From the IMG/VR virus record IMGVR_UViG_3300032893_000003, positions 78,633 through 142,632 of that record: a DNA stretch of 64,000 nucleotides. One strand, given 5' to 3'. The position numbers were made by a program, and so were the translations under genes. Position 1 is the stretch's first letter. Each line of letters begins with the position of its first letter. Positions 1 through 64,000 of the stretch are shown one piece after another. The stretch comes from a virus (Duplodnaviria; Heunggongvirae; Uroviricota; Caudoviricetes). The notes beneath the pieces are model-generated. The model was not told the DNA's origin and ran no database searches. It saw nothing but the letters and a program-made list of their open reading frames with translations.

Positions 1-839
1 TTGCTGAAGTCAGCGAGCTTATAATTGACATCGACCGCCGAAACAGCAAGAACGCCAGGATAGGCTGCAGGGTAGATCACAGCCCCGCCGTCATTGCCAG
101 CCGCGGCTACGACAATTAAACCAGCTCTCTGCGCGTCAGCCACAGCTTCTTTCATGATGGAACTGTCCCCGCCCCCTAAACTCATACTGATAATCGAGGC
201 GTGTCCAATGCAGGCTTTAATCCCATCAGCCACATTCGCGTCGGTCCCGCTTCCTTGAGAATCAAGGACTTTGACAGGAAATATTTTAGCCTTAGGTGCG
301 ACACCCTGGACACCATTTTGAGAATCGGCTTTGGCTGCAATAGTTCCGGAGACGTGTGTCCCGTGGCCCATATCGTCGTACCAATCCTCTTTCCCAGTAG
401 CTGTCGTTTTGATAATAGCAACGCCAGGCAGATAGACGCCGGCTAAGTCCGGATGATCAGTTCCAGCCCCCGTATCAACAACACAGATTGTAACGCCCTC
501 TCCACTCCCGTTTGGTAGCTTATTAGCTTGAGGGGCATTGACCGCAGTCGTTCCCCACGGAACTGGCGTTACGGTGTCGCTAGCCGCGACGCGCGGACGG
601 CCCATGATATGGACTGTGCCATTCTTCTCCACCATAAATCCTTGGTTCTTGAAGTTTGCTACTTGGCGATCGCTGAGATCAGCCACAAAACCTTCGAAGT
701 ACCGGAGATGCCTTTTGATTGGAACGCTAGCCGCAGCCGCATTAAGACTTAATGCCTGAGGATCCGACGGAAGGCGCACGATATATTCTGTGGCCATCGC
801 CTGACAACTTACTAACACGATCACTAACAGCTTTAACAT
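1..839 (-). CDS. subtilisin-like serine protease (peptidase S8), secreted; partial, C-terminus with catalytic Ser lies beyond the window start
   Basis: Own translation of the minus strand from the ATG at 839 (RBS AAGGAGAGG) is stop-free to position 1. It begins MLKLLVIVLVSCQAMA (signal peptide) and contains VCVVDTGAGTDHPDL (Asp motif), HGTHVSGTIAA (His motif) and AAAGNDG (oxyanion Asn). It is absent from the ORF track because it runs off the window edge. Confidence 0.8.
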   Translation of the reverse strand, partial: MLKLLVIVLVSCQAMATEYIVRLPSDPQALSLNAAAASVPIKRHLRYFEGFVADLSDRQVANFKNQGFMVEKNGTVHIMGRPRVAASDTVTPVPWGTTAVNAPQANKLPNGSGEGVTICVVDTGAGTDHPDLAGVYLPGVAIIKTTATGKEDWYDDMGHGTHVSGTIAAKADSQNGVQGVAPKAKIFPVKVLDSQGSGTDANVADGIKACIGHASIISMSLGGGDSSIMKEAVADAQRAGLIVVAAAGNDGGAVIYPAAYPGVLAVSAVDVNYKLADFS

Positions 840-857
840 AACCTCTCCTTTGGTTTG

Positions 858-931
858 TGGCGCTCGGGATGGGAATCGAACCCACCTAACTACTTTTAGA
901 GAGCAGCGCCTGACCGATCGGCCACCCGAGC
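858..931 (-). tRNA. tRNA with anticodon CUA (amber suppressor-type, reads UAG)
   Basis: The reverse complement reads GCTCGGGTGGCCGATCGGTCAGGCGCTGCTCTCTAAAAGTAGTTAGGTGGGTTCGATTCCCATCCCGAGCGCCA. It has a 7-bp acceptor stem GCTCGGG/CCCGAGC, a GGTTCGATTCC T-loop and an encoded CCA. The anticodon stem is CTGCT/AGTAG with a 7-nt loop CUCUAAA, placing CUA at positions 34-36. Confidence 0.7.
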
Positions 932-937
932 AGACCA

Positions 938-1258
938 TTATACCAGCTTAAGGAAATCAAACCAATCAGGAGGCGAAAGTGTCGCAAATGCTGTCATTTC
1001 GTTACCAATGTCTGGTTCGTAGAAGGGGTATGCTTCCTCGCAGTCAGTATAGGCTTCTTTAAACGAGACTGGGTCTGTCTTTAGATACACAAGTGTCTCA
1101 CCGTCCCAACGTGCTGGAACTACTTCCATTTCCCGTCCATTCCAGTGATGTCGCCTAAATTCGCGAGAGCAGAAGGCCGCCACGGCATGGCCGGCCTGCA
1201 CCGCTTGCTGACTACGCGACAGGTCGGATCTGACTAGCACGAAAAGCCGCCTGCTCAT
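938..1258 (-). CDS. peptidyl-tRNA hydrolase PTH2-like protein
   Basis: The 106-aa N-terminus LVRSDLSRSQQAVQAGHAVAAF matches the PTH2-family motif (vvRtDL..gkgaAQ..HA). The gene sits next to the tRNA/tmRNA genes. Confidence 0.45.
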   Translation of the reverse strand: MSRRLFVLVRSDLSRSQQAVQAGHAVAAFCSREFRRHHWNGREMEVVPARWDGETLVYLKTDPVSFKEAYTDCEEAYPFYEPDIGNEMTAFATLSPPDWFDFLKLV

Positions 1259-1535
1259 CTTGCACCTTCTTTAATAATGCGTTGATGATATCCCACTTAG
1301 GTTCGTTACCTTCGTGGACCTTTGACTCAATCTGCTCGTAGGATCTTCCGCGAGCCAGGCAGTAAGCGATGTGCTTATGCCTGAACTCCGGAACTGATTT
1401 CCAGAGCGGTTTAGAGTCGGGCGGGAAATTACTGACTCCGCGGCTTCGTTGAAATTCCTTAACTGCGGCGCGCGTAAGACTGATGTTTTTAGCGAGGGCT
1501 TTTAGCTCCTCTTTCATTTGTTTTAAGGGTGACAT
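1212..1535 (-). CDS. hypothetical protein (ends with a TAG stop)
   Basis: 107-aa ORF overlapping its neighbour by 47 nt in another frame. No recognisable domain. Its stop codon is TAG. Confidence 0.45.
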   Translation of the reverse strand: MSPLKQMKEELKALAKNISLTRAAVKEFQRSRGVSNFPPDSKPLWKSVPEFRHKHIAYCLARGRSYEQIESKVHEGNEPKWDIINALLKKVQDEQAAFRASQIRPVA

Positions 1536-1638
1536 TTATTCCTCCGTAATTTTTAGATTTTTGTGAAAGTTGCTAGCAAAAACGCAAATTCACACAATCA
1601 CGGAGGTTTTTTAGGTATCTAACGTTCCATGCCTATTA

Positions 1639-1860
1639 CTATGCCTTTGGCTTTTCTTTTTGTCCAGGCTTTTTTATCTCTGCAATAAGTGCGCGGAAAA
1701 ACAATAATAAAGTCGGGACGGCTACCGCCACGACTACAGTCGGCATAAGTCCTATTTGGGTCCGCAGGGTATTTAGGATGAATGATACCAGAAACCAACC
1801 GACGGCCAGGACGATAAGGTCAATAATGGTCATAAATAAAGCTCGTTTAATCTTGTCCAA
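1639..1860 (-). CDS. small membrane protein (2 predicted TM helices)
   Basis: 73 aa with two long hydrophobic stretches (IIDLIVLAVGWFLVSFIL and VVVAVAVPTLLLFF). The stop codon is TAG. Confidence 0.5.
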   Translation of the reverse strand: MDKIKRALFMTIIDLIVLAVGWFLVSFILNTLRTQIGLMPTVVVAVAVPTLLLFFRALIAEIKKPGQKEKPKA

Positions 1861-2095
1861 GATGTTCCTCCAATAAATTAAAAAATTCCTCTCTTATGGC
1901 TTCATACTCTTCGTAGGCGTCATTGTTCTTGGGATCCGTGTGTTTGTAGCGCCTACGAAGTTTTTCACCGAATTCGTGAATAAAAAAATCCATAGCCCCT
2001 GCTTTGCAAGCTATCTTAAATTCTTCATTCTCCTCGGGAAGTTTAAAATAAAGAGCCGCTTTTGGCATTTTACTCTCCGTGTGTGGTGGTTTCAC
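1847..2095 (-). CDS. hypothetical protein
   Basis: 82-aa acidic ORF whose start overlaps the downstream gene; co-directional with its neighbours. Confidence 0.45.
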   Translation of the reverse strand: MKPPHTESKMPKAALYFKLPEENEEFKIACKAGAMDFFIHEFGEKLRRRYKHTDPKNNDAYEEYEAIREEFFNLLEEHLGQD

Positions 2096-2495
2096 CCTTA
2101 TGAACAGTCTGTTTACTGTAGATGTTGTTCGGATCGATCTTCTCTTCCCACATGGAGCGCTGAATAGCTGGGCTCTTAAACGCCGCCCGTATGAGATCGT
2201 TTTGCATAGATGCCGTCATTTTGTGCGACTCGACATCTTTCTTTAAAAGCTCAACTTCAAAGCGTTGTTCGCGTTTTGCAATGTCAGCCAGCTTAGCATC
2301 TATCTCTTCTTGTTTTTTAACCCTATTCTCTAGCGCCAGAAGTTTTTGATTGCAGGCGTCGTATCGCTCTCGAAGATCAGCATTGGCTTTCTCAAGTTCG
2401 GGAACGCGGGCGGCTTTTGCAAGCTCCGAGCGAAGAGCCTCTACTTGCATCGCAGGCAAGCTCTTAGTTACTAGATCCATAATTTCTTTTGTCAT
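2070..2495 (-). CDS. coiled-coil protein
   Basis: 141 aa with a heptad-like E/K/L/A-rich sequence; an RBS lies upstream. Confidence 0.5.
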   Translation of the reverse strand: MTKEIMDLVTKSLPAMQVEALRSELAKAARVPELEKANADLRERYDACNQKLLALENRVKKQEEIDAKLADIAKREQRFEVELLKKDVESHKMTASMQNDLIRAAFKSPAIQRSMWEEKIDPNNIYSKQTVHKGETTTHGE

Positions 2496-2648
2496 TTGCG
2501 TCTCCTTTGTAAGGCACGCCCGCGGGCAGCCTTGAAGTGGTGGATGATGTAGTCCGTCCTTTAGTAAAGGGTCTTCAATACGGCTAAAACGCCTGTACCT
2601 AGCTATATTATCTTACCACCTCAAGGACTGCCTCGCAGACAGCCAATT

Positions 2649-4133
2649 TTAAAACGGAACGCCTGTGCATTCCGCAAGTCTATTCCTAATCTCTGAGAAC
2701 GTTTGGAAGTTTTGAATCTTCCCGTCTAAGAACACCGTCCGAAGCAGATCATTCGGGTACTCTTCAAGAAGACTCAGACCATCCTGACATTTCAAAACGC
2801 CTGTATCAAGATCGCGATAAACAACGATGCGGCCTTTGGGCGACTTCTTAACACCACTGTCAGTTACAGGATCTTTGAACATTTGGCGCTCCTGTCCGTC
2901 TACAATACAAGCTGTTGCTTTAAGTGCTTGGCCGAGGTTATCGCGCGTATTGTGTTGATACGTGAAAGAACCAATACCGAACACAACATTCGTAGACGCA
3001 AATCCCTTTGCTTCAAGACCAGAGAGGATCTTGTCAGCAATAATAGTTGTAATCGAGTCACCATAGATAGCTCCAATATGCGGATCGAGTTGCTTATAGC
3101 CTTTTAGCGTCATAGTTCCACCAAATATCTCCCACAAGATCTCAATTGTGCCTTTCCGCTCAGCTTCAGTCTTGCCATTTGGATCGCCACAGATGATCTT
3201 TACTGGGTCGCCAGAATCAGGTCGAATGACGACCTTGCCGTCGCGATTCACGATGACATTTCTAAGATCATAGACAACTTTAGTCAGCACATCCCAGTAG
3301 TTCCATGTGTCCGACACGATTGAAACAAAACCCTTTGGGTAAAGCTCCGTGATCAAGAACTTGAAGGTTGCGTGTTCATCTTTTCCGTGAGCACACATAA
3401 CTGAGTGCTCGGTTGCGGGGATAGATGTACCAATGAGCTCCTTTTCAATGTCAGCGCCGTAGAAATGCTCAGTGTACTCGATGCTCGGTGCTGTATCAGT
3501 ACCAACAAACGAGAGAAGATGTGCCGATCCTGATCTTGTGGCTGCGTAAAGTCCCGCCATTCCGCGCATCGAAAAGTCATGCCCTTGGAATTTCACAAAG
3601 CTCGCATCACCTACGGTCTTCATTGCGTAATTGTGAAGAAGCTTTTTATAGACCTGCGCAATAGTTGCGTTATTGATCGATTGCCAGATTTCACAAGACA
3701 TGAGCGTTTCAACCCAGTTTGTGAACCAAAAGAAATCCTTTTCAGTGTTTTGAGATGTGAACATCGGCACTCGAATCGGGACCATTGTTCCTTCAGGTAG
3801 AGCACGAATGTGTAGCGGAACATAACCTAGATCGTGAAGGTCTGCTATGTGCTTAACCTCAGGGTTTTGGTCACCGAGTGTGTACTTCACAAAACGGGTA
3901 TACTTTTTTAGCACGTCATCAATAGGCTGCTTAAAGAAATGCTCGTTAAAGAAGTCAATGAGCCACTCCTGATTGAAGGCCTGAAGATTGTACATAACAG
4001 CCCCGTCAGCTCCGCCGATACGACAAGTGCGCGGTGTCCAAATGGAACTAACAACTTCAGTGTTCTTTGGATATTGTGGCCTATGGGAAAATTTGTAGAA
4101 ATCACATAGAGCCATGGCTTGCGGTGTAAACAT
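2649..4133 (-). CDS. nicotinamide phosphoribosyltransferase-family protein (NAMPT/NadV-like; candidate NARP1 Namat)
   Basis: 494 aa carrying NAMPT signature motifs DFYKFSHRPQYP, IRALPEGTMVPIRVPMFT..FWFTNWVETL and VIRPDSGDP. ATG start with RBS AAAGGAG. Confidence 0.9.
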   Translation of the reverse strand: MFTPQAMALCDFYKFSHRPQYPKNTEVVSSIWTPRTCRIGGADGAVMYNLQAFNQEWLIDFFNEHFFKQPIDDVLKKYTRFVKYTLGDQNPEVKHIADLHDLGYVPLHIRALPEGTMVPIRVPMFTSQNTEKDFFWFTNWVETLMSCEIWQSINNATIAQVYKKLLHNYAMKTVGDASFVKFQGHDFSMRGMAGLYAATRSGSAHLLSFVGTDTAPSIEYTEHFYGADIEKELIGTSIPATEHSVMCAHGKDEHATFKFLITELYPKGFVSIVSDTWNYWDVLTKVVYDLRNVIVNRDGKVVIRPDSGDPVKIICGDPNGKTEAERKGTIEILWEIFGGTMTLKGYKQLDPHIGAIYGDSITTIIADKILSGLEAKGFASTNVVFGIGSFTYQHNTRDNLGQALKATACIVDGQERQMFKDPVTDSGVKKSPKGRIVVYRDLDTGVLKCQDGLSLLEEYPNDLLRTVFLDGKIQNFQTFSEIRNRLAECTGVPF

Positions 4134-4146
4134 TTAAATCTCCTTT

Positions 4147-4434
4147 TTAATAAGAACAATAAAACCTAATAGTCTTTGCTTCTTTGGGGATATCTTTCAC
4201 TTCAATTTCAAATCCGTCACGATGATCATCGCTCCACTCTTCATGGGGTATTTCGATTTCAGCAAACTGCTCTTTGATGTATTCATCTTTGCACTCAATC
4301 TCACTACCGAAATATTCCGTCACCTCTTTTGGATAGCTTAAGCCCTCCTTGTCGCAGTACTGTTTTGCCTTCATCATCTTTTTAAATTTACCGTCAAGGT
4401 CTCGAAATCCGGTTACGTGCATAGACATTCCCAT
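4147..4434 (-). CDS. hypothetical protein between the NAMPT-like and Prs-like genes
   Basis: 95-aa acidic ORF whose start/stop overlap its neighbours (ATGA-type coupling). Confidence 0.5.
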   Translation of the reverse strand: MGMSMHVTGFRDLDGKFKKMMKAKQYCDKEGLSYPKEVTEYFGSEIECKDEYIKEQFAEIEIPHEEWSDDHRDGFEIEVKDIPKEAKTIRFYCSY

Positions 4435-5225
4435 TACTTAATCTCCCCGTCTTTTGTGAAAATACGACTAATCCCCGCATCTCTAAGTGGTTTAAGCCCC
4501 TTAGAGAAGATGCCGTGGCTGACGTATAGATAAAGTTCGCGCGCCCCGTAGGTTTTAAGCTCGTCCGCCGCTTTAATAAATGTCATGCCGCCATCACAAA
4601 TATCGTCCAGCATCAGAATATCGAGGTCACCGAGATTAGTGGCTGGCTTATCGTCACCCCACTTAACGCTAAGCCCTATGATCTCACCTGTTTGCTGATT
4701 CCTTACCTTGTTTCCTATAAGCACTTCATCCATCGGGCGCTCGATGAGCCCAGCATAGCGATTATTGGCACCCTTATCCGGAAAATAGATGCAGTGGGGC
4801 TCACACGCCGCAATAGTTTTACGAATTTCTGTCAAAGGCTGCCGGCTTCTAAGATTGTGGATAAGCTCCGAAGCCACGGGAGAATGGACATCTACGGACA
4901 TCACAAGATCGAACTTAAAAGCGTTAATCACGGTGGCAAAGGTATGTAAGGAAAAAGTGAGGCTATTATCGATCTCTTTGTCCTGTCTGGCGTAAGGTAA
5001 ATAAGGCATATCCAAGTGCTTACTTGCCCTCGGACATTCCTTGTCCAGAAGATTCTTTAGCTGAAGGACAGGCATGAGCTCGCGTTCGTAAGAAAAGTCC
5101 CATGTAATGGTATTGATCGTAATCGCCGAGTGTTTATTAAACCACTCGCCTGGAATTTTCCAAACTTGAGAAGTGCCGTCAGGAAATAGCGTCGGCGTGA
5201 CCTCGTGGTCGTTTAGCAGAATCAT
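4434..5225 (-). CDS. ribose-phosphate pyrophosphokinase (PRPP synthetase)-like protein (candidate NARP1 Adps, ADP-ribose pyrophosphokinase)
   Basis: 263 aa with the Prs-type motif SVDVHS (compare TVDLHA) and the PRPP-binding loop LMLDDICDGGMTF (compare VDDMIDTGGT). It lies immediately upstream of, and is co-transcribed with, the NAMPT-like gene. Confidence 0.8.
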   Translation of the reverse strand: MILLNDHEVTPTLFPDGTSQVWKIPGEWFNKHSAITINTITWDFSYERELMPVLQLKNLLDKECPRASKHLDMPYLPYARQDKEIDNSLTFSLHTFATVINAFKFDLVMSVDVHSPVASELIHNLRSRQPLTEIRKTIAACEPHCIYFPDKGANNRYAGLIERPMDEVLIGNKVRNQQTGEIIGLSVKWGDDKPATNLGDLDILMLDDICDGGMTFIKAADELKTYGARELYLYVSHGIFSKGLKPLRDAGISRIFTKDGEIK

Positions 5226-5517
5226 TGTGTCTCCTTATTTCTTCTAGCATTGCGAGCTTTTCATCTTCAAGCTTTTTTAAATCAATATCGTAGAACTCCG
5301 CGACAAGATCCGTGAGTTTGGCCCTGATTGGAAAGGCAAAGTCGTAATCCAACTCGCGCTTGGCATCAGCAAAGTCCTCGTTATTTTCATAGAACTCCTC
5401 TGAATAGTTTTCCATGAGGCGGATGTCTTTTGTGTCACTCAGCCATTCTATAAACTCATGAATTGCTTGGCTTTTATACTGTATATACTTTAGTTTTTCG
5501 TGCTCGGGTCGTTCCAT
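5179..5517 (-). CDS. hypothetical protein
   Basis: 112-aa acidic ORF overlapping the Prs-like start by 47 nt in another frame. Confidence 0.45.
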   Translation of the reverse strand: MERPEHEKLKYIQYKSQAIHEFIEWLSDTKDIRLMENYSEEFYENNEDFADAKRELDYDFAFPIRAKLTDLVAEFYDIDLKKLEDEKLAMLEEIRRHNDSAKRPRGHADAIS

Positions 5518-5529
5518 TGCAGATCTCCT

Positions 5530-5727
5530 TTAAGTAAAAATGGCCCAGGACTCAAATTCCTCTTCCCAGGACCAGCTAAGGGCTTCCAATCTTTTCTCAT
5601 CCTCGGCTGACATTTTTGTACCAGAAGGGGGACCGGCATAAAACACATCATGTTCTGCCGCAGTTTCGACTGTGCCGTATTTCTTCATAATTTGAAGCCC
5701 TTCGATGATTTCATCTACCGTTGCCAT
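5530..5727 (-). CDS. hypothetical protein
   Basis: 65-aa ORF with an ATG start and RBS. Confidence 0.45.
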   Translation of the reverse strand: MATVDEIIEGLQIMKKYGTVETAAEHDVFYAGPPSGTKMSAEDEKRLEALSWSWEEEFESWAIFT

Positions 5728-5752
5728 AAATCTCCTTTGTTAGCTACTTAGC

Positions 5753-6280
5753 CTATAACAGAGTTACAAGCTTTTGCGACCGGTTGAGCCAGCCATTTAA
5801 GAACTTAATTTGACCTGGATGATCAAGGACGATGTTAACGTAATATTGCTGAACCTGATGGATGAATAGGTAAAAAAAGTTAATTCTATCCATTTTGTTT
5901 ATAGCAAGTAACGACTCGCTCCCCAAATCTCCGTCAGCCGCTACGCCGGCCGCAGTTTGGGCGAAGATCGCAGCTTTGTAGTTACCGAGATTAACTGACA
6001 TATCTAAAATAGCTGTAGCAACTGAAATATCTGTAACATCATCAAGGCTCTGAGCTTTCCAGTAAAATTCCTGATAAATAGATATAGCTTCATCTTTCGT
6101 GAGATTTTGGACATCGTCTGCAGTTGGAACCGGCTGATTTTGAAGTTGTCGCCAGCGGGCTAAGTCATCAAGGGTAATGCCCCATTTCGTCGGGCCGCCA
6201 CCGTCTTCTGGATCGTCTGTGTATTCGGAACCTTCGTTTAGAAGAACGTACTCAATCGCTGTTTGAAAGTCTGCCACCAA
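5753..6280 (-). CDS. glycoside hydrolase family 108 lysozyme with a peptidoglycan-binding-like C-terminal part
   Basis: The N-terminus LNEGSEYTDDPEDGGGPTKWGIT matches the GH108 signature (EGGY.NDP.D.GG.T..GIT). The start is TTG/GTG with a GGGGGTG RBS. The stop codon is TAG. Confidence 0.8.
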   Translation of the reverse strand: MVADFQTAIEYVLLNEGSEYTDDPEDGGGPTKWGITLDDLARWRQLQNQPVPTADDVQNLTKDEAISIYQEFYWKAQSLDDVTDISVATAILDMSVNLGNYKAAIFAQTAAGVAADGDLGSESLLAINKMDRINFFYLFIHQVQQYYVNIVLDHPGQIKFLNGWLNRSQKLVTLL

Positions 6281-6918
6281 GACACCCCCGTGATAGTTCT
6301 ACTGTCCCAAACTATCTGAAAGTTCTCGCTATCGGTAGCGATATCATTCGGTGTCACGGTCGGAACTCCCAAACTCATTTTGGGAACAAAAGGGCTTTTC
6401 ACTTTGTATTTCTGACAAACCTGGTCATAGCACCACCAGACAAGCTCTGAGCAATAAAAAGCTTTCTGCCCCGAGCTGTTGTACAGAAAGTTAAAGTCGT
6501 AAGGTTTACCCACCTGAAGCTTTGCGATGTCTGAGGCTTCCTTCATAATCGTGTCTTTAAGGGCCCCAAGACCTTTTGGCTCAATGATGAGCATATAGTC
6601 CTTAGTCGTCTCGAATGTCACAAGATCCGTATCGAGCACCCCAGGAGCCTCAGCCTGACAAACGCGCTCATCGATCGCCTCCCCAGGCTGCGGCGCATAG
6701 ATCGCTGCATGCGTCCAGAAGCCAGGAATAAAAGCTGTTGTGAGGTCGCCACGGATCACCGTAATGAAGATCGACCCGGGCTTGAGGTAAGGATAGGACT
6801 GATAATAAAGAACGCCTGTGATGAGCTTGTGCGTAAAAGGTAGATGTACGCCGGATGCCCAGATGAGGAAAGGCCGGACTAGACTTAAGAACCAGCCTCG
6901 AATTGTCGCTAAATTCAT
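6238..6918 (-). CDS. putative cell-wall amidase/peptidase, permuted papain-like (NlpC/P60 superfamily, YaeF/YiiX-like)
   Basis: 226 aa with GKPYDFNFLYNSSGQKAFYCSELVWWCY resembling the permuted NlpC/P60 catalytic-Cys region. It overlaps the GH108 gene by 43 nt in a different frame. Confidence 0.45.
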   Translation of the reverse strand: MNLATIRGWFLSLVRPFLIWASGVHLPFTHKLITGVLYYQSYPYLKPGSIFITVIRGDLTTAFIPGFWTHAAIYAPQPGEAIDERVCQAEAPGVLDTDLVTFETTKDYMLIIEPKGLGALKDTIMKEASDIAKLQVGKPYDFNFLYNSSGQKAFYCSELVWWCYDQVCQKYKVKSPFVPKMSLGVPTVTPNDIATDSENFQIVWDSRTITGVSWWQTFKQRLSTFF

Positions 6919-6959
6919 AGAGTTACCTCGTTAATGTCAACTTCCACGCAATAAAAACT

Positions 6960-7220
6960 TCAGCAAATACGTTCTTTATCTATGACATTATCGATGGTTT
7001 TGATTGCCTTTTCAAGAGCGCGGAACTGAACTCGCGTTAAAGCTATGTCCGTGCGATCAAGCATATCTAATTGAGTCCTAATTTCAAGAAGTGCCTTGAC
7101 GATGGTCTCTGGCTTTTTCTTTTCAATCGTTGCGACATGATGTTTGAAGTTGGTGTCAGCTTTCCATCTGTTATATTCCATCTCTGAGGGAGAAATAAAT
7201 TTACACTCTCGACGTTGCAT
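6960..7220 (-). CDS. hypothetical protein
   Basis: 86-aa ORF overlapping the downstream gene start by 20 nt. Confidence 0.4.
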   Translation of the reverse strand: MQRRECKFISPSEMEYNRWKADTNFKHHVATIEKKKPETIVKALLEIRTQLDMLDRTDIALTRVQFRALEKAIKTIDNVIDKERIC

Positions 7221-7686
7221 AAGATCTGCTCACTTTCGCGATTGTCCATCCAATAAGTTGTTCTAAGTTTGCGGCCTGCTGGACTGCGTAGCGGCTGCAG
7301 ACAATGTCCACGTTCCCCTTGCGCCAAAATCCTTCTGGGCAGCATACGATAAGCTTTCCTGTTTTAGCATAAAGCCCAAGTTCTAGAAGAGATATGGGGG
7401 ACTTGGTTGTGGGGTCAAAGTACATCGCTATATGTGTTGCGCGCTCGAGACACGAAAGTTCCCAAGTGACCTGCTCGCGGAACTTATCATTTGATATCTT
7501 CTGTTCCCATGACGAATCCCAGTCATCGCGCCGCGGATTAAGTACGGTCACATCAAGAAACCTAAGCCTGTGTGTTATCTCTGTCTGCCAATCCACTGCC
7601 TTTCCCATCTCAATGCTGCCAGCGAGAAAGACAGAGACAATTGGCGCATCCATAGGGATTGGTTCTGGCGCTTTAACAACAATCAT
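7201..7686 (-). CDS. nucleoside 2-deoxyribosyltransferase-like protein (Rcl/DNPH1-like fold)
   Basis: 161 aa with SVFLAGSIEMGKAVDWQ...LNPRRDDW...ELGLYAKTGKLIV, matching the flavodoxin-like nucleoside deoxyribosyltransferase pattern. RBS GGAGAT. Confidence 0.55.
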   Translation of the reverse strand: MIVVKAPEPIPMDAPIVSVFLAGSIEMGKAVDWQTEITHRLRFLDVTVLNPRRDDWDSSWEQKISNDKFREQVTWELSCLERATHIAMYFDPTTKSPISLLELGLYAKTGKLIVCCPEGFWRKGNVDIVCSRYAVQQAANLEQLIGWTIAKVSRSYATSRV

Positions 7687-7700
7687 TCAAATCTCCTTTA

Positions 7701-7720
7701 TTCCATATTGGAATATGGAA
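7701..7720. promoter_or_regulatory. inverted repeat TTCCATATT-GG-AATATGGAA immediately upstream of the RBS of the 7201-7686 gene
   Basis: Perfect 9-bp arms with a 2-nt spacer. On the minus strand it lies directly 5' of AAAGGAGATTTGA-ATG. Confidence 0.4.
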
Positions 7721-7741
7721 TATACAAGTAAAATCATTTAG

Positions 7742-8044
7742 TTACCTTCTTTTTGGCTTTTTGTCCTCAAATTGAGCGGACAATTTCTTAGCAAAACTCT
7801 CAGTCGCTTTGTCTCCAAAGTGCTCGGCTACCTGATCAAGTGTAACCCAGCCTATAAGATGAAGTGCTTTTCGAGCAGCTTTGCCAGGAACGGCCAGACC
7901 CTCCTCGGTCGTCCCCAAAAGAACTGCATAAAACTCTTTACCTTTATGAGCTTTGTACATGGAGCGAACTGAGGTCTTCTCATCCACTGGTTCTTTTATT
8001 GTAATTGTTTTGGTATAGAAAATGTTGCCGGCGTTGATTTTCAT
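7742..8044 (-). CDS. hypothetical protein
   Basis: 100-aa ORF whose start is overlapped (ATGA) by the stop of the upstream gene. Confidence 0.5.
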   Translation of the reverse strand: MKINAGNIFYTKTITIKEPVDEKTSVRSMYKAHKGKEFYAVLLGTTEEGLAVPGKAARKALHLIGWVTLDQVAEHFGDKATESFAKKLSAQFEDKKPKRR

Positions 8045-8976
8045 AAATCTCCTTTATTTAAAATACCGTTAATGATGCCGCAAATAGCCTCGGGTGGCAA
8101 TGTACTTCCCGTTTCCCGCGGAGAGCCTCCGATAGTGTTGGATCCGCCCCAGCGATTTGCTTCCGTGATATTTTCATCTCGGTTGTTTAGTGCCTCATAG
8201 ATCTTATCAAGCGGAAAATTAATCCACGTTGATTTCCGACCTAGTACATAGATCCCGTGTCCACGATCAGATAGAAAAGCGTTGACCCCGCTTGCGAACA
8301 TGAACATTCGAGATGATGTGCTAGTTTCTTTTACAAAAGACCAGCCGTTAAAAGAATTTAGAACCTCGAAGTGTTTATTAATCGAGCATTGTCCAGCCTT
8401 TCCCATGCAATAATCGCAAATTCTACTACCAACAGAGGCTAGTATTGCCTCCATGAGGGATTGGTCGAATTGCCCGTAAGCAGCATTTTGACGAACAGAT
8501 CTATAGGGCTCAAAGATCCAGGCCATCGTTCGTAGAAACTCCGTATCTCCGAACGGATAAGTGCCGCCCGTGCAATCAAGCCTGTCGTTGCAATAAACAA
8601 GGCGGTTGATATTTGGATATGCGTGATGACCAATCTGCTCGTGATTCACAAGAAGCCAATAGGCAAGGCACGTATCTTCGTCAACGTCATTGACATAGAC
8701 ATTCGCCGTCGGAATTCCATCTTTTCTGAAAGTCTCAAAGAGTCCTAAGTTAATCTCCATATGGACCTGATCGGCTGTTGAACGTGTCGATATGCGATCG
8801 ACAAGAGAATGATGGTCGAAGTTTGCGTAAGGACCTTTAGAATCCCTGCGTGTGGGCCCATCAACAAAGCCATCAAGTGCTATCGAATAGGGCGGATAAT
8901 CTTTAGTGAATGTTTCCCAAGAAATAGTTTTCCGTGGTTCTATGTGTAAATTAATCATGTTAAATCTCCTCACCAA
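8041..8976 (-). CDS. hypothetical protein (311 aa)
   Basis: Long intact ORF with an ATG start and RBS. No confident domain assignment. Confidence 0.55.
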   Translation of the reverse strand: MVRRFNMINLHIEPRKTISWETFTKDYPPYSIALDGFVDGPTRRDSKGPYANFDHHSLVDRISTRSTADQVHMEINLGLFETFRKDGIPTANVYVNDVDEDTCLAYWLLVNHEQIGHHAYPNINRLVYCNDRLDCTGGTYPFGDTEFLRTMAWIFEPYRSVRQNAAYGQFDQSLMEAILASVGSRICDYCMGKAGQCSINKHFEVLNSFNGWSFVKETSTSSRMFMFASGVNAFLSDRGHGIYVLGRKSTWINFPLDKIYEALNNRDENITEANRWGGSNTIGGSPRETGSTLPPEAICGIINGILNKGDL

Positions 8977-9015
8977 ACTTATAACTTTTAAACGACGGTT
9001 TTGGTAAGAATAAAA

Positions 9016-9104
9016 TGGCGGAGGAGCCAGGATTCGAACCTGGACGGCTGTTACGCCTTGCTAGCTTAGCACGCTAGTGGTTTAACCAATTCACCCACTC
9101 TTCC
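9016..9104 (-). tRNA. tRNA-Ser (anticodon GCU), type II
   Basis: The reverse complement GGAAGAGTGGGTGAATTGGT...GGTTCGAATCCTGGCTCCTCCGCCA has anticodon stem CTAGC/GCTAG with loop GUGCUAA and a long variable arm. There is one A-C mismatch in the acceptor stem. Confidence 0.65.
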
Positions 9105-9114
9105 ATAATAAAGT

Positions 9115-9206
9115 TGGCGGAGGACCCGAGATTCGAACTCGGACGGCCTTTTCGAGCCTCGCCGGTTTTCAAGACCGGTGGTTTCGTCCATTTCACCCAA
9201 TCCTCC
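9115..9206 (-). tRNA. tRNA-Ser (anticodon UGA), type II
   Basis: The reverse complement GGAGGATTGGGTGAAATGG...CCGGTCTTGAAAACCGG...GAGTTCGAATCTCGGGTCCTCCGCCA has loop CUUGAAA and a long variable arm. Confidence 0.75.
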
Positions 9207-9212
9207 AACAAC

Positions 9213-9300
9213 TGGTGGAGAGAGGTAGATTTGAACTACCGCGGCCCCGAAGGACACCGGTTTTACAGACCGGCCGTTTCAGCCTCTCACGCATCTCTCC
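9213..9300 (-). tRNA. tRNA-Tyr (anticodon GUA), bacterial type with long variable arm
   Basis: The reverse complement GGAGAGATGCGTG...CCGGTCTGTAAAACCGG...GGTAGTTCAAATCTACCTCTCTCCACCA has loop CUGUAAA. Confidence 0.75.
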
Positions 9301-9307
9301 ACAAAAA

Positions 9308-9384
9308 TGGTCTGGGTGGCAGGATTTGAACCTGCGACTTCCTGGTTCCAGGCCAGGATCTCTACCGGACTGAGTTACACCCAG
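9308..9384 (-). tRNA. tRNA-Pro (anticodon UGG) candidate
   Basis: The reverse complement CTGGGTGTAACTCAGTCCGGTAGAGATCCTGGCCTGGAACCAGGAAGTCGCAGGTTCAAATCCTGCCACCCAGACCA has a perfect acceptor stem CTGGGTG/CACCCAG and anticodon stem CCTGG/CCAGG with loop CCUGGAA. Position 33 is an unusual C, which lowers confidence. Confidence 0.55.
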
Positions 9385-9406
9385 ATATCTAAAACAAAAC
9401 CTCCTT

Positions 9407-9484
9407 TGGTGTCGGGGGTGGGATTTGAACCCACAGCTTTACGGCTCTTAAGGCCGTTGCGTATGCCAATTCCGCCACCCCGAC
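9407..9484 (-). tRNA. tRNA-Leu-like (anticodon UAA) with an atypically short variable arm
   Basis: The reverse complement GTCGGGGTGGCGGAATTGGCATACGCAACGGCCTTAAGAGCCGTAAAGCTGTGGGTTCAAATCCCACCCCCGACACCA has a Leu-type D-arm (TGGCGGAATTGG) and an A73 discriminator. The loop is CUUAAGA. The variable region is only about 5 nt, so it is not the type II arm expected for Leu. Confidence 0.5.
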
Positions 9485-9485
9485 A

Positions 9486-9568
9486 TGGTGCCCTCAGGGA
9501 GAGTCGAACTCCCACGCTTGCGCGATCGCTTCTAAGGCGATTGTGTCTGCCAGTTCCACCACAAGGGC
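9486..9568 (-). tRNA. tRNA-Leu (anticodon UAG), type II
   Basis: The reverse complement GCCCTTGTGGTGGAACTGGCAGACACAATCGCCTTAGAAGCGATCGCGCAAGCGTGGGAGTTCGACTCTCCCTGAGGGCACCA has loop CUUAGAA and a 12-nt variable arm. Confidence 0.75.
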
Positions 9569-9573
9569 ACAAT

Positions 9574-9609
9574 AAATAAAAAAACCCTGAGGTATTAGCC
9601 CAGGGTTTT
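9574..9609 (-). terminator. rho-independent terminator-like hairpin followed by a T-run on the minus strand, directly 5' of the tRNA cluster
   Basis: The 8-bp stem AAACCCTG/CAGGGTTT with its loop is followed on the minus strand by TTTTTTTTATTTATT. Confidence 0.5.
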
Positions 9610-9851
9610 AAGTATCTAACTCTAAATTTTAACTGAAGTTAGACGATATCCCCCCTGAGCTCAGTGCTCAAATATGACGGTAGACTTGGGGAGAGTCGTA
9701 AAAACTTCATGAAAAGAGTTTAGATGAAAAAATGGAGCCCGTCCACCACTAAAGGTGAAGATAAATATCCTCTCTGGAGGCGTAAGCGGCCATGTCACGC
9801 TTCTTTGGACTCGCTGGTCCAGGATTGATATCTATCAACGGGCATAAGGTT

Positions 9852-10418
9852 TCACAGATATTCTTTCCTACCACCTGATTTTATTAAATAAAACTGTTTG
9901 TTATCTTTTTCAAAATATTTATCTGGATTCTGGTAACAGGGATTAAACTCCCCAAAATTTTGTTTAATCTGCGCCGCGTACTTCTTACCCCAACTGCGCC
10001 TAACCGACCATTTCCACGACGGATCCCTGAGCTTTAAATCATATCCATCATTATTTAGTTTGGTGAAGAGTCGGTAAAAGTAGTAAGGATCATTTTCCAA
10101 AATGCCAATGCGAAATAATTTTACAGATCTTTTTTCACAGAGATACTTTTTGATATCGTCGCGATCTATTTGATTTTTATCGGTTATGTGATGCGGCCCT
10201 TGCACTTCAAATGCGATTTTATTGTTAGGTAAATAAAGATCGAGCTCTAACCTGCATCCTGTCTTGGGATTCACTAACCATTTTGGCCAGGCCCCTATAA
10301 CTATATTTTCCTCCGCTAAAAGTACGGCGGTAAGGGTGCGAAAAACTTGAACTTCGGCCTGAGATCTGCCCATAAATAGATTCTTAAAAATTGTAGCGCG
10401 GATGTCAATGCCCGGCAT
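9852..10418 (-). CDS. DUF559/Vsr-like (PD-(D/E)xK) endonuclease-domain protein, possible homing endonuclease
   Basis: The motif ELDLYLPNNKIAFEVQGPHH matches the E-D...EvDG..H pattern of DUF559/Vsr-like nucleases. The tool start at 10472 is TTG and overlaps the tmRNA, so I used the in-frame ATG at 10418. Confidence 0.55.
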   Translation of the reverse strand: MPGIDIRATIFKNLFMGRSQAEVQVFRTLTAVLLAEENIVIGAWPKWLVNPKTGCRLELDLYLPNNKIAFEVQGPHHITDKNQIDRDDIKKYLCEKRSVKLFRIGILENDPYYFYRLFTKLNNDGYDLKLRDPSWKWSVRRSWGKKYAAQIKQNFGEFNPCYQNPDKYFEKDNKQFYLIKSGGRKEYL

Positions 10419-10436
10419 CCGCGCTACAAACAAAAA

Positions 10437-10861
10437 TGGTGTAGGTAGCGGGAATCGAACCCGCGTCCACAAAAACTTTCAAACGCTCTCTACATACTTA
10501 GCCGTCTTCTGGTCAGGCTGACCCGCTTGCAGTTAAACTCGGCAAGCTCACGATTGGGGGCGGACTACACCGCCAGATCCACCAGCCCGTATTTTGCGCT
10601 ACGACGGGACCGCGCAGGATTTGCCGCGTGTTTTTATCCAGGTCACTTCAGCCAGCTCCTGGTTTTGGTGGTCTTTAGTTTCAAGGCTTCCACCGGCCCC
10701 GCGCGCTACGGATTAGGCAGCGCGAGCGACTGCAGCCTTGCGGCCGAAGTCAACGTGTACGACATTGTCGCCACTTAATAAGTTGCATCATTGATGATCC
10801 GTTCATGCTCCGGGGTATGCAAACGCTTGTCTGTATTCCGTGTCGAAACCATGTTACCCAC
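10437..10861 (-). ncRNA. ssrA: tmRNA (transfer-messenger RNA, SsrA)
   Basis: The reverse complement begins GTGGGTAACATGGTTTCGACACGG (compare the E. coli 5' end GGGGCUGAUUCUGGAUUCGACGGG). It ends ...CTAAGTATGTAGAGAGCGTTTGAAAGTTTTTGTGGACGCGGGTTCGATTCCCGCTACCTACACCA, with a tRNA-like T-arm, acceptor pairing GTGGGTA/TACCTAC and CCA. An internal ORF ends ...GCT GCA GTC GCT CGC GCT GCC TAA (AAVARAA*), consistent with a tag reading frame. Confidence 0.85.
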
Positions 10862-10869
10862 ATTAAATT

Positions 10870-11181
10870 TCAATAACTTTGAAGACGCATTTTACGCTTT
10901 TCTCTAGCCTTCTGGCAACGGCTAGGAGCCGTATGATGCTGCTGATAACGCCGAACTTTAGTCTTAAGCCGCGGCTCAAAGTACGTTTTTCGTACCCAAA
11001 GCTCGCGCTCATGCTCGATGTTCTTAAGCCTCGCTAATGCCTTCTCGTCGATCGTTGGCTTTGGGGGCTCATAGCTCCTGGCAGGCTCCCAGACATCGTT
11101 CCAGTTCACAGCCGTACCGTCGTAGACCAGGTTGTAGCTTGCAGTCGTCTGGTGGGGCCAGTTGTAGGTTACAGTCACCAT
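10870..11181 (-). CDS. hypothetical protein
   Basis: 103-aa ORF co-directional with its neighbours and starting with ATG. Confidence 0.45.
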   Translation of the reverse strand: MVTVTYNWPHQTTASYNLVYDGTAVNWNDVWEPARSYEPPKPTIDEKALARLKNIEHERELWVRKTYFEPRLKTKVRRYQQHHTAPSRCQKAREKRKMRLQSY

Positions 11182-11318
11182 GTTCAGCCTCGCTTAAATG
11201 TTCAATGAACGTGAACTTTTAGGAAAGTTTCATGTAATAGTTTTATAAGATAACGTAAACACTAGCATTTTAAAGCTATATCGGAATTCCGATAAATGGT
11301 ACGCCGCAGCTTTCCTAT

Positions 11319-11660
11319 TTAGAAAAACTCTTCATGATGGCTGATGCAGTATCCTTTGGGATCCATAAATTCGGATTGAGGATTTCCAAGTACCCTTCCG
11401 TCCTGGCCTTTTTCGACCACCTCGCAGAACTCATCAAACGGAATGTTCCTTTCGTACTCGTCAAAGATCCTAAGATTCCATGTCCAGATGAACTTCTTCC
11501 ACTCGTCCCATGATTTAAAGCGCGGGTTAAAGATAAACTTCCAGCCCCCGCTTTTTTTACCGATGTGAATCTCTTCTTCGGGAGTTATGTCAGCGCGGCC
11601 GCAGTGTTCGCACTTGTTCTTCTCTTCACGGAACGTTTTTATATAGTAATTTGTGCCCAT
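11319..11660 (-). CDS. hypothetical protein with a CxxC zinc-ribbon-like N-terminus
   Basis: 113 aa containing CEHCGR. Confidence 0.5.
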   Translation of the reverse strand: MGTNYYIKTFREEKNKCEHCGRADITPEEEIHIGKKSGGWKFIFNPRFKSWDEWKKFIWTWNLRIFDEYERNIPFDEFCEVVEKGQDGRVLGNPQSEFMDPKGYCISHHEEFF

Positions 11661-11929
11661 TAGCTTTTCTCCAAGAATTTCATCATATCGAGTTGTACAC
11701 CGATCGCCTCAACATTTTGATGCTCATATACTGGCTTTCCGTCTTGTACAATGAGGCGCGTTTTATTGCCGCTAGGTTCAGCCACAAAGAAAACCTGAAC
11801 GGTTTTCGGAAGTCCTTTGGCTAATGCATATCGCGTGGTGCTTCGATCAAGCCACATCTTAATCCCCGAGTCTGTTATATGATCTGGCTTTCGATCTGTG
11901 TCCCATGGTAGTTTCATCTCTTCCATCAA
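11660..11929 (-). CDS. hypothetical protein
   Basis: 89-aa ORF with start/stop coupling to its neighbours. Confidence 0.45.
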   Translation of the reverse strand: MMEEMKLPWDTDRKPDHITDSGIKMWLDRSTTRYALAKGLPKTVQVFFVAEPSGNKTRLIVQDGKPVYEHQNVEAIGVQLDMMKFLEKS

Positions 11930-12276
11930 TCCATCCTCCCATACTCAAACCAGCAATGAATCCCCTGATCACGCAAAAGCTTTACCATATTCTGAGCACT
12001 GTGTTCCCAGACAAAGCAGCCTTGCGCAGGGGTCACGTCGAAAGCGCTAATCAATCTGTGTTTAACAGGTTTTCTTTTCTTTTTAGGTAAGTAGTGTATA
12101 TAGATTCCCGCACCTAAAACGCAAGGACCGCGGTCGCCGTTATTTTTGTAATAATCATCACAGCAGCGTCTCCAGACGCGTTTAGCGTCATCAACAATCT
12201 GCTTAAAGCCAATGTCTTCGATATCTTGTGGTTGATAAATTTGAATGGTCTCATCGCCATAGGTCATTAATTTCAT
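11926..12276 (-). CDS. hypothetical protein
   Basis: 116-aa ORF whose stop overlaps the downstream start. Confidence 0.45.
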   Translation of the reverse strand: MKLMTYGDETIQIYQPQDIEDIGFKQIVDDAKRVWRRCCDDYYKNNGDRGPCVLGAGIYIHYLPKKKRKPVKHRLISAFDVTPAQGCFVWEHSAQNMVKLLRDQGIHCWFEYGRMD

Positions 12277-12286
12277 TTAAATCTCC

Positions 12287-13423
12287 TTACTTAATTTTAA
12301 TTCCAACACCGCCTTTACCCACACGATACTTATTCCCGCGCCATTCGATTTTTTGACCCACAAGCGTATGCGCCCACAGGGGCAAACTTAAGAGCTCACG
12401 AAGAAGCCACGCACCGATATCCTTGAAATTAAAGAATCTATCTTGCGTGGCGGATAGTGAAACCATGTCGGCCATGAACCAAAGGGTGAAATGATACGCA
12501 AGCACCTGCAGCGTATGAGCCGGATCAATGTGCTGCATAGCCACATAGGCTATAGCGCCTGAGCTAAAAAGCCCGTAAAAGGGCTCAAACAGGAAAACAA
12601 AAACATTGTGTCCTTTACGCATCCGGCCCCAGCGCACATGGCGCGTCCAGAACTTTTTAAAGCTGTAGTTTTCAAGCGTTTGTTTAATCGGGGCTGACAT
12701 TACATGCGTCTTATGACCAAGCGCCTTCATCTTCTGACCAATCATATAATCTTCAGCAAGATAGTTTCCAATCGAGTTAAGTCCACGGAATTTGCGAGCC
12801 GTAGACTTTCTAAACAGCATCGATGCCCCTATGATGATGGGGAAACCTAAAAGGTTCGCTAGGAAAATAAACCGCACATAGAACGTGCTTAAGTAAGCCA
12901 TTTCTAAATATTGACCTAGCCCTGAAGGATTTACGACCGTAGACGCAGCTGTAAGAATGCCCATTGTTTTTGTGAACCCATTACGGAGTGACCACAAGTA
13001 CTCCTTATGAGCAATTGAGTTGCTGTCGCTGATAAGAACAAGATCGTTTTTCGCTGCTTCGTAAGCCCAATAAATATTTTGAATCTTCGGATTTGTAAAA
13101 AAGCGACACGGTTTAACGATAAGCTTAGCTGGCACTCTGTAGTAATGGGCTATGAGTTTTCGAATCACATCACAAGCGGTATCTCCATAGCTTTCAACAC
13201 AGAACAGAAGCTCATCGCCTACAATGAACTCCTGTTTAAAAAACGTCTCAAGCTTTTTTTCTAAGCCTTCGCTAAAGCCCTTAACCGGTTTTAAGATGGT
13301 AATTGGTTCCATTCGGGTGAGCGATTTTGGCGGTTTAAAGTAATAATTATAAAGCACAAGCCACGCTCCGAAGACCGTGAAAAAGAGAGCTATCATCCAT
13401 GACAGCAATAGCAGCTCGTACAC
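12287..13423 (-). CDS. membrane glycosyltransferase, family 2 (GT21/ceramide-glucosyltransferase/HpnI-like)
   Basis: 378 aa with an N-terminal TM helix, ILKPVKG, the AEDYMIG (D/ED) motif and the WTRHVRWGRMRK (QxxRW-like) motif. The start is GTG with a GAGG RBS. Confidence 0.7.
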   Translation of the reverse strand: MYELLLLSWMIALFFTVFGAWLVLYNYYFKPPKSLTRMEPITILKPVKGFSEGLEKKLETFFKQEFIVGDELLFCVESYGDTACDVIRKLIAHYYRVPAKLIVKPCRFFTNPKIQNIYWAYEAAKNDLVLISDSNSIAHKEYLWSLRNGFTKTMGILTAASTVVNPSGLGQYLEMAYLSTFYVRFIFLANLLGFPIIIGASMLFRKSTARKFRGLNSIGNYLAEDYMIGQKMKALGHKTHVMSAPIKQTLENYSFKKFWTRHVRWGRMRKGHNVFVFLFEPFYGLFSSGAIAYVAMQHIDPAHTLQVLAYHFTLWFMADMVSLSATQDRFFNFKDIGAWLLRELLSLPLWAHTLVGQKIEWRGNKYRVGKGGVGIKIK

Positions 13424-13434
13424 GCTTTAAACCT

Positions 13435-13731
13435 CTACATTAGATTTAAAAGAACCCTCCGCGCCCCTAGTAAGTATACCATATCCGCTGAGCCTGCTGT
13501 TATCTGCCTGCCATCTGCTAGATGAACGTAAGGCACACCTGCTTTATCAAAACCAAACTCCTCGACTTCCCAAACACTGAAATCCCATCTCTTCTCGATA
13601 TGATCGGCAAAGAACTCGACAAGCGCGCTAACGGGAACTTCGATACTTACAGTGAGTGGCTTTCCCTCACTCATAATTTCTCCCACAGCTCCAAAGCTTT
13701 TGCTTGTTGTTTTTGTGTTAGACTGTCCCAT
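13435..13731 (-). CDS. hypothetical protein
   Basis: 98-aa ORF. Confidence 0.45.
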   Translation of the reverse strand: MGQSNTKTTSKSFGAVGEIMSEGKPLTVSIEVPVSALVEFFADHIEKRWDFSVWEVEEFGFDKAGVPYVHLADGRQITAGSADMVYLLGARRVLLNLM

Positions 13732-13822
13732 TCAGCATCCCTGTCCTGAAGGGACTCGATAAATTCAAGCTCCCAGGAATTCCAGGGTGAGTTGCTAATG
13801 CTTAGGCTTTCGATGAGGTCTT

Positions 13823-14419
13823 TTATGACACTGCTTCGTTCGTCTGACATGGCGGCACCCTCACTTTCCTTTTACAATCTGGAAACCAACTAACAAGCGT
13901 TTGTTTAGCAGCCCAAGCTCTGCAAAACTCATCAAGTTCTTGTAAACCTATTAGATGGTCAGACGCATCTTCGTGGTAGTTATCGTCTACATGATCGACA
14001 ATCCAGTCGCTCATCTTAAAACGAAGATCATCTTTTGCGATTCTCTCATCACAACAAAAGACAAATTCAGGACGCTCTTCAGTCTCGTCCTGATCGTCGT
14101 ACCACTCAGTAGCCTCATCCATATCACCGAAATATCTATCACGAAACGGATCATAAACGGGGCCATCGTACTCCGTAAGGAGCTCTGCATTTGCGAGTCT
14201 GAACTTGTCACTACAGGGGGAGCACCTTGTCCAGTGCTGATGTGTTTCTTTACCGCAGTCCTGGCAAAACCACTTCTTGCAGCAATTTTTAGCGATGTCT
14301 TTAGCGTTCTCGCTATAGACAATGCCACAGTGAGCGCAAGCCCAGCATCTAATGGTCGCTGGGTCCTCGGTGAAAATTAAAGCCTTGGGCTCAAGAGTCT
14401 CTTTAAATGTCTCTTTCAT
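13823..14419 (-). CDS. Cys-rich (multi CxxC) acidic protein
   Basis: 198 aa with CWACAHCG, CCKKWFCQDCG, CSPCS and FVFCCDE. Confidence 0.5.
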   Translation of the reverse strand: MKETFKETLEPKALIFTEDPATIRCWACAHCGIVYSENAKDIAKNCCKKWFCQDCGKETHQHWTRCSPCSDKFRLANAELLTEYDGPVYDPFRDRYFGDMDEATEWYDDQDETEERPEFVFCCDERIAKDDLRFKMSDWIVDHVDDNYHEDASDHLIGLQELDEFCRAWAAKQTLVSWFPDCKRKVRVPPCQTNEAVS

Positions 14420-14769
14420 AACATCGACCTCTTCATTCGTTCCTTTTGTTTAGCTTCAGCCTCTTTGGGGTATAAGTACTGGCACGGCAGGTCTGGCACA
14501 ACCCCGTAATCCTTACACACCTTGGGCCTCATTGAATAGATCGAGCACTTGCCCTCTTTTAAGTACGGACACGTGCCATCTGCGAGCGCAATCATATATC
14601 CGCTCGCACCGCGGTCCACGTTTTTATCGTAATTCTCGACGTGCTGAAACGGTGTCACAGTCGCGTTAAACGGAATGCCCACGGCAAGCCTTACCACTAA
14701 AAATTCTTGCGGGGTAAATGTTGGGTAAGTACAACATTTGCCTTTGCATTCAGCGCACGGTAATAACAT
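14416..14769 (-). CDS. YkgJ-family-like putative Zn/Fe-chelating protein (CxxCxxxCC)
   Basis: 117 aa with the N-terminal CAECKGKCC plus downstream Cys residues. Confidence 0.45.
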   Translation of the reverse strand: MLLPCAECKGKCCTYPTFTPQEFLVVRLAVGIPFNATVTPFQHVENYDKNVDRGASGYMIALADGTCPYLKEGKCSIYSMRPKVCKDYGVVPDLPCQYLYPKEAEAKQKERMKRSML

Positions 14770-14777
14770 AAAACCTC

Positions 14778-14969
14778 CTAATCTTTTTCATAGCCCCACT
14801 CAAGGTCTGGTGGCGGCCCCATTGCTTTTAACTCTTTCCTTTTTCGCTCAATCCACTCTTTCGCTTCATCTGGTATCACAAATCCACCGACAAGATCAGC
14901 GTGACCTTCACCGTTCCACTCGGGATTTGATTCGCTTTTGACCCACCATGTTCCTGGTTTTAAAGCCAT
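14778..14969 (-). CDS. hypothetical protein
   Basis: 63-aa Trp-rich ORF. Confidence 0.4.
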   Translation of the reverse strand: MALKPGTWWVKSESNPEWNGEGHADLVGGFVIPDEAKEWIERKRKELKAMGPPPDLEWGYEKD

Positions 14970-14998
14970 AGAATTCTCCTTTATGTAAAAAAGAGCGC

Positions 14999-16048
14999 TT
15001 ATGGAGAAGCGCTCGTAGATATATCTGGTGTCACGTTTTTAAAGTGACGCTCGTGCTCTTGAATCATAATAAGCTTTGTCTGCCCTCTTCCAGGACCGCA
15101 GGGTTGCCATCTGAAGTGTGTTCTGACCATCGTACTATCCTTGGAGTAAACAACTCCTTTGCCGTAATTCCAGCTGACATAAACCAAAGGATAGATAGAG
15201 TTGTTAAGTTCTAGTCCATTTTTAACGGTCTCCTTACGCTCTCTAGATGTTTGTTGACTGACCGGCTTCAAGTGAGTCACATCTGGATTTAGAGAGTGGA
15301 GGTACATCACAGCATTGATAAGAGTTCTAAAAACTTTTTCGTCAAGCAGACCATTATTCCTAGGAAGCTGTTTTTCAAAATCGGATAATCCAGACGTGTC
15401 GACAGGTACTTTAAAATAGGAATCTGAAAACGTGGCCCCCAGATGTATTCCTGCGATTAGAGTTGTGGGATTTCCAAAAGTCAAAATATGCAACCCAGAA
15501 GACGGTCCGTGAGGAAACACTGAGGCGGAAAACACAAAATCAGCCCCCTCAGTCATCTTGTCATATCCCTCGACGGGTTTTCGTAAAAAAACATAAGCCC
15601 CGATCAATCTTTCTCCGTCCGCATCTGCCAAGACATCGTCTTCAAAAGAAAAGTAAGCGCTAAATTCGCTTTGCGGTAAAAGTTCCGACCGCAACTCTAC
15701 ATCCATACGACTTAGTGCCATTAGAAACTTAGAATTAAAGCGGTATATCTTTTTTTCTGAAAGCTGTTTAAATTTCTCCGCAAACATGGCTGATCGCATA
15801 AGGTTGACATCGTATGTAAGCGCATTAAAAGCCCTCCTAAAAACATCAGTTCTAAAACTTTCAGCAGCCTTTTTTAAAAGTTCAGCACCAAGTTTTAAAG
15901 ATTCGGGGTCCGATCCTCCGTTTCTCACAAACATATCCACTTCGTAACTGCACCTTCCGGCAGCTGCGAAAACCTCCATAACCCCTTTCTCTCCTTCGTT
16001 GTTTGATCTTAATCCGGAATAGTATTCCGGGTGTAATGGAATTTTCAT
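14999..16048 (-). CDS. hypothetical protein (349 aa)
   Basis: Long intact ORF with an ATG start. No confident domain. Confidence 0.55.
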   Translation of the reverse strand: MKIPLHPEYYSGLRSNNEGEKGVMEVFAAAGRCSYEVDMFVRNGGSDPESLKLGAELLKKAAESFRTDVFRRAFNALTYDVNLMRSAMFAEKFKQLSEKKIYRFNSKFLMALSRMDVELRSELLPQSEFSAYFSFEDDVLADADGERLIGAYVFLRKPVEGYDKMTEGADFVFSASVFPHGPSSGLHILTFGNPTTLIAGIHLGATFSDSYFKVPVDTSGLSDFEKQLPRNNGLLDEKVFRTLINAVMYLHSLNPDVTHLKPVSQQTSRERKETVKNGLELNNSIYPLVYVSWNYGKGVVYSKDSTMVRTHFRWQPCGPGRGQTKLIMIQEHERHFKNVTPDISTSASP

Positions 16049-16140
16049 AACTCTCCCTGTAGCTGATTTTACGTCTGAGGGCGAAATTGCCCTTTAAGAA
16101 CTTATACCAGGATATAAACTTTACTTGTTTATATTCAGAG

Positions 16141-16169
16141 ATAAAAAGCGCCTTGTAAGGCGCTTTTTT
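16141..16169. terminator. bidirectional intrinsic terminator-like hairpin
   Basis: A-run, then stem AGCGCC/GGCGCT, then TTTTTT. It lies 3 nt downstream of the stop of the 16172-16945 gene. Confidence 0.6.
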
Positions 16170-16171
16170 CC

Positions 16172-16945
16172 TTATGGTGTAGGTTGGGGATTTTCGTCGC
16201 TTTTGTGCCGGTTAATCTGAGACAAATCATCTGAGGTTACTGGGGCCATGTTGTCCACGAAGTCGTCGTAAGTTTCGACTACAACGTCTATATCACCTTT
16301 AGAAATGAGCTCATCAGACAGGTTAGTCACAAAGTTTCTAAAAGTCTGCACGTATTTAGGGACTGTCGCCTGACCTTTTAGAAATTTTAACCCTTTAGTT
16401 GTAGGTCCCCACGTCCCCTTTTCCTCGCCGTGCTGTAGCAGTTTGAAGTACCTAAGCTTTTGAAAATTGCGGTCCTCGGAATAACCAAGAGCTTTGTGAA
16501 TAGTCTGGACGTGTTCGACATTCGTTGTCCATCCAACTAGATCGGTAATTTTGTGCAAAGCGCTTGCGAGGACCAAACTCATATGATGCTTATGCTTCAT
16601 AAGCCGGGCGTGGCAGTATTTGCAGTATGGAACTGATCCGTGATAGTAAACGTCATGATATTCATCTATATCGAAAAAGTTTAGATAAGAGGGTTTAGCA
16701 TCTCCGACCCAGCTACCAACGACCAAGTCCTCTTCCGTCAAATCGGCTGGCAATACCAACTCCTCCTTGAGTTTTACTCTAGATTCCGCACTGTCTATTT
16801 TCTGCGACACATATTCGAAAAATTTTAAAAGCGCTTCTTTCGATCCTGCGTTCTCATCCCCTTTTAAAAATTCTTGCCCAAGATAGACCAGATCATCCAC
16901 TCTCAGCGCTGTTCGATTTGTATCGATATTTAATTCTAGATCCAT
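16172..16945 (-). CDS. hypothetical protein (257 aa) with a His/Cys cluster
   Basis: Intact ORF containing CKYCHARLMKHKHH. Confidence 0.5.
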   Translation of the reverse strand: MDLELNIDTNRTALRVDDLVYLGQEFLKGDENAGSKEALLKFFEYVSQKIDSAESRVKLKEELVLPADLTEEDLVVGSWVGDAKPSYLNFFDIDEYHDVYYHGSVPYCKYCHARLMKHKHHMSLVLASALHKITDLVGWTTNVEHVQTIHKALGYSEDRNFQKLRYFKLLQHGEEKGTWGPTTKGLKFLKGQATVPKYVQTFRNFVTNLSDELISKGDIDVVVETYDDFVDNMAPVTSDDLSQINRHKSDENPQPTP

Positions 16946-16960
16946 TTGTTGTCTCCTTTG

Positions 16961-17269
16961 TTATTTCGTCTCCCACTGTTCCAAAAACCTCTTAATCTCC
17001 TCAAGCTGCTCGATGTCCCGCCGCGTATCAATGTCAAACCACAGGAATATGAAAAACGCGAGAGCGTGGATCGGGATGACCGAGTAAAACTCAGCTATTG
17101 CTGCATGAGCCGCAAACAGCACTTGGATAAGCCCAAAGCCCTTCATTAGCCAACTATGGCGGCGCATTTGCTTGATCAATGCTACTACGTCTTGGTATTG
17201 TTCTTTTCGGGCCATTTCATCTCCTCTCTCAATCCGCATCTTTCTATGTGATAATAATTTTCCCACCAC
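16961..17269 (-). CDS. small membrane protein
   Basis: 102 aa with a hydrophobic C-terminal half. Confidence 0.45.
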   Translation of the reverse strand: MVGKLLSHRKMRIERGDEMARKEQYQDVVALIKQMRRHSWLMKGFGLIQVLFAAHAAIAEFYSVIPIHALAFFIFLWFDIDTRRDIEQLEEIKRFLEQWETK

Positions 17270-17568
17270 GTAAGTCGATCGCGAACTGGATTATCGTGCC
17301 AACAGCGAACTTCACACTTGCGCTCGCTGTCCCACCAGGACACGTTATCAAAACCTCTGTCGGTTCCTACTAGAAATCCGTCGATCAGCTTCTCTTCTAT
17401 CAGCCTCAGAGTTGGTCTCCACAGATATGTGTTAACGATCAGAATTCGCTTAATCGGGATAACTTCTCCAAATCCGTATTCGCGCATGACAGAGTCGCGG
17501 CACAGTTCTTCCACTTTTTGGAAAAACTTCTGATCTTCCTCTTTTTCAATTTCGTCTACGGTCCCCAC
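17185..17568 (-). CDS. hypothetical protein
   Basis: 127-aa Trp-rich ORF in a different frame from the overlapping 16961-17269 gene. Confidence 0.4.
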   Translation of the reverse strand: MGTVDEIEKEEDQKFFQKVEELCRDSVMREYGFGEVIPIKRILIVNTYLWRPTLRLIEEKLIDGFLVGTDRGFDNVSWWDSERKCEVRCWHDNPVRDRLTWWENYYHIERCGLREEMKWPEKNNTKT

Positions 17569-17768
17569 TGGGCTACTCCTTTAGCGAGATAGGCTTCAGC
17601 TTCTTCTTTTGTGCTTTTCACACAAAACGGAATATCAGAGCAAAAAACCTTGTGTTCTTTGCTACATTCAGGGCACCTAAATTCTTCCATTTCATTGTGG
17701 CCTGACTGCTTCCCATACGAAACCCTAAGCCACTGCTCGCACTCACATTTAAAGTAATCTCTCGGCAT
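17556..17768 (-). CDS. zinc-ribbon protein
   Basis: 70 aa with CECEQ...CPECSKEH. Confidence 0.45.
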   Translation of the reverse strand: MPRDYFKCECEQWLRVSYGKQSGHNEMEEFRCPECSKEHKVFCSDIPFCVKSTKEEAEAYLAKGVAQWGP

Positions 17769-17950
17769 TAGCCTAACCTCCTTTTTTGTTTTTCTAGAAA
17801 CCTTTTCCTGTCTTCATCAGCCCTCAGCATCGCCCCATTTCCAGTCAAGTCCGCAGGCTTTGGCGAAACATAGCTGGCGTAGTAGTCCTTGTCGGAAATG
17901 AAGCCCGCGAGGTGCGCGATGCATTTGCTGTTACGTCTGCACACAGTCAT
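17768..17950 (-). CDS. hypothetical protein
   Basis: 60-aa ORF. Confidence 0.35.
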   Translation of the reverse strand: MTVCRRNSKCIAHLAGFISDKDYYASYVSPKPADLTGNGAMLRADEDRKRFLEKQKRRLG

Positions 17951-17953
17951 GGC

Positions 17954-18211
17954 TCACTTCCAGATTCGCTGCTTGATGAACGTTTTGACCGCCTCGTACG
18001 CCTCGATAACGGCCTTTTGGTCGGCGGGTGGTGCGTGTCTATATGCCTGCATCAGCTCATAAAATTCGCGTTCTTCCTCTTCTGTCATTTCCGTCATCTC
18101 CGGCGTCTCCGTCATTTGGTCCTCCATATCATGTTTATGTTGCAAAGGGCGTATAGCCGCCCGGTAAGGTACCGAGACAATAACTGTTGTTGAGTTAAGG
18201 ATTATGCCCAT
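17954..18211 (-). CDS. hypothetical acidic protein
   Basis: 85-aa ORF. Confidence 0.4.
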   Translation of the reverse strand: MGIILNSTTVIVSVPYRAAIRPLQHKHDMEDQMTETPEMTEMTEEEEREFYELMQAYRHAPPADQKAVIEAYEAVKTFIKQRIWK

Positions 18212-18265
18212 TTATATCCCAACACCGGCAGCGCAGTTTTCCACACCGCGGGCACAGTTTTAAAA

Positions 18266-18607
18266 TTAAGCGTCGCATACGAGAACCTTGTTATGATGCA
18301 GGTATTTGCCCACTCTCTTGAGTTTATCTGCGCGAAACTTGGTGACGTTTCGTATTGTCACATCACCAGCCTGAATGAGCAGCGCGAGGGCTGCCGATAC
18401 GTCGCCAAGCTCTTTTTCCAGATTCTCTTTATTGGTTGTCGGGTCTTTCTTACGATCAAACGGATGGCAAGATTCGTATCCATGTCGTAAGATCTTTCCA
18501 ATAATTTGTTGGACCTCAGCACACTCCTCCATTAAGAGTGCCAGCCTCTCGGCTTCGGCCGGTGTCAGTTTGTTGAAATGTACGTTATTCATATAGTCTC
18601 CTTTCAA
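18266..18607 (-). CDS. MazG-like nucleotide pyrophosphohydrolase (paralog 1)
   Basis: Contains the EExxE motif (ERLALLMEECAE), the E..D motif (ELGDV) and the shared block GKILRHGY. It is a paralog of the 44906-45238 gene. Confidence 0.65.
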   Translation of the reverse strand: MKGDYMNNVHFNKLTPAEAERLALLMEECAEVQQIIGKILRHGYESCHPFDRKKDPTTNKENLEKELGDVSAALALLIQAGDVTIRNVTKFRADKLKRVGKYLHHNKVLVCDA

Positions 18608-19134
18608 TTTCGACCAACGATGAGCTTTCTAAGCTCCTGCTGGCTATAGTCAAATTGCATATAAATCTCGGTTGTCGTTAGCCACCTATGCCCGAGCGCC
18701 CGTTGGACGAGTCTGATGTCCTTTGTGCGTTTATAAAGCCTAATAGCAAAGGTATGTCTCAGGCAATGAAGTCCTTTGTGCGCCGGACGGTATTCAACCC
18801 AAATCTGCCGAAACCTGTTGTACGTAATTGGAAAAATGAACTTCGATGCAGGCTGCACTTCAGTCATCACCCGACGAAATAGCCACTTAGGTATCGGGAT
18901 ATCCCGATCGCAACCCTCTTTCAAACCACTAACGTAAACAGATAGGTTTTTGTTATCAAGATCCTGGGGCTTAAGGTTTAAGAGTTCCTGTGCCCGAGCG
19001 CCTGTGTGCATGGCTAGCCACAGCAGCGTACAGTTCCTAGGATCTTTGTGTTTAAACTTTTCTAGGATCTGCTCGAGGTGGGCATACTCCTCGTCTGAGA
19101 GGAACTTGTGCTTTGTTAGTTTATAGCGCGCCAC
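18604..19134 (-). CDS. tyrosine recombinase (phage integrase family), catalytic domain only
   Basis: 176 aa containing the full catalytic set: TGARAQEL (Arg), HCLRHTFA (H-x-x-R), LGHRW (His) and TTTEIYMQF (Tyr). There is no N-terminal DNA-binding domain. Confidence 0.7.
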   Translation of the reverse strand: MARYKLTKHKFLSDEEYAHLEQILEKFKHKDPRNCTLLWLAMHTGARAQELLNLKPQDLDNKNLSVYVSGLKEGCDRDIPIPKWLFRRVMTEVQPASKFIFPITYNRFRQIWVEYRPAHKGLHCLRHTFAIRLYKRTKDIRLVQRALGHRWLTTTEIYMQFDYSQQELRKLIVGRN

Positions 19135-19190
19135 AAATCCTCCTTTTTATTAGACTTACAACTGTGGCTTCTCCTGAAGAAGTCACAGTG

Positions 19191-19445
19191 TTAAGTAGCG
19201 GTATCTATTTGAATAGTTGATCCGTCTTCGAGCACTGCTTCGATTACGGTAAAACGCCCTTCGCCACATGGGGCGTCTCCAGTCTCGTCCTCGTTGCCAG
19301 CGCGCCAAAACTCCAATTGGCGGTTGCAGTCACAGCCAAAATTGCCGTCTGTCCACCAAAAATGGCTAAACTCAAAATCGTAAGGTCTGGACTGCCGAAT
19401 TTCTCCGGTCTGGTTATTGCGAATCCGCACTGTATAAGCCATCAC
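19191..19445 (-). CDS. hypothetical protein
   Basis: 84-aa ORF. Confidence 0.4.
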   Translation of the reverse strand: MMAYTVRIRNNQTGEIRQSRPYDFEFSHFWWTDGNFGCDCNRQLEFWRAGNEDETGDAPCGEGRFTVIEAVLEDGSTIQIDTAT

Positions 19446-19906
19446 TTAGCGCCTTTCTTAGCCAGGAATTCCTTTGCCCACTCATCCATGAAATTCCCCT
19501 CTGGTAAACCGCTCGCGAGCTCCACAACCCCGTCCAGCATTTCTTTTGCTTTGCGACGAAGCTCGTTGTGCGCGTCCTTTCCAAAGTCCGGATCTCTTGC
19601 CATTGCCCATTGGCACGGACACCCTTCGGCACCGTTGACTGTGTAATCACATTTAAAGCCCGCCTGCGCGCAATCGGCTGTGGCTTTAAAATCGCTCAAG
19701 AGAAGATCAAATTTTGCTTGCAGCTCTTTATTGACTGAGCTCTTAGGCACAACAAGAGTCGGCTTAATGGGCCACGTAGTATATCCATTGTCTGAAGGCT
19801 CTGCTGCCCACCATGTCCAAAACTCAGGCGGCGGCTCTGTTTCAAATTTCGGCAAGTTCTTTTCATTTCCCTGTCGTTGATTATCGAGTTCTTTCCCTGG
19901 ATTCAT
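19442..19906 (-). CDS. hypothetical Cys-containing protein
   Basis: 154-aa ORF. Confidence 0.5.
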   Translation of the reverse strand: MNPGKELDNQRQGNEKNLPKFETEPPPEFWTWWAAEPSDNGYTTWPIKPTLVVPKSSVNKELQAKFDLLLSDFKATADCAQAGFKCDYTVNGAEGCPCQWAMARDPDFGKDAHNELRRKAKEMLDGVVELASGLPEGNFMDEWAKEFLAKKGAK

Positions 19907-20175
19907 ACAATCCTCGCCTTCCCATCTTTAAGTTCTGTCTCGTTAGCTCTAACGCCCTTGCGGTATTGATTCATACCGCCTCGCATCTTCACGTAGCCTT
20001 GATACCAGATGCGCCGGCTCTTACCCCATACCTCGAAGTAGGCGTTCATGGGAAAATGCTTCTCAGCCCATTCTATTGCGTCCTGGATGGTCTTAAAATC
20101 AGGCGGCGGGTTACGTTCCAGTTCAAGCTCAATCTCTTCTCTGGCTGAGCCAGAGCAGTCGACGAATAGTGTCAT
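19903..20175 (-). CDS. hypothetical protein
   Basis: 90-aa ORF with ATGA coupling. Confidence 0.45.
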   Translation of the reverse strand: MTLFVDCSGSAREEIELELERNPPPDFKTIQDAIEWAEKHFPMNAYFEVWGKSRRIWYQGYVKMRGGMNQYRKGVRANETELKDGKARIV

Positions 20176-20390
20176 AAATTCTCCTCAACTTTCGTACCCC
20201 TCACTGAGATACAGCAATCAAATATCACAACTCTCCAACGCGTTTTACAGTTCACACACGTCATGATAAAGGGCTCTTCCATCTCTTCATGCTCATCGCT
20301 ATCGTAGATACCTGTGGTAGGCTCTCCGCACGTACCACAAGTACCTACGAGATGCGCTTTGTGAATAGCGACGAGATCACTTGCGTTCAC
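20172..20390 (-). CDS. zinc-ribbon protein
   Basis: 72 aa with CGTCG...CVNC. Confidence 0.45.
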   Translation of the reverse strand: MNASDLVAIHKAHLVGTCGTCGEPTTGIYDSDEHEEMEEPFIMTCVNCKTRWRVVIFDCCISVRGTKVEENL

Positions 20391-20653
20391 AAATACTCCT
20401 TAATCTCTTTCATCTGCTCTTCAGTCATCGGCGCAAGTACTACCTTCCTGTCAGGCGGCAGACTTTCAAGCCGCTTCATAAAGCACTCAAAGCAAATGAA
20501 CTGAGCATTATTTTTCTTAGCCAGATCAAGGCTTGCGTGAGAGATCCAGATCTCATGAGCACACTTCGTGCACATTCTGATGACGCTTGGAACGTGTATT
20601 TCTTCAGTTGTGCGTACGCACATGATAAATGGTTGTTCTTTTTCGTCACTCAT
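20387..20653 (-). CDS. zinc-ribbon protein
   Basis: 88 aa with CTKCAH...CFEC. Confidence 0.45.
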   Translation of the reverse strand: MSDEKEQPFIMCVRTTEEIHVPSVIRMCTKCAHEIWISHASLDLAKKNNAQFICFECFMKRLESLPPDRKVVLAPMTEEQMKEIKEYL

Positions 20654-20856
20654 GGGCTCTCCTCTATAAAATAATCTTCATTACAATCAGGACAATAACC
20701 CACATAGGTATTACATGTAGCCTGATCATACAAATATCCCCGTGGATGAGCGCACAGCTGCTTGCGCACTAATCTTTTCAGCGCGATTCTGCGCCTTCTG
20801 GACGCTAAAGCAGGAAATAAAAAATTTCTTAAGCGGTAGTAAAGGGTCTTATTCAT
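20650..20856 (-). CDS. hypothetical Cys-containing protein
   Basis: 68-aa ORF. Confidence 0.4.
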   Translation of the reverse strand: MNKTLYYRLRNFLFPALASRRRRIALKRLVRKQLCAHPRGYLYDQATCNTYVGYCPDCNEDYFIEESP

Positions 20857-21125
20857 TATTCGTCCTTGCTCCGTTCCTCTTCATAGATCTGACGAAGGCG
20901 CGAAATGCCTGGAGAGATAACTTCTTCAGGGTCTATCTTACCGCCCCATTTATCGACGAGATGTTTAAAAGTCGCTGCGAGCTTATGGTCCAAGATAATG
21001 ACCACTCCGTCTTGAGCGAGATAGACACCATCGGGCATTTCTACCTTGTCGCCAACTTTATAATTAATGAGCTTACAGGGTCCGGTCTTTAACTGAATCT
21101 TTCCGTACCAGTCAAACATTCCCAT
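20856..21125 (-). CDS. hypothetical protein
   Basis: 89-aa ORF. Confidence 0.45.
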   Translation of the reverse strand: MGMFDWYGKIQLKTGPCKLINYKVGDKVEMPDGVYLAQDGVVIILDHKLAATFKHLVDKWGGKIDPEEVISPGISRLRQIYEEERSKDE

Positions 21126-22120
21126 TATTCATCCTTCCATTCCACTTTGGGGCAGTAATTGTTTTTCGCAGCTTTCACGTATTCCGTGAGAAGCTCAGTA
21201 CAGTTAAAAACCGCTTCCAGAAAATCGTTCTCTAACCACCGACCTGTCGCTTTAAATGGTCGTCTTATCTGCCGCCATAGAAACTGAAACGGCACAGGCA
21301 CAAACCAGCACTTGCCAAAAAGCTTTTTCATGATCTTAAAAGCAAGAGTGCCAACGATCCATCCCACAAGAGCGCAGATACCTACAGCTCCTGTCCAACA
21401 AAGCCCTTTGACAACGTAATGCCCAACAATAGCCCAAGGGATGACAGCCCAGAGTGCTGCAAAGATCTTATAAAAGCCATAGACCACACCTGACACAAGC
21501 GGCAGACCCACTAAAATGAGAAGGAACGGCGCAAACTTCTGCGTCGTTGTCGCAAGCTTCATAAGATTTTCCTTCCGCTCACGCTTTGACCGCAGGTACT
21601 CTTGATAAGCCTTTTCCTTTTCTTCAGCACGTTGCTTACGCATTTTGGCGACTTCGTCTTCGTACTCACGAAGTCTAGCGAACCATTCGTCCCCGTAGGC
21701 TTTCCGCCAGCGCTCAAAGAGGCGTTTAGACTTGTTATCTCTAAAGCTGCCCCACTTATAATTCGAGCCGCTGAGATCGCGTAGCCGCACCACTTCTTCA
21801 GGCGATAACCCTTTTAGATAAGTCTCAACATACCAAGTCTCGAGCGGTCCGCAGATGAACTTCTTAAAAGGGTAGGAAATAAGATCTGAGATGGCGTCAA
21901 AAATTGTTACCATCGTGCGCAAAATTACAGCAAGTCCGAAAACTGTGTAGGTAATCGGCACACGCCACAAAAAGACAAACGGCACAGTAAGTAAACAAAA
22001 TACCGTGAGCCAAAAGTATGGGCAAAGATTTGCAAAGTCATCTTCACGGTTTGTCTTGATATCAAGCACATATCTTTGAAGTCTTCGATGCCAACTATTT
22101 CGTTTGAGCGTTAGAGCCAT
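21125..22120 (-). CDS. multi-pass membrane protein with a central coiled-coil
   Basis: 331 aa with several hydrophobic helices flanking a charged K/E/R-rich segment. Confidence 0.55.
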   Translation of the reverse strand: MALTLKRNSWHRRLQRYVLDIKTNREDDFANLCPYFWLTVFCLLTVPFVFLWRVPITYTVFGLAVILRTMVTIFDAISDLISYPFKKFICGPLETWYVETYLKGLSPEEVVRLRDLSGSNYKWGSFRDNKSKRLFERWRKAYGDEWFARLREYEDEVAKMRKQRAEEKEKAYQEYLRSKRERKENLMKLATTTQKFAPFLLILVGLPLVSGVVYGFYKIFAALWAVIPWAIVGHYVVKGLCWTGAVGICALVGWIVGTLAFKIMKKLFGKCWFVPVPFQFLWRQIRRPFKATGRWLENDFLEAVFNCTELLTEYVKAAKNNYCPKVEWKDE

Positions 22121-22379
22121 TTTTTACTCCTGTTCTTTTGTGATAATTAAGTATTGCGAGCTGAAGATTAGACTGGGCTGCTGCGAAAAACTTAGCTGCC
22201 GCCGCTACGTGAGGGTCAAACTTACATTCGGCTACAACGCAAAGCCACGGCATCGCATCTATCATCTTTCTAAGCACGGTGTGCTCGCGGCCTTTTAACG
22301 GTCCGAAAGGTAATTCAAAAACTCGGCGTTCATACATTGAAAATTCGATGCCTTTATCCTTCTTTTTCTTTTTTGCCAT
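22095..22379 (-). CDS. hypothetical protein
   Basis: 94-aa ORF. Confidence 0.4.
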   Translation of the reverse strand: MAKKKKKDKGIEFSMYERRVFELPFGPLKGREHTVLRKMIDAMPWLCVVAECKFDPHVAAAAKFFAAAQSNLQLAILNYHKRTGVKNGSNAQTK

Positions 22380-22653
22380 GAGTCTCTCCTTTAATACGTT
22401 TTGCTTCTAATCCAACAAGCGATACCTGCACAGGAACCCCAGCCCACCAGGATTTGTGATAGGCATGACTCACGGGCATTGTATAGTCATGCCCATGATC
22501 GTTATAACTCTGACTGTAGCTTTCAACAGCCGCTTTTAGCTTTATGACTTTCCCATTAGGAAATGTGACTTCAAGAGTCTCGCCATCTTTGATGGTTTCG
22601 CCATCTAGCTGATCAAGCTCGCACCAATTGCTGTAGCGTTCAATTTTTCCCAT
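22354..22653 (-). CDS. hypothetical protein
   Basis: 99-aa ORF. Confidence 0.45.
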   Translation of the reverse strand: MGKIERYSNWCELDQLDGETIKDGETLEVTFPNGKVIKLKAAVESYSQSYNDHGHDYTMPVSHAYHKSWWAGVPVQVSLVGLEAKRIKGETHGKKEKEG

Positions 22654-22661
22654 TTAAAACC

Positions 22662-23039
22662 TCAGAAGAAATAAAAGATTATTGGAACTAAAATGGCGAG
22701 AATGAGAAGCATTAAGAGCGCGTGTTTTACCCACAGACTTTCAAACCGGCTAAAGATGGGCTCTTTTGGCGGCTTGTAGTTTGGAAGAACATCGCTTGCA
22801 ATGTGGTAAGAGACGTCCGCTCTGATGGGCGCGCACTCGTAAAATTTCTTAGCTACTGCCGCGTTAGCCGCGCCAAAGATAGCAGGAGGCTGAGGAAGTT
22901 TAGGGTCAAGAAAAAGCACAAAAGGGGGAGTAGCCCACCTAACTGGATAGTCCTTTAGATAGTTCGCTGGATATGTCCCAAGGAATTTATCAAACTCCTC
23001 TTTTGTTACTTTCACCCATTCGAATTCGCGCGTATCCAT
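22662..23039 (-). CDS. hypothetical protein with a C-terminal TM helix
   Basis: 125-aa ORF. Confidence 0.45.
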   Translation of the reverse strand: MDTREFEWVKVTKEEFDKFLGTYPANYLKDYPVRWATPPFVLFLDPKLPQPPAIFGAANAAVAKKFYECAPIRADVSYHIASDVLPNYKPPKEPIFSRFESLWVKHALLMLLILAILVPIIFYFF

Positions 23040-23293
23040 TCCTGAACCTCCTCTGCGACCTTCAGATAATCTTCCGAAGGTGTCATCGTCTCTTCCTGCC
23101 CGGGATCATAGGACCTCCAGATTTTGCTGCGTAACGTGGCCGGGAGCCTAAACCAGTGCGCGGAACATCCCCAAAGAGCAGGTTTTACCTGCTTACCACA
23201 ACCTGGCCAATGACAGGTGTGCGGTCTTGTCTGCGCTGCGTTTCGTACGTAGTCAGCTTTGCTCATGGTAAGTACCATCCGATCGCTAAACAT
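23012..23293 (-). CDS. hypothetical Cys/His-containing protein
   Basis: 93-aa ORF. Confidence 0.4.
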   Translation of the reverse strand: MFSDRMVLTMSKADYVRNAAQTRPHTCHWPGCGKQVKPALWGCSAHWFRLPATLRSKIWRSYDPGQEETMTPSEDYLKVAEEVQEWIRANSNG

Positions 23294-23350
23294 ATAGCAG
23301 CGACTAGCATTAAAAGACCGTAGTTGTGTTTGAAATAATCTCTGTAGAAA

Positions 23351-24331
23351 TCATGTCGATGTGCCATTGTTCTCCCTATACCATTTAATTGTTTCAGCCA
23401 ACCCAGTCCCGACACTTACCCTCGGCGTATATCCGAGGGAGGCCTTAGCACGTTCGATGTCCGCACGAGAACATGGAATGTCTCCCTTACGCCAGTCTGC
23501 GCACTGCATATACTTTGTCGGAAGTGGAAGCCCCTGGTTACAAAATTCCTTAAGAATTTTTAGAGAAAGCTCATCAAGCGTCATATCGCTGCCCATACCG
23601 ATGTTATAGACCTTACCTCCGACAACATCTTTATCAGCGGTAGCCGCCGCAAGAATGGCATCAACAGCATTGTCTACGTAACAAAAATCTCTGGTTATTC
23701 CGGCACTTCCATACAGAATGCAGGGCTTTAGCTCCAAAAGAGATGTTATCCAGTTAGGGATAACAGCCGCATAGCCGCCCGTTGATTGCTGCCTCGGACC
23801 AAAAATATTAAAAAACCTTAAGCCCACCGCCGAAAGTCCAAGCGAGTGATGATACGACTCAGCTACGATCTCGTTTATTCTCTTAGAAGTTGCGTAAGGC
23901 GACAGGGGCTTGCCAATGATGCTCTCGGTTTTAGACGCGGACAGGTCATCGCCGTAAACAGCACTTGAAGAGGCATAGATAAATTTCTTTACGCTAGTGC
24001 CTCGTGCAGCATCGATGACGTTGTTAAAGCCGGTCACATTGTTCTCAAAGGTATCGCCGGGTTCCTCTATAGAGCGAACTACGCTGCATTTGGCAGCCAA
24101 GTGAACAACGACATCTACCTCTTTTGACAGATAGTTGCAAAGCAGCCGATCGCGAATGTCTCCGGCGTGAAGACTGAAATCTTTGCTTTTAAGCGCCCCA
24201 TAAAGGTTCCGACAGTTTCCGTTAGCCGAATGGTTGTCGAGTCCAATTACGCGCTTGCCCGCGGCCAAAAGACGATCCACCAGATGAGAGCCTATGAAGC
24301 CCGCGGCACCAGTGACAAGCCAACGATCCAT
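23351..24331 (-). CDS. NAD-dependent sugar-nucleotide epimerase/dehydratase (extended SDR)
   Basis: 326 aa with GAAGFIGSHLVDRLL (Rossmann fold), YASSSAVYGD and YATSKRINE (YxxxK). Confidence 0.85.
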   Translation of the reverse strand: MDRWLVTGAAGFIGSHLVDRLLAAGKRVIGLDNHSANGNCRNLYGALKSKDFSLHAGDIRDRLLCNYLSKEVDVVVHLAAKCSVVRSIEEPGDTFENNVTGFNNVIDAARGTSVKKFIYASSSAVYGDDLSASKTESIIGKPLSPYATSKRINEIVAESYHHSLGLSAVGLRFFNIFGPRQQSTGGYAAVIPNWITSLLELKPCILYGSAGITRDFCYVDNAVDAILAAATADKDVVGGKVYNIGMGSDMTLDELSLKILKEFCNQGLPLPTKYMQCADWRKGDIPCSRADIERAKASLGYTPRVSVGTGLAETIKWYRENNGTST

Positions 24332-24363
24332 ATTAAATCTCCTTTTATTTACCTTAAATATTC

Positions 24364-24678
24364 TTAAGCCTCATCGCTACGATCAAGCGCCTGCGCTCGG
24401 TAGCGACTGCTCTGCTCCCTCGTACAAGCAAGGTCAATTAAAAGACAAAGTAACTGATGTTGATTTACCTCTACATGGCAGCGTAAGTGATTACATTCCA
24501 GCTGATGGGGATCTGTTAAAACTTTGAAATCAAGGCGCTCTAAAAGCTCACGCTCGCGGATACTAAGGTTCTCTCGCACAACGTGCATCGGTTGCGCCAT
24601 GTGAATAATGTCTGTCATTGGTTGCTGCATGTGGACTCCTTTGTTGTTTCCTCGGTGTATTTCCAATCTTTCAGCCAC
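24364..24678 (-). CDS. hypothetical protein
   Basis: 104-aa ORF. Confidence 0.4.
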   Translation of the reverse strand: MAERLEIHRGNNKGVHMQQPMTDIIHMAQPMHVVRENLSIRERELLERLDFKVLTDPHQLECNHLRCHVEVNQHQLLCLLIDLACTREQSSRYRAQALDRSDEA

Positions 24679-24956
24679 CGGCTGATCCGAAAAGCTATGC
24701 CGGCTTCTTTGTGCTCGTGCTTAGGATCCCACGAACAGGCGTGAGCTCCGAACCACCGATAAAACTTCTTCGGGTCGACTCCCTCATTAAAGTCCATCGC
24801 AACACCTTTTCCACCGCGGTAAAATATGTGGCTAAAAAACTTATTCCAAGTGGTCTTGCCAGCTTTAAATTCATCTGGAATATCTTCCCACTTGGGAAGA
24901 CCTTTAGTAGTTCCAAAGGCGATCTCAACATCAGTTACATCTTCCATTTCGAGCAT
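24615..24956 (-). CDS. hypothetical protein
   Basis: 113-aa ORF. Confidence 0.45.
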   Translation of the reverse strand: MLEMEDVTDVEIAFGTTKGLPKWEDIPDEFKAGKTTWNKFFSHIFYRGGKGVAMDFNEGVDPKKFYRWFGAHACSWDPKHEHKEAGIAFRISRWLKDWKYTEETTKESTCSNQ

Positions 24957-24966
24957 AAAATCTCCT

Positions 24967-25416
24967 TTATTTACTTATACCGGCTTTCTCGATCTTTTTA
25001 AGCATCGCGTGCGCTATTTCAGACCCTCTACTGTCCTGGATATCTTTGAAAGCCTTAGCAGACTCCCGCAATAGATCCATAAGTTGCGCCCTGTCGGCCT
25101 GGACGTCTCTAAAGTTAGCCTCGATGGTTGATCGGCCGGCAAGAGCTTTTCGCAGTAGAGAATTTTCTTCCTCAAGCGCATTAAAGGAGTCTTGATCCAC
25201 TAGATAGATCTCAGCTCCGTCTTTTATAGCGTCAATCTGCCACCATTCAGGACTATCGGGCGAGAGCTCGCCCGTTGTCCATTCGTGTATTTCAACAGGG
25301 TTGCCACACATTAAAAATTTTCTCATTTCACCTTCCTCCTCATAAAGATCACAAGCCGGACAAGTGTTTGAAAGCCCCATTTTCTGCCAATCTAGGCAGC
25401 GGTCGCATTCTGTCAT
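24967..25416 (-). CDS. zinc-ribbon protein
   Basis: 149 aa with CDRC...CPAC. Confidence 0.45.
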   Translation of the reverse strand: MTECDRCLDWQKMGLSNTCPACDLYEEEGEMRKFLMCGNPVEIHEWTTGELSPDSPEWWQIDAIKDGAEIYLVDQDSFNALEEENSLLRKALAGRSTIEANFRDVQADRAQLMDLLRESAKAFKDIQDSRGSEIAHAMLKKIEKAGISK

Positions 25417-25712
25417 GCTTTAACTCCTAGCTTGCGCTCAAACGCAACCATGGCATTTCGCAAAGACAGATCTATACCGTCTTCATCATATATTTTCAGC
25501 GATCTATAGAGCGCTGTCACTTCGGGAGGAGGATTCCTCCGAACCCAGTTGATATAATCAACTGCCTGGTATTCGTGCTTGATGTTAGGAAACGTATCCC
25601 TCAGCTTTTGCTGCCATTTATCTTCAGTTATCGTCTCACACGTCGGCTCGTGTGCATTCAGCTCTATAGGCTCGTCAGAGAATTTTCCACAATAAAGACA
25701 CTGATATTTCAC
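25413..25712 (-). CDS. small protein, paralog family member 1 (C2H2-like finger plus the RRNPPPE and FERK.G motifs)
   Basis: 99 aa with CLYCGKFSDEPIELNAHEPTC ... WVRRNPPPE ... FERKLGV. Confidence 0.5.
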   Translation of the reverse strand: MKYQCLYCGKFSDEPIELNAHEPTCETITEDKWQQKLRDTFPNIKHEYQAVDYINWVRRNPPPEVTALYRSLKIYDEDGIDLSLRNAMVAFERKLGVKA

Positions 25713-25972
25713 GGGGCACCTCTGCCGCTTTTACGCTCGAATTCGGCGAGGGCTTCCATTGCCCATTTAGCGTTATGGGTTGGATATATATCCGATCCGT
25801 GCACTTTGTGTTCTTTTGCAACAATACGAAGCGCCTCAACCAGCGCCAGCGTCTCCGGCGGCGGGTTCTTGCGGACCCATTCCGCCATATCCTTGCAATA
25901 TGGAGCATGGGCCCCACAGATTAAATGAGCCTTTGCATTCATAGCCTTCTGCCATTCTTCTTCAGAAATCAT
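25709..25972 (-). CDS. small protein, paralog family member 2
   Basis: 87 aa with WVRKNPPPE ... FERKSG; ATGA coupling with both neighbours. Confidence 0.5.
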   Translation of the reverse strand: MISEEEWQKAMNAKAHLICGAHAPYCKDMAEWVRKNPPPETLALVEALRIVAKEHKVHGSDIYPTHNAKWAMEALAEFERKSGRGAP

Positions 25973-26304
25973 ACTTTTACTCCCGTCTTGCGCTCGAATT
26001 CCGCAAGCTTCGCAATTAACAGATCCCAGTTCTCGTACGATTCGTGATCTCTGTACTTTTTCAGTGCTTCCACTAGCTCCTTTATTTCAGGAGGTGGATT
26101 CCTCCGCATCCAGGCAATGATCTTACTAGGGGTAGTGAAGTGCCCTTCAAATTTACCGTTCTCATCATACGGGCTATTGCAGTATTCGTAGATCTTTTTC
26201 TGATATGCCTCTTCAACCCCGCACATAACATCGCAAGTCGCCATGTGCGCAATCCGCGCCATAGGCTCATCAAACTCTTTTCCGCAGTTGCATAAGTAGC
26301 TCAT
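25969..26304 (-). CDS. small protein, paralog family member 3
   Basis: 111 aa with CNCGKEFDEPMARIAHMATC ... WMRRNPPPE ... FERKTGV. Confidence 0.5.
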   Translation of the reverse strand: MSYLCNCGKEFDEPMARIAHMATCDVMCGVEEAYQKKIYEYCNSPYDENGKFEGHFTTPSKIIAWMRRNPPPEIKELVEALKKYRDHESYENWDLLIAKLAEFERKTGVKV

Positions 26305-26445
26305 GGCTTCACTTCCTTTTCTACAAAACAGCCGCTAACAAACCTGATCTGACACCAACGGCAAAACACAAACCGGTGCTCGTGCCCATCTGGTGCCTGA
26401 TCATACCCATGCCAATATTCGTGGAATCCGAAATGGCATTTAATC

Positions 26446-26793
26446 CTACGTAACAGCTTTTTCACTACTCGCCTCCTTAAGAACCTGCTCTCCTAACTTG
26501 ACCGTGTGCCTAGCCATATCGAGTTCATATTGCTGTGTACGGTGTAGCTTCGACACGGACTCAATAGCTTCAAGTTTTGCTACAAGCTTACGCGCAGCTT
26601 CTAAGGCATACCTGATAGCAGCTAATTTCTCTTCACGTGTGCTCATCTTTTTCCCCTCGTAAAATTTTCCGTATTCGTTTAGCCTCTCGCCTCGCCCAAT
26701 CGAAATCCTCTTGGGTCCAATATTCACGGCGCTCAGCTTTCTTTTGCTTTCGCTCAAGTTCTTCAGTAGATTGCTTGTCGACAAGGCGGTCAT
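26446..26793 (-). CDS. hypothetical coiled-coil protein
   Basis: 115-aa ORF. Confidence 0.4.
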   Translation of the reverse strand: MTALSTSNLLKNLSESKRKLSAVNIGPKRISIGRGERLNEYGKFYEGKKMSTREEKLAAIRYALEAARKLVAKLEAIESVSKLHRTQQYELDMARHTVKLGEQVLKEASSEKAVT

Positions 26794-27005
26794 GAAGTGA
26801 TTTCATGTCCAGGACATCCCGTCTCATAGCTAAAACCCTCGCACTCGCCAATGGGAATTAGCCGCTTACCTTCCCTTACATATTGTCGGAAAATCGACTT
26901 GCATTCCTCAACTGAAATCCCATTCTCTTTGGCAACGGATTTCCATTCTCGCGATTTCCAGTTTTTTAAAGCTCTCTCAACGGATTGGCAGAGATGATAT
27001 TTCAT
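26790..27005 (-). CDS. hypothetical protein
   Basis: 71-aa ORF. Confidence 0.4.
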   Translation of the reverse strand: MKYHLCQSVERALKNWKSREWKSVAKENGISVEECKSIFRQYVREGKRLIPIGECEGFSYETGCPGHEITS

Positions 27006-27253
27006 TCCGCCTCCTCCGCAAATTTAAGAAGTGCCCTCGCCAGTCTCCGTGCTTGTGCCTTCGATAAATGAGCCGTAGCGCTTATGTATTGCCCAGTCGC
27101 TTTATCAAACACGCCGTCGTTGCCGTCTTTGTCTTTTACAAACACCCAGCAGCGCGGAGCGCAGGCGCTAGAAGACATCTGCACTCGAATCGTGTTTTTA
27201 TACGTATCCTTAAACTCCGAGTAGATCGGAAAACCTCTGTTTGTCTTCTTCAT
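27002..27253 (-). CDS. hypothetical protein
   Basis: 83-aa ORF. Confidence 0.4.
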   Translation of the reverse strand: MKKTNRGFPIYSEFKDTYKNTIRVQMSSSACAPRCWVFVKDKDGNDGVFDKATGQYISATAHLSKAQARRLARALLKFAEEAE

Positions 27254-27486
27254 AGATACCCAAGCCTTTCAGCGCCTTTTTCCTTAAGCTCTTGTCGTAC
27301 AATCCTAGTCGGCGTGACGATGTGGAAACAACAAGTGTCTTCGCCTTTACCACGAACCATAAAGCCCATCTTTCTAAGTACTCTCTTAGGCACGTTCATC
27401 TCGATCTCGGTACGAAGTCCAACTTCAGTAATGGGGCGCATAACCATAAGATCTTCGCAAAATAACCAAACTTCAGGGCGCATCAT
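27250..27486 (-). CDS. hypothetical protein
   Basis: 78-aa ORF. Confidence 0.4.
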   Translation of the reverse strand: MMRPEVWLFCEDLMVMRPITEVGLRTEIEMNVPKRVLRKMGFMVRGKGEDTCCFHIVTPTRIVRQELKEKGAERLGYL

Positions 27487-27718
27487 TAATTACCTCCTCA
27501 GCGGGTTTTCTTTGCAGCGTATCAGTAAGTTTCTTATGTAAAGTCACTTCGAGAACTTCTTTCAAGTACGAAAGATCCTCGACAGCGCCGGCATTTAAAA
27601 AGATTCCCTGCCCTGTCTTATCAATGCCCAAGATGATGACGGCTGTCCCGCCCTCTAAGCGATCTACGTATCCGTGAAGGGTCTTTATGGATTCTGGTCC
27701 TATAATTGTTTGGCTCAT
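27473..27718 (-). CDS. hypothetical protein
   Basis: 81-aa ORF. Confidence 0.4.
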   Translation of the reverse strand: MSQTIIGPESIKTLHGYVDRLEGGTAVIILGIDKTGQGIFLNAGAVEDLSYLKEVLEVTLHKKLTDTLQRKPAEEVINDAP

Positions 27719-27735
27719 TTTTTCTCCTTTATGGT

Positions 27736-28506
27736 TTATAGTTTTAAATAACTCAAAGTCATCCCCGCATCTCGCTTTGACCTGTTGTAGTACCTAAAAC
27801 AGCTATCGTGCCAATGAGTACTCGGGTCTGTAACCTTCATCGGAATGTAGTTGTCAAAATACTCAGGCGGCGCTTGCATCAATACTTTCTTAGTTTGAAC
27901 GCGCGGATAACATGCAGCAATCCATGACGGACCGCTGTCCGGACCGATAAAAACACTTGCCTGTGCAATGAGTCCAACTAGACGCCAGACGTCGTCAGTT
28001 TTCCCCCTAAGATCCGCAGCACCAGGGACTGGAACATCGTCTTTTCCGCCAACTTGGATCATGGCATAGCCGTGATATTTTAGCTTAATGTGACGAATGA
28101 TTTCTTCGTTTAGAATCATCGCCTGATCGTACCCGCGCCAAGTATGAACAGCTTGAGTACCTGTCGTGTGCACGATGACGGTGCCGGATGATTCGCACTC
28201 CTCAAACTTATAAAGCCGCGGGTGCGCAAGGCTCACAGGCACACTAAGCATTAAGGCGTTTCGTTCAGCCAGGCTCGTGTAGATAGGACGACCTGGGTAC
28301 TTGATCTTATCTAGCGGGAACTTCCATAGATTTATAATCTCCTTAGGCTGTTCATTGCGAACAACATAAGGGTTGTGATCAAAGACCCACGCTTTATCTA
28401 CGTCGATCAGTTTTTTACCCGTTGCTTTAAAATAGTTCTCGGGCATTGATGTGAACTGGATCATGTCGCCGATGCCCGGGGCACCTTCAAGGGAAATTCC
28501 TAACAT
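27736..28506 (-). CDS. glycosyltransferase family 9 (heptosyltransferase)-like protein
   Basis: 256 aa. The C-terminal GGKDDVPVPGAADLRGKTDDVWRLVGLIAQASVFIGPDSGPSWIAA matches the GT9 motif (DL.GKT.L..L..LI..A.L.IGNDSGP.HLAAA). The N-terminus carries GIGDMIQF. Confidence 0.6.
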   Translation of the reverse strand: MLGISLEGAPGIGDMIQFTSMPENYFKATGKKLIDVDKAWVFDHNPYVVRNEQPKEIINLWKFPLDKIKYPGRPIYTSLAERNALMLSVPVSLAHPRLYKFEECESSGTVIVHTTGTQAVHTWRGYDQAMILNEEIIRHIKLKYHGYAMIQVGGKDDVPVPGAADLRGKTDDVWRLVGLIAQASVFIGPDSGPSWIAACYPRVQTKKVLMQAPPEYFDNYIPMKVTDPSTHWHDSCFRYYNRSKRDAGMTLSYLKL

Positions 28507-28509
28507 AAG

Positions 28510-28746
28510 CTACTCCAGACGCTTGCCGTCTTCGGGATTAACTTTTGCGGTTCCGATGGCTTTAGTTAGCCTAGCTAACCCCAATAAACGGGGATCATTA
28601 AAGTCCTCTAAGAGACCTACAGCTAGGTCTTTCATTGTGTTGAAGCCTACTAAATAGGCTTCTTCAACAGCTATTGTCTCGGTACCTTTAGGAATTACCG
28701 TCCAATTCTGGGCGTACTTGCGGGCTAAGTATTCGCAGGCTTTCAT
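28510..28746 (-). CDS. hypothetical protein
   Basis: 78-aa ORF lying between the nucleotidyltransferase-like and GT9-like genes. Confidence 0.45.
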   Translation of the reverse strand: MKACEYLARKYAQNWTVIPKGTETIAVEEAYLVGFNTMKDLAVGLLEDFNDPRLLGLARLTKAIGTAKVNPEDGKRLE

Positions 28747-28765
28747 ATAAATCTCCCTTATTTAC

Positions 28766-29203
28766 TTATACCTGAGTTTTCGGACCAATGGTCTTGGTCT
28801 CGAAGTCGCGGATAATAAGCTGTCTGAGGCGACTCGACGATACCGGATGCAGCCGCTCACAGTAGTGAATCTGAATGTCCTCTATATCCTTGCCGGTAAA
28901 AGGCTTATCTTCGTAATCAGATCCCAAGAAGCGGACAGCTGGCATGATGAGTAAAAGTAAATTTTTCAAGTCTTCTTCCGTTTCGTAAGGGATAACTTCG
29001 TCAACATAGCGACAAGCTTTAAGAGACAAATATCTTTCAGCCGCTGATTGAACGGGCTTATTCTTGCTAGGGCGCTCACGGCTAGGATCCACATGAAGAG
29101 CTGCGATTAAGTAGTCGCAATTTTCCTTGGCTTCTTTGAGCATTACGATGTGGCCGGCGTGTGGTCCTAGATCAAAGCATGAGGCGACAAATCCGATTTT
29201 CAT
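28766..29203 (-). CDS. cytidylyltransferase-like (H/T)xGH nucleotidyltransferase (TagD/HldE-domain-II-like; an NMN adenylyltransferase function is not excluded)
   Basis: 145 aa with the N-terminal GFVASCFDLGPHAGHIVMLKEA (FD...H.GH) and RYVDEVIP (compare TagD IRYVDEVIPE). Confidence 0.7.
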   Translation of the reverse strand: MKIGFVASCFDLGPHAGHIVMLKEAKENCDYLIAALHVDPSRERPSKNKPVQSAAERYLSLKACRYVDEVIPYETEEDLKNLLLLIMPAVRFLGSDYEDKPFTGKDIEDIQIHYCERLHPVSSSRLRQLIIRDFETKTIGPKTQV

Positions 29204-29379
29204 TTCGTAGCCTCCTTAACTTTTAAAGCCTCTTCAAGCTCCTGTATGCGAAGTTTTTGCTCCGTTCCTTTGCGGATAAGATGCTCGACTAAGTCTGCTA
29301 TAACGTGAAGCTGTTTGTCTGCCTGAGCGCGCAAGTAATCTGGCGCATAATATATCTGTGGTTGTGTCTCTGTTTCCAT
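29200..29379 (-). CDS. hypothetical coiled-coil protein
   Basis: The tool ORF 29200-29481 overlaps the TerC gene and a terminator. The in-frame ATG at 29379 (METETQ...) has a GGAG RBS and lies downstream of the terminator. Confidence 0.45.
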   Translation of the reverse strand: METETQPQIYYAPDYLRAQADKQLHVIADLVEHLIRKGTEQKLRIQELEEALKVKEATK

Positions 29380-29392
29380 AAATCTCCAAAAT

Positions 29393-29421
29393 AAAAAAAG
29401 GCGCGCCGTATTAGGGCGCGC
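29393..29421 (-). terminator. rho-independent terminator downstream of the TerC-like gene
   Basis: The stem GCGCGCC/GGCGCGC (7 bp) with a 7-nt loop is followed on the minus strand by TTTTTTT. Confidence 0.6.
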
Positions 29422-29426
29422 ATGGT

Positions 29427-30080
29427 TTAGGTAGAAACCTTTGCACTTACTTTTTTTGTAAATCCGTATCCAAAGCAGCATAAAAGAAAGGCATAAAAAG
29501 CTATCTCTGGAACTTTAAAATCAGTCAGACCTTCAATAAAGATCCGAACACCCGCGATAGTGATGAGCAAATAAGCCGCATCCTCAAGTCGCGGAAACGT
29601 CTGCATAAGGGTTGCAAAAAACCCTGCCGCAAGACGCATGGCGATGATACCGACGCAACCGCCTGCCACCATGATCCAATACACATCTGTTACAGTAACA
29701 GATGCGAGAACTGAATCAGCACTAAAAGCAATGTCAGTGATCTCAACCATGAAGACGATCTTCCAGAAATGAGCCGATACCGCTTTGGTATCGGCTTCAT
29801 CCCCCTCTGAGTCATCTCCCCAGACAAAATACTTAACTGCTAAATAAAGTAGGTAGGCAGCGCCGGCAAATCTCAGCCATTGATAGGTCAAAATTTGTTG
29901 CAGGAAGAAAAGAGCAATGATCCTAAAACCAACCGCTCCCCAAATACCATAGGTCAACGCCTTGCCGCGCCGACCACTTGGCAGATGTTTTACAATGCCC
30001 GCAATTGCAAGTGCGTTGTCCATCGACAAAGCCACTTCCAAGAACACAAGTAGTAACACCATAAAAAGCTGAGATGCCAT
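29427..30080 (-). CDS. TerC-family integral membrane protein
   Basis: 217 aa, multi-TM, with LEVALSMDNALAIAGIV matching the TerC family motif. ATG start with RBS AAGGAG. Confidence 0.7.
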   Translation of the reverse strand: MASQLFMVLLLVFLEVALSMDNALAIAGIVKHLPSGRRGKALTYGIWGAVGFRIIALFFLQQILTYQWLRFAGAAYLLYLAVKYFVWGDDSEGDEADTKAVSAHFWKIVFMVEITDIAFSADSVLASVTVTDVYWIMVAGGCVGIIAMRLAAGFFATLMQTFPRLEDAAYLLITIAGVRIFIEGLTDFKVPEIAFYAFLLCCFGYGFTKKVSAKVST

Positions 30081-30212
30081 TTGCTATTCTCCTTTTAAAC
30101 TTGTTTCGATGTCCTTCTCAACGCGCTTCTTCCAAAAAAGAAGCGCGTCTTTGAACCGGACAACGAACAGGGTACCAACGACCCCAACCGCTAATCCGAA
30201 AGTAAACATGAC

Positions 30213-30890
30213 TTATTCGTCCAGCGCTGCGATCATCGCGTCAATGAGAGTGACGTTTTCCAGATCATCGACGGTTTTAGCGTTCACGATGTCGAACTTC
30301 GCCCCTTCTTTTTCCAGATGGTCGTCAAGGCGCTTTAAATAAGCAGCGGCCTTGGCGCACTTGCCAACCTGAAGGAAAGAAATCCCAGCCTCATCGTCAT
30401 GGTCAAGTTGCTTTGTGAACTTAACGATTGACGATGCTACTGCATCTTCATTATCCGGCTCACCATCGGTGACACAGACAATCATGATGCCGTTTGGCTT
30501 GGCATTCTTGGCTTTTTTGTTAGCGACATAATCGTCGAAGCAGACTTGAAGCGCTGCTGCGAGATTCGTGCTTCCTGCTGGCCAGTTTTCCGCAAACACA
30601 TCCTTCACCTTGTCGGGTGTGGTGTTCGGGTACATTTTAGCCTGGCTAGAGAAGGGAACTACGGTGATGCCGTCGGGATCGAATTCGTTCAGCTTTTTAG
30701 CCAAAGCGATCGTCGATTCCTGGCAGTAGTCCCAACGAGACTTCCCGTTAGCCGTATCGGCCTCCTCCATCGAGCCCGACTTATCGATAACTACATAGTA
30801 GTCACGATTTTGCAGACGCGCGACGGCAGCTGCCTTTGCTGCGGCAGCTGCGCTTACCGGCGCTGTCGGCTGTTGTTGTGTTGTGTCCAT
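30213..30890 (-). CDS. von Willebrand factor A (vWA) domain protein, TerY-like
   Basis: Contains the MIDAS motif VVIDKSGSM followed by a vWA-like topology (VCVTDGEPD). The tool start at 30929 is TTG; the ATG at 30890 has a GGAG RBS. Confidence 0.7.
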   Translation of the reverse strand: MDTTQQQPTAPVSAAAAAKAAAVARLQNRDYYVVIDKSGSMEEADTANGKSRWDYCQESTIALAKKLNEFDPDGITVVPFSSQAKMYPNTTPDKVKDVFAENWPAGSTNLAAALQVCFDDYVANKKAKNAKPNGIMIVCVTDGEPDNEDAVASSIVKFTKQLDHDDEAGISFLQVGKCAKAAAYLKRLDDHLEKEGAKFDIVNAKTVDDLENVTLIDAMIAALDE

Positions 30891-31077
30891 TTGTGTCTCC
30901 TTTGTTATGGGTTGATGGACTTCGTTCAAATCTCTTCGTAAATATTTTCAAAACCGTGTGGTTCTCTTGTTATCTCAATAAAGACATCGCCGTACTTTGT
31001 CTTTATCTTCCACATATCCCACTGATCAAGCTCCTTCGTCACGTACCAACGAAGGAGCTTTTTAAATAACCAGAACT

Positions 31078-31572
31078 TCATTTGGTGTTCTCGTGAGGAC
31101 TGGGATCGACTACATTTAACTTAGCAAAATCACCAAATCTCTCTTTAGCGATTTTGTTATAAGCTAGTGCGGCCTCCTCTTCTGTATGGAAGCGGCCAAT
31201 AGTCGTATTTTTTCCAGATTCTTCGATGCCAGCTAGCCACCGCTTCCTGCGTTTGCCGTTACGGTCAAAACGAACGCCTTTGTATTTGCTTACAGTACCG
31301 GGCTGCTTCCTACTGTTTCTGACATTCTCTCTAGCGGTGCATATCCGTAGGTTAATACGTCGGTTGTCTAAAGGATTTCCGTTTATGTGGTCGACAGTCA
31401 TGCCTTTAGGACATTTAGTAATAATCCTGTGAAGAAACTCCCGAACACCATCAATCGTAACTCTAACGTAGCCGTCGTGTCGAACGTACAGGGACAATTC
31501 TTTAAATCTTTCGTAAAACTCAGCATCTACTATGACATAAGACGCTGAGTTTGCTGCTTTTAGTTTTCTCAT
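31078..31572 (-). CDS. HNH homing endonuclease with an AP2 DNA-binding domain
   Basis: Contains VDHINGNPLDNRRINLRICTARENVRN (HNH) and YKGVRFDRNGKRRKRWLAGIEESGKNTTIGRFHTEEEAALAYN (AP2). Confidence 0.75.
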   Translation of the reverse strand: MRKLKAANSASYVIVDAEFYERFKELSLYVRHDGYVRVTIDGVREFLHRIITKCPKGMTVDHINGNPLDNRRINLRICTARENVRNSRKQPGTVSKYKGVRFDRNGKRRKRWLAGIEESGKNTTIGRFHTEEEAALAYNKIAKERFGDFAKLNVVDPSPHENTK

Positions 31573-32393
31573 TTTGCCACTTTATCTAAGTTAAACAGAA
31601 ATCCATTCCCGCTACCGCCCACCACAGCAGGGGTGTGACCGTCCCACTTCTGCAGTGCTTCGTACTGCAGAAGTTGGGGCGTGATGCTGTTATTCTTCAG
31701 TCTGTTAGCCTCTGCTTCACCGCGAGCGACCGCAATCGCTTTCTCAGCCTGAGCTCTAGCTTGTGCTACCTCGTTTTCAAGTTGCAAAGCTTTCTGCGTT
31801 GCTTGGATCTTGGCGTTTAAAGAATCTTGCACAGCCTCGGGCAGGCGCATAGCGCCGACACTTGCGATGCTGATAACATGGATGCCGATCGGGTCTATTT
31901 GTGCGTTAACCGCTGCCGTTACTTTTGATAACAAATCACCCTTCTGCGATCCATAGATGTCTTCAACCTTCATCGTTCCGCCAATCGCGCTAAAAGCATT
32001 CCTCACCATATTGCGTAAAACAACGTTAGTGATTTCATCGATGCCTTTGCGATAAGTTGTAAAGATGTGCGCAACCTTCGCAGGGTCAATAATGTAGGAA
32101 ATGGCGATGTCAGTGTTTATCTGAAGACCGTCCTTATCCTGAAACGTCATGGATTCATCATGAGGAGAACCTTCATGAGGCGAAGCAGTCCAGACCCAGT
32201 TCTGCTGAAACGTTGGAAAGGTATAGAGGTCCACCGTCGGGGGAAGCCAGTAGTAGCCAACGCCCACAACCTCGCTATCAACCCCTTTTGAGCCACCCAT
32301 TGTATGGACCTTGACTCCCACATAACCTGCCGGAACTTTTGAGCATCCACAGGTACTAAGCAGCAGGCCTAGTAGGACCATTATCTTTTTCAT
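31569..32393 (-). CDS. SPFH/Band-7 (stomatin/flotillin-like) lipoprotein
   Basis: A lipobox signal MKKIMVLLGLLLSTCGCS is followed by the SPFH core and a coiled-coil tail (AQARAQAEKAIAVARGEAEANRL). Confidence 0.75.
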   Translation of the reverse strand: MKKIMVLLGLLLSTCGCSKVPAGYVGVKVHTMGGSKGVDSEVVGVGYYWLPPTVDLYTFPTFQQNWVWTASPHEGSPHDESMTFQDKDGLQINTDIAISYIIDPAKVAHIFTTYRKGIDEITNVVLRNMVRNAFSAIGGTMKVEDIYGSQKGDLLSKVTAAVNAQIDPIGIHVISIASVGAMRLPEAVQDSLNAKIQATQKALQLENEVAQARAQAEKAIAVARGEAEANRLKNNSITPQLLQYEALQKWDGHTPAVVGGSGNGFLFNLDKVAK

Positions 32394-32607
32394 TTGAATC
32401 TCCTTTGTTGTTTGGCTTATCGCAGCCAGTTATCTTTTTAACCATGAATCGCGTCATGAAATAAAATGTCGCGATAAAAATGGCATAGACAAGAATCAGG
32501 GCAATGTCGCTATCTTCGTCGAAGACAGCTGGCACTACCCACGCATAGAGAACCCAAGCGCCGACCGCGCTTAGGAAAATTGTGTCGAATATTTTTAACG
32601 CTTTCAT
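32356..32607 (-). CDS. small 2-TM membrane protein, NfeD-like partner candidate of the SPFH protein
   Basis: 83 aa with an ATG start and GGAGG RBS. It overlaps the SPFH start by 38 nt, a gene order typical of NfeD-SPFH operons. Confidence 0.4.
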   Translation of the reverse strand: MKALKIFDTIFLSAVGAWVLYAWVVPAVFDEDSDIALILVYAIFIATFYFMTRFMVKKITGCDKPNNKGDSNEKDNGPTRPAA

Positions 32608-32615
32608 CAGTCCTC

Positions 32616-34376
32616 CTAAATACTATTAATCACAAGTTCACTCAACGAACTATCAACCTTAGCCACAAAAATCTGTACGTCTTTCGGAAGCAGATCCACA
32701 TATTTGTCTACGAGGTCAGCATTATCAAAAAACATCCAGCTTGGCGGCTGCTTTGAAGCTTTACGCAAACTTTGGCAGAAAGCTAGGTCTACCTTCATGC
32801 GTCGACCGGAAGATAAACTTGGATAGAGGATGCCGCTACTTTTAACAGTTAACTCCCCGTCCTGAAATTCGACAACAACGCCAGGGACTTGTAAGGTCTC
32901 AAGCAGTGTCTTAGTTTCGATTTCTGGTAGCTTACGCAAAGCATTTTCAAGCTGTGCGCAGGAATCAACGTAGTGCTTCAACTCTAAATTAGACTTGGTT
33001 AGTAGCGCCTCTTGTGCCTTAAGATGCTCGAGCTGAGTTTCATGCCTTTTAACAGCATTGATATCGGTACTAAGCTCTAACTGTTCTTTTTGGAGTTCAG
33101 AGCGGTCGGTTGTAGGTTTTGATGGAGCCTGGGGCTTACTCGGGTTCATGGCTTTAAGCTTCTCATCGAACTCGTCCATTAGCTTATAAGTCCGCTCGTT
33201 CTCGCGTTCAATCTCGTTGATGCGCGCAACAGCTTTCCGATGGCTTTCCTCAAGCTTACTGATGGCCTCTTTTTGCGCTAAGATGTTTTCGTTAAGGGAG
33301 CGATTGTGCTTCTCAACAGCGCTTGCCTCTTTGTTGTATTCTGTAAGCATACGCTCGTATGCCTCCATGATCCGATTCAGATGGCTGCCGTCGATTTTCT
33401 GTCCACACTTGTCGCACTCAGCGCCTTCCTGAAGAGAAGCACCAGTTGGCTTCTTTGGAGCATTCGGAGGTGTCCTGAACTTTTGCTCAAGGGCGGCGAT
33501 CGTCTTGTTGAGATCAGCGATCTCCGTGTCAATAGTTTGAGTGTGCGTCTCCAGCTTATCCACTTCGTCAGTGGGTAGTATCTTCAGCTTTTGACGTTCT
33601 TTGCGATATTCCGCAAGCCTAGCTTCCTGACTTTCCCATCGCGCCAAGTCCCCGTTATATTTAGCAAGTATCTTGTCGTAGGTCGTATGCTCCTCAAGAG
33701 CCGCGTTAACTTCGTTAAGGCGAGCCTGGAAAGATTCTACATCTGCCACCGCAGCGCCAGCTAGTTGCTGTAACTGAGTGACAACGACCTTTAAAGCGCC
33801 CTCATTACTCGCCATCTTGTTTTGGGCTTGTCTTCTATCGCCCGCTATAGCGTCTGCATCAATCCTTGGATTTGTGAGCTTCACTTTAGCTGGAACCTGA
33901 AAACCCTGCGGCAATTGACCCATAAGAAGCGCGCGCCTATCTAATTGCGCAAGCTCTGCCATAACGGCTAATTTCTTCTCAGTCTTAAGTTCCATGAAGT
34001 AGCCAACATTCCAGCAGCTCATAAAGGCTTCAAGACTTGATTTCAAAAGGTTTTGCAGATCTGTCTGAGACATCGGAACCGGAGGCAAGTTCTGGCGGGC
34101 GAGCTTTAAAGCGCTCGTGGCTCCGCGGCGTTTCTTACGCATAATGGTAGACTTAGGTGTCGCGATTGCGACTTCCATCTCTTCGGCACCCTCAGTAATC
34201 AAATGATCTGGATTCTTTGTGCCCACTGCGTCTGTACCAAACCATGCAAAGGCTATCGCTTCTTTAATCGTGCTCTTACCGCATTCATTAGGACCGCGAA
34301 GGATGTTGATCCCAGGGAAGAATGAAAGTTCCCTTGTATGCCCTCTAAAGTTCACTAAACTGATTTTTCCGATCAT
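32616..34376 (-). CDS. Rad50/SbcC/T4-gp46-like SMC-type ATPase
   Basis: Carries Walker A GPNECGKSTIKEAIAFAWFG (compare T4 gp46 GRNGGGKSTMLEAITFGLFG), a long coiled-coil, the signature-like SSGRRMKVDLAFC and the Walker B MFFDNAD. The tool start at 34484 is GTG; I used the ATG at 34376 with a GGAGA RBS. Confidence 0.75.
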   Translation of the reverse strand: MIGKISLVNFRGHTRELSFFPGINILRGPNECGKSTIKEAIAFAWFGTDAVGTKNPDHLITEGAEEMEVAIATPKSTIMRKKRRGATSALKLARQNLPPVPMSQTDLQNLLKSSLEAFMSCWNVGYFMELKTEKKLAVMAELAQLDRRALLMGQLPQGFQVPAKVKLTNPRIDADAIAGDRRQAQNKMASNEGALKVVVTQLQQLAGAAVADVESFQARLNEVNAALEEHTTYDKILAKYNGDLARWESQEARLAEYRKERQKLKILPTDEVDKLETHTQTIDTEIADLNKTIAALEQKFRTPPNAPKKPTGASLQEGAECDKCGQKIDGSHLNRIMEAYERMLTEYNKEASAVEKHNRSLNENILAQKEAISKLEESHRKAVARINEIERENERTYKLMDEFDEKLKAMNPSKPQAPSKPTTDRSELQKEQLELSTDINAVKRHETQLEHLKAQEALLTKSNLELKHYVDSCAQLENALRKLPEIETKTLLETLQVPGVVVEFQDGELTVKSSGILYPSLSSGRRMKVDLAFCQSLRKASKQPPSWMFFDNADLVDKYVDLLPKDVQIFVAKVDSSLSELVINSI

Positions 34377-34839
34377 AGGTGAGTCTCCATTTGTTAAATA
34401 AATCTTTAGCGTTTGTCGCAACACAGAGTGGGCACTTTGGACTATCAAATGAATGCCATTCTTTGCCGACCATAAACTCTGCACCGCAATTATTGCACTT
34501 ATATCCTAGACCAGCCCATTTATGCCTCCAGCCCGCCGCCTGCCAATAGAGCAGTCTAAAGCCAGTAAGAAGGAGCCGAACCGCATGAACTAGCTGCGAG
34601 TTCTCGTGTCTTAAAGTTCCAATTTCATCTGTCATACGTTTTTGCACATGATGAAGTTTTTTAGTCTTCATAATACGCGCTTCAAGGTCAGCCACGCCCT
34701 GTTCCCGATCCAGTAAGTTTAGGACAAACTCGAAGTCATCCAACATTGGATTGGGAATAGGGACCGCTCTGACCCTTTGAAATTCAACCTTAATGGCATC
34801 AAGCCTGTCGCGCTCCTCTTTGGTCATTAATGGACCCAC
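34345..34839 (-). CDS. hypothetical protein with a C-terminal zinc-ribbon
   Basis: 164 aa with CNNCG...CPLC. Confidence 0.5.
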   Translation of the reverse strand: MGPLMTKEERDRLDAIKVEFQRVRAVPIPNPMLDDFEFVLNLLDREQGVADLEARIMKTKKLHHVQKRMTDEIGTLRHENSQLVHAVRLLLTGFRLLYWQAAGWRHKWAGLGYKCNNCGAEFMVGKEWHSFDSPKCPLCVATNAKDLFNKWRLTYDRKNQFSEL

Positions 34840-35438
34840 CGCCCCAAATAATCAAACATACTTTTTTGCTTCTCAGCAAAGTTGTGCTGTAAGAGAGCTA
34901 CAGAGTGATGAAGGGCGTCAGGAATCCCCATCGTCGTATTTTCGACATTTGCTATAGAGCAGCCGCGATCCGCGATGAGAGCTGTGCATGCGTCAAAAAT
35001 AACATAAGTCTGTTCGGAAAACTTCAGGTCCTTGTATTTAAGATCAGAAAAAAAGATATCGCGCGCTTGAGAGAAAACCTCCTGCAAATTTTTAGATGCT
35101 TCGAGTATTTCTTTATGCCGCTTTTCTGTCATCTCTTCGCTTTTAATGGGACCCGCGGGTGCCGCGGCACCTAAGACTTCCATAACGCTTTCTTTAGGCT
35201 TTTCCATGTTAGACCCCCCAGTCTGTGCCCCAGCTGTTTCTTGTAACGAAAGCCTGGATTGCATCTCTTTCACGTGTTGAATGGCACGTGCATAGTTGTG
35301 ACTCAGGTATCGAACCTGTGCTTTCAGGTCTTCGATCTCTTTGTCGGTTGCAGCTTCCGATGAAGCTGGTAAAGATCTCGTTTTTGCGGGCTGGGGAAGA
35401 AGCCATTGCATAAGCCATTGCTTGATCCGATTCATCAT
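34827..35438 (-). CDS. hypothetical protein
   Basis: 203-aa ORF. Confidence 0.5.
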   Translation of the reverse strand: MMNRIKQWLMQWLLPQPAKTRSLPASSEAATDKEIEDLKAQVRYLSHNYARAIQHVKEMQSRLSLQETAGAQTGGSNMEKPKESVMEVLGAAAPAGPIKSEEMTEKRHKEILEASKNLQEVFSQARDIFFSDLKYKDLKFSEQTYVIFDACTALIADRGCSIANVENTTMGIPDALHHSVALLQHNFAEKQKSMFDYLGRWVH

Positions 35439-35482
35439 ATGTCACCTCATTAATGGGGAATCCTAAAACTTCTGCAAGTTCT

Positions 35483-35860
35483 TCAAGGTTTCTTATCCGC
35501 GTCGCTCTTATCATGTTGATCCTCCATTTGCTTAACAATACTCTTAATCGTGATGTCGTACCAGTAGCTCCAGTTTGCCTTAATTTTTTCAAAGACAAAC
35601 TCTTTTGAAGCGGCCTTATCTTTTAAAAGCGATGCCATATATGTAGCCAAAAGCCCCACAGAGACTCCGGTAAAAATGTAGCCCGCGTCTTCAACTAAAG
35701 CCTCGTCTGGAATTTCGTTTGAAACACGGCACACGCATTCCTCGACCAAAGAACTTACTATCTTTTGTAGATTTTGAATGTGCTCTTGATGTTTCTTAGC
35801 AGCTGCCTTTAAACCCGTATTCATTAGGTTTTCTTTTTCCCAAAGTGCTTTTTCATCCAT
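35483..35860 (-). CDS. hypothetical protein
   Basis: 125-aa ORF. Confidence 0.5.
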   Translation of the reverse strand: MDEKALWEKENLMNTGLKAAAKKHQEHIQNLQKIVSSLVEECVCRVSNEIPDEALVEDAGYIFTGVSVGLLATYMASLLKDKAASKEFVFEKIKANWSYWYDITIKSIVKQMEDQHDKSDADKKP

Positions 35861-36182
35861 GAGGCATCTCCACGACTTGCTTCATAAGCTGTTCATAAGG
35901 GGCTAAATCTTTATGCAAATGCTCTGGCAGGTTTTTCCTCGCCAACTGAAATAGATCACAAAATGCGCGATAAAGTGTAGGAGCCGCAATCACGATGTTC
36001 CCGCGTGAACGGATAGTGCCGTAATTAAGGCCATGGATGTCGGCGACGCGCCCGCCTGTTTCGCGATCGATCACACAGGCCGATGTCCCACTCTTAACTT
36101 CCAGTCTCCAGTCAAATTCGATAGGCTTAGGTTTTGATGGCTGGTTTAGCAAAGGCTTCCAGTTTACGTTTGTCTCCGCCAT
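35853..36182 (-). CDS. hypothetical protein
   Basis: The tool ORF extends to 36257 through the promoter motif. The ATG at 36182 (MAETNVNW...) has a GAAGGAG RBS. Confidence 0.5.
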   Translation of the reverse strand: MAETNVNWKPLLNQPSKPKPIEFDWRLEVKSGTSACVIDRETGGRVADIHGLNYGTIRSRGNIVIAAPTLYRAFCDLFQLARKNLPEHLHKDLAPYEQLMKQVVEMPHG

Positions 36183-36207
36183 TTGTTGCTCCTTCGTTTT
36201 GTAAAAT

Positions 36208-36228
36208 AATAGGAAAAAATTTCCTATT
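36208..36228. promoter_or_regulatory. palindromic motif copy A (AATAGGAAA-AAA-TTTCCTATT) in the promoter region of the 35853-36182 gene
   Basis: Perfect 9-bp inverted arms. Read on the minus strand it gives TTTTTTCCTATTATTTTAC, containing a TATTAT -10-like hexamer. Confidence 0.55.
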
Positions 36229-36268
36229 TGTCTTTGACTATTACGCTTATGACGCAAATAAGCTAAAT

Positions 36269-37084
36269 TTAGCTTTCAAGTTTTGGCTGAAGTGCGTTGT
36301 AAATAAACTTCTGCTCCTTACAAAGCATCTCTTCGCTGACGTATGTCATAAATAAAAACGTAGCCCGCGCTTCTGGCTCCTTGATCTCTCTTAACGGCCC
36401 CTGCCCTTCAATATGGAAATTACCGCCATTAAAATCAAGCTCGGGCGGCAACATTTTGTAGGCATAGAATGACCCCAAGCACAGACCGCCCATGGCTGCC
36501 AGATAAGCCTGATTTGTTTTGTTAAAGGCGTAAAGGCAGCTGCCTGGCTGATCAAACCGTCGATCGAGAAACCGAAGGAGCCTGAAAACCCCAACCATCC
36601 TTGCCGCGTGGTCGTTATTTTTAAGACCCCTTTGCAGGAACCGATCAAAGAAATGGGCTGTAAAAATAAAAATAACCGGCCGCGGCACGGCTTGCCTGAC
36701 GATGTAGACATACCCTTTCGGAGTTTCAAAGTAGTTCGCCACGCTGTAACTAAACCCGATGCGCTTCCTGTTTGCCGCGTTGATCGTAATGAAAAGTGTC
36801 GTCTTCTTCAAAGCTGACTGATGAAGTATGGTTTTCCCATCAAGCTTAGCCAGTAACTTTTTAGAATAAATCTTCCGGTGACCGCCCCTTCTAAACTCTT
36901 TTTCTATCGTTTCGGCTGAAAGCTTTTCGATATCCGAAACTGGAATAAATTCATCCCGCTGAACGCGATCCCTGAAGTTCTCTAAAATCTCGTCAACCTC
37001 AGGACCGCGCTTTTCAACAGGCTGTCCTTCCAACCATTTAAAAATTTCGTCTGGCATCTTGTTCGTGACTTCGACCATAGCCAT
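36269..37084 (-). CDS. hypothetical protein (271 aa)
   Basis: Intact ORF with no confident domain. Confidence 0.5.
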   Translation of the reverse strand: MAMVEVTNKMPDEIFKWLEGQPVEKRGPEVDEILENFRDRVQRDEFIPVSDIEKLSAETIEKEFRRGGHRKIYSKKLLAKLDGKTILHQSALKKTTLFITINAANRKRIGFSYSVANYFETPKGYVYIVRQAVPRPVIFIFTAHFFDRFLQRGLKNNDHAARMVGVFRLLRFLDRRFDQPGSCLYAFNKTNQAYLAAMGGLCLGSFYAYKMLPPELDFNGGNFHIEGQGPLREIKEPEARATFLFMTYVSEEMLCKEQKFIYNALQPKLES

Positions 37085-37367
37085 CTAAATCCTCCGTTGT
37101 TGCAGGCACGAGCTTAAATAGCGGCGTGACCCCTGCCTCTACACACATCCTCTTAGCTTGCTCATTGAGATAGAGATAAACAAGCATCTCCGGTTGTATC
37201 CGCACAGCATCAGCCCAGGCTACTAAAAATTTCCCAGGAATTGGTTTAATACTTAGCTCCACCGCATCCACTGTGCGCACATCACATCCCACAACTCTCG
37301 CTAAACTTTCATTTGTATGCCCAACACTCTGGCGCAGTTGGCGCGCGACAAGTCCGAACCCTTTCAT
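37038..37367 (-). CDS. XRE-family helix-turn-helix transcriptional regulator
   Basis: The N-terminal LRQSVGHTNESLARVVGCDVRTVDAVE fits an HTH_XRE domain. A palindromic operator lies immediately upstream. Confidence 0.6.
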   Translation of the reverse strand: MKGFGLVARQLRQSVGHTNESLARVVGCDVRTVDAVELSIKPIPGKFLVAWADAVRIQPEMLVYLYLNEQAKRMCVEAGVTPLFKLVPATTEDLDGYGRSHEQDARRNF

Positions 37368-37381
37368 AAGTACCTCCCAAA

Positions 37382-37417
37382 TACTAATTGCTACTAATTA
37401 CTACTAACGTTAGTAGT
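37382..37417. promoter_or_regulatory. operator-like array: two direct TACTAATT repeats followed by the perfect 18-bp palindrome ACTACTAACGTTAGTAGT
   Basis: The sequence TACTAATTgcTACTAATTACTACTAACGTTAGTAGT sits 15-35 nt upstream of the XRE regulator start. A GTGGCAC-N5-GTGGCAC direct repeat lies further upstream near 37466-37485. Confidence 0.55.
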
Positions 37418-37535
37418 TACTGAACTTATGACAGGATTTAAAAGATTTAAGAATGGATGGGCGGTGGCACCTTCCGTGGCACAATCCAACCGCGCCCGAA
37501 ACTATTTTAGCTACGTTCACGTAAATCACAAAGAT

Positions 37536-38000
37536 TTAATTTAGTAACCGCTTTTCAAAGTTACTTTCGACGACCTGGTTTGTTTCTGTGTTGACTCGAC
37601 ACGTGAAGTAGTACGTGTCTGTACTCACCGCAAACACAAAACGCTTGATTTTTAGAACGCAGTCCCAAAAGTTATCGATGATTTCTTTATCAGCCGCGAG
37701 CTCGTACGAAAAGGTTTCCGTATCCTCATAAGAGGACTGCTCATCACTTGGAGGCAAGAACAAATAAAGCTGAAGCCTCGCTTCCGCTAGCTCGTCGCGA
37801 TCAAGGACCCCTCCATCGATCTTGATGAGATCTTCTTCTGGGGGATAGTCCTCGCAGCCAATATAAACGGCCGTGACGGTAGGAGATTGGTTCTTAAAGT
37901 TTCCGTCTTCGACAGGCGAGAGGACGAAATATTTGGGCTTAGGAAGCGCCTGCTCCCCTTCATTAGGGTCATTTGGCTTATTCCCCTCGTCTGTGCTCAT
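37536..38000 (-). CDS. hypothetical acidic protein
   Basis: The N-terminal 33 codons of the tool ORF (37536-38099) are Arg-rich read-through. I used the ATG at 38000 (MSTDEGNK...). Confidence 0.45.
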   Translation of the reverse strand: MSTDEGNKPNDPNEGEQALPKPKYFVLSPVEDGNFKNQSPTVTAVYIGCEDYPPEEDLIKIDGGVLDRDELAEARLQLYLFLPPSDEQSSYEDTETFSYELAADKEIIDNFWDCVLKIKRFVFAVSTDTYYFTCRVNTETNQVVESNFEKRLLN

Positions 38001-38734
38001 GCCCCTCCTGACGCGGCGCTCACGCCCGTTTTTGACATCGAGAACACCGTTCCTGTCACCTGATCGAAGTTTACGTAAACTAGGTCTCCTTCTTTCCATG
38101 GATCCGCCTGTCTCTGGGAACTAATAAGCCATGTGTAGAGAACGCCGCTGCGGCACATGGCTACAAGGCGGCCAGGGAGTTTGAAAATAAGGGTTGCCTC
38201 AACCGTTGCCGGCTCGGCCTGCCCACCGCCATCACGATTAAAAGGTTTTCTCAAAAATAATTCCCCATGTCTAATTTTCAGGGGGCTGCCGATTTTACGT
38301 CAAACTATGAAAGGTCTGGGAAGACTTTATAAAAGCGCTATCCATAAGCAAAAGTTTTTAAGCCGCGGAGTGACGTGTAAATGTCAATACTTCCTAAAAC
38401 ATAAAGGAACCCATGGAAAAAATTAATTTCACAAGAATGGGGGTAGATATATATTTGTGTTTTTAATTTCATTACGCACACAGTATATTATATAAAAATG
38501 GTATGACATTGATGACACTCACCGCGTTATTTGTATACACGAGCTTTATCAACATCTTGACGCAATAGGTGCCACTTTTATCAGCATAAAAAACGTCTAC
38601 TTTGTAAGCTATTCAGTGCGTCAATTTCTAGTGATTTTGTTTAGACGCGCCATAGTTAAATTGACGCGTTAGGTTACGGTGACAAAAATTGTCACTTTTT
38701 ATACGGAGCATTACGTGCTAGACTAGGTGCATCC

Positions 38735-38773
38735 AAAAAATGTCAGCGGTTTGTGTAAGCCAAACCGCTGACA
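38735..38773 (-). terminator. rho-independent terminator in the AT-rich strand-switch region
   Basis: The 13-bp perfect stem TGTCAGCGGTTTG/CAAACCGCTGACA with a 7-nt loop is followed on the minus strand by TTTTTTGG. Confidence 0.6.
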
Positions 38774-38936
38774 GAATAGATAACGTCTGCTTATACATCG
38801 GCGCGTTAAACGACATATTAAAATTCGGCAAAATTTTCGTTATATCGGCTCGACATATCGAAAATGCGCGACTGTTTCAACCGTTGCGCCATGTCGCAAT
38901 TTTAATGTAAAATGATAATTGCGGAGGTGTATCGAA

Positions 38937-39173
38937 ATGATGACTAACTCTATTCAATACAAGAAGCCTTTGTTGAAGCAGGGCGGCATTATATCCACCC
39001 AAGCAGATGGCGTAGTGTGTCTAGATATGTCTGGGACAATGTCCTACATGATCGACACGTCGGACGACAACGGGCAAGTTTGCTACTTCCAAAATCCCGG
39101 GGTCGGCGAAGACACAACTATGACCACGCTGTATGCCCAAGCAAAGGCGGCTTATCCAGCGTTATTTATTTAA
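38937..39173 (+). CDS. hypothetical small protein
   Basis: The RBS GCGGAGGTG sits 6 nt before ATGATG. The tool ORF 38919-39173 is in the same frame. Confidence 0.45.
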   Translation: MMTNSIQYKKPLLKQGGIISTQADGVVCLDMSGTMSYMIDTSDDNGQVCYFQNPGVGEDTTMTTLYAQAKAAYPALFI

Positions 39174-40148
39174 TAACGAATTGGGGTAAATGCTAAGATC
39201 CCTAACGCGGTTATCCGCTTCGCGCCTTATTCCCTTAAAAATTTTATTCAGATAACTGTCAGTCGCCTGTTTAAGAGAATAATAGGTACGGTGAGTTCTG
39301 TCTGAATAAAGCTGCCAGTTATTAAAAACAAGTGAGAGCTTTGCGTAAAGCTCTCTGGCATCAATCCCGCATCCAAGACGTAAGAGCTCAAGCCCGTATT
39401 TATCGTTGTCGTCCATGAGAGGGTTTGCGCGTACCAGCCCATCATTAGCGGGAGAGTAGATCGCAGGAATCCCCCGGGCCCAGGCTTCTTGAATGGTGTT
39501 TGAATAGCACTCAATATGTGAGAGGTGGATAACGACTGAGCAACGCCCCAGAATCTGTAAGAAGTCTTTGTGCTCTTGATTTGTAAAGGCAGGTGCTATG
39601 ATCTCGCAGTTTTTATGCGAAGCCGCAAAATCTCTAGCTACCTCAATAGCGCCATAAGTATTTTTAAAGACATTGTTTGTCCCGCCAAAAATCCCAATTA
39701 CAAATTTATCATCCTTTTTCTTCTGCGGCTGGACGGCAAAAGCGTGGGGAACAAAGATAGCCGGAATTTTCTTAATGTCGTTAAAATATCTCACAGTCGG
39801 CGGGTGCACAAAGCCTATGAGATCCGTTCCGCCAAGCGATTTTGTATCTAAAAATTGTTGCCAATAAATCTCATCGCAGAACATATTCCCATGAAAAGCA
39901 GTACTATGGTAAACGCTTAAGACAGGGAATTTTCGTTCGATTTTTAATTTAAGTAAAAGCTCTTTATAGCCCTTACTCCAGCCCCCAACAACGAGGATGT
40001 CGGGGTCGAGCGCCAAAAGAGTACGAACGTACTGAATAGTAGCCCCAGGATGCTCGATGTGAGGAAGGGGATAATACTCCGTGCACGTTGCCCGCGTGGC
40101 AATGGAAACGCCTTTAAAATTGGGGTTGGAAATGCCGAGAACCTTCAC
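39162..40148 (-). CDS. glycosyltransferase family 4 (GT-B fold)
   Basis: 328 aa with a C-terminal EX7E-type motif (ECYSNTIQEAWARGIPAIYS). The start is GTG with an AGGAG RBS. Confidence 0.7.
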   Translation of the reverse strand: MKVLGISNPNFKGVSIATRATCTEYYPLPHIEHPGATIQYVRTLLALDPDILVVGGWSKGYKELLLKLKIERKFPVLSVYHSTAFHGNMFCDEIYWQQFLDTKSLGGTDLIGFVHPPTVRYFNDIKKIPAIFVPHAFAVQPQKKKDDKFVIGIFGGTNNVFKNTYGAIEVARDFAASHKNCEIIAPAFTNQEHKDFLQILGRCSVVIHLSHIECYSNTIQEAWARGIPAIYSPANDGLVRANPLMDDNDKYGLELLRLGCGIDARELYAKLSLVFNNWQLYSDRTHRTYYSLKQATDSYLNKIFKGIRREADNRVRDLSIYPNSLLNK

Positions 40149-40160
40149 ACTCTATATCTC

Positions 40161-41123
40161 CTAAAGCGTCTGATAAATATCCAAAAACTTCTGTGTAGTG
40201 ATTGTAGGATGCCAATACTTTTCCATCCACTTCCTACTTCCGTCAGCGACTAACTTAACTCCGTAAGGGTCATGGATGCAAGAGATTAGGAGTCTTCTTA
40301 GTCCATACTTGTCGGCTATTCGCCACGGCAAAACGTCAGCTCCGGTTAGATCTTTAAGGGTTTTAACCTGGAGTTCATCAAGGCCGGCAATGGTCAATAG
40401 ACCCTGGCTTAGCGCTTCAAGCGAACAGAGATGGTATGAACCCGTAATGATCTCGTCGATCGCTATGTGTCCGCGGCCCCTATGTTCCAGGCACTCGGCA
40501 TGAGGCTTATCGAAGATAACTTCTGCCGTGATAAATTTCTTATTTACGAATTCTTGTAAGACAGGCACTGTCTCGTCATAGCCTTTGTCATCCCAGCCAG
40601 GTAATCTGATCCGCGAAGGGGAAAAGATGACTCGAAGCGGGATAGTCCAGTCTCTTTCTATCGGCGTAAGTTCGGGAAGGGTAATATCGATGACATTTGG
40701 GACGACTGTACATTCGGGCCACTGCCTTGGATGATACTGCCCAATAACGAGATGTTTTGCTTTAGCGTCCTTAAGTCCTTCCTCAATGTCCATCCACGTA
40801 GTGGATCTTTGCGAGTGGACTTGCCATACTCTGGCTTTCGCTTTTCCAATCTCCCAGAGATCGGGGTATCTTTTGAATAAGTCTTGTCTTGAATAGAAGT
40901 TATGGAAGTGCCAGATGTCGGCCCACCGCAAGGTATCTCTGATCTCTTCATACGTATTTTTAGTAGTTAACATATCTGATTTGAAAACTCTATTTTCATT
41001 TCTGTCAGATGCCGCGATGTGCCTGGACTGGACCTTGCCCGCTTGGAATTTATTAAGCGCCAGATTTAAGTTCATCGGCGCGCCGGCAATGGGGTTCTCG
41101 GTGATGTGGATGACTTTAATCAT
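40161..41123 (-). CDS. glycosyltransferase, GT-B fold (GT4-like)
   Basis: 320 aa with IAIDEIITGSYHLCSLEALSQGLLTIAG resembling the GT4 sugar-donor-binding region. Confidence 0.6.
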   Translation of the reverse strand: MIKVIHITENPIAGAPMNLNLALNKFQAGKVQSRHIAASDRNENRVFKSDMLTTKNTYEEIRDTLRWADIWHFHNFYSRQDLFKRYPDLWEIGKAKARVWQVHSQRSTTWMDIEEGLKDAKAKHLVIGQYHPRQWPECTVVPNVIDITLPELTPIERDWTIPLRVIFSPSRIRLPGWDDKGYDETVPVLQEFVNKKFITAEVIFDKPHAECLEHRGRGHIAIDEIITGSYHLCSLEALSQGLLTIAGLDELQVKTLKDLTGADVLPWRIADKYGLRRLLISCIHDPYGVKLVADGSRKWMEKYWHPTITTQKFLDIYQTL

Positions 41124-41142
41124 ACGACGCTTCTCTTAAGGG

Positions 41143-41172
41143 TTGACGAGCTAGGAAATTATTTCCTATTAT
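41143..41172 (+). promoter_or_regulatory. sigma70-like promoter (-35 TTGACG, 18-nt spacer, -10 TATTAT) with palindromic motif copy B (AGGAAAT-T-ATTTCCT) in the spacer
   Basis: It lies 38 nt upstream of the first plus-strand gene (the Fis-type HTH at 41210), in a divergent intergenic region. Confidence 0.6.
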
Positions 41173-41209
41173 AAATTCAGTTGTTTAGGAAGATCAAGGA
41201 TATTTAAAA

Positions 41210-41410
41210 ATGGGCTCGACTTTACCACAAGGTACTTTGACACTATCGTCTCCAAAGTCTTTACAGGACGTGGAAAGAGCCTACATTCTTGAGGTATTAG
41301 TTCATTGTAGATGGCGCATCACAGCCACCTGCCGGATACTAAAAATTTCACGAGCAACTCTGTACCGCAAAATTAAACGGTATGGATTTAAAAAGGAAAC
41401 TAACACATGA
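41210..41410 (+). CDS. Fis-type (HTH_8) small DNA-binding protein, paralog 1
   Basis: The C-terminal ILEVLVHCRWRITATCRILKISRATLYRKIKRYGF matches the Fis/NtrC C-terminal HTH (compare [25 protein letters not shown]). Confidence 0.65.
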   Translation: MGSTLPQGTLTLSSPKSLQDVERAYILEVLVHCRWRITATCRILKISRATLYRKIKRYGFKKETNT

Positions 41411-42018
41411 GACACTTTTCGTCAGACTTTCACATTTGGCATACCAATGTTGTCGTAAAATACGGCCGCGGTCATTTCGGCACGATCGAGAACATGAACG
41501 AGTCCTTAATTAAAAACTGGAATGAGCGCGTGAAGCCAGAGGACACAGCCTATATGCTTGGCGACTTCGCTTTAGCCTGGCAGCCCGTGGGGCGCTACAC
41601 TCGCCGCTTAAACGGGAATAAAGAGCTTGTTGCGGGTAATCATGACTATTGTCATCCGGCCTGTAAACAGGCTCGGAAAAAGAATCCTGATCGCCAGTAC
41701 TGGATCAACCGCTACAAAGATCTTGGCTGGTCTAACGTATTTCTAGTCGGCGATATTACGTTAAAAAACGGTATGAGGTTTAAGATGTGTCACTTGCCCT
41801 ACGTTACGGGCGACTCGCATGACGTAAAGCACTTTGAGCACCGCATTGATGATCAGGGGATACCACTTTTATGTGGTCATGTGCACACTGCGTGGAAACA
41901 TCGGTATACGCCGAAAGGAACACTCATGATCAACGTTGGCGTAGATCAATGGAATTATGCGCCGGTATCAGAAGACGAGCTTTGCGAGTACATTAAAACT
42001 TTAGGAGGGCCCAAATGA
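41407..42018 (+). CDS. calcineurin-like metallophosphoesterase
   Basis: Contains SDFHIWH, GDF, VAGNHDY and CGHVHTAW motifs. Confidence 0.7.
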   Translation: MRHFSSDFHIWHTNVVVKYGRGHFGTIENMNESLIKNWNERVKPEDTAYMLGDFALAWQPVGRYTRRLNGNKELVAGNHDYCHPACKQARKKNPDRQYWINRYKDLGWSNVFLVGDITLKNGMRFKMCHLPYVTGDSHDVKHFEHRIDDQGIPLLCGHVHTAWKHRYTPKGTLMINVGVDQWNYAPVSEDELCEYIKTLGGPK

Positions 42019-42362
42019 GCACTGAAAGAGAAGTGTTTAAAAAGATAGATGACTTGGTTAAAAATCATCAGTTCGAAAAGGACAAATACGCTATAGCCGC
42101 CTTCTCTTTAGCGAAGGCAGCGCTGAAGGAAGTAATGCTCGAGCATCCTGAGATCGAGGTGCTTAAAAGTACGGAGAATGGCTTCTACCTCAGGGTTTAT
42201 GTTGATGGTGAATTTAATGGCCCTGCTGGTCTGCACATGACTGGCAAACATGAAAAGCTCGCAAAGTGTTTGGAAGTTTTAGAAGAAAAGCTAAGGATCC
42301 TCGATTATTTACCGAGAAAGATTTTTATCACTCAAGCTGACGCAAGAAGGGAGACCGCATGA
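42015..42362 (+). CDS. hypothetical protein
   Basis: 115 aa with ATGA coupling. Confidence 0.5.
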   Translation: MSTEREVFKKIDDLVKNHQFEKDKYAIAAFSLAKAALKEVMLEHPEIEVLKSTENGFYLRVYVDGEFNGPAGLHMTGKHEKLAKCLEVLEEKLRILDYLPRKIFITQADARRETA

Positions 42363-42446
42363 TTTTAGATTTTATAAGTAACCACTCAGACGAAGTGTGC
42401 GGAATGTTTATCATTATTGTCATCTTAATCTTTATGAGGAACTAAA

Positions 42447-42884
42447 ATGAAAATAGAACAGGTTTACCCAGGAGTCTTTAGAAGTGCCCAACCTGAAGTG
42501 CAAGCCGACTTCGAAGCTGTGTTAAAACTCGGCCAGAGGGTTGTAGTCATAGATCTAGAAAATGAAAGCGGAGAAAGCCCGTGGGAGCAGGCCCAGTGGG
42601 CACAGTTTGCAGCCCGGATAAACTTCCAAAGTTTTCCGATGTCGAGCTTTTGGCCACCATCAGAAGATAAGGTAAAGCAGATATTAGCCACTATTGCTTC
42701 GGCTGTCGCGCAAGGCTTTGTGGTTCTTGTCCACTGTAAGCATGGCCAAGACCGCACTGGACTTATTATAGGAGAGCTTAGGCTCTCGAAAGGCTGGGAC
42801 AAAGACGATGCTTGGGGCGAGATGCTTGATAAGGGATTTCACCCAATTCTTTTGGGGCTTACGATTTATTTCTGGTTACACTAA
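42447..42884 (+). CDS. protein tyrosine/dual-specificity phosphatase (CX5R)
   Basis: Contains VVLVHCKHGQDRTGLIIG, matching the HCxxGxxRT P-loop. Confidence 0.7.
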   Translation: MKIEQVYPGVFRSAQPEVQADFEAVLKLGQRVVVIDLENESGESPWEQAQWAQFAARINFQSFPMSSFWPPSEDKVKQILATIASAVAQGFVVLVHCKHGQDRTGLIIGELRLSKGWDKDDAWGEMLDKGFHPILLGLTIYFWLH

Positions 42885-42899
42885 ATAAAGGAGATTTAT

Positions 42900-43076
42900 A
42901 TGGCTAAAGAAGAAACAACAAAAAGTACGGGGAAGGGTGATACTAAAATCATCACTTGCTCGTGCCATCACGACTATCAGGACGAAAAGTACGGCAAAGG
43001 TCGAAGGCTCTATAACCCTTGTAAAGACGGTAAGGCTCATCGCTGTACCGTATGCGGTACTGAGCGGCTGAATTAA
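42900..43076 (+). CDS. small zinc-ribbon protein (58 aa; below the ORF-track cutoff)
   Basis: RBS AAAGGAG. The translation is MAKEETTKSTGKGDTKIITCSCHHDYQDEKYGKGRRLYNPCKDGKAHRCTVCGTERLN. Confidence 0.45.
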   Translation: MAKEETTKSTGKGDTKIITCSCHHDYQDEKYGKGRRLYNPCKDGKAHRCTVCGTERLN

Positions 43077-43134
43077 TTTTTATTTAGTTTGCTGTATTCG
43101 CTTAGCTGGCGAGTATAGTGAAGAGGAGATTTAA

Positions 43135-43374
43135 ATGGAATCACAATTTGAAGTACCTGTAATGAGGCTGATTCTGGTCATAGGAGCCGTTATCACAGGC
43201 CTCTGGTATCTCTGGCCGGACCCAACTCGCGATATGTGCCACCAAATGGCTGAAGATATGACGCGGTCTATGTATCCGGTGTGTCACGACACTGCAAAAA
43301 TTGTGGATGAACTGACCACGACCTGCGTTGATTATGTCAACGCCAGTCCATTAGGTCATTCGAGGGCGTTCTAA
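43135..43374 (+). CDS. small membrane protein
   Basis: 79 aa with the hydrophobic segment LILVIGAVITGLWYLW. Confidence 0.45.
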   Translation: MESQFEVPVMRLILVIGAVITGLWYLWPDPTRDMCHQMAEDMTRSMYPVCHDTAKIVDELTTTCVDYVNASPLGHSRAF

Positions 43375-43613
43375 TGAGTGATGAAGAATTTTGGAATGCT
43401 ACAGAGCTCGGTCACCTTGAAGAACGGTGCAATGAGCTTAGGACGCTTATGATGAGCCAGCGGCCGTTACGATTTACCATCTGGGGCGATAACGGCGCTG
43501 TTGAAGGAAATTTCTTACCCCACGAAGTTGTTCGGGACTGCATCAGGGTTGAGTTACAGAAGGTCACCGCAAAGATTGTTCGCCTTCGAAAGGAGATAGA
43601 ATGCTCGAAATAA
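43374..43613 (+). CDS. hypothetical protein
   Basis: 79-aa ORF with ATGA coupling. Confidence 0.45.
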   Translation: MSDEEFWNATELGHLEERCNELRTLMMSQRPLRFTIWGDNGAVEGNFLPHEVVRDCIRVELQKVTAKIVRLRKEIECSK

Positions 43614-43716
43614 ATTTTAAACAATTTTCAGTATGGCAACGGATCGCGATTGCTTGGCACATTTTGCTTGGTAGAACGTGCCAGTTCAATGAATCGACAA
43701 CTGCGAACGTTGAATA

Positions 43717-44010
43717 TTGCAAGAGGGACGCATGATAACGGTTCAAGAGATGGAGCCAGAGCGCTGTCCGCGGTGCTCAGGTAAAACGATAGCCGTAGCC
43801 CGTAATATGAAAGGCACAAGGAGCTGTGCTGACTGTCATCTTACTTGGAATCCGTATGTTCGCGTGGAGGACCGTAGTTGGCAGAGAGCCCGCGAGATAA
43901 TATCCCAAATACTTGTGGCCCATGGCAGCAGTATCCCTATTGGGTACATAAACGAACTTAAAACTATATTTGGATTGCCTGGAGGAAATTATGAACATGC
44001 TACCGATTGA
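43717..44010 (+). CDS. zinc-ribbon protein
   Basis: 97 aa with CPRCSGK...CADCH. Confidence 0.45.
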   Translation: MQEGRMITVQEMEPERCPRCSGKTIAVARNMKGTRSCADCHLTWNPYVRVEDRSWQRAREIISQILVAHGSSIPIGYINELKTIFGLPGGNYEHATD

Positions 44011-44242
44011 GTTTGTCCAGGGGGACCAAGGTCCTCACTATACGGACACAATTGAGCTCGCTCTTGAGCGATGTGTGGTTACAGAAAAGGGCACACAAGG
44101 CGGACTTCCCATCGTGGACTTTGTGATGAAAGGTCCTGCTGGTCAGAAGTATATGTTTTGCGTGACAGGCCGAATGATGACAATGCTTGCGGCTGCTATC
44201 AAAGGCGTTAACGTACGTAACCACGGAGTGGCTGAGCCATGA
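43970..44242 (+). CDS. hypothetical protein
   Basis: 90-aa ORF. Confidence 0.45.
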   Translation: MDCLEEIMNMLPIEFVQGDQGPHYTDTIELALERCVVTEKGTQGGLPIVDFVMKGPAGQKYMFCVTGRMMTMLAAAIKGVNVRNHGVAEP

Positions 44243-44481
44243 AGGAGTCTAATATGAGAAAAAACAAAAAAGTTTCAAAAGGCGCTTACGAAAGAGGGTA
44301 CTTGAAAGCCGTTAAGGACTGCGCAATTCTTGCTCGCAGGTGGGCTAAGAACTATCCGATTGATGTGTTTCCTCCACCGAAGGCTGGCGACGAGTCTTCA
44401 TCAGTTAGGGCGGCAGCGCAGATGGCACGACATACGTGCGAAACTTTAGCCATGAAAATGTGGGAGGAGCTAAAACCATGA
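44239..44481 (+). CDS. hypothetical protein
   Basis: 80-aa ORF. Confidence 0.45.
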   Translation: MKESNMRKNKKVSKGAYERGYLKAVKDCAILARRWAKNYPIDVFPPPKAGDESSSVRAAAQMARHTCETLAMKMWEELKP

Positions 44482-44711
44482 GCTACAAAACAGAACTTGA
44501 GCCAGTTTACAGAACCTACACCATTAAAGCTCCGTCGAAGTTACTCCCAAGTGCAGAGCAGGTCCTTGGGAGAATCATCTTTAAAGACAAAGAGTTTTCT
44601 CACTGTGAATTTAAAGGCAAGAATCCTTATTCTCGGGAAGACTGGAAGATGCTTGCTTTTATCGAGAAGTCGATCGGTAAGATCGAAAAGGAGTTAGCAA
44701 ATGGAAAATGA
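44478..44711 (+). CDS. hypothetical protein
   Basis: I used the ATG start (MSYKTELEP...) with ATGA coupling. The tool start at 44436 lies upstream in the same frame. Confidence 0.4.
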   Translation: MSYKTELEPVYRTYTIKAPSKLLPSAEQVLGRIIFKDKEFSHCEFKGKNPYSREDWKMLAFIEKSIGKIEKELANGK

Positions 44712-44919
44712 TCCGGTAAACTCGCCAAAACACTATACGTCACATCCATCAGGGATTGAATGCATTCAAGTTACGAGGCACATGGGATTTAATCTCGGGA
44801 ATGCCTTCAAATACATCTGGCGTGCTGATCTTAAAAACGGAGTCGAAGATCTTAAGAAAGCTATTTGGTACATCAATGACGAGATTGAAAAAAGAGAAGG
44901 TAAGAATGGAGCCGTTTAA
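44701..44919 (+). CDS. hypothetical protein
   Basis: 72-aa ORF. Confidence 0.4.
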   Translation: MENDPVNSPKHYTSHPSGIECIQVTRHMGFNLGNAFKYIWRADLKNGVEDLKKAIWYINDEIEKREGKNGAV

Positions 44920-45238
44920 TGGTTTAACTCCTGCGCAAGTGGAACGTCTTGCGGTCCTTAGCGAGGAGCTAGGTGAGGCGCAACAGCGTGTTGGCAAGAT
45001 CTTAAGACATGGCTATACCCGTTCGAAAAAGGTCGTAAACAACCGCGAACAGCTGGAGATTGAACTTGGAGACGTAATGGCAGCCATTTCAGTTCTTGTG
45101 CGATATCAGGATCTGAGACTGGGCCGCATACGGGATCGTAAACATCACAAGCTTCAAACTGTTTGGGATTATTTGCATCACAACAAGAAAGAAGATGTCT
45201 ATGTATCAGAGGATGAAGGACGGCCTGATAACCTATAG
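44906..45238 (+). CDS. MazG-like nucleotide pyrophosphohydrolase (paralog 2)
   Basis: Starts MEPFNGLTPAQVERLAVLSEELGEAQQRVGKILRHGY and contains ELGDV. The tool ORF begins at 44756, but the ATG at 44906 has RBS GAAGGTAAG. It is a paralog of the 18266-18607 gene. Confidence 0.6.
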   Translation: MEPFNGLTPAQVERLAVLSEELGEAQQRVGKILRHGYTRSKKVVNNREQLEIELGDVMAAISVLVRYQDLRLGRIRDRKHHKLQTVWDYLHHNKKEDVYVSEDEGRPDNL

Positions 45239-45434
45239 CAATGGACGGCTATGGGGCGCTGCTGGCGGCCAGCTCGAATACGTCTCGCAAGAGATCGTGC
45301 TTGATCCTGTGCTTGGGCAATTTGTGATGCTCATCAAGTTTACTGATCATGATCACAGTTTTAACAATCCAGAAGATGCGCCCGACCTCGTTGAAGGGCG
45401 CTACTATGTTCTGGAAGTTCCACTTGCGGAGTAG
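45195..45434 (+). CDS. hypothetical protein
   Basis: 79-aa ORF. Confidence 0.4.
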   Translation: MSMYQRMKDGLITYSNGRLWGAAGGQLEYVSQEIVLDPVLGQFVMLIKFTDHDHSFNNPEDAPDLVEGRYYVLEVPLAE

Positions 45435-45438
45435 ATTT

Positions 45439-45717
45439 ATGAAAAAAGCTAAAAGAGAAGTGTGGCTAGAGGTGAGGCAAGATGGCACGTACGTCGAAGT
45501 TCACGACAAGCCAGAGAAGACTTATAAAGACAATGATTTGATTAAACTTGTGGACGCTGAGTCCTTTGATAAGTTGGCAGCCGAAAACTGGGTTCTACAC
45601 GACACGAATCTTCGGACATATGACGGCATGGCAAGGAGAGCAGACAAGTACGACAAAGTCATGAGGCTCTTAGTGAAACTTGCAGAAGACATCAACAAAA
45701 TTTCGGAGGAAAAATGA
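45439..45717 (+). CDS. hypothetical protein
   Basis: Starts at the ATG of MKKAKREVWLEV... The tool start at 45349 lies upstream in the same frame. Confidence 0.45.
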   Translation: MKKAKREVWLEVRQDGTYVEVHDKPEKTYKDNDLIKLVDAESFDKLAAENWVLHDTNLRTYDGMARRADKYDKVMRLLVKLAEDINKISEEK

Positions 45718-46166
45718 AGCAAAAGGCTATAATTTGCGATCTCGATGGGACGCTTTTTGACATCAGACACCGCGAACATTTGGCGCGAGAGAAGAAGTGG
45801 GATGAATTTCACGCTGCCATGATCAACGATACTCCGCATAACTGGTGTGCGCAGCTCATTAGAACTTTCTGTTTTTCCGATGTGGCTGGTATGTTTGATG
45901 TGCTCTATGTTACCGGTCGGCCAGAAAAATACCGCGAAACTTCTGCGGAAGTTCTCCGGCTTCATCGCCTAGACCTGCACGAAGCTCTTTTCATGCGCAA
46001 GGATAACGATTTTCGCAAAGACGCGGTTGTGAAGACAGAAATCTACAATGAGCACATCAAAGATAAATACGATATCTTATTTTGCCTTGAAGACCGCAAG
46101 CAGGCTGTCGATGCTTGGCGGGCGTTGGGGCTTACTTGCTTGCAATGTGCGGAAGGGGATTTTTAA
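45714..46166 (+). CDS. HAD-superfamily phosphatase
   Basis: The N-terminal AIICDLDGTLFD matches HAD motif I (DxDGT). Confidence 0.65.
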   Translation: MKQKAIICDLDGTLFDIRHREHLAREKKWDEFHAAMINDTPHNWCAQLIRTFCFSDVAGMFDVLYVTGRPEKYRETSAEVLRLHRLDLHEALFMRKDNDFRKDAVVKTEIYNEHIKDKYDILFCLEDRKQAVDAWRALGLTCLQCAEGDF

Positions 46167-47141
46167 GTGATTGCGCTAGCGGTCAGCTCGGCGTGGCCGC
46201 GGTACCACGCTTCATCACCGTTTCTAAATCTCTTCAATGCCATACACCCTAAGTTTTTGCCATGCCACGCCTTGCCGCACGAGGTGGCTAGCCCCGAGTA
46301 TCAGGCGAAGGTTAATTCTTGCAGTGCCTTGGTAGTTGACGATGTTCTTTCACAACATATGGGTTTTTACAAGAACGGCCCAAAGCTCATGATTGGCGGT
46401 GACCCGCATGCACATAGACCGGACCAGGTTGAAAGGCTTACCAAAGAATATAACTGTGTCGATTACGTTCTCACAGGGGCTGTATTTAGTAGGAAGCTTA
46501 AAGACAAGTATCTCTATCCGGCTGATGAGCTTTGGAATAAGCACGTTTATTTTCCGCACATGGTTCCGGACACATTGCCAAGTGGTCTAACAAACTGGAC
46601 TGCGCGCGCTGACAGAGTACTTCTCTCAGGGGACCTATCTGAAGCTGTATACCCTTACAGATATGCGTGTGCTCAGCTCGCGAAGACAGCGCATTCCCCG
46701 CTGGAAGTGCTGGGGCGAAACGACTTCCATCACACGAAGTACTTTGAAAAGCTTGCGCAATATAAGGCAGCGACGACGTGCACATCTATTTTTAGATATA
46801 TGGTGGCTAAGTACCTTGAGATCCCGTGGGTTGGTACAGTTCTAATGGCACCCAGACCCATCACCGATGAATGTGTGCTTATGGGCTTTGAGGATTGTGT
46901 CAATGTCATTTGGTGTGAAATGCCGGAGGAAGTGCCGCTTCATTTTAAAAAGATGCTTCCACTTCTCGAAGAGGTTGGGGAAGCAGGATCTAAGCTCATG
47001 CGCGAGCATCATACGACAACAAGAAGGCTTGACTACATTGTCCATCTCGTTGACCGTATAAATAAAGGCGGTTTTGTGCCAGAAGACGCAAAACAGCTTT
47101 TCTTAGACTTGCGCAAAGGAGCTGTGCATGCACTTCCCTGA
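46167..47141 (+). CDS. hypothetical protein (324 aa); a GT-B-like C-terminal half is possible
   Basis: The start is GTG. The C-terminal YMVAKYLEIPWVGTVLMAP weakly resembles the nucleotide-sugar-binding segment of GT-B glycosyltransferases. Weak evidence. Confidence 0.45.
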   Translation: MIALAVSSAWPRYHASSPFLNLFNAIHPKFLPCHALPHEVASPEYQAKVNSCSALVVDDVLSQHMGFYKNGPKLMIGGDPHAHRPDQVERLTKEYNCVDYVLTGAVFSRKLKDKYLYPADELWNKHVYFPHMVPDTLPSGLTNWTARADRVLLSGDLSEAVYPYRYACAQLAKTAHSPLEVLGRNDFHHTKYFEKLAQYKAATTCTSIFRYMVAKYLEIPWVGTVLMAPRPITDECVLMGFEDCVNVIWCEMPEEVPLHFKKMLPLLEEVGEAGSKLMREHHTTTRRLDYIVHLVDRINKGGFVPEDAKQLFLDLRKGAVHALP

Positions 47142-47763
47142 TGATTTTTTCCCAGGCAATCATATCCATGAAACGGCTGTTATCTCAACAGGTGCTCAGA
47201 TAGGGACTGGAAACATAATTGGTCCCTACTGCTACATTGGGTCTGAAGTTACGATCGGCAACAACAACCACTTTTTTGGTTATGTCTCAATCGGCATGAC
47301 GGCTGAACATAGAGATTATTTTAACAGTCCTGGTGAAGTTGTGATTGGAAATTCTAATGTGGTGCGGGAATTTGTGACAATTAATTCATCCACAAAGGGC
47401 GTTACAAAGATGGGGAATGGCTGCACCATGCTTCGGGGCAGCCATTTGAGCCATGATTCAGTTCTTGAAGATCGCGTGACAGTGTCATGTAACGTTTTAA
47501 TTGGCGGGGAGTCTTACATCATGGAAGGAGCTAATCTGGGATTAGGAGCGGTTCTTCATCAGTATCAGGTTATTGGCGCTTACGCGATGCTTGGGATGGG
47601 TGCTGTCGTTCCTAAAAAGACCGATATTCTGCCTGGTCAGATCTATGCTGGGAATCCCGCTAAATTTTTAAAACGAAACGAAATTGGGCTTGAACGAAAC
47701 AAGATATCAGCCCAGCTTCTGGCAGAACTAACTGATAAATATTGGAAACTCAGGAGAAAATAA
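47128..47763 (+). CDS. left-handed beta-helix hexapeptide-repeat acyltransferase, LpxA-like
   Basis: Contains IHETAVISTGAQIGTGNIIGPYCYIGSEVTIGNNNHFFGYVSIG as hexapeptide repeats, in a pattern like the LpxA N-terminus. Confidence 0.65.
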   Translation: MHFPDDFFPGNHIHETAVISTGAQIGTGNIIGPYCYIGSEVTIGNNNHFFGYVSIGMTAEHRDYFNSPGEVVIGNSNVVREFVTINSSTKGVTKMGNGCTMLRGSHLSHDSVLEDRVTVSCNVLIGGESYIMEGANLGLGAVLHQYQVIGAYAMLGMGAVVPKKTDILPGQIYAGNPAKFLKRNEIGLERNKISAQLLAELTDKYWKLRRK

Positions 47764-47764
47764 A

Positions 47765-48505
47765 ATGGAAGAATATTTTGTGGTCGCAGATATTGCGGGG
47801 CAGTTTGACGCCCTTCAAAGACTTGTAAAGCGTGTGCCAGAGACAACGCCCATCATTCTTGTTGGGGACCTTGTTGACCGCGGGCATGAATCTTACGAGG
47901 TTGTGGATTGGGCGATGAAGACCCCAAGGGTTACGAGTCTGCTGGGGAATCACGAACACATGATGTGGGACTATTACACTAATTACGGATCTAAAACCTT
48001 TTATGATGATATTGAGGGGCAACCGTGCTGGCTTTACTGTGGACAAAACGGCAATAACGGAGGGGGAGCTACGAGAGCCTCATATTCTAGGAATGGCTTT
48101 AAGCGCCCTCCCCAGGAACACCTTGATTGGATTATAAGCCGCCCACTTCATTTTCAAACGGAAGATAAGAAGATGGTTGTTACTCACGCGCCGATTCTAG
48201 CTGGCGAGACGTTGGAGTCAGCCCTTCAGAAGACGGCTGAGTTTGTAAAGAACGGCGGGTACCGCCACGCGGATGGATCCTTAATATGGAATAGGACCCC
48301 TCCTACACACAAACCATATTTACAGATTTTTGGTCACAACTCGTATTGGGGTTTGCAACCCTTCTACAGCAAGGATGACGAGGCTGTCGGGGATATCTAT
48401 GCTTTGTGCATAGATCAGTCAGGAAAGGGTATTTTAACAGGTTTTCACTGGCCAACCTACGAAATTCTAGAAGAGCACTACCTCGCAAGCGATAACCCAA
48501 AATAA
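47765..48505 (+). CDS. lambda-PPase-like Ser/Thr protein phosphatase (PPP-family metallophosphoesterase)
   Basis: Contains GDLVDRGHESYEVVDW, LLGNHEHMMWDYY and NGGG, closely paralleling lambda PPase (GDLVDRGAENVECLEL, RGNHEQMMIDG, LLNGGG). Confidence 0.75.
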   Translation: MEEYFVVADIAGQFDALQRLVKRVPETTPIILVGDLVDRGHESYEVVDWAMKTPRVTSLLGNHEHMMWDYYTNYGSKTFYDDIEGQPCWLYCGQNGNNGGGATRASYSRNGFKRPPQEHLDWIISRPLHFQTEDKKMVVTHAPILAGETLESALQKTAEFVKNGGYRHADGSLIWNRTPPTHKPYLQIFGHNSYWGLQPFYSKDDEAVGDIYALCIDQSGKGILTGFHWPTYEILEEHYLASDNPK

Positions 48506-48525
48506 TCTGGTCTTGTTTAGAAGAT

Positions 48526-48556
48526 AGAGACCTTTCATAATTTATGAAGGGTCTCT
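48526..48556. promoter_or_regulatory. 15-bp-arm inverted repeat (AGAGACCTTTCATAA-T-TTATGAAGGGTCTCT, 1 mismatch) ending 5 nt before the metalloprotease start codon
   Basis: The hairpin would sequester the region immediately 5' of ATG 48561. No T-run follows it, so it is not a classical terminator. Confidence 0.4.
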
Positions 48557-48560
48557 GAAA

Positions 48561-49115
48561 ATGAAGATTTTATTGTTCATTTTATTCTTCGCCTTGCCCG
48601 CCGAGGCTCAATGGAGCGTTGATCAAAACCTAAGATCTTACGCTGAAGACTTTATTGGAGACAGCCACGGTATGCTTCGTGATGGCGATCTTGATCACGT
48701 ACACTTTAAATTTGAAAAGCTAGGTTACGATGTGAAACTGGGTTCTGGCATTATCGGGATGTGCTATCGCACAATCTTTTCCGACAACTTTACGATCGGC
48801 ATTGACCCTGACTACTGGAACAACGCCTACACTTGGGAGGATGACAGATGGCAGCTTATGTATCACGAACTCGGGCACTGCATGTGCAATCTCGAACACC
48901 CCATCGATTCAGAGCCATTAAAGTTCATCGAATTTTTAGGAAGGTACGGCATAAAACATAACCGCTACAAAATGTTCTTCGACGGCTGTCCCATGACTCT
49001 CATGCACCCGATTAACGTCGAGCATTACTGCCTCAACAACCACAGGGAATATTACGTTAAGGAAATCTTCAAGCATTGCAGGGTCTTACGAACTTCTGAC
49101 TTCTCCACTGATTAG
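48561..49115 (+). CDS. secreted zinc metalloprotease-like protein (HExxH)
   Basis: The signal peptide MKILLFILFFALPAEAQ is followed by MYHELGHCM (HExxH) with downstream His and Cys residues. Confidence 0.6.
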   Translation: MKILLFILFFALPAEAQWSVDQNLRSYAEDFIGDSHGMLRDGDLDHVHFKFEKLGYDVKLGSGIIGMCYRTIFSDNFTIGIDPDYWNNAYTWEDDRWQLMYHELGHCMCNLEHPIDSEPLKFIEFLGRYGIKHNRYKMFFDGCPMTLMHPINVEHYCLNNHREYYVKEIFKHCRVLRTSDFSTD

Positions 49116-49209
49116 TGGGTGCCTTTTTTATTTAGCTATTATATGATGGCTCTAATTAGCTCTCTTAAAAACGCGGACCGAGAGCGCCGCATACAAAAAG
49201 GAGGCCACA

Positions 49210-50007
49210 ATGGCTGGATACGAACAACCTGGCTTTATTGCCACTATCATCGGACCTGATGGTAGACCAATCAGGGAACACAACGAAAACGGACGACGAG
49301 TCGCAAGACTCCCTTTTGGCAGCGAATATAAAGTTCGTCTGCAAAATAAAAGTCTGCTTCGTGCGCTTGTCGGAGTCGAGATCGACGGCACTAATGTCAC
49401 ATCTGCTGGCAAGATTATCTTGCATGCGGGGGAGTCGGTCGACCTTGAGCGGTTCTTAGAGAACCTAAACGGCGGATCTAAATTCAAATTTGTGGAAGCT
49501 TCAAACGGGGCGGTTCAGGATCCGACAGCTATGGAGAATGGTCGGATTCGCGTGACATTCGAAGGGGAGCTGCTAGTTACTACAGCTTGGTGCCCGCCGA
49601 TACAGCCAAGCTGCTCCGGTGTCTTGCGGGGTATGGGCTTTTACGGTGCCGTTAATAACACGGCCTATATCAGCAGCACTTCGGCTAAAGGGATGACCAG
49701 CAGTACGCAGGCTTGTGTGAATAGCTCTGCGCCTATCATGGACGCCTTCCCATCTGACGCGGGTGCCACAGTCGACGGCGGCCACAGCTCGCAGCAGTTT
49801 AACTCATCTAACGAGTACTTCCCTGTCAATGCCCCGATCTATATCGATCTCTGGCTCAAAGGGCTGCAGCCCGTACTGTATAATGTCTGCCGACAAGGAA
49901 GCGGCATTCAGGTGAACGGCCACTACTTCGAGCACGGGTCTGTGACGATTGAAGGCGGTAAAGTTCGCATTGAACTTCCGGCTGATAAGACGAGCGTCAG
50001 GCTCTAA
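49210..50007 (+). CDS. hypothetical protein (265 aa)
   Basis: RBS AAAGGAGG. Intact ORF; the last gene of the plus block. Confidence 0.55.
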   Translation: MAGYEQPGFIATIIGPDGRPIREHNENGRRVARLPFGSEYKVRLQNKSLLRALVGVEIDGTNVTSAGKIILHAGESVDLERFLENLNGGSKFKFVEASNGAVQDPTAMENGRIRVTFEGELLVTTAWCPPIQPSCSGVLRGMGFYGAVNNTAYISSTSAKGMTSSTQACVNSSAPIMDAFPSDAGATVDGGHSSQQFNSSNEYFPVNAPIYIDLWLKGLQPVLYNVCRQGSGIQVNGHYFEHGSVTIEGGKVRIELPADKTSVRL

Positions 50008-50012
50008 TAGTT

Positions 50013-50044
50013 AAAAAAAGGGAAGACCCCGCGATTAAGCGGGG
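50013..50044. terminator. terminator-like hairpin between convergent genes
   Basis: An A7 run precedes the stem CCCCGC/GCGGGG (loop GATTAA, which contains the stop of the minus-strand gene). On the minus strand this is followed by CTTCCCTTTTTTT. Confidence 0.5.
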
Positions 50045-50901
50045 GTTTCCTCAAGCAACAGCTTTTTATCATGATGGATACCAGTAACCTGACAGAAGAT
50101 CGCGTTTAAGCGATCGAGACGGCCAAGCCTCTTGGTGTCTTGAATCTTCGTCAGTTTGTGCGTTAAAACGTTTGTGAAGTTATTGTAGTAGCTCCAGAAC
50201 GTCTGCGGTTGGCAGCCTAAGTTTGGATCGAGGACATCGCTATGATCTTTGATCGTTTTCTTGGCCACAACTTGGAACTTAAGCGCGCTATCAAGGATCG
50301 CTTCTTTAGCTTCCTCGTTAACGTCCCTGTCAGCCCACGTGCGCCAGACATTGCCAGCTCCACGGAAAAGCTCAAGGACAGAGTCGGGATCTGGAAATTT
50401 AAGCTCTGAATTTTTAAGGTGTGGGAAACTCAGTTCAAGCTCGCCTCCTGGGATTGTCATGCCATTTAAGCAGCGTAAAACCATCCCGCCGATTTTTACA
50501 ATACGGGAGCTGGTGCCGTCATAGGTATTGATGAATGAAATGCGCAAGTTAACGATATCGCCAACCTTACGGTTTTCGACCTTTATCTTTTCTTTTGGAA
50601 AAGTGCTCGTCATAACAAAGCGCAGACCGTCACGCTCAATAGCTTTTGTTTGTGTCTGATCACCAAAGTGATGAAGAAAGTCATTAGCTGCGTCATACAT
50701 CTGGCTGTGAGTGAAAAGATCATAACGACTTTTGACCACCGATAAGGGTTGGTCATTGTCGGTGCGCACGACACTCTTAGCGCCTTTGATGAGCTTTCCA
50801 TGCTGAGTGTAGACATCCTGAAGTTCAACTGGAAAATCGAATTTTACTGCTTTTGCTGCTTCCATTTTTATATCTCCTTTATGGTTTAAAATTTTGTCCA
50901 A
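50035..50901 (-). CDS. DUF932-family protein (phage/plasmid-related)
   Basis: 288 aa with SFINTYDGTSSRIV matching the DUF932 motif (nSHDGSs-like). Confidence 0.6.
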   Translation of the reverse strand: MDKILNHKGDIKMEAAKAVKFDFPVELQDVYTQHGKLIKGAKSVVRTDNDQPLSVVKSRYDLFTHSQMYDAANDFLHHFGDQTQTKAIERDGLRFVMTSTFPKEKIKVENRKVGDIVNLRISFINTYDGTSSRIVKIGGMVLRCLNGMTIPGGELELSFPHLKNSELKFPDPDSVLELFRGAGNVWRTWADRDVNEEAKEAILDSALKFQVVAKKTIKDHSDVLDPNLGCQPQTFWSYYNNFTNVLTHKLTKIQDTKRLGRLDRLNAIFCQVTGIHHDKKLLLEETPA

Positions 50902-51118
50902 GTACTAATCTTGCTATGGCTTTCGCCCCTTCTTCATTCACGAAGAAGTGAAAGTCTTCACCAACGGCAGACTCAAAGGTGAGTCCCATCGGCGTCTTTG
51001 ATATTTTGGAATAATCTCTGCGCACTTTGATGTCACCCATCTGTACAAAAGGGATTGTTTCATCTAAGCCGTCGTTATTATCGTTTGCGTCGTTCATGTG
51101 TGTCCTTCCACTTTCCAA
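50879..51118 (-). CDS. hypothetical protein
   Basis: 79-aa ORF. Confidence 0.45.
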   Translation of the reverse strand: MESGRTHMNDANDNNDGLDETIPFVQMGDIKVRRDYSKISKTPMGLTFESAVGEDFHFFVNEEGAKAIARLVLGQNFKP

Positions 51119-51408
51119 TGCCCGTTATCCTTAAGCCATTTATTTAGCTCAAGATTATTTGCGCACCTAGAGCGGTGCTTTTCATCACGCTTATACTTTA
51201 AAAAATTTCTTGCCGTCTCTTCACTTCCAGTAGCGATCACCTCTTCGTAGCCTGCGATATCCGCTTCGAGATGGGCGCGTTCGTCTGGAGTTTTGTTCTG
51301 GTTGCGATACGATATTAATTGGAGTCGGAAGTGTTGAAACATCCCTAAAGTTCCGTCGTATTCTTTGCCAGCATCGCCGAAAGGGCTTTCTTCGATCTTT
51401 ATTTTCAT
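51094..51408 (-). CDS. hypothetical protein
   Basis: 104-aa ORF. Confidence 0.45.
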   Translation of the reverse strand: MKIKIEESPFGDAGKEYDGTLGMFQHFRLQLISYRNQNKTPDERAHLEADIAGYEEVIATGSEETARNFLKYKRDEKHRSRCANNLELNKWLKDNGHWKVEGHT

Positions 51409-51620
51409 TAGGACTCCTTTTTAGATAAGCACAATGAGCGTTTCACCAGACAGGTTGCGAACCCAAGTACTGGCTTTCGCTAGTGAGTTTTTCTGGTTCT
51501 CTCCGCTTAAAACGTAAGCGCTAAGAGTCAGCTTCACCACAGGACTTGCGAAGTCCCTGTGCGGATCGCATCCGCGTCAGCACTCCGGTTACTCCGCCCA
51601 CTGTGCCAAATAGTTTCATT

Positions 51621-51655
51621 TAAAAAAGGCCGGCCTCTTGGACGAGAGACCGGCC
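51621..51655 (-). terminator. rho-independent terminator
   Basis: The hairpin GGCCGG-C-CTCT-TGGACG-AGAG-A-CCGGCC is followed on the minus strand by TTTTTTAAATG. It lies 18 nt downstream of the 51673-51903 gene. Confidence 0.65.
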
Positions 51656-51672
51656 AACCTTTGAAGGGAAGT

Positions 51673-51903
51673 TTACGGAGCTTCGGAAGCAACTCGAAGT
51701 TCCGTTTTAGTACCGGGTAAATACCCTATACCAAACTCGGTTTCATTGATACCTATCTTAAGCCACGGGCCGCCGTCGCTTGAACCATAATCCACATAGA
51801 ATTGGATCTTATGGTGGCAAGGGACGCGGTTTTCAACCACACTAAACGTCGTCCTTGTGTTTCGGTTGATATGTTTTGTTTCTTGGGATGCTGCAGTAGA
51901 CAT
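51673..51903 (-). CDS. hypothetical protein
   Basis: 76-aa ORF. Confidence 0.45.
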   Translation of the reverse strand: MSTAASQETKHINRNTRTTFSVVENRVPCHHKIQFYVDYGSSDGGPWLKIGINETEFGIGYLPGTKTELRVASEAP

Positions 51904-51940
51904 AATGTCACCTCCTGCAGCCCTTATACGACTAAATGGG

Positions 51941-52138
51941 CTATTTTTGCCTACCCCTTTGATAGGGGAAGCGGGTGTTTAGCCCGAAGCGTTTTATCCA
52001 GTTTCTGACCGTTCTGACTGATACCCCTAAGATCTCAGCTGCGCGCGTCCGGTTGCCCCTTGTCTCGATCAGGGCCCGCTCCGCGGCCTTCTTTCTGATA
52101 TCCGCTATCTTAAGGTTTGTTGTCTTCTCCATGGTCAT
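51941..52138 (-). CDS. Fis-type (HTH_8) small DNA-binding protein, paralog 2
   Basis: The C-terminal ERALIETRGNRTRAAEILGVSVRTVRNWIKRFGLN is a Fis/NtrC-type HTH. The tool start at 52174 runs through motif copy C, so I used the ATGACCATG at about 52138. Confidence 0.6.
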   Translation of the reverse strand: MTMEKTTNLKIADIRKKAAERALIETRGNRTRAAEILGVSVRTVRNWIKRFGLNTRFPYQRGRQK

Positions 52139-52148
52139 AGGGAATAGC

Positions 52149-54158
52149 TTAATAGGAAATTTTTTCCCCGTCAACGCTAAGTTCCGTCGTAATCTTAAGT
52201 TTTCTCCAGTCTATTCGCTCACCTAGAAGAATAGCCTTATGGAACTCGGTCGGAAAGAGCGCTTGGCACTTCCGGATGAATCCGATAATGGCGTTATCTA
52301 ATAAGAACGTGACTGAGAAGTCTTTGTCGTTACGAGTACTGCGGCCGTACATTTGCCTGATAGCGGTTGCGGTCTTTGCATTATACCAAGGCCATCCACC
52401 AGGACCATTCACCTTCTTTTTTACAACAGCGTCCCCCAAGGATGGGTAAGGGCAGCGTGTAAAAATCTGAATGCGGCACAGATCGCCATCGAAGTCGTAA
52501 CCTTCGCGGCAAGCCGGCGTGATCAGGATGTAAGGCATATCGTCTTTAACGTCTGAATAATCTGCGATCATCTGTTTATTTTCCTCACCATTGTGAGGGC
52601 AGAGAACGCGGGTATTGCAGGGTTTGTAAGACAGATATTTGGAAAGCTCTTTCCCAAATGTGTAGCTATTGGTATGGACCAGAATTCGGTGATCGGGATA
52701 GGCGTCTGCAATCTCGCCGATAGAATCCGCAATTGGTTTATAAACAGCCACGGGATTTTCCTTAATGTTCTTGTGGCTTGCTGTCGCAACTCCCCACGGG
52801 ATGATGGGTCTATTCTGCACGGGGAATGTATCAGGAAGTGTGATAACTTTCGTTCGCGCGATATCGAGGCAAGTGCTTCTGCAAAAGACACTTATGTCTG
52901 CAATGGTCGCGGACATAAAAACATTGTGCTCGCCGTACACATCACGAAATGACTGTGGCAGATCGACGGGTGTTAGCTCAAGAAGAGGGTTTCTAAGTTC
53001 TAGTTTTTTCCCTTCTTCAGACTCAGGAAATGTCAGTGCTTTGGCGAAGTTTGCGCGGGGATCCATCGCGAGCTTAAAAATCTTATGATATTTAATAAGG
53101 CGGGCGGCACTTGAATCCTCGCCAAACTCTTCAGCAAATTCGGCGTACTCTTTAAACTTATCCTTAAGCCCAAAACTTTCCATGTTCTTTAACAAAGCAG
53201 TTTTGTTTATATCGTAAAGCTCTCTAAAGAAATCAGGTGACTCGACATTTTTACCACGAAATTCTACGTACTTCTTAGGAGACTTACCTAAGACTTTTTT
53301 GTAAAGCTCGTTAAGGCCAAAGTCAGTGATCGTTAACGCATAGAAATCCCTCGCATGGTCTTCGATATTGTGGCACTCATCAAAGATCATAAATGGGCGT
53401 GGCTTAAAAAACGGCGACTCCTTGGCGTGGGTATTCCACATGAAGTAACCTTTAAGGTTAAGTACGGCGATCGGAGACTCGGATGCTCTCTCCCTCGCTA
53501 CGCGATAAGGGCAGAGGCACTTATCGGTGCAAAGCCGCATTTGGTGCCCACCTGTCCATTCAGCCCGCGCATTTTTAGAGTACTGATACATCTCTCCATA
53601 AAGCGCACCCGTGGACAGTCCCATGTGGCTAGTTGCGTTATCCGTAACTTCCGCATCGAGATCGGCGTGGTCCGTTACGATAGGGTCGACTACAAGGCCG
53701 CTAGCGCCACGCATATTCTCTAAAGGCTTAAACTCAGTGTCGTAGCCTGTACAGGGCGCTGTATCGGCTCTAAGAGGCTTTCCGTTCTCTTCGTAAAGGG
53801 CGCAAGGATAGTTGGACTGTCCTTTAAAGGATCTAAGCTCACGGGTCTTTTTAAAGGAATCTACGACCTGTTTTTGAAGCTGCCTTGTCGGTGTAAGCAC
53901 CATTGAGGCAAAGCTTTGGTCTGCGACGGCGAGCCCCATTCCGACTGCAATACCTGACTTACCGCTACCCGTTGGTGCGACGACCAGGACATTGTCATAT
54001 TGACCAGAAGCGAAGGCAGTGAATATTTCAACTAGCGCATACCGCTGGTTTTCATAAAGTTCGTAGGGGAATCCAATTCTTTTACCGAGTTTATTTTTTA
54101 CAAATTCGATGGCGCGCTGATAATCAAATGAAGGTCCGAACAAGTTAGTGTCAGCCAT
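52149..54158 (-). CDS. XPD/Rad3/DinG-family (SF2, putative Fe-S) DNA helicase
   Basis: 669 aa with Walker A VVAPTGSGKSGIA, DEAH box MIFDECHNIED and a Cys cluster (CALYEE, APCTGYD, CTDKCLCPY) between motifs I and II. Confidence 0.7.
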   Translation of the reverse strand: MADTNLFGPSFDYQRAIEFVKNKLGKRIGFPYELYENQRYALVEIFTAFASGQYDNVLVVAPTGSGKSGIAVGMGLAVADQSFASMVLTPTRQLQKQVVDSFKKTRELRSFKGQSNYPCALYEENGKPLRADTAPCTGYDTEFKPLENMRGASGLVVDPIVTDHADLDAEVTDNATSHMGLSTGALYGEMYQYSKNARAEWTGGHQMRLCTDKCLCPYRVARERASESPIAVLNLKGYFMWNTHAKESPFFKPRPFMIFDECHNIEDHARDFYALTITDFGLNELYKKVLGKSPKKYVEFRGKNVESPDFFRELYDINKTALLKNMESFGLKDKFKEYAEFAEEFGEDSSAARLIKYHKIFKLAMDPRANFAKALTFPESEEGKKLELRNPLLELTPVDLPQSFRDVYGEHNVFMSATIADISVFCRSTCLDIARTKVITLPDTFPVQNRPIIPWGVATASHKNIKENPVAVYKPIADSIGEIADAYPDHRILVHTNSYTFGKELSKYLSYKPCNTRVLCPHNGEENKQMIADYSDVKDDMPYILITPACREGYDFDGDLCRIQIFTRCPYPSLGDAVVKKKVNGPGGWPWYNAKTATAIRQMYGRSTRNDKDFSVTFLLDNAIIGFIRKCQALFPTEFHKAILLGERIDWRKLKITTELSVDGEKISY
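52151..52169. promoter_or_regulatory. palindromic motif copy C (minus strand GGGAAAAAATTTCCTATTAAG) directly upstream of Fis-type paralog 2
   Basis: Same core as copies A, B and D. It is followed on the minus strand by a TATTAA -10-like hexamer. Confidence 0.5.
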
Positions 54159-54243
54159 GAGTTTCTCCGATGTTTGATTTACTAACTTATACCAGACTTC
54201 AGATAGGTAAAGAAAAAAGGGCCTCGTTAGAAGCCCTTTGTTT

Positions 54244-54459
54244 TTAGAGTTTGAAAACTCTCTTTGGATGAATGGTTTCAGAAGCGCGATAGACTTTCAC
54301 AAGCTGCGCCGTTTCGGGCAAAGCATTGACGAACTCCTCGGCCATGGGGCGGCTTGGACACTCCTCGATTTTAAGTCCATCTTGAGTGTCGTAGACGACC
54401 ACAAAGGTGTACGGATTTCGTGTGCGTTTTACTTCTTCGCTCGGGGCTGCTTGTTCCAT
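54244..54459 (-). CDS. hypothetical protein
   Basis: 71-aa ORF. Confidence 0.45.
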   Translation of the reverse strand: MEQAAPSEEVKRTRNPYTFVVVYDTQDGLKIEECPSRPMAEEFVNALPETAQLVKVYRASETIHPKRVFKL

Positions 54460-54470
54460 GTAAATCTCCT

Positions 54471-57400
54471 TTAGTTAGGTTTCTTGTTAGAACCTACATC
54501 AAAGGGGATTAGATTGTCATCCTCAACTCGCGCTTTTACCGTCTCTTTTTTATAGTCTATATCAAGCCCCAGGGCCTCAATACTGAGGGGCCAAACATTG
54601 ACTAAGTTCTTAGCCGGTCCGCGCACTTGGACTGAGTATTTGCCCGAATCACGCCTAATCTTCTCCTTAGCCATGAACCCATCATCATAGAGCTGTCTTG
54701 CGACGTGTCGTAGAGTCTGGGTATGGTTGCTATTCTTCCGTACCATCTCCGAGGCCATGCCGTGGGCGACCTGCGGGTAGATATAGATAATCCCAGGAGT
54801 TTTCTCGCGATAAAAGCCGATCTGGGTGGAGCTTGCACTGTCACGGATGTCGTTATAACCAGGCCATCCATAGACGATGCATTTGCTCGGGTTTTGGAGG
54901 AGCTCACGAAGAGCGTCCAAAAACACATTAGCTCCCGTGGCATGATCGATAGACTCAAAGATCGTGGTTCGCACAAGCTCCAAGTTTATCTTCTGCCGCC
55001 TGCAAAGCTCGTCGCGCTGAACTTCGGGGATTGCGCCTTCAGCCACCAGCATCTCCATACAGAGCCTAAAAGCCACCATGGCAAGAGTCAGGTTTTCACA
55101 AACCCGTTCCGGTCCAAGGTTTTTTTGCTTCTCTGTTACAGGTGCCATAAATTCGTTGTAGTAGGTGTCCCAGAGATCTTGAATCTCTTCAGACGACAAA
55201 TTTAAAACGAACTTGATGAAATAGGGTGTGAAGCCACAGTAGTCAGCCTTTCGCTTAACGACGCGGTTACCAGCCTCGTTGTTCCGGTTGTAGGGCACAT
55301 CAATGAGGAGCGTTCGAGAGATGACGCTTGCGTCACACTCGATAACATCTTCACCTGTGATTGCTACAAGCCCGCGGACACGGTCCGATCTTCGGCGAAG
55401 GTCACCCTGACGCTGGAGGGCTTGGCGACCATTTCGATCATAAGCGCCTTGGATGAACTGCGGGAATTCCTTACCCGTTGGGTCGGCCAAGTGCTTTTTA
55501 TAATCATCAATGAGCATCCAAGCGTGTCGGAAATTATAGCCATTTCCAAGCCGCGCTTTTGATGTCGTGTTAGCACTTTGGGTAAAGTCGAATTTACCAA
55601 AGAAGTTCTGCACAACACTTGCGACAAATGTTTTACCACCAGACTGACTTCCACCAAGCCACAAAACAGGCGCTTTGGTGTAACCGACAGAAGCTTGGAT
55701 CTGTGGAATGATGGCAGCGGCCATAGCATGGGCAAATGTCGTCATCGTAAGAACAGAGTTATTGCAGTTGAAAAAGTCAGTCACAATATGATTTGCTAAA
55801 TCTTTAAACTCCTCATGAGAGAGAAGCTTAAAGTCCAAACCTTTAGACAGATCGTCTTCAAACGGCACAACAACAAGCTCTTCGTTTTGACGAACAGCAT
55901 CTTTATCAATGACAACAGAAGGCATTACATAAACGAACTGACCGTTAAAGCGGTGGTGTCCGATCTGCCTAGAGGCTTGCCTTGTTACCATCTCTTTATT
56001 GAAGTTCTTAAGACACAGCCGAATGTGGTCGTAGTCACTCCTAAAATGCACAGCCGAAATTCCACCATGCTGCGAGATCCACTTGAAAAATGCGTCAGGG
56101 GTCCCAAGATCACGATGAGTTGCTGTTGCCGGACGTTTGTGACCATCGACATACGCTGTAATTTTATAGCGCCTATCTTCAGCCACAAGGCAATCGCTTA
56201 AATCGTCGGAATCATTGGCTCTGACTTCAATATGTTCCTCAAGGAACTGCAGATGGTAATTCGTAATGGGGGTCTCGCAAGGGCGTCCCTGAGAATCGCG
56301 CCAGATCATAATGTAATGACCATCTTTTAGCACGTAATCTCGACCGCCGTAGCTAAAACTTGGATTTGTGCTTTTAGCCTTCTCGGTTTTGGTGCTTGCC
56401 TTTGCGAGCTTAAAATTCTTTTCCTTTTGATTGAGTTCGCGCACACCCATCCACTTATTTAAAGTGACGTAGGACTTAACGCTCTCCCAATCCTTCGGAT
56501 CCTCAAAGCTTAAGGCACGGTCTAAAAGACCATCAATCCGTTCCTGTGGGTTTGTGTGAACAAATCCCGTTGGCGGTGGTGGTTTTTCTTTGTCGTCCTT
56601 TTTAATCTTGTGCTTCTTGGAGGATTCCTTAAGCGCCCTGAAGATTTCAGCTAGGCGCTCTTTAATGTCATCAATCGTTAGGTTTCTATCTGTTGCGTAT
56701 CGGATAGGGCTAGGTTCCGGCCACTGTTCCTCAGATAGACCATCTGGATTGACGACGCGCTGTCCATTTTCATAGACAACTGGCGGCAATTTTTTCATAC
56801 AATGATTGCCGCATTTTGGATGTTTGCCAACATGGCAAACCCTGTGATCTTGCATCCACTTACAGGTGACTGGGGTGTATCCCGTCGCCTTTGCATGCTC
56901 GATCTGTTGGTTTGTCTTTGACGACGGCCAGCGAGTTTTAAGAGCCTCTTCCCCATCGGTTGTGGAAAGAGCAATCATCATGCTTGCAACACGAGCGTCG
57001 TGAAACAAACCTTCAGGCCGTTCCTGATCCCAGAGAACTTTACCTTTTTCATCCTTTTGCCAGTATTCTTTAAGCGCAGGACACGCCTCGACCACGTTCC
57101 AAAAACTTCCAAAGGGCTTTGCTGGCTTTTCAGTTCCCTCCGCTTTGCCGGCAGCAACGCGAGCTTGCTTTGGGCTACGACTAGCAGGAGCAGCAAGGAT
57201 TTCAATGTTCTTATCCTTTAAGACCTGCTCAAAAGTCTCCCGGGCAATCGGCACGATGCTTTCAAGGTAAGGCCACTGTTTGTCTAAAGGCAGCGGTTCC
57301 CCGTCGTCATCGACCCAGCAGTTTCTTCCCTCGCGCATCTTTGTTTCCATCATTGGAACTTTGATGCCGTTTCCGGTCGAGCCGCTAAATACGGTTTGCT

Positions 57401-57986
57401 TTGGGAACACCTCCGGTAGCCCTACCGAAGGGTTTAGATTATATCGTTGATATAATCCAAGCTCTTCAAAGAGGTAACGGATATAGCTTGAAAATTCGTG
57501 AGGCTTTACAAAGTCAGAAAAGAACCAGTAAAGATGAAAGCCTTTCTGGGTTGACTTGGCAATATGGCACTGAATGCCGCAGCTAACGCTGAGATCACGC
57601 ACCATTTTTGCATCTTCAAAGGTATTGCCTTTGTCGAAGTCAGCCGCACCAAAGCGGATACCCTCTTCGCGAAGCATGAGCAGGATCATCTCTTGCTCGC
57701 CTGAGAGGTGCTTCCAAACCTCTTCATCAGTGACGGGCTTATACTTACGACTGTCGCAGGTGGCGCAGCCGCCACCTTTATTCTGGGTGAGTAGGCACAC
57801 AGATATGTCACCATAGTTACCACACGCCGGCATAGCGTGTGTTTTCTCCTGGAGCTTTACTTCTCCAGTGAGCTTATCTTCTTTAGTGACCATCTGGGGG
57901 CTTCGGATCAGGAATCGATCCTCGCGGGCAACGAACTTGCTTCTAAATAAATCTACTTTCTTCTTCCATGGAGGACTTACTGTCAT
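54471..57986 (-). CDS. DNA primase-helicase: N-terminal archaeo-eukaryotic primase (PrimPol-like) fused to a C-terminal D5/SF3-type helicase
   Basis: 1171 aa. AEP motifs are GAADFD (hhDhD) and STQKGFHLYWFF (sG.H). The Walker A GGSQSGGKTF lies in the C-terminal third. Confidence 0.8.
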   Translation of the reverse strand: MTVSPPWKKKVDLFRSKFVAREDRFLIRSPQMVTKEDKLTGEVKLQEKTHAMPACGNYGDISVCLLTQNKGGGCATCDSRKYKPVTDEEVWKHLSGEQEMILLMLREEGIRFGAADFDKGNTFEDAKMVRDLSVSCGIQCHIAKSTQKGFHLYWFFSDFVKPHEFSSYIRYLFEELGLYQRYNLNPSVGLPEVFPKQTVFSGSTGNGIKVPMMETKMREGRNCWVDDDGEPLPLDKQWPYLESIVPIARETFEQVLKDKNIEILAAPASRSPKQARVAAGKAEGTEKPAKPFGSFWNVVEACPALKEYWQKDEKGKVLWDQERPEGLFHDARVASMMIALSTTDGEEALKTRWPSSKTNQQIEHAKATGYTPVTCKWMQDHRVCHVGKHPKCGNHCMKKLPPVVYENGQRVVNPDGLSEEQWPEPSPIRYATDRNLTIDDIKERLAEIFRALKESSKKHKIKKDDKEKPPPPTGFVHTNPQERIDGLLDRALSFEDPKDWESVKSYVTLNKWMGVRELNQKEKNFKLAKASTKTEKAKSTNPSFSYGGRDYVLKDGHYIMIWRDSQGRPCETPITNYHLQFLEEHIEVRANDSDDLSDCLVAEDRRYKITAYVDGHKRPATATHRDLGTPDAFFKWISQHGGISAVHFRSDYDHIRLCLKNFNKEMVTRQASRQIGHHRFNGQFVYVMPSVVIDKDAVRQNEELVVVPFEDDLSKGLDFKLLSHEEFKDLANHIVTDFFNCNNSVLTMTTFAHAMAAAIIPQIQASVGYTKAPVLWLGGSQSGGKTFVASVVQNFFGKFDFTQSANTTSKARLGNGYNFRHAWMLIDDYKKHLADPTGKEFPQFIQGAYDRNGRQALQRQGDLRRRSDRVRGLVAITGEDVIECDASVISRTLLIDVPYNRNNEAGNRVVKRKADYCGFTPYFIKFVLNLSSEEIQDLWDTYYNEFMAPVTEKQKNLGPERVCENLTLAMVAFRLCMEMLVAEGAIPEVQRDELCRRQKINLELVRTTIFESIDHATGANVFLDALRELLQNPSKCIVYGWPGYNDIRDSASSTQIGFYREKTPGIIYIYPQVAHGMASEMVRKNSNHTQTLRHVARQLYDDGFMAKEKIRRDSGKYSVQVRGPAKNLVNVWPLSIEALGLDIDYKKETVKARVEDDNLIPFDVGSNKKPN

Positions 57987-58029
57987 GTGGCTCCCTTCGT
58001 CGAGAATAACAGACCTTAGGTTAAATCTC

Positions 58030-60084
58030 TCATAACCGAGATTTTCCCTTTTTTATCAATCGGTCTGTCAGGTCTTGAACCAAGCCAGGTACGTCGACCT
58101 CAGCCCTGAATAAGATATCCCTGCCTTTTTCTTTTTCTTTAACGACAGCAAATAGATCATGGTCGATTGTTTCACCACCATCGATAAGTGTCGCAAGACT
58201 ATGAATGACGAAGATATTATTTTTCTGGCCGAGTCGTTCGATCCTCTTGGCTACCTGATAATAGTATTCAAAGTTGTAATCGAACGAAAGGAAAAAAAGA
58301 TAACTGGACGCGGTGAGAGTTAGACCATGCGCTGCGGCTGCAGGTTGCAGTACCATGATCTTATATTTGTCGGTCCGCTGAAAATCAGTAACGCGTTCAT
58401 CGCGGTGCTCGACCTTGACGCGGCCGTCGATGTGCGTGATTCCATAATGCTTATAGCGTTCAAGCACTGTGTTGATCTCTTCAGTGAACTGGCAAGACAG
58501 CACTAATTTGTTGTCACCGAAATCTTCAAGGAAATCATCGAGGTCTTCAAGCTTTGGATTTGTTTTGAAAACACCTTTGATCCCTTCTTCACCCACCATG
58601 AATCCAGAGGTTATCTGCCTGAGCTTCATGAGTTTGGACAGCGTGTTAACAGCTTCAGCCCGGACTTGCTGAGCTGTCCTGGCATCTGTAAACTCCGCAA
58701 TCAATTCATGTTCCATTTCGAGGTAAGCATCCTGTTGCTCCTTTGTCATGCACACTTCGCGGATAAGATCCGTGCGCGGCGGAAGGTCGATACAATCCCG
58801 CTGATTTTTAAAGACTCCAGTACGCTTAACGCGCGCTAGAAGTCTATCCCTGTCAGCGTTTGAACGAATTTTCCACTCGATTGCGTCTTTTCCTCCAAAG
58901 TGCCCCACCCGTATGGGCGTGAAGTACTCAGATAAGAAGTCCTTCATCGAGGCTTCAAGGGTCAGCCCGCGGTCAAGGAAATAGAATTGCCCCCACAGAT
59001 CGATGAGACCGTTGGGATTCGGGGTGCCTGTCAAGATAGTGCGCTTCTTACATTTCCAACTGATGTCTACATGAGCACTAAAATTGTCGGAAGATGGATT
59101 TTTAACCTTCGTAGATTCATCAATCACGACCCAAGCAAATTCGTGTGCTTTTAAAAGCTCTCGATAATTTTTAACACCATCATGATTGATGATGAAAAGA
59201 TCGTATGCGGGATCTTGAAGCATCTCACGTATCTTGTTTTTCTTTGTCTCCTCTTTCCTCACCGTTCTACCCATCACTGGCCCAAAAGGCTTTTCTTCAC
59301 CGTTGAGGTTAATCCCTACTTGCACTTTGGCTTTAAACTTCGTCCAAGGGCCCAAGGCTTTAGTGATCGTATTTAGCTCGGTCGCGATGTCGCCGGCTGC
59401 GTTTCTAAAGAACACTTTAGTTTTCTTCTTAACGGTCACCGCGTCAGCAGGCTTAGGACCCAAGTCATGGAGCTGGACTTCCTCACTTCCTAAAATATCT
59501 TTGTTGCTCTCCTTTGCGCGCAGCACACACGGCTTTAAGTTTGTGAACTGTTCAATATCTTGAATCCAGCTCGTCTTGATAATTGAGAGCGGGACAGAAA
59601 CAAGAATCTTCCCGCGCATCACTTCACCGCGCTCGAGCGCGAGTTCGATAGCCCTAGCTGTGCTAGCAGTCTTTCCAGTTCCGCAATCAAGGATGATTGG
59701 GGAAAAGGGATTTTCCTTTAGAACACTGATAGCTAAAGTCTGGTGCGCCCGCGGGTTAAATTTTCCGTTAGGCTCGACTGGATGCCAATCTGTGCGATTA
59801 AGCTCCACTACACGAGCAGTTGCCCGATTATATGAAGCGAGATTCTCACGTTCTTTATCCATAAAAAAAGACCCGCCGCGAAGGATAGGTCTCTTTGGTC
59901 CCGTGAAGATGGAATAGATACGCTGAAAATTAAGCGCGCCCAAGGCGTACTCAAATACGCCTGGACGCTCACTTACCACACTACCAGTCAAATGCTCGGC
60001 TATTGGCCAATCAGCCGGATCATCAACCTGGAGAAATATTCTCAGTTTCCCCTGGCTGTTTTTCTTGATCTCCACTGTGTTCAT
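58030..60084 (-). CDS. SNF2/Rad54-family helicase
   Basis: 684 aa with motif I LDCGTGKT, motif II VVIDESTKVKNP and motif VI QVAKRIERLGQ. Confidence 0.8.
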   Translation of the reverse strand: MNTVEIKKNSQGKLRIFLQVDDPADWPIAEHLTGSVVSERPGVFEYALGALNFQRIYSIFTGPKRPILRGGSFFMDKERENLASYNRATARVVELNRTDWHPVEPNGKFNPRAHQTLAISVLKENPFSPIILDCGTGKTASTARAIELALERGEVMRGKILVSVPLSIIKTSWIQDIEQFTNLKPCVLRAKESNKDILGSEEVQLHDLGPKPADAVTVKKKTKVFFRNAAGDIATELNTITKALGPWTKFKAKVQVGINLNGEEKPFGPVMGRTVRKEETKKNKIREMLQDPAYDLFIINHDGVKNYRELLKAHEFAWVVIDESTKVKNPSSDNFSAHVDISWKCKKRTILTGTPNPNGLIDLWGQFYFLDRGLTLEASMKDFLSEYFTPIRVGHFGGKDAIEWKIRSNADRDRLLARVKRTGVFKNQRDCIDLPPRTDLIREVCMTKEQQDAYLEMEHELIAEFTDARTAQQVRAEAVNTLSKLMKLRQITSGFMVGEEGIKGVFKTNPKLEDLDDFLEDFGDNKLVLSCQFTEEINTVLERYKHYGITHIDGRVKVEHRDERVTDFQRTDKYKIMVLQPAAAAHGLTLTASSYLFFLSFDYNFEYYYQVAKRIERLGQKNNIFVIHSLATLIDGGETIDHDLFAVVKEKEKGRDILFRAEVDVPGLVQDLTDRLIKKGKSRL

Positions 60085-60445
60085 CGGTTCTCCTTAAAAA
60101 TTTTTTCATTTCCTCTTGTGCAGCTCTGTTGAGCTTATCGAGGTATGCTTGAGCTCTGTTACGAACAGCCACAGCATTTAGAAAAACTTGATCACTCGTC
60201 TTTCCTGGCACAGCCCCGTTGTGCAGAATAATCATCTCTTGAAGAGCTTGGATTAGACCTCTCATGAGAAGAGTTTTTTCGGCTTCGCTGCGAGCATTTT
60301 TAAACGCTTGCTGCACTATAGTAAAATTAGTCTCCTCTTGGGATTCTTCCAATATTTTTATAGTGTTTTCTAAAGAAGCAACCTGCTCTGGAAGTTGCGT
60401 GATTACGCGAAGCAGATTTGTAAACCTAAAGCCGCGTATATTCAT
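60023..60445 (-). CDS. hypothetical protein
   Basis: 140-aa ORF. Confidence 0.45.
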   Translation of the reverse strand: MNIRGFRFTNLLRVITQLPEQVASLENTIKILEESQEETNFTIVQQAFKNARSEAEKTLLMRGLIQALQEMIILHNGAVPGKTSDQVFLNAVAVRNRAQAYLDKLNRAAQEEMKKFLRRTDEHSGDQEKQPGETENISPG

Positions 60446-60672
60446 GACTTCACCAATCCCGTCGGCTTATAAGTTTTAAGATCAATCTTTTCTAAGCCAA
60501 CGCCTGTAACAAACTCAGCAAGCTTTTCAATCTCTCCGTACAAGGCTCGCTCGGTCATCTCTAGAGTCTCTGGATGACGTACGCGGAAACAAAACTCGTC
60601 ATTTTTAAATTCAGCGACCTCTAGAATTTCTCCTGTCCTCGCTCTGTAGACATCTCCAATGTTATAGCTCAT
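60442..60672 (-). CDS. hypothetical protein
   Basis: 76-aa ORF. Confidence 0.45.
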   Translation of the reverse strand: MSYNIGDVYRARTGEILEVAEFKNDEFCFRVRHPETLEMTERALYGEIEKLAEFVTGVGLEKIDLKTYKPTGLVKS

Positions 60673-60941
60673 TTTAACTCCCTATATTTAAAGCCTTTGC
60701 GATCGCCTATACGCCTTTTAAGACAGCGCTTGATATCAAGCTCATAAGCTTTTTGGATCGCGTTCCATTTTTTCTTGTCCGTGAATTGTAGGTCATAACC
60801 GAAGCTTAAATAGAGATCTAAAAGTCCCTTATCTATGCCCTGCTCGTGCATTAAATGAAGAGCGGCGTATTCTGCACGAATACCCCACTCAAAATTAACA
60901 CCCATAAATAGTTGGCTTCTTCGGCTTTGATTGAATATCAA
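60669..60941 (-). CDS. hypothetical protein
   Basis: 90-aa ORF. Confidence 0.45.
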   Translation of the reverse strand: MIFNQSRRSQLFMGVNFEWGIRAEYAALHLMHEQGIDKGLLDLYLSFGYDLQFTDKKKWNAIQKAYELDIKRCLKRRIGDRKGFKYRELK

Positions 60942-61080
60942 GCTTATATCCCAACTTAAAGGCTATAGCTGCAAGTTCAGTGAGCTTGATATTTTCATTA
61001 AGATGAACCGTTATTGGTACCATAAATGTAAATGCTTTTAACTGCGGTGCTTTTACTTTCTTTTTCTTTCCCTTTTTCAT
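60895..61080 (-). CDS. hypothetical basic protein
   Basis: 61-aa Lys-rich ORF. Confidence 0.35.
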   Translation of the reverse strand: MKKGKKKKVKAPQLKAFTFMVPITVHLNENIKLTELAAIAFKLGYKLDIQSKPKKPTIYGC

Positions 61081-61122
61081 TTTTGTCCACTCCCTCCGTG
61101 CCCAACCTTCTTAGGATTGGAT

Positions 61123-61425
61123 TTACCTGGCCTGCGCCATTTGCTCTGTTTTGCTTTTCTTCGGTCGCGTTTTGTTTGTCGTTTTCGGTTTTCCTTGCTC
61201 ATCTTTTCTCCTTTTCATTACAATTATGTGCCCTGAGTCAGCGATTTTGAGCTCAGGCTCTCCTGGAATGCCTTCAATAAAGTTTGCCCACACATACTGC
61301 GCCCAGACGGCGTCCTCTAATGAATCAAACTCTAGATCAAGATCTCCTCTTTCGCCTTCGTCCATCCAGTAGAGATCGCAACCATCAAAACAAAATATTC
61401 CTATTTCCATTAAATCCTCCCCCAT
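61123..61425 (-). CDS. hypothetical protein
   Basis: 100-aa ORF with an acidic N-terminus and a basic tail. Confidence 0.4.
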   Translation of the reverse strand: MGEDLMEIGIFCFDGCDLYWMDEGERGDLDLEFDSLEDAVWAQYVWANFIEGIPGEPELKIADSGHIIVMKRRKDEQGKPKTTNKTRPKKSKTEQMAQAR

Positions 61426-62084
61426 GCAGTTGGTATCGGTACATTTGGCATTTGTCTTTCAGCTTGCGCGGCCGGTAGCAGTGCTACGACCGATCCTGGT
61501 CTTGCAAGTTCAGAATGCCGCGGATGATAATCACACGTTATCTTTTCGCAAGACATACAACGTTGCCCGCTACCTGTCTCTCTGATCCGCGGCTGATCGC
61601 TGTGAGCTCTACAATAATTACATACAAAATCCATGCGGCTGTGACCAGACTTATCAAAAAGCTCGACCTGCTTAGTGCAATAGTCAGCAGGAAAGCGCCC
61701 GCCGCATGAAGCGCAGGTCTCTGTTTCCTCTTGATCGGTGACTTCAATCTTTTCGTTTGGCACAACGAGCTTATTTTTATATATCCAGCACTGAAGTTCG
61801 TGCAGCTCATTTGCTTTTATCCGCACAGAATCGTGTCGTCCCTGCCCTGCTTTAAAGTAAGTTTTTAAAATAGAAGCTGGCTTAGGTTCAACGCCGAGTA
61901 ATTTAAATAAGACTCTAAGACCTGCTTCTGTCTTAAAGAACGCTGTCGCGAGTCTCCCGATAAGCTTCATGTCCTCGATGGATAATCGCCCTCCGGCTTC
62001 CATTAAATTTCCATACACAAAATCGCAGAAATCTTTAGACGCTCCTGGGAGGGTCTTCTCTAACTCTATCCGACGACCGTTCAT
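61410..62084 (-). CDS. multi-zinc-ribbon protein
   Basis: 224 aa with CASCGG, CNYCRAH and CMSCEKITCDYH. Confidence 0.5.
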   Translation of the reverse strand: MNGRRIELEKTLPGASKDFCDFVYGNLMEAGGRLSIEDMKLIGRLATAFFKTEAGLRVLFKLLGVEPKPASILKTYFKAGQGRHDSVRIKANELHELQCWIYKNKLVVPNEKIEVTDQEETETCASCGGRFPADYCTKQVELFDKSGHSRMDFVCNYCRAHSDQPRIRETGSGQRCMSCEKITCDYHPRHSELARPGSVVALLPAAQAERQMPNVPIPTAWGRI

Positions 62085-62484
62085 TTTCTTCCCCTTCGGT
62101 TATAAAGAGCGATGGTACGTGTTTACCACCAGCTGCTAAAAATTCATGATATTGGCTGGCTATTTTTCCAATTTTGATAGCCATCATTACCACTGAACTT
62201 ATATCCGAAACGGGAACATTTTTGGCTGAGATTGTCTCAATAATGTTGAGAGCATCGTTCATTATAAAGTTAGCTTTAGTGATCGGCATATCGAGAATGG
62301 CTTGATAGAGCTGAGGTGCGTTTTGAATGCGCTCCATCTGCTCTGAAAGGGGCAGTGGATATTTAAACTCCATGATCGCTTCGCCGAAACTATAGCCACA
62401 AGCAGGACATTTATCTGGACGTTTGGGGGATGTGAGAGGTGCCTCGCAATGCGGGCATTCATAGACCGTTTTTACGGAAGCCAT
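62035..62484 (-). CDS. zinc-ribbon protein
   Basis: Contains CPHCEA...CPACG. The tool start at 62502 is TTG; I used the ATG at 62484 with a GGAGA RBS. Confidence 0.5.
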   Translation of the reverse strand: MASVKTVYECPHCEAPLTSPKRPDKCPACGYSFGEAIMEFKYPLPLSEQMERIQNAPQLYQAILDMPITKANFIMNDALNIIETISAKNVPVSDISSVVMMAIKIGKIASQYHEFLAAGGKHVPSLFITEGEENERSSDRVREDPPRSV

Positions 62485-62495
62485 TAAATCTCCAA

Positions 62496-62524
62496 TTGCC
62501 AATGAGGCAAAAATTTCCTATTAT
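62496..62524 (+). promoter_or_regulatory. sigma70-like promoter (-35 TTGCCA, 17-nt spacer, -10 TATTAT) carrying palindromic motif copy D (AGGCAAAAATTTCCTATTAT)
   Basis: It lies 26 nt upstream of the plus-strand gene 62550, at the divergent junction with the minus-strand block. Confidence 0.6.
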
Positions 62525-62549
62525 GAATTTTATCTTAAAGGAGATATAA

Positions 62550-63194
62550 ATGGAAGGTTTTAAAGCTCAAGGAAGTTTCGGAATACCATCGACTTTACAA
62601 AAGCAGATGGACGAGGCGCGGCGTGCTAATTTGAAAAAGAAGACTGAAGAAGCTCCGCAGAATGATGCGCCCCCTGTTGCAGCTGCTCAGCCAGCGCCCG
62701 CGAGTGCTGCGCCCGCGGAACAAGCGCCTGAAGTAGACCCCACCAAAGCTCAGCAGGAGAAATTCGAAAAGATTAAGTCAGCGCTTGAGCAGTCTCTTGA
62801 TACCAAAATTACCGAAGAAGATATCAAGGAATATATCTTTAAAGGGCGCATTGTAAAAGATGTCCAGATCATTCCTGGCATCTTAAAAGGCTCTTTCCAA
62901 ACACTCACCACGACGCAGTACATGGAAATTGATGAACGCGTGGCTGAGATGCGAAGCCGCGGGAAAAATACTCAAGAGGGTTACGACAACGACAAAGCCA
63001 TCATTAATCTATCGTTCTCGTGGATCGCGGCGGACGGTCGCCCACTTTCGTCAAAAGATGATCCCAAAATACGCGAGAAATATATCCGCAGTATGGGGGC
63101 TCATCTTGTTGATTGCGCGACAGCTGCGATGAATGATTTCAATACCCTCGTGCGACTCACCCTTCAAGAAAAGAACTTTGTAAAAAAGTCATAG
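62550..63194 (+). CDS. hypothetical protein with an Ala/Pro-rich low-complexity N-terminal region
   Basis: 214 aa. RBS AAAGGAG. It is the first gene of a new plus-strand block. Confidence 0.55.
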   Translation: MEGFKAQGSFGIPSTLQKQMDEARRANLKKKTEEAPQNDAPPVAAAQPAPASAAPAEQAPEVDPTKAQQEKFEKIKSALEQSLDTKITEEDIKEYIFKGRIVKDVQIIPGILKGSFQTLTTTQYMEIDERVAEMRSRGKNTQEGYDNDKAIINLSFSWIAADGRPLSSKDDPKIREKYIRSMGAHLVDCATAAMNDFNTLVRLTLQEKNFVKKS

Positions 63195-63211
63195 GCTCTT
63201 CGGAAGTCACG

Positions 63212-63562
63212 ATGTGGATGGATCTAAGACTTTCCGGTATCGAACCTGAAAGCATAGATCCAATCCAGAAGAGCCTGCTCATCGGCCACATGGCGAGAAA
63301 ACGTGACACTCGATTTTTAGAGGTCACGTTAATCATCAGGGCCATTTTGACTGCGGCGCACATTATTGCAAAAAGCAGCACTGACAATAAACTCAGCGAT
63401 GCGCTTAAAGAATATACCACGCACCTGTTTCCTGAGACCAAGTACGAGACCGAAGATATGGCTAAGCGCGCAGCCACTATCCTTGAAAAAGAACTAGCCA
63501 AAGGACCCCTTAAAATACAAGCTCAAGACTATGGGAAAAGGCGTAGGCGAAATAAACGCTAA
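63212..63562 (+). CDS. hypothetical protein
   Basis: 116-aa ORF. Confidence 0.45.
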   Translation: MWMDLRLSGIEPESIDPIQKSLLIGHMARKRDTRFLEVTLIIRAILTAAHIIAKSSTDNKLSDALKEYTTHLFPETKYETEDMAKRAATILEKELAKGPLKIQAQDYGKRRRRNKR

Positions 63563-63579
63563 ATGCTAAAATTACAAAA

Positions 63580-64000
63580 TGGCGTTTGACCAAAATATAA
63601 CGTATCGCGTTAATGTTGATGACTCCAACTTTCAAGCGCGTCTGACTCAGATGCGCGCTAGCATGGACAGTGCGTTCGGCGGCATGGGCGGAATGGGCAT
63701 GACCGGTATGTACGGCATGATGAACACCATCTACGGCGGCGCTGGTGGCATGGGCGGGATGGGCAACATCGCGGACTTTGGGACGCAGATACGGCCTGTG
63801 ACTTATACGCCCCCTGCCATAGCGATGCAGCCGCACTTCGGAATGTTTCAGGTTCAGCAGACTTTATCTCAGGCTGGCTTAGGTGCCATGGGACCAATAG
63901 GAATTGGGCTCAGCCAAACCATGACCAACTACAGAGCGGGCGGTCTTGGTGGAATTCTCCGCGGGCCTAGTGGACTGCCTGAAAACATTTCAATGACTGA
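63580..64000 (+). CDS. Gly/Met-rich low-complexity protein (partial; continues beyond the window end)
   Basis: Own translation from the ATG at 63580 is stop-free to the window end: MAFDQNITYRVNVDDSNFQARLTQMRASMDSAFGGMGGMGMTGMYGMMNTIYGGAGGMGGMGNIADFG... The two minus-strand track ORFs at this position are antisense artefacts. Confidence 0.5.

What the first reader, a model, noticed from the sequence alone, without database searches (positions are those of the whole stretch)
858..931. Phage-encoded amber-suppressor-type tRNA(CUA) in a genome that visibly uses TAG as a stop codon
A well-folded 74-nt tRNA with anticodon CUA sits between the secreted protease gene and the PTH2-like gene. In this same window at least three ORFs (1212-1535, 1639-1860, the GH108 lysozyme 5753-6280) terminate precisely on TAG, and all long ORFs are intact in the standard code. 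This argues against a fully recoded early region. The tRNA could drive late-gene TAG recoding (code-15-like switching as in crAss-like and Lak phages), extend specific proteins by read-through, or antagonise host translation or defence.
Basis: seen in the sequence. Interest (0 to 1): 0.7.

Follow-up and report, generated by a model that had tools for sequence, protein, structure and literature searches.

The report
Amber-suppressor tRNA in conserved phage cassette
The tRNA that reads the stop codon TAG is real, and it turns out to be the third member of a three-gene cassette (small unknown protein, PTH2-like peptidyl-tRNA hydrolase, tRNA-CUA) that recurs in more than a hundred uncultured phage contigs, although no gene we could reach in this phage needs TAG to be read through.

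Summary
A 74-nt tRNA with anticodon CUA lies at 858-931 on the minus strand (ARAGORN; Rfam tRNA, 52 bits), with an encoded CCA end. It sits 6 nt after one ORF and 18 nt before the next.

In the reachable sequence TAG is an ordinary stop. It ends 19 of 116 ORFs in the window. No in-frame TAG occurs on the coding strand in the window or the 10 kb to its left. None occurs in 2,700-5,800 codons of tail genes in each of four relatives. Late-gene recoding is therefore unsupported but not excluded, because about 100 kb of the ~175-kb genome could not be read.

New findings:
- This phage has a second, different tRNA(CUA) about 1 kb outside the window.
- The upstream ORF (938-1258) is a divergent PTH2-fold protein.
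- The ORF before it (1212-1535) belongs to an uncharacterised family.
- Together with the tRNA they form a cassette. Of 107 mostly viral loci, 103 carry the PTH2-like gene and 82 carry both proteins. tRNA(CUA) is 68 of 185 tRNAs in the first 80 loci, mostly within 20 nt downstream.
- In 16 loci the PTH2-like ORF itself contains an in-frame TAG.

I found no paper describing this linkage. The mechanism remains inferred.

The parts
858..931 (-). tRNA(CUA), 74 nt with an encoded CCA end. It is the RNA member of the cassette.
   Evidence: ARAGORN; Rfam RF00005 at 52.1 bits; sequence read. It begins 6 nt after the PTH2-like stop codon. The subtilase start codon lies 18 nt after its 3' end.
938..1258 (-). 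PTH2-like protein, 106 aa: a divergent peptidyl-tRNA hydrolase 2 fold. It is the middle member of the cassette.
   Evidence: HMMER finds 212 cluster representatives. The family profile hits PDB peptidyl-tRNA hydrolases 24bt and 2zv3 at E~3.5e-5, and also 1rzw, 1rlk, 1q7s and 1xty. The AF2 model has pLDDT 95. Foldseek top hits are 2zv3, 3erj, 1q7s and 1xty, probability 1.0, TM 0.52-0.68.
1212..1535 (-). 'Protein A', 107 aa: an uncharacterised, predicted all-helical, basic protein and the first member of the cassette. Its TAG stop lies inside the 5' end of the PTH2-like ORF (47-nt overlap).
   Evidence: Homologs lie immediately upstream of the PTH2-like gene in at least 40 loci and in 85 of 107 loci by HMM. 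Conserved motif: EYRHxHIAYCxLRG..EQIE. No Pfam or PDB match.
3..839 (-). S8 subtilase with a signal-like N-terminus, truncated by the window edge. It is a downstream neighbour and not a conserved cassette member.
   Evidence: Pfam Peptidase_S8, E=2.7e-36. The full gene is 355 aa in L001. It is absent from this position in relative L021.
9016..9568 (-). Array of six ordinary tRNAs (Ser-GCU, Ser-UGA, Tyr-GUA, Pro-UGG, Leu-UAA, Leu-UAG). Part of the same phage translation toolkit, not of the cassette.
   Evidence: ARAGORN; Rfam.
10437..10861 (-). Phage-encoded tmRNA. Same toolkit, not part of the cassette.
   Evidence: ARAGORN; Rfam RF00023 at 106 bits, E=1.6e-40.

Best explanation
The element is a functional amber-decoding tRNA. 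It is the RNA component of a conserved, phage-restricted three-gene cassette, transcribed in this order: protein A (1212-1535), PTH2-like protein (938-1258), tRNA(CUA) (858-931).

Shown:
- The tRNA lies inside a polycistronic unit, 6 nt after one ORF and 18 nt before the next. It must therefore be cut out of the mRNA.
- It carries its own CCA end and the A36-A37-A38 loop.
- The cassette recurs in more than 100 viral contigs.
- In about 15% of them the PTH2-like ORF is itself interrupted by one in-frame TAG. There the full-length protein can only be made if UAG is decoded. This shows that cassette tRNAs are used as suppressors, and it couples production of the PTH2-like protein to suppressor activity.

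Inferred:
- During infection the tRNA is charged by a host synthetase and competes with RF1 at UAG.
- The PTH2-like enzyme acts on tRNA esters that arise from this. One possibility is recycling peptidyl-tRNA that drops off when UAG termination is slowed or read-through runs into 3' regions. Another is limiting the charged suppressor pool.
- The TAG inside its own gene works as a sensor, like the in-frame UGA of prfB.
- Protein A may bind RNA, the ribosome or RF1. Its role is unknown.

In this particular phage the cassette genes carry no in-frame TAG, and every reachable gene treats TAG as a stop. Here the system most likely produces partial read-through, or serves genes in the unread ~100 kb, rather than a wholesale code switch.
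For: The tRNA is real.

The same phage has a second tRNA(CUA) with a different backbone, at L001:7770-7846. Its ortholog is 75% identical, with compensatory stem changes. In a relative whose PTH2-like protein is only 52% identical, that ortholog starts 1 nt after the PTH2-like stop.

Baiting IMG/VR with the PTH2-like profile gave 80 loci.
- 65 have tRNA(CUA) within 3 kb, always on the same strand.
- CUA accounts for 68 of 185 tRNAs (binomial p~3e-59).
- Of 62 measurable distances, 26 are 0-20 nt and 55 are under 1 kb downstream.

Reciprocal baiting with protein A gave 35 loci, 20 of them new contigs. 32 have the PTH2-like gene and 30 have tRNA(CUA).

Pooled over 107 loci: 103 have the PTH2-like gene, 85 have protein A, and 82 have both.

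An in-frame TAG lies inside an otherwise conserved PTH2-like ORF in 16 loci, or 15 of 93 distinct sequences. Protein A has one in 3 of 85 (Fisher p=0.007).

The family is almost absent from 185,579 cellular species genomes. There were 6 hits, all on MAG contigs.

The PTH2 fold is supported.
Against: - No UAG that needs decoding was found in this phage. This covers the 64-kb window, the extra 10 kb of L001, and the tail modules of relatives.
- The amino acid carried is unknown. Cassette tRNAs have heterogeneous discriminators (A 30, U 22, G 16, C 4) and acceptor stems. BLAST against annotated phage tRNAs was uninformative.
- In the HMM alignment to 2zv3, the second Lys of the GKGK motif aligns with Gln in this family. 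From memory, that Lys is the catalytic Lys18 of Sulfolobus Pth2. Hydrolase activity is therefore not assured.
- Tight linkage could partly reflect inheritance of a block rather than joint function.
- Protein A has no detectable homology, and its single-sequence model is unusable (pLDDT 50).
- No expression, charging or proteomic data exist.
Confidence: 0.6

Rival explanations
1. Late-gene code switch. The tRNA(CUA) is made from the early region. Late structural or lysis genes elsewhere in the ~175-kb genome carry in-frame TAG, so they are translated only once the suppressor has accumulated, as in crAss-like, Lak and other code-15 phages.
For: - Suppressor tRNAs are strongly associated with recoded phages, and 'code-change modules' sit next to lysis genes (Borges et al., bioRxiv 10.1101/2021.08.26.457843).
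- Some cassette-bearing IMG/VR loci have homolog-supported in-frame TAGs in other genes. Examples are the L068, L075, L080, L085 and L089 family, L067, and L090, L092 and L093, where TAG aligns with Gln in the 98.9%-identical L091.
- Lysis enzymes are often adjacent to the cassette.
- About 100 kb of this genome is unread.
Against: - No in-frame TAG in 74 kb of this phage.
- The first gene of the tail module ends on TAG in both this phage and a relative.
- No in-frame TAG in the tail and baseplate genes of four relatives.
- TAG is 16% of stops, so it is not depleted. GC is 46%, not the low GC typical of recoded lineages.
- The GH108 lysozyme has no internal TAG.
Confidence: 0.2
2. Counter-defence or translation-rescue kit, not a coding device. 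The cassette would work with the phage tmRNA, the tRNA array and the Pnk/phosphatase genes to keep ribosomes running when the host attacks translation. One example: the tRNA fills the A site at UAG, which is the codon RelE-type toxins prefer to cut. Another: the PTH2-like enzyme removes N-acetylated or peptidyl esters left by GNAT toxins or by cleaved tRNAs.
For: - The window carries a tmRNA, six tRNAs, a polynucleotide kinase, phosphatase or phosphoesterase genes, and Acb5 nearby.
- Iyer et al. 2021 (PMC7824862) interpret jumbo-phage PTH2 as ribosome rescue after tRNA cleavage.
- In L023 the cassette sits between giant polyvalent proteins with GNAT and ART domains.
- The RelE preference for UAG, tmRNA rescue, and Pth reversing TacT are from my own knowledge of the literature. 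They were not checked here.
Against: - This does not explain why the partner tRNA is specifically CUA in about 80% of loci.
- It does not explain why the PTH2-like ORF itself carries in-frame TAG.
- No defence-system target was identified, and the idea is purely contextual.
Confidence: 0.12
3. Functionally neutral passenger. The tRNA(CUA) would be a mutated ordinary phage tRNA, poorly charged or poorly expressed and with no selected role. The XacN1 authors could find no target for that phage's two tRNA-Sup genes either.
For: - No targets were found in this phage.
- XacN1, a cultured standard-code jumbo phage, has two tandem tRNA-Sup(CUA) genes without identifiable targets (PMC5852040; L105).
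Against: - Two different CUA tRNAs are kept in this phage.
- The CUA anticodon, the A37-A38 loop and the position are conserved across cassette loci whose proteins are only 30-50% identical.
- In-frame TAGs in partner genes require a working suppressor.
Confidence: 0.08

Closest known systems
Phage suppressor tRNAs and 'code-change modules' of stop-codon-recoded phages: crAss-like, Lak, Jade and Agate (Ivanova 2014; Al-Shayeb 2020; Borges et al. 2021/2022)
   Same: A phage-encoded tRNA with anticodon CUA, located in a standard-code region of a large phage and often near lysis genes. Some cassette-bearing contigs do carry in-frame TAG.
   Different: [quoted passage not shown] Here the partners are a PTH2-like protein and an unknown 100-aa protein.
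- This genome shows no recoding in the 42% that was read.
- TAG stops are not depleted.
- GC is 46%.
Suppressor tRNA(CUA) genes of cultured standard-code jumbo phages, e.g. Xanthomonas phage XacN1 (PMC5852040)
   Same: Two tRNA(CUA) genes in a large, tRNA-rich, standard-code phage with no identifiable read-through targets. A peptidyl-tRNA hydrolase is encoded somewhere in the genome.
   Different: The ORFs next to the XacN1 suppressors (ORF086 and ORF087) are not homologous to protein A or to the PTH2-like family. Its annotated Pth (ORF295) is not beside the two tRNA-Sup genes. So XacN1 lacks this cassette at that site.
Archaeal and eukaryotic peptidyl-tRNA hydrolase 2 (PTH2/Bit1; PF01981; PDB 2zv3, 1xty, 1q7s), and the PTH2 noted in jumbo phages by Iyer et al. 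2021
   Same: Same fold (Foldseek probability 1.0). Conserved helix-1 motif Q-x-x-H-A. An acidic residue sits at the position that aligns with the Asp of the 'RDAG' motif.
   Different: - It falls below Pfam thresholds.
- The GKGK lysines align with S-(R/K)-S-Q.
- The 'DAGxT' motif is replaced by 'EPDxxNxxTA'.
- It is tightly linked to tRNA(CUA) and to protein A, which is not reported for canonical PTH2.
prfB (RF2) autoregulation by an in-frame UGA
   Same: A translation factor gene carries an in-frame stop codon of the very class its pathway handles. Its synthesis therefore reports on decoding versus termination at that codon.
   Different: prfB uses a +1 frameshift, and the factor itself recognises the stop. 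Here read-through by a neighbouring tRNA is required, and the direction of feedback is unknown. This is an analogy only.

Membership tests
tRNA (canonical type I cloverleaf) | Cloverleaf with a 7-bp acceptor stem, D arm with G18G19, 5-bp anticodon stem with a 7-nt loop (U33), and a T arm with the TΨC-type loop. | tested here: met
   ARAGORN; Rfam RF00005 at 52.1 bits against a gathering score of 29, full-length model match 1-71; manual reading.
Amber suppressor tRNA | Anticodon CUA at positions 34-36, complementary to UAG. | tested here: met
   ARAGORN gives anticodon cta. The loop reads C-U-C-U-A-A-A.
Amber suppressor tRNA | Is aminoacylated and inserts an amino acid at UAG in vivo. | not testable with these tools
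   Only indirect support. In 16 related cassette loci the adjacent PTH2-like ORF needs UAG read-through. No such site exists in this phage.
tRNA-Pyl (the ARAGORN label) | 6-bp anticodon stem, 3-nt variable loop, small D loop lacking G18G19, one base between acceptor and D stems, plus pylS/pylBCD genes. | tested here: not met
   5-bp anticodon stem, 4-nt variable loop, G18G19 and a normal T loop are present. No Pyl genes appear among the annotated ORFs.
Genetic code 15 (TAG sense) phage genome | Genes with in-frame TAG. Coding density or ORF length rises when TAG is read as sense on the coding strand. | tested here: not met
   This applies to the 64-kb window plus 10 kb, and to relatives' tail genes. 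There are no coding-strand ORF pairs joined only by TAG. The two exceptions are junctions with a Shine-Dalgarno sequence and a start codon. Relatives have 0 in-frame TAG. The remaining ~100 kb was not tested.
Genetic code 15 (TAG sense) phage genome | TAG is avoided as a terminator. | tested here: not met
   19 of 116 ORFs end in TAG. Extensions after TAG are like those after TAA and TGA.
PTH2 peptidyl-tRNA hydrolase (PF01981), for ORF 938-1258 | PTH2 α/β fold. | tested here: met
   AF2 pLDDT 95. Foldseek hits 2zv3, 3erj, 1q7s, 1xty and 1rlk, probability 1.0. Profile against PDB gives E=3.4e-5.
PTH2 peptidyl-tRNA hydrolase (PF01981), for ORF 938-1258 | Sequence membership at the Pfam gathering threshold. 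| tested here: not met
   No Pfam hit even at E<=1 for the window protein. Only a 'faint' PF01981 hit is on record for homolog P0040.
PTH2 peptidyl-tRNA hydrolase (PF01981), for ORF 938-1258 | Catalytic residues (Lys18 and Asp86 of S. solfataricus Pth2, recalled from memory) and hydrolase activity. | tested here: inconclusive
   In the alignment to 2zv3, His and Gln of helix 1 are kept, the Asp position aligns with Glu81, and the second Lys of GKGK aligns with Gln17. Activity cannot be tested here.
Protein A / PTH2-like / tRNA(CUA) cassette (defined here) | The three genes are co-oriented and contiguous in this order. | tested here: met
   Window coordinates 1535->1212, 1258->938, 931->858, all on the minus strand. 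The same order is seen in L021, L023 and most of the 107 loci.

The most novel reading that the evidence does not exclude
The protein A / PTH2-like / tRNA(CUA) cassette is a previously undescribed, self-contained phage device for controlled decoding of UAG. The tRNA reads the codon. The divergent PTH2-fold enzyme acts on the resulting tRNA esters, either recycling dropped-off peptidyl-tRNA or setting the level of charged suppressor. The in-frame TAG that recurs in the enzyme's own gene forms a feedback sensor of suppression versus RF1 termination. Protein A may antagonise RF1 or recruit the tRNA. If so, phages could run partial, tunable amber read-through in a host and genome that still use TAG as a stop. 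That state could be the missing intermediate on the path to full TAG reassignment.
Probability: 0.35. Interest if true: 0.85.

Novelty: new variant of a known kind. Interest (0 to 1): 0.72.

Why it matters
Phage suppressor tRNAs are known. Why standard-code phages keep them has been an open question: the XacN1 authors found no targets for theirs. It is also unclear how a phage can tolerate a suppressor while still using that codon as a stop.

A conserved protein partnership gives concrete, testable handles on both questions. The partners are a PTH2-fold enzyme whose own gene is often gated by TAG, and an unknown small protein.

If the cassette tunes or buffers amber read-through, three things follow:
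- It would be a natural intermediate in genetic-code change.
- It would be a new regulatory logic for phage gene expression.
- It could be a compact part for engineered amber suppression in bacteria.

It also matters for annotation. PTH2-like ORFs split by TAG are mis-called in code 11.

Tried and rejected
1. Finding the source or close relatives in GenBank phages and IMG/VR by DNA, and with the primase, the 214-aa protein and the PTH2-like protein, found nothing close. The SNF2 search gave only distant hits. The single metagenome scan gave one weak relative.

2. Look-ups of the window's right-hand proteins, and of P0001 (100% identical, on a 175,168-bp contig), returned 'not on record'. The rest of this genome could not be read.

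A 539-aa version returned only the sigma-like family.

4. The fragmented genes in L018 looked like recoding. They are frameshifts: the reading frames change and the stops are TGA or TAA.

5. The two same-frame ORF pairs joined by TAG in the window (28510-28746 with 27736-28506; 40161-41123 with 39162-40148) were considered as read-through fusions. I rejected them because each TAG is followed by a Shine-Dalgarno sequence and a start codon.

6. Assigning amino-acid identity by BLAST against annotated phage tRNAs gave mixed Asn, Cys and Lys hits for tRNA2 and none for tRNA1. Residues aligned to TAG positions in PTH2-like genes are in variable loops and are uninformative.

7. tRNA-Pyl was rejected on structure.

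8. The XacN1 suppressor neighbours were tested as cassette members and rejected.

The single-sequence model was unusable.

10. Most '-' strand TAG-spanning hits are antisense shadows of '+' strand genes and were ignored.

Full report
**1. The observation**

ARAGORN finds eight RNA genes in the window. One is a 74-nt tRNA at 858-931 on the minus strand, with anticodon CUA. The 'Pyl' label follows only from the anticodon. Rfam's tRNA model matches it full-length at 52.1 bits, against a threshold of 29.

Read as RNA, it has:
- a 7-bp acceptor stem (G1-C72, C2-G71, U3-A70);
- G18G19 in the D loop;
- a 5-bp anticodon stem;
- the loop C32-U33-CUA-A37-A38;
- a 4-nt variable loop and a normal T arm;
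- discriminator G and a genome-encoded CCA.

The A36-A37-A38 loop is the sequence context in which A37 is isopentenylated on UNN-reading tRNAs. That point comes from established knowledge and was not tested here.

The tRNA starts 6 nt after the stop of ORF 938-1258. It ends 18 nt before the ATG of an S8 subtilase (3-839), whose ribosome-binding site lies in that 18-nt gap. It therefore sits inside a polycistronic unit and must be processed out of the transcript.

**2. Is TAG a stop here?**

Yes. A greedy set of 116 ORFs covers 90% of the window in code 11. Their stops are TAA 58, TGA 39 and TAG 19.

Treating TAG as sense joins only two coding-strand ORF pairs. In both, the TAG is followed by a Shine-Dalgarno sequence and a start codon. 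The distance to the next in-frame stop is the same after TAG, TAA and TGA, with medians of 13, 11.5 and 12 codons.

**3. What the window is**

It is the early, replication and auxiliary region of a large uncultured phage. Identified genes include:
- an AEP primase, SNF2 and DEAD helicases, and an SbcC-like ATPase;
- NAMPT and a PRPP-synthetase-like protein;
- a GH108 lysozyme and a C92 amidase;
- glycosyltransferases;
- a polynucleotide kinase and phosphatases;
- six ordinary tRNAs and a tmRNA.

There is no close relative in GenBank phages or IMG/VR. A protein identical to ORF 62550-63194 is on record on a 175,168-bp contig, and a 53%-identical ortholog is on a 175,812-bp contig. The genome is therefore about 175 kb.

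**4. Search for recoding beyond the window**

L001, a Logan assembly of the same phage, extends 10 kb to the left. It is contiguous in code 11.

From 62550 onward the strand switches to a module of long ORFs. In relatives L003, L015, L017 and L019 these include an 843-aa protein that matches a baseplate-wedge PHROG. The modules contain no in-frame stop in 3,506, 5,761, 3,355 and 2,692 codons respectively, and they use TAG for 1-2 of their 7-15 stops. The apparent fragmentation in L018 is due to frameshifts.

No evidence for code 15 exists in any sequence I could read. About 100 kb of this genome remained out of reach.

**5. A second suppressor**

L001 carries another tRNA(CUA) at L001:7770-7846, about 1 kb outside the window's left edge. 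It is 77 nt, has discriminator U and an encoded CCA, and is 71% identical to the first.

**6. The neighbours form a cassette**

*The PTH2-like protein.* ORF 938-1258 has no Pfam or single-sequence PDB hit. An exhaustive HMMER search found 212 cluster representatives. A profile of 75 of them hits solved peptidyl-tRNA hydrolases of the PTH2 family, with 24bt and 2zv3 at E~3.5e-5, plus 1rzw, 1rlk, 1q7s and 1xty. An AlphaFold model (pLDDT 95) matches the same structures with Foldseek probability 1.0. The family is divergent. His24 and Gln21 are kept and the Asp position aligns with Glu81. The second Lys of the GKGK motif, which I recall as the catalytic lysine of canonical PTH2, aligns with Gln.

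*Conservation in a relative.* The 52%-identical ortholog, P0038, lies in a related phage. That phage has the same AEP primase and SNF2 genes, more than 20 tRNAs and a tmRNA. A 77-nt tRNA(CUA) begins 1 nt after the ortholog's stop codon. This tRNA is the ortholog of tRNA2, at 75% identity with compensatory stem changes. A further homolog, P0040, sits in an unrelated context between giant polyvalent proteins. It too has a tRNA(CUA), 561 nt downstream.

*Baiting IMG/VR with the PTH2-like profile.* This returned 80 loci from contigs of 5-554 kb.
- 65 have a tRNA(CUA) within 3 kb, always on the same strand.
- CUA accounts for 68 of 185 tRNAs. The next most common anticodon occurs 10 times (p~3e-59).
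- Of 62 measurable distances, 26 are 0-20 nt and 55 are under 1 kb downstream.
- Four further loci carry tRNA(UUA) instead.

*Protein A.* The ORF upstream in the window (1212-1535, 107 aa) also belongs to a conserved family. Homologs lie immediately upstream of the PTH2-like gene in at least 40 loci. Using it as bait gave 35 loci, 20 on new contigs. Of these, 32 have the PTH2-like gene and 30 have tRNA(CUA).

*Pooled counts over 107 loci.* PTH2-like 103, protein A 85, both 82.

*Distribution and annotation.* Only six hits exist in 185,579 cellular species genomes. All are on MAG contigs, at least one of which is a known viral contig. Protein A has no Pfam or PDB match.

**7. In-frame TAG in the partner gene**

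In 16 loci (15 of 93 distinct sequences) the PTH2-like ORF contains exactly one in-frame TAG, flanked on both sides by conserved family sequence. Eight lie at the end of helix 1 and two at 'YL-X-V'. This can be seen directly in L038 and L066. Protein A has such a codon in only 3 of 85 loci (p=0.007). A few other genes in cassette loci also carry homolog-supported in-frame TAGs.

In those phages, therefore, UAG must be decoded, and synthesis of the PTH2-like protein depends on it.

The cassette tRNAs are heterogeneous in discriminator and acceptor stem. No single amino-acid identity can be inferred. BLAST against annotated phage tRNAs was uninformative.

**8. Interpretation**

Shown:
- The tRNA is real.
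- It is one of two in this phage.
- It is the third gene of a conserved, phage-restricted cassette.
- Cassette tRNAs act as suppressors in at least some phages.

Inferred:
- The tRNA competes with RF1.
- The PTH2-like enzyme handles peptidyl- or aminoacyl-tRNA species linked to suppression.
- The TAG in its own gene acts as a sensor. The sign of the feedback is unknown.
- Protein A's role is unknown.

For this phage the target codons remain unidentified. Partial read-through, or targets in the unread part of the genome, are both possible.

**9. Comparison with what is known**

- Suppressor tRNAs in recoded phages, and 'code-change modules' of tRNA plus aaRS plus RF, are described by Borges et al..
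- Suppressor tRNAs without identifiable targets occur in standard-code jumbo phages such as XacN1. XacN1's suppressors lack this cassette.
- PTH2 in jumbo phages is noted by Iyer et al. 2021, without any link to suppressors.
- Full-text searches for Pth2 or peptidyl-tRNA hydrolase together with suppressor tRNA or genetic code found no description of the linkage. Subscription-only literature was not searchable.

**10. Verdict**

The most informative result is the cassette, which I rate as a new variant of a known kind, namely phage code-change or suppressor modules.

Noticed in passing
L001:7770-7846 (about 935-1011 nt left of window position 1): A second tRNA(CUA) with a different backbone in the same phage: 77 nt, discriminator U, encoded CCA, and a possible 6th anticodon-stem pair (27-45). 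It directly follows a 115-aa cytidylyltransferase-like ORF. Its ortholog occupies the cassette slot in relative L021.
   Followed up: partly
window 10437-10861 (-): Phage-encoded tmRNA (Rfam 106 bits) with predicted tag peptide GDNVVHVDFGRKAAVARAA. Relatives also carry one (L021:12800-13288; L111:1603-1930).
   Followed up: no
window 41407-42018, 45714-46166, 47765-48505 (+): A phosphoesterase, a polynucleotide kinase and a NinI-like phosphatase with a weak RNA-ligase PHROG hit. Together they resemble a tRNA/RNA-repair set of the T4 Pnk/Rnl type. The 324-aa ORF between them (46167-47141) is unannotated.
   Followed up: no
window 2649-4133, 4434-5225 (-); L001:7422-7769: NAD salvage genes: NAMPT, a PRPP-synthetase-like protein and a short cytidylyltransferase-like (NMNAT-like?) ORF. 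An Acb5 (anti-CBASS) homolog lies at L001:11028-11264.
   Followed up: no
window 39162-41123 (-): Two ORFs of about 320 aa are in the same frame, separated only by TAG-GAG-ATA-TAG-AGT and then GTG. Double amber read-through would fuse them. I judged it an ordinary junction, because the first TAG overlaps a Shine-Dalgarno sequence, but conservation could not be checked.
   Followed up: partly
L003:17430-18314 and homologs P0006-P0037; orthologs would lie just right of the window: A ~300-aa sigma-factor-like protein (Sigma70_r3) sits inside the tail/baseplate module. It is conserved in at least 32 clusters on contigs of 155-175 kb and defines a sizeable uncultured phage family.
   Followed up: no
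L090-L093 (IMG/VR 3300045988 contigs of 331-554 kb): These PTH2-like loci carry a tRNA(UUA) (ochre type) upstream instead of a tRNA(CUA). One gene (4511-5228) has TAG where the 98.9%-identical L091 has Gln.
   Followed up: no
L023:1-4850 and 6995-12354: The cassette is flanked by giant polyvalent proteins (more than 1,800 and more than 2,500 aa) with ART-PolyVal, NUDIX and several GNAT acetyltransferase domains.
   Followed up: no
L027:2056-2592; L028:3432-3902; window 5753-6280: Cell-wall lytic enzymes lie next to or near the cassette in several lineages: Phage_lysozyme, Peptidase_M15 and GH108. In L025 and L027 the lysozyme ORF ends on TAG.
   Followed up: no
L014:3173-3329 (IMG/VR contig of 350 kb); L068, L078, L088: Tandem pairs of two different tRNA(CUA) genes, one 74-76 nt and one 75-77 nt, recur in unrelated phages, as they do in XacN1 (L105:36047-36205).
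   Followed up: no

Follow-up and report, generated by a model that had tools for sequence, protein, structure and literature searches.

The 64,000-nt stretch of DNA analyzed here (the window) derives from an uncultured phage with a genome of ~175 kb and carries neighboring genes of the Prs and NAMPT superfamilies, raising the question of whether these genes form a classical salvage pair or a NARP1 operon, whose two enzymes turn ADP-ribose and nicotinamide back into NAD+. The NARP1 pathway, reported in 2024, is present in about 4.3% of phage genomes. An earlier note on this DNA had proposed the NARP1 reading; we also favor it, and put the probability that the locus is a NARP1 operon at roughly 86%, based on homology, catalytic and substrate-selectivity residues, clade membership, synteny and operon packing. 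In the proposed pathway, the ADP-ribose left behind by SIR2-, TIR- or SEFIR-type NADases would be pyrophosphorylated by Adps at its free ribose, with ATP as donor, to yield ADPR-PP. Namat would then replace the pyrophosphate of ADPR-PP with nicotinamide, forming NAD+ directly and dispensing with both NMN and NMNAT. NAD+ rebuilt in this manner would allow the phage to replicate in hosts that defend themselves by NAD+ depletion.

Gene organization of the locus

Three tightly packed minus-strand ORFs occupy positions 2649–5225, and these and the neighboring genes discussed below are as follows.

2649–4133, minus strand: namat, NAMPT-like, nicotinamide ADP-ribose transferase homolog, 494 aa; AAGGAG ribosome-binding site at 4140–4145
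4147–4434, minus strand: orf95, orphan ORF call of 95 aa between adps and namat
4434–5225, minus strand: adps, Prs-like, ADP-ribose pyrophosphate synthetase homolog, 263 aa; phrog_619 (1.4e-61); AAGGAG ribosome-binding site at 5231–5236
5179–7220, minus strand: intervening same-strand genes orf112, orf65, GH108 endolysin, C92 amidase and orf86
5753–6280, minus strand: GH108 endolysin, between adps and the PF15891 gene
6238–6918, minus strand: C92 amidase, between adps and the PF15891 gene
7201–7686, minus strand: PF15891 nucleoside 2-deoxyribosyltransferase-like gene, 161 aa; Pfam 1.2e-38
L120:7422–7769: CTP_transf_like (PPAT-like) gene, 115 aa, 3.2 kb downstream of the pair

The earlier note had described a Prs-like and a NAMPT-like gene separated by one small ORF, with a deoxyribosyltransferase-like gene 2 kb away; the ORF calls, Pfam and PHROGs matches and gene packing bear out the former, and the PF15891 match the latter. 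The adps stop and orf95 start codons overlap by 1 nt (TAATG), and the AAGGAG ribosome-binding sites of adps and namat lie 5 and 6 nt 5' of their respective ATG codons, that of namat beginning immediately past the orf95 stop. This packing of adps, orf95 and namat suits co-translation, and no promoter-like or terminator-like motif was found on the minus strand within 2649–5225. The genes in 5179–7220, among them orf112 (phrog_21869 in PHROGs), are probably outside the NAD+ pathway. An ORF of 311 aa (8041–8976) displays DHH-like motifs by eye and had no match in Pfam, PHROG, NCBIfam or PDB sequences. A megablast search of positions 2400–5600 against INPHARED (50,697 phage records) returned no match, leaving no close annotated genome usable for comparison. 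Judged from full-length matches at the E-values given here, the homology seen in this locus is far beyond chance.

The NAMPT-like and Prs-like proteins

The namat product contains PF04095 NAPRTase (1.9e-39) and PF18127 NAMPT_N domains and belongs to phrog_448 (7e-188). These two families and PF14572 are those reported for Bas63 gp79-80 (10.1101/2024.02.11.579819). Its top PDB match is 9w5x/9w5w (7e-189, 631 bits), with residue numbering that agrees with SPbetaL1 Namat (D13, Y15, R40); in the same search human NAMPT scored about 240 bits (~1e-70) and Xcc Nampt 189 bits. The protein is 58% identical to the crystallized and assayed Namat of SPbetaL1, 57% to that of FADO and 43–44% to the Felixounavirus and Kashira Namats, versus 31% to KVP40 NadV of NARP2. 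PDB entries 9ke8/9keo (490 bits to namat) were dropped as a NARP2 reference as they do not correspond to an INPHARED phage (best 55%), and KVP40 NadV was therefore taken instead. In a neighbor-joining tree of 54 sequences, built without bootstrap support and with the distant KVP40 NadV as its single NARP2 outgroup, namat was placed inside the Adps-linked clade, near SPbetaL1 and FADO.

The residues of the namat active site point in the same direction. Its catalytic core of F187, R190, D213, H243, R304 and D306 is identical to F189, R192, D215, H245, R306 and D308 of SPbetaL1, and R38 corresponds to SPbetaL1 R40. Catalytic H243 and 23 of 24 other ligand-contacting residues (those contacting NAM, NMN or AMP per PMC12774641) are retained; differences at the contact residues are A362S and Y396H, all others being identical. 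Ser at the former position is also found in the FADO, allfine and Kashira Namats. The clamp motif GSX-phi-X-phi-X-phi-TRD reads GSFTYQHNTRD in namat, as against GGGLLQQLDRD in KVP40 and GGGLLQKLTRD in human NAMPT, such that positions 3 and 7 are Phe and His in namat and Gly and Gln/Lys in the other two. Position 7 is Y in 43, F in 10, M in 3, C in 1 and H in 1 of 58 Namat homologs; His (Y396H) is aromatic and atypical, and the window protein is alone in carrying it among the homologs sampled. In the selectivity-clamp loop of Namats the third residue is Arg, Lys or Tyr and stacks on adenine; the loop of the window protein reads TPRTCR-IGG and aligns without gaps to TPRTSR-VED of SPbetaL1, the two being equal in length.

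The adps product is more divergent. It matches PF14572 Pribosyl_synth (1.7e-5) and PF00156 and falls below every curated NCBIfam Prs cut-off, scoring 75 bits against TIGR01251 (cut-off 113); the assayed SPbetaL1 Adps is likewise under this cut-off, at 106 bits. Identity is 33–37% to the Adps proteins of SPbetaL1, Felixounavirus and Kashira, with no characterized homolog above that range; for E. coli Prs it is 22%. When 37 Namat-linked Adps, each less than 40% identical to the window adps, were made into an HMM, the window protein scored 232 bits on it and E. coli Prs 161 bits. Of the positions at least 80% conserved among 49 Adps, 39 of 41 are identical in the window protein. Measured against E. 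coli Prs, the one sequence that served as the Prs outgroup in these comparisons, the identical positions include clade-specific Adps states such as DDICDGGxTF (DDMIDTGGTL in E. coli) and K-x-R-[DN]-x-x-T-G (KRRP in E. coli). The catalytic lysine, K173, lies in the motif GNKVRNQQTGEI and is equivalent to K162 of SPbetaL1 Adps, which was mutated in Osterman et al. The earlier note had suggested comparing both proteins by HMM or structure with Adps and Namat on one side and Prs and NadV on the other; the Adps HMM scores (232 versus 161 bits) and Namat identities (58% versus 31% to NadV) both favor the NARP1 side.

Gene order is consistent with these results. In the window, namat sits two genes 3' of adps on the same strand, and a Namat homolog was found downstream on the same strand in all 33 IMG/VR loci encoding adps relatives. 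A Namat homolog has been reported within 10 genes for 97% of the Adps clade. By analogy with the assayed SPbetaL1, Bas63 and FADO systems, we infer that the 263-aa protein pyrophosphorylates ADP-ribose, that the 494-aa protein is a Namat forming NAD+ from ADPR-PP, and that the pair confers an anti-defense phenotype.

The divergence of the Adps sequence could be taken as a sign that these genes are decaying or non-functional remnants, and nothing else suggests this. Against it, the ORFs are intact and full-length, their ribosome-binding sites are strong, all catalytic residues are kept, and a second assembly (SRR8879131) is 100% identical across 6.8 kb; we consider decay extremely improbable.

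Both proteins belong to superfamilies that also contain cellular Prs and NAMPT, and they might instead act as a classical salvage pair, with the Prs-like protein making PRPP and the NAMPT-like protein making NMN, to be adenylylated by a host NMNAT or, as in NARP2, by a phage nucleotidyltransferase. Such a role would accommodate the His in place of Tyr at clamp position 7, and SPbetaL1 Namat itself produces NMN from PRPP in vitro (PMC12774641), so that substrate preference is not quantifiable from sequence alone. The aromatic clamp of namat is nonetheless missing from NARP2 and cellular Nampts, the protein falls in the Namat rather than the NARP2 clade, and the Prs-like partner combines sub-threshold scores in all Prs models with Adps-specific residues. 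The CTP_transf_like gene located 3.2 kb downstream of the pair offers a possible adenylylating enzyme, but its 115-aa product was rejected as an NMNAT: it resembles a truncated PPAT, scoring 84 bits on TIGR01510 against ≤24 bits on NMNAT models, and it lacks a Nudix domain such as NatV has. A second CTP_transf_like protein was rejected as an RfaE-II/TagD-like sugar nucleotidyltransferase. The earlier note had stated that no NMNAT adjoins the NAMPT-like gene, and this extends to the whole window and 5.8 kb beyond it, together some 70 kb of the ~175-kb genome, which yielded no gene for an NMNAT (including a phage NatV-like NMNAT, as in NARP2), Nudix, Macro, NADAR, PnuC or NadR. Past position 9000 the Pfam sweep took in another 57 ORFs, each 105 aa or longer, the first 9 kb having been scanned separately; it also returned no PnuC-like transporter or NadR-like enzyme of the kind that defines NARP3 (PMC13464706). 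In no phage did Osterman et al. find NARP1 and NARP2 together. The salvage pair is a very unlikely reading; protein similarity, the clamp, the Adps signature, the conserved synteny and the lack of an adjacent NMNAT all argue for NARP1, as the earlier note had proposed.

orf95 and the neighboring deoxyribosyltransferase-like gene

The small protein encoded between adps and namat has no match in Pfam, PHROGs or NCBIfam, and its AF2 model has a pLDDT of 52. Among 5.8 billion proteins a single homolog was detected (P0002, 59% identity), and its gene adjoins a GIY-YIG gene rather than NARP1; none of the 33 related operons carries orf95 itself. Inserted genes have been described in NARP1 operons before, and there are three-gene variants with a Macro-domain ADPR-1''-phosphate phosphatase (Adpp) or RyDEP (10.64898/2026.01.28.702374; 10.64898/2026.05.28.727677). 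The orf95 product was rejected as a candidate for either, since Macro and RyR (PF02026) signatures are both missing from it. No Macro match was found elsewhere in the window, and no PF02026 match among the neighbors scanned. orf95 is co-expressed with adps and namat and has no assignable role; that it is a new small anti-defense protein carried in the operon is a weaker reading than the accessory role considered below for the PF15891 gene.

The existence of these three-gene variants, the translational coupling of an orphan gene within the operon, the unique Y396H and the recurrence of PF15891 genes in NARP1 operons would all be compatible with a modified or extended pathway acting on a related substrate, such as another ADPR derivative, in which orf95 and/or the PF15891 protein are obligatory and the core pair alone is insufficient. 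This is very unlikely, as canonical Namat and Adps have the same catalytic residues and the same residues at all other substrate contacts, orf95 is missing from every related operon with its sole homolog away from NARP1, and the known accessories supply extra input substrates and leave the core chemistry in place.

The PF15891 gene lies ~2 kb upstream of the operon that we read as NARP1, and its product has an NDT fold with a conserved Glu ending beta-4; the closest solved structure, 4mcj, is uncharacterized. Close relatives of this gene are located beside or inside NARP1 operons in 20–40% of viral loci, and their commonest neighbor is Namat. A control scan with the GH108 endolysin returned one locus and is unusable as a background rate, so the published 4.3% frequency and the ranking of neighbors within the sample were used. 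The literature searchable here contained no mention of PF15891 and no link between NARP1 and a deoxyribosyltransferase. On the basis of gene neighborhoods, it is possible, though doubtful, that this enzyme assists phage NAD+ reconstitution as an unrecognized accessory, much as Macro Adpp and RyDEP do. It might act as an N-glycosidase or transglycosidase that supplies NARP1 with ADP-ribose or nicotinamide made from an immune signal or a product of NAD+, candidate substrates being N-glycosidic ADPR signals (His-ADPR, N7-/N1-cADPR) or NMN/NR. In related loci, small HAD phosphatase and Thg1-like genes also recur near NARP1.

As one more divergent environmental example of a well-described pathway, this operon changes little by itself, and the PF15891 neighborhood is the more interesting lead. 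PF15891, HAD phosphatase and Thg1-like neighbors may lengthen the list of enzymes that return NAD+ breakdown products or immune signals to NAD+. The published Namat clamp motif and an Adps residue signature can sort metagenomic Prs/NAMPT pairs without biochemistry, and the natural Tyr396-to-His clamp variant and highly divergent Adps are usable for structure-function work.

Comparison with known systems

The adps product shares with cellular Prs (E. coli, B. subtilis and archaeal class III) its fold and pyrophosphoryl transfer from ATP, but misses the N-terminal ~20 residues and has DGGMT in place of DTGGT in the ribose-5-phosphate loop. Likewise, namat shares with cellular Nampt (human, Xanthomonas) its fold and phosphoribosyl-type transfer to nicotinamide. 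NARP2 (KVP40 NadV and NatV) and NARP3 (PnuC and a NadR-like enzyme) have the restoration of NAD+ as a goal in common with NARP1, and KVP40 NadV is a Namat homolog lacking the aromatic clamp. NARP1-AP of Vibrio phage Gary (Adps-Adpp(Macro)-Namat) and the RyDEP-linked NARP1 of mycobacteriophage DyoEdafos resemble the window in having a third gene in or beside the operon, and differ from it in the signatures of that gene. Felixounavirus NARP1 (Bas63 gp79-80, compared via Escherichia phage allfine) shares the Pfam signature and operon logic; allfine Adps is 37% identical to the window adps, among the highest values for cultured-phage Adps, and the Felixounavirus Namat, at 593 aa and 43% identity, contains a ~100-aa insertion absent from the window namat. 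In SPbetaL1 (Adps WIT26982, Namat WIT26983 with crystal structures 9w5w/9w5x) the order of adps followed by namat is the same, and its Namat matches the window protein in clamp-loop length, Arg, catalytic His and NAD+-contacting residues; its Adps shares the catalytic Lys at an identity of only 33%. Unlike SPbetaL1, a Bacillus phage unrelated in host and lineage to the uncultured phage described here, the window operon has a 95-aa orphan insert and His in place of Tyr396. Read as NARP1, the locus adds an ordinary member to a system already on record, one that carries an orphan insert and has a possible accessory enzyme nearby.

The adps-orf95-namat locus and its source

An unbroken run of minus-strand genes fills the first 9 kb of the window. 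The earlier note had placed a Prs-like gene, a NAMPT-like gene and a small ORF between them in this run, and ORF calling shows that all three are real:

4434-5225, minus strand, Prs-like protein, 263 aa (adps)
4147-4434, minus strand, small intervening protein, 95 aa (orf95)
2649-4133, minus strand, NAMPT-like protein, 494 aa (namat)

Pfam scans identified the 494-aa protein as NAPRTase/NAMPT_N and the 263-aa protein, weakly, as Pribosyl_synth/Pribosyltran; the corresponding PHROGs matches were phrog_448 (7e-188) and phrog_619 (1.4e-61). The products of Bas63 genes 79-80 belong to the same families as this pair, PF14572, PF18127 and PF04095 (Osterman et al., 10.1101/2024.02.11.579819). The three genes are packed like an operon: the adps ATG is preceded by AAGGAG at a spacing of 5 nt, the orf95 start overlaps the adps stop in the sequence TAATG, and another AAGGAG directly follows the orf95 stop, 6 nt ahead of the namat ATG. 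Within the 2649-5225 block, the minus strand contains neither promoter-like nor terminator-like motifs. A 112-aa ORF (phrog_21869, function not assigned) overlaps the start of adps by 47 nt (5179-5225); this overlap appears to be real, as the N terminus encoded by adps aligns with both Prs and Adps proteins from residue ~10.

The source of the window is an uncultured phage, represented by a contig of 175,168 bp, and a megablast search of 50,697 phage records returned no match. A second assembly (SRR8879131) is 100% identical across 6,835 nt and reaches 5.8 kb past the window start; this locus is referred to as L120.

Assignment of the NAMPT-like and Prs-like proteins

In NARP1, Adps converts ADPR and ATP to ADPR-PP, from which Namat forms NAD+ with nicotinamide; NARP2 instead pairs a Nampt with an NMNAT. 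The top solved-structure match of the NAMPT-like protein in a PDB sequence search was 9w5x/9w5w (7e-189, 631 bits), which corresponds to the SPbetaL1 Namat of PMC12774641 because its chain numbering fits (D13, Y15, R40); human NAMPT and Xanthomonas Nampt scored ~240 and 189 bits, respectively. The protein is 58% and 57% identical to the Namats of SPbetaL1 and FADO, both experimentally validated NARP1 systems, and 43-44% identical to those of Felixounavirus and Kashira, compared to 31% for KVP40 NadV, an assayed NARP2 Nampt. A neighbor-joining tree combined 52 non-redundant Namat homologs of the fetched loci with KVP40 NadV and the window protein; the latter falls inside the Adps-linked clade, near SPbetaL1 and FADO. 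Sequence similarity thus favors a Namat.

The preference of Namat for ADPR-PP has been attributed to a Nampt-like catalytic core with an added adenine "selectivity clamp", a loop and a helix of consensus GS-X-phi-X-phi-X-phi-TRD in which positions 3 and 7 are aromatic (PMC12774641). In the window protein the catalytic His (H243) is retained, and so are 23 of the 24 other listed functional residues, each either identical or in a state found in other Namats. Its clamp loop has the SPbetaL1 length, with Arg38 as the counterpart of Arg40, and its helix motif reads GSFTYQHNTRD; both aromatics are missing from human NAMPT (GGGLLQKLTRD) and KVP40 NadV (GGGLLQQLDRD). The sole departure in the clamp is His at position 7 (SPbetaL1 Tyr396). 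This position tolerates change, since 58 sampled Namat homologs carry Y (43), F (10), M (3), C (1) or H (1), and single clamp mutations reduce activity only 1.3- to 1.7-fold (PMC12774641). These residues fit a predicted Namat. Elsewhere, an Adps-linked Nampt-like protein encoded with a Macro gene lacks the aromatic clamp (GGLLLQSHSRD; L024-L026, 7498-8904), and a NARP2-type Nampt (GGALLQQVDRD; L115, 10595-11956) is encoded beside a Macro gene and a deoxyribosyltransferase-like gene, suggesting that the clamp motif may not be universal among Adps-linked enzymes.

The Prs-like protein is divergent, with top tblastn identities of 36% (INPHARED) and 46% (IMG/VR); identities among validated Adps proteins from separate phage lineages are likewise only 29-36%. 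It shares 33% identity with SPbetaL1 Adps, 37% with Bas63-type Adps and 22% with E. coli Prs. None of the curated Prs models reaches its cut-off with this protein (TIGR01251, 75 bits against 113), and the same holds for SPbetaL1 Adps (106 bits). An Adps HMM was derived from 37 Namat-linked homologs, all sharing <40% identity with the window protein; it scored the latter at 232 bits and E. coli Prs at 161 bits, placing the window protein on the Adps side of the comparison that the earlier note had proposed. SPbetaL1 Adps is inactivated by mutation of K162, whose counterpart here is K173. An alignment of 49 Adps homologs has 41 positions conserved at ≥80%, and the window protein matches 39 of them, including states unlike E. 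coli Prs in the ribose-5-phosphate loop (DDIC-D-G-G-x-T-F in Adps, DDMI-D-T-G-G-T-L in Prs) and K-x-R-[D/N]-x-x-T-G in place of KRRP. Such differences may make space for the ADP moiety, a suggestion of our own rather than a published result. In all 33 IMG/VR loci encoding a relative of the Prs-like protein, a Namat homolog follows downstream in the same orientation, in agreement with the 97% Namat linkage by which the Adps clade was defined.

Alternatively, the pair could serve NMN salvage, with an NMNAT completing NAD+. Two cytidylyltransferase-like genes were examined for this role, and neither is NMNAT-like:

L120:7422-7769, truncated phosphopantetheine-adenylyltransferase (PPAT)-like protein, 115 aa, 3.2 kb downstream of namat and 0.6-0.9 kb past the window start
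28766-29203, RfaE-II/TagD-like protein, among sugar-modification genes

The first has a ~30-residue internal deletion relative to CoaD and scores 84 bits with TIGR01510 (cut-off 103); its top PDB matches are all PPAT, and NMNAT models reach ≤24 bits, confined to the HxGH motif. As the earlier note had held, there is no adjacent NMNAT, here across the 64-kb window and the 5.8 kb beyond it, out of a genome of ~175 kb, and NMN salvage is not supported. A Pfam sweep of 57 further ORFs of ≥105 aa past position 9000, with separate scans of the first 9 kb and the 5.8-kb extension, detected no NUDIX, Macro, NADAR, PnuC or NadR; therefore NARP2, NARP1-AP (Adps-Adpp(Macro)-Namat) and NARP3 (PnuC with a NadR-like protein; PMC13464706) are also not supported. 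Residues, similarity and Namat linkage together support the locus as a NARP1 operon with predicted enzyme activities, at a probability of about 0.86.

The inserted gene and the PF15891 neighbor

Family scans assigned no family to orf95, and its AF2 model is unreliable (pLDDT 52). A search of 5.8 billion proteins yielded a single homolog (59% identity), from a 1.5-kb contig on which it adjoins a GIY-YIG gene rather than NARP1; orf95 is missing from 33 of 33 related operons. Other genes often separate adps from namat: eight sampled lineages carry HNH-like, Macro, kinase/HAD or other genes there, and Macro (Adpp) and RyDEP companions of NARP1 have been described (10.64898/2026.01.28.702374; 10.64898/2026.05.28.727677). 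The most economical reading of orf95 is a putative mobile or lineage-specific passenger gene. At L081, L092, L101, L103/L104 and L072, a ~146-aa HAD-type phosphatase gene (weak PF08282 match) directly follows adps, in most cases between adps and namat; it may encode an equivalent of Adpp, the ADPR-1''-phosphate phosphatase, that is not a Macro protein.

Upstream of adps lie two further genes:

7201-7686, minus strand, nucleoside 2-deoxyribosyltransferase-like (NDT-like) protein
8041-8976, minus strand, 311-aa ORF, two genes upstream of the NDT-like gene

The former, also named in the earlier note, is a confident member of PF15891 (1.2e-38), a family of at least 8,000 nearly all unnamed proteins. 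Its sole PDB relative by sequence is the uncharacterized 4mcj; Glu102 (LLELG), Arg52-Arg53 and five tryptophans are invariant across 46 homologs. A Namat homolog lies within 10 kb in 30 of 80 IMG/VR loci that encode close relatives (53-70% identity), always on the same strand and in 27 cases within 1.2 kb. Namat is the commonest neighbor family, followed by Adps, a GIY-YIG-like family, Thg1, Macro and HAD phosphatases, in orders that include Adps-NDT-Namat, Adps-HAD-Namat-NDT, Adps-Macro-Namat-NDT-HAD, Adps-Namat-NADAR-NDT-Macro, and Macro-NDT adjoining a NARP2-type Nampt. When the loci are dereplicated, the linkage persists in 20 of 60 clusters (95% identity) or 9 of 42 (75% identity); the published genome-wide frequency of NARP1 is 4.3%. 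There are caveats: one ~170-kb contig (L011/L042) carries both Adps and NDT relatives at loci >100 kb apart, three cultured jumbo phages with an NDT-like gene have no annotated NARP1 nearby, and only 1 of ~25 Adps-selected lineages has the gene. Phage auxiliary nucleotide-metabolism genes tend to cluster in any case, and in the window a lysis cassette (GH108 endolysin and C92 amidase) separates the NDT-like gene from adps. Our literature search found no paper mentioning PF15891 and none connecting NARP1 to a deoxyribosyltransferase. A direct functional link to NARP1 is regarded as possible, though less likely than not.

The 311-aa ORF has DHH-phosphoesterase-like motifs by eye (DGFVDG, NFDHHS, DVDEDT, GGSNTIGGS) and no match in Pfam, PHROGs, NCBIfam or PDB sequences. 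Thg1-like tRNA-His guanylyltransferase genes (PF04446, 9e-28) recur a few genes from namat in many unrelated loci (L066, L068, L079, L085, L087, L090, L102, L113, L114) and also close to the validated FADO operon (L002:6698-7426).

Other genes of the phage and comparison with known NARP1 systems

The remaining features of the phage are as follows:

858-931, minus strand, tRNA with anticodon CUA (amber suppressor; ARAGORN label tRNA-Pyl, Rfam 52 bits)
9016-9568 and 10437-10861, minus strand, six tRNAs (Ser-GCU, Ser-UGA, Tyr, Pro, Leu-UAA, Leu-UAG) and a tmRNA
~12-32 kb and 32-64 kb, auxiliary and replication genes
L120:5997-12337, downstream of the NARP1 block, S8 subtilase, C1 papain-like peptidase, SpoU methylase, HTH protein and 78-aa protein

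Wholesale TAG recoding is not evident in the window because 12 of its 95 ORFs of ≥80 aa still end with TAG. The tmRNA (Rfam RF00023, 106 bits) encodes the tag peptide GDNVVHVDFGRKAAVARAA. The ~12-64 kb region encodes TerC, Band_7/SPFH, vWA/TerF-like, phage integrase and MazG proteins, a sugar-modification set (NAD-dependent epimerase, GT21/GT2, cytidylyltransferase), a PNKP-type HAD, a DSP-PTPase, an AEP-TOTE primase, SNF2/DEAD helicases and an SbcC-like ATPase. Structural genes were not seen in it, and gene strand and GC skew both switch near 40 kb. The L120 genes may form an anti-defense or auxiliary island; the precomputed annotation of the 78-aa protein as PF26761 (Acb5) was not reproduced by our own Pfam scan.

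NARP1 is already mechanistically and structurally characterized and is widespread; what this phage adds to the known systems is the association with PF15891 and the orphan insert orf95.

Follow-up and report, generated by a model that had tools for sequence, protein, structure and literature searches.

The window analysed here, a stretch of 64 kb, carries on its minus strand a one-piece tmRNA gene of 425 nt (positions 10437..10861), which was recognised by ARAGORN, by the Rfam model RF00023 and by direct reading of the sequence. ARAGORN and RF00023 are independent detectors and return identical coordinates, and the RF00023 match spans the whole model (positions 1–374 of 374) and scores 106.3 bits, where the gathering threshold is 47 (E = 1.6e-40). 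A tmRNA had been proposed at this place in an earlier note, and the proposal is confirmed by both detectors; the search with the Rfam tmRNA model suggested there gave a score well above the gathering threshold, the canonical 5′ motif quoted there, GGUUUCGACACGG, is found at RNA positions 12–24, and the tRNA-like 3′ domain is recovered as an acceptor stem and a T-arm aligned to RF00023. The tmRNA gene is genuine and full-length.

Putative transcription signals lie close to both ends of the gene. A sigma-70-like promoter candidate, TTGCCA-18-TAAAAT (10889..10918, minus strand; 10 of 12 positions in a consensus scan, and a consensus match only), ends 28 nt before the mature 5′ end of the tmRNA, a distance that would correspond to a short leader cut off by RNase P. 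At the other end, an intrinsic-terminator-like hairpin (10384..10430, minus strand) begins 8 nt past the CCA end and consists of an inverted repeat with perfect 14-bp arms (100% complementary) followed by AAUUUUU; its fold of −25.1 kcal/mol (z = −4.7) was equalled in stability by none of 200 shuffles. With a promoter-like site in front of it and a terminator hairpin behind it, the tmRNA gene looks like a transcription unit by itself.

The acceptor stem pairs 5′ GUGGGUA with 3′ UACCUAC over seven base pairs, among them G3:U70, and has A as its discriminator base and a CCA encoded in the gene. The G3:U70 wobble is the recognition feature for alanyl-tRNA synthetase (AlaRS). Position 2:71 is U:A here and G:C in all 103 bacterial tmRNAs retrieved (among the matches listed), and from what is known of tRNA-Ala identity a U2:A71 pair could reduce charging by AlaRS. 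In the RF00023 alignment, the T-arm GCGGG/CCCGC closes the loop UUCGAUU and is preceded by GGAC, and both GGACGCGGGUUCGAUUCCCGC and the D-loop analogue GGUUUCGAC (with GGAC) are placed with maximal posterior probability; the T-arm and T-loop together with the D-loop analogue make up the elbow to which SmpB binds. Of the 103 bacterial tmRNAs retrieved (almost all betaproteobacterial among the matches listed), 82 contain these motifs as well. The long helix 2 also pairs well in this alignment, with high posterior probability. The span from PK2 to PK4 is aligned poorly and with low posterior probability. A single-sequence search yielded compact H-type pseudoknot candidates at the expected sites for PK2 (161–195) and PK3 (246–276), a weak candidate for PK1 of at best 3+4 bp, and hairpins only in the PK4 region. 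The minimum free energy (MFE) fold of the whole tmRNA is not more stable than that of shuffled sequences (z = −1.6). Exact and gapped tmRNA patterns run on IMG/VR retrieved no homologue of this tmRNA, and the structure of its body is a prediction from the single sequence.

The tag reading frame occupies positions 10713..10772 (RNA 90–149, minus strand), as placed by the coding part of the ARAGORN call, the RF00023 alignment and the MFE fold. It consists of 19 codons, GDNVVHVDFGRKAAVARAA, followed by a UAA stop, and its resume codon, GGC (Gly), occupies the RF00023 column of the consensus GCA. In the MFE fold, the UAA sits in the loop of the G+C-rich helix 5 hairpin (GCGCGCUGC/GUAGCGCGC), as is usual for helix 5. 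The tag predicted on rescued peptides, AGDNVVHVDFGRKAAVARAA, is roughly double the usual length, is basic where canonical tags are acidic, and places R at −3. The ending AAVARAA*, already described as atypical in the earlier note, is reproduced by ARAGORN; the terminal AA is retained, and the final ARAA departs from the ALAA-type ending of a hydrophobic residue plus AA. Among the matches listed, position −3 in 103 bacterial tags is mostly L and in some cases Q or V, and the endings AQAA and AVAA occur naturally in bacteria, AQAA in Oxalobacteraceae.

Genes and tRNAs near the tmRNA

A six-tRNA array (9016..9568, minus strand) lies 0.9 kb downstream of the tmRNA on the same strand, each tRNA being called by ARAGORN and matched by RF00005 at 47–64 bits. 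In the order of transcription the array reads Leu-UAG, Leu-UAA, Pro-UGG, Tyr-GUA, Ser-UGA and Ser-GCU, the same Ser/Ser/Tyr/Pro/Leu/Leu cluster that had been noted before. Of the codons read by the array, UUA/UUG make up 27% and CUA/CUG 23% of the Leu codons in 95 crudely called genes of the window, while AGY makes up 40% and UCA/UCG/UCU roughly half of the Ser codons.

Between the tmRNA and the array lies an ORF for a PD-(D/E)xK nuclease-like protein (9852..10373, minus strand; 173 aa from an MGRSQ start), which was characterised through PHROGs, homologues, an AlphaFold model and Foldseek. Matches to its 563 homologues begin at about residue 18 of the longer ORF call, which places the true start at the MGRSQ methionine and leaves the terminator free. 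Residues D45, E56, D72 and K75 are invariant in the family, and the ORF matches phrog_559 and homing-endonuclease PHROGs at E values from 7e-6 to 9e-3. DUF2726, a further restriction-endonuclease-like family, is matched by 11 of 57 nuclease homologues and by the ORF itself at E = 0.045. For the AlphaFold model (pLDDT 91), the best Foldseek match is the weak one to I-Bth0305I (3r3p; probability 0.99, TM 0.68 on the target, E = 0.03), and those to PvuRts1I, TnsA and AbaSI are likewise weak (E 0.01–0.1). These structural matches, weak as they are, place the predicted protein in the PD-(D/E)xK superfamily, and it is probably a free-standing homing-type endonuclease. Free-standing homing endonucleases occupy phage tRNA clusters, as T4 SegB does. 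The "DUF559 endonuclease" of the earlier note is thus an endonuclease at the level of the superfamily, by its PD-(D/E)xK fold, and not a DUF559 protein, since the ORF has no match to Pfam DUF559 (PF04480) even at E ≤ 10.

The array is directly followed by a gene for a 305-aa phosphoesterase-like protein (8041..8958, minus strand), assigned from its DHH/DHHA1 fold. This fold rules against the reading of the 305-aa neighbour as PTH2, and the PTH2-like hydrolase reported earlier did not reappear elsewhere: among some 60 ORFs in the stretch from 0.9 to 41 kb there is no Pfam match to PTH2 (PF01981), Pth, SmpB or ArfB, tblastn with approximate queries for the same four proteins gave nothing below E = 0.02, and none of the window's six frames contains a PTH2 motif. 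The possibility that the 305-aa family is a tRNA-linked enzyme was also considered and rejected, as its homologues in cellular contigs do not lie beside tRNAs. Of the translation-rescue module that had been envisaged, the tmRNA and the tRNAs are present and the peptidyl-tRNA hydrolase was not found; in the window examined, the translation module is tmRNA plus tRNAs only.

A further tRNA with the anticodon CUA, of the amber-suppressor type, lies at 858..931 on the minus strand (ARAGORN and sequence; RF00005, 52.1 bits), with an extended −10 box, TGGTATAAT, directly upstream. TAG is the stop codon of 12 of the 95 genes of the window (about 13%). Recoding of TAG in the window was considered and rejected: reading TAG as sense lengthens the ORFs less than do the TGA and TAA controls, and under code 11 the window is 85% coding.

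The element and the origin of its tmRNA

The window is part of a 175,152-bp contig (ENA ERZ27256510, k141_2144977), in which the tmRNA lies near 86 kb, and a second assembly measures 175,168 bp. The genes are small and dense, every ORF in roughly the first 41 kb is co-directional with the tmRNA, and the GC content is flat across the window (0.43–0.49). Their products include NAMPT, PRPP-synthetase-like and nucleoside deoxyribosyltransferase-like proteins, a C92 amidase, a GH108 endolysin, a GT21 glycosyltransferase, MazG, TerC, vWA and SPFH proteins, an HNH-AP2 endonuclease, an SbcC-like protein, two helicases, phosphoesterases, and Acb5-like and AcrVA2-like proteins; an AEP-type primase of 1171 aa is encoded at 54471–57986. 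The element also has genes for S8 and C1 peptidases, which adjoin the window at its left edge. The co-directional, phage-like flanks described in the earlier note are thus found on both sides of the tmRNA over tens of kilobases. No virion gene occurs in the 64-kb window, and the label "phage" is therefore based on non-structural hallmarks, from which there is a strong case that the carrier is an uncultured phage of about 175 kb, or at least a phage-like element.

The element stands apart from known phages. Among cultured phages (50,697 genomes) no close relatives of it were found; neither the tmRNA nor 25 kb of the window showed DNA similarity to cultured phages, and a helicase protein search against them returned distant matches only. 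A primase search of IMG/VR gave no relatives. The primase relatives that were found elsewhere are at most 73% identical and are encoded on contigs of 160–176 kb, of which those designated P0002–P0047 can be read only within 10 kb of the primase. When the neighbours of the tmRNA were used as queries, the matches were distant and of cellular or unrelated origin (at most 60% for the 305-aa protein and 42% for the GT21 glycosyltransferase), which suggests that the tmRNA neighbourhood is not common to P0002–P0047.

The evidence supports a tmRNA encoded by the element rather than a host ssrA gene serving as attachment site, as had been proposed in the earlier note. The gene lies in the middle of the contig between phage-like flanks, its last 32 nt do not recur in the 64-kb window even with three mismatches allowed, and no direct repeats flanking it were found. 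Downstream of it are the nuclease ORF, the tRNA array and the DHH protein, and no integrase is present at its 3′ end, again in line with the earlier reading. The mid-contig position, the lack of a second 3′ end in the window and of an abutting integrase, and the promoter-like site and terminator of its own together argue that the gene belongs to the element. A tyrosine-recombinase-like ORF of 176 aa is present at 18604–19134, 7.7 kb from the tmRNA in the 5′ direction.

The 3′ portion of the tmRNA had been likened to that of enterobacterial ssrA. This was not borne out by a blastn search of 5,426 E. coli genomes, which gave no ssrA similarity and a tRNA-Gly T-arm only (E = 2); an enterobacterial origin is rejected, and the supposed likeness is that of the generic tRNA-like end only. 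A scan for the 3′ motif CTAAGTATGTAGA-N18-32-GGACGCGGGTTCGATTCCCGC with one genome per species gave at least 120 matches and, among the matches listed, almost all are from Betaproteobacteria (Burkholderiales, Nitrosomonadales and Neisseriales). The 5′ half of the molecule lies outside this search pattern, and there GGTTTCGAC is present in 82 of the 103 bacterial tmRNAs retrieved (among the matches listed) and also here. Both observations indicate a tRNA-like domain of the type seen in Betaproteobacteria and, with the strong AAGGAGA ribosome-binding sites on the window's genes, offer a tentative hint of a betaproteobacterial host. A host among the Bacteroidota, which the Gly resume codon had brought to mind, was rejected on account of this type of tRNA-like domain and of the strong AAGGAGA ribosome-binding sites.

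Local alignment to bacterial tmRNAs is confined to the last ~66 nt at 77–82% identity (among the matches listed), a stretch in which the 21-nt and 13-nt blocks of the search pattern itself lie, and the body and tag are similar to nothing retrieved. A comparison of body and tag with the ssrA genes retrieved, of the kind that the earlier note had recommended for judging host origin, gives no likeness beyond this terminal stretch, and the tmRNA was not copied recently from a host gene.

Function of the tmRNA

The tmRNA probably takes part in ordinary trans-translation, as a phage-supplied molecule that works with SmpB, AlaRS, EF-Tu and RNase P of the host. Transcription would take place during infection, RNase P and 3′ exonucleases of the host would process the ends of the transcript, and host AlaRS would then add alanine by virtue of G3:U70. 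Bound by host SmpB and EF-Tu, the tmRNA would enter ribosomes that have stalled on mRNAs that are broken or lack a stop codon; the ribosome would resume on the internal frame, append (A)GDNVVHVDFGRKAAVARAA and stop at the UAA, upon which it would be recycled. The benefit to the phage may be extra rescue capacity at a time when host mRNA is broken down and the A/T-richer messages of the phage itself are translated with the aid of the neighbouring tRNA array. The gene, its tRNA-like and mRNA-like parts and its place within the element are shown directly, while we infer that the tmRNA is expressed and charged, that it uses SmpB and that it has any effect on phage fitness. Points against this explanation are that no homologue was retrieved, the ambiguous PK1 and PK4 and the poor alignment from PK2 to PK4, the unremarkable global fold, the U2:A71 pair, the basic tag with its ARAA end, and that neither SmpB nor virion genes were found in the window.

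It is unlikely, though the tag gives reason to consider it, that the tmRNA instead modulates trans-translation of the host, either by competing for SmpB and ribosomes or by replacing the host degradation tag with one (…ARAA) to which ClpXP-type proteases respond poorly. Ribosome rescue would in that case spare the truncated proteins, possibly those of the phage, or the tagged proteins might be routed to a different protease. Such a role would fit a tag that is basic, twice the usual length and has R at −3, as well as a molecule whose tRNA-like domain has been kept while its body and tag are unrelated to those of the bacterial tmRNAs retrieved, and the S8 and C1 peptidase genes next to the window's left edge belong to the same element. 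A possible precedent for interference is offered by phage DS6A, whose copy has the tRNA-like domain only and could inhibit tmRNA by titration of SmpB (Hudson et al., 2014; PMC4131195). The AA-COOH end is kept, however, and the endings AQAA in Oxalobacteraceae and RIAA in Stenotrophomonas phage Marzo suggest that position −3 is variable in presumably functional tags, while the complete mRNA-like domain with its in-frame stop favours tagging over pure titration.

A functional coupling between the tmRNA and tRNA(CUA), which is encoded on the same strand at a distance of 9.5 kb, is quite improbable. By way of read-through, suppressor tRNAs are known to feed into the tmRNA system (Ueda et al., 2002, cited in PMC3985003), which makes such a pairing conceivable. 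In that case, tRNA(CUA) would let ribosomes read through the UAG stops of host messages and of about 13% of the element's genes in the window, pushing them to the 3′ ends of mRNAs and giving rise to more non-stop complexes. The phage tmRNA would clear these complexes and add its …ARAA tag, so that the fate of the tagged products would be controlled by the phage and not by host SspB/ClpXP. If true, tRNA(CUA) and the tmRNA would constitute a two-part device that seizes translation termination and its quality control.

A decaying or non-functional tmRNA, captured with the tRNA array and kept only by hitch-hiking, for instance beside the homing-type endonuclease, is a very improbable reading. The 106-bit score reflects the weak alignment of PK2 to PK4, PK1 has 3+4 bp at best, the U2:A71 pair and the tag are unusual, and the neighbouring accessory genes are not common even to the closest relative found (73% primase identity), all of which speak for this reading. 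Against it, the tRNA-like domain is intact in every element, the tag frame is open and ends in a hairpin loop, a dedicated terminator is in place, and U2:A71 recurs in tmRNAs of other viral contigs, which were found with that pair as the search criterion.

That the tmRNA marks an integration site, either as a host ssrA that borders a prophage or as a phage attP for a betaproteobacterial ssrA, is exceedingly improbable. In its favour, ssrA is a classic integration target, the last ~66 nt (search-pattern blocks included) are 77–82% identical to ssrA 3′ ends, almost all of Betaproteobacteria among the matches listed, and a 176-aa tyrosine-recombinase-like ORF is present. Against it, the complete gene stands in mid-contig, phage-like genes extend from it for more than 10 kb in one direction and 50 kb in the other, GC is uniform across the window, neither a second 3′ end nor flanking repeats were found in the window, the recombinase-like ORF has half the normal length of an integrase and sits 7.7 kb off on the 5′ side, and the two assemblies measure 175,152 and 175,168 bp, with relatives of similar size. 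The host-ssrA version of this reading is largely refuted.

Comparison with known tmRNAs

Phage tmRNAs are already known, and the window provides a further example, not a new kind of thing. Phage ssrA genes have been described in eight mycobacteriophages of the Bxz1 group and in Bacillus phage G (Hudson et al., 2014; PMC4131195), and huge phages carry both tmRNA and SmpB (Al-Shayeb et al., 2020; PMC7162821). With the bacterial one-piece tmRNA (RF00023), the present molecule shares G3:U70 and the ACCA end, helix 2, a tag frame placed downstream of the PK1 region and closed by a stop codon within the loop of helix 5, and a 3′ body with predicted structure. It differs in its length (425 nt against a median of 361 nt in 103 bacterial tmRNAs, among the matches listed), in having U2:A71 in place of G2:C71, and in its Gly GGC resume codon and basic tag of 19 codons ending in ARAA, where the bacterial tag has about 10 codons and an ALAA end; it is encoded by a phage-like element, and its body has no detectable similarity to those of the bacterial tmRNAs retrieved.

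Among cultured phages, the best match for the 3′ domain of the tmRNA is to Stenotrophomonas phages of the genus Menderavirus, with genomes of about 160 kb. One of them, phage Marzo (MZ326868), has an array in the order HNH endonuclease, tRNA-Pro(UGG), tRNA-Leu(UAG), tmRNA and tRNA-Thr, and its tmRNA is of the two-piece (permuted) type (RF04321, 119 bits; RF01850, 94.6 bits) with the tag …ANDDSYTVRIAA, ending in …VRIAA. The two loci are alike in that a tmRNA stands in or next to a tRNA array with a homing-type endonuclease, tRNA-Pro(UGG) and tRNA-Leu(UAG), and in that R occurs near the C-terminus of the tag; they are unlike in that the tmRNA of the window is one-piece, and the similarity between them amounts to 44 nt of the tRNA-like domain at 86%. 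More broadly, the Menderavirus phages, the Bxz1 group and phage G resemble the present element in that a large genome (about 160 kb or more) of virulent type has a tmRNA within its tRNA array or adjoining it, whereas at the DNA level their genomes are not detectably related to the window. The huge phages are comparable as large uncultured phages with tmRNA and tRNAs, but the ~175 kb of this element fall below their 200-kb cutoff, and SmpB was not found in the 64 kb.

Pattern scans for U2:A71 also located tmRNAs on metagenomic phage contigs (L009, L012 and L018/L027) and on eight of nine IMG/VR contigs, including L157, L160, L161 and L164. L009 carries a major capsid protein gene, and L012 carries portal, capsid and RNA ligase genes and has its tmRNA in a tRNA array beside tRNA-Leu(UAA) and tRNA-Leu(UAG). 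These tmRNAs, with the acceptor GUGGG…CCUACACCA, share with that of the window the U2:A71 pair and a similar 5′ end, GUGGGUGACAUGG…, the pair having been the criterion of the search and so not independent evidence of kinship; they differ in their bodies of 256–370 nt, which cannot be aligned outside the tRNA-like domain, and in their tags.

The nuclease ORF at 9852–10373 can be compared in the same way. With the I-Bth0305I-type (Vsr-like) homing endonucleases it has in common a predicted PD-(D/E)xK core with D, E, D and K, from which the weakness of the match (E = 0.03, 17–20% identity) sets it apart, and T4 SegB is a functional analogue in being likewise free-standing among tRNA genes. The layout of a tmRNA with a tRNA array and a homing-type nuclease recurs.

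Current understanding is unchanged by this tmRNA. The odd tag and the suppressor-type tRNA raise the question of whether phage tmRNAs only rescue ribosomes or also redirect the proteins that they tag, and the locus adds a well-formed and very divergent one-piece tmRNA, from a clade of ~175-kb elements that has no cultured relatives, to the small set of those known from phages.

The tRNA array and a separate amber-suppressor-type tRNA

Five of the six tRNAs encoded by the array on the minus strand (9016-9568), namely Leu, Leu, Ser, Ser and Tyr, belong to class II, the class with a long variable arm, and this bias possibly reflects codon compensation or, as another possibility, the provision of substitutes for tRNAs that are targeted by host nucleases. 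The same class II bias was seen in L022, a metagenomic tRNA-array contig from the acceptor-pattern scan (Tyr, Leu, Ser, Leu, Leu, Trp, Ser, Ser). A terminator-like hairpin of 11 bp followed by a T-run (9581-9609, minus strand) lies between the nuclease ORF and the array, just 12 nt ahead of the latter's first tRNA gene, so that expression of the array may require a separate promoter or else depend on read-through and processing.

A further tRNA of 74 nt with the anticodon CUA (amber-suppressor type) is encoded on the minus strand at 858-931, with G as its discriminator and an encoded CCA end. It is immediately preceded by a promoter-like extended -10 box of its own, TGGTATAAT (~933-941, minus strand). 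No TAG recoding was seen among the genes of the window, outside which the late and structural genes lie; within it, the coding density under code 11 is 85%, and TAG serves as the stop codon in 12 of 95 crudely called genes.

Possible accessory genes and other gene groups of the element

This phage-like element encodes a GT21 "ceramide glucosyltransferase"-like membrane protein at 12287-13423 on the minus strand (Pfam E=8e-39). Its closest homologues are just 41-42% identical and apparently cellular (where named, for example, Bdellovibrionota), and the homologue search did not find the gene in the most closely related phages. An accessory role in modifying the host envelope is possible.

The tyrosine-recombinase-like ORF (18604-19134, minus strand; 176 aa), which matches phrog_1 at E=7e-26 and Pfam Phage_integrase and adjoins a MazG-like gene, has about half the length of a typical integrase; an invertase, a resolvase and a remnant are all possible roles.

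The nucleotide/NAD cluster (2649-7686, minus strand) comprises NAMPT, PRPP-synthetase-like and nucleoside 2-deoxyribosyltransferase-like genes, and C92 amidase and GH108 endolysin genes adjoin it. The sequence of the same element to the left of the window (L001) encodes peptidases of the S8 and C1 families, a SpoU methylase and an Acb5-like (anti-CBASS) protein. Consecutive genes for TerC, a TerF-like vWA protein, an HNH-AP2 homing endonuclease and an SPFH/Band-7 protein (29427-32393, minus strand) form a stress- or membrane-associated set that is unusual in phage.

Short tmRNAs on other metagenomic contigs

Three contigs from the acceptor-pattern scan carry short one-piece tmRNAs, of 256 nt in L012 (445-700, plus strand; Rfam 85 bits) and of ~325 nt in both L018 (3323-3648, minus strand; 59.6 bits) and L027 (3414-3738, minus strand; 54.6 bits). 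All three pass the Rfam threshold, are not called by ARAGORN at default settings and have non-canonical predicted tags; they share the GUGGGUGA… U2:A71 acceptor, which was itself the search criterion. L012 also bears capsid and portal genes, and the L027 contig is among the viral contigs of IMG/VR (L160). These short tmRNAs suggest that reduced phage tmRNAs with this acceptor make up a broader set, so far poorly catalogued.
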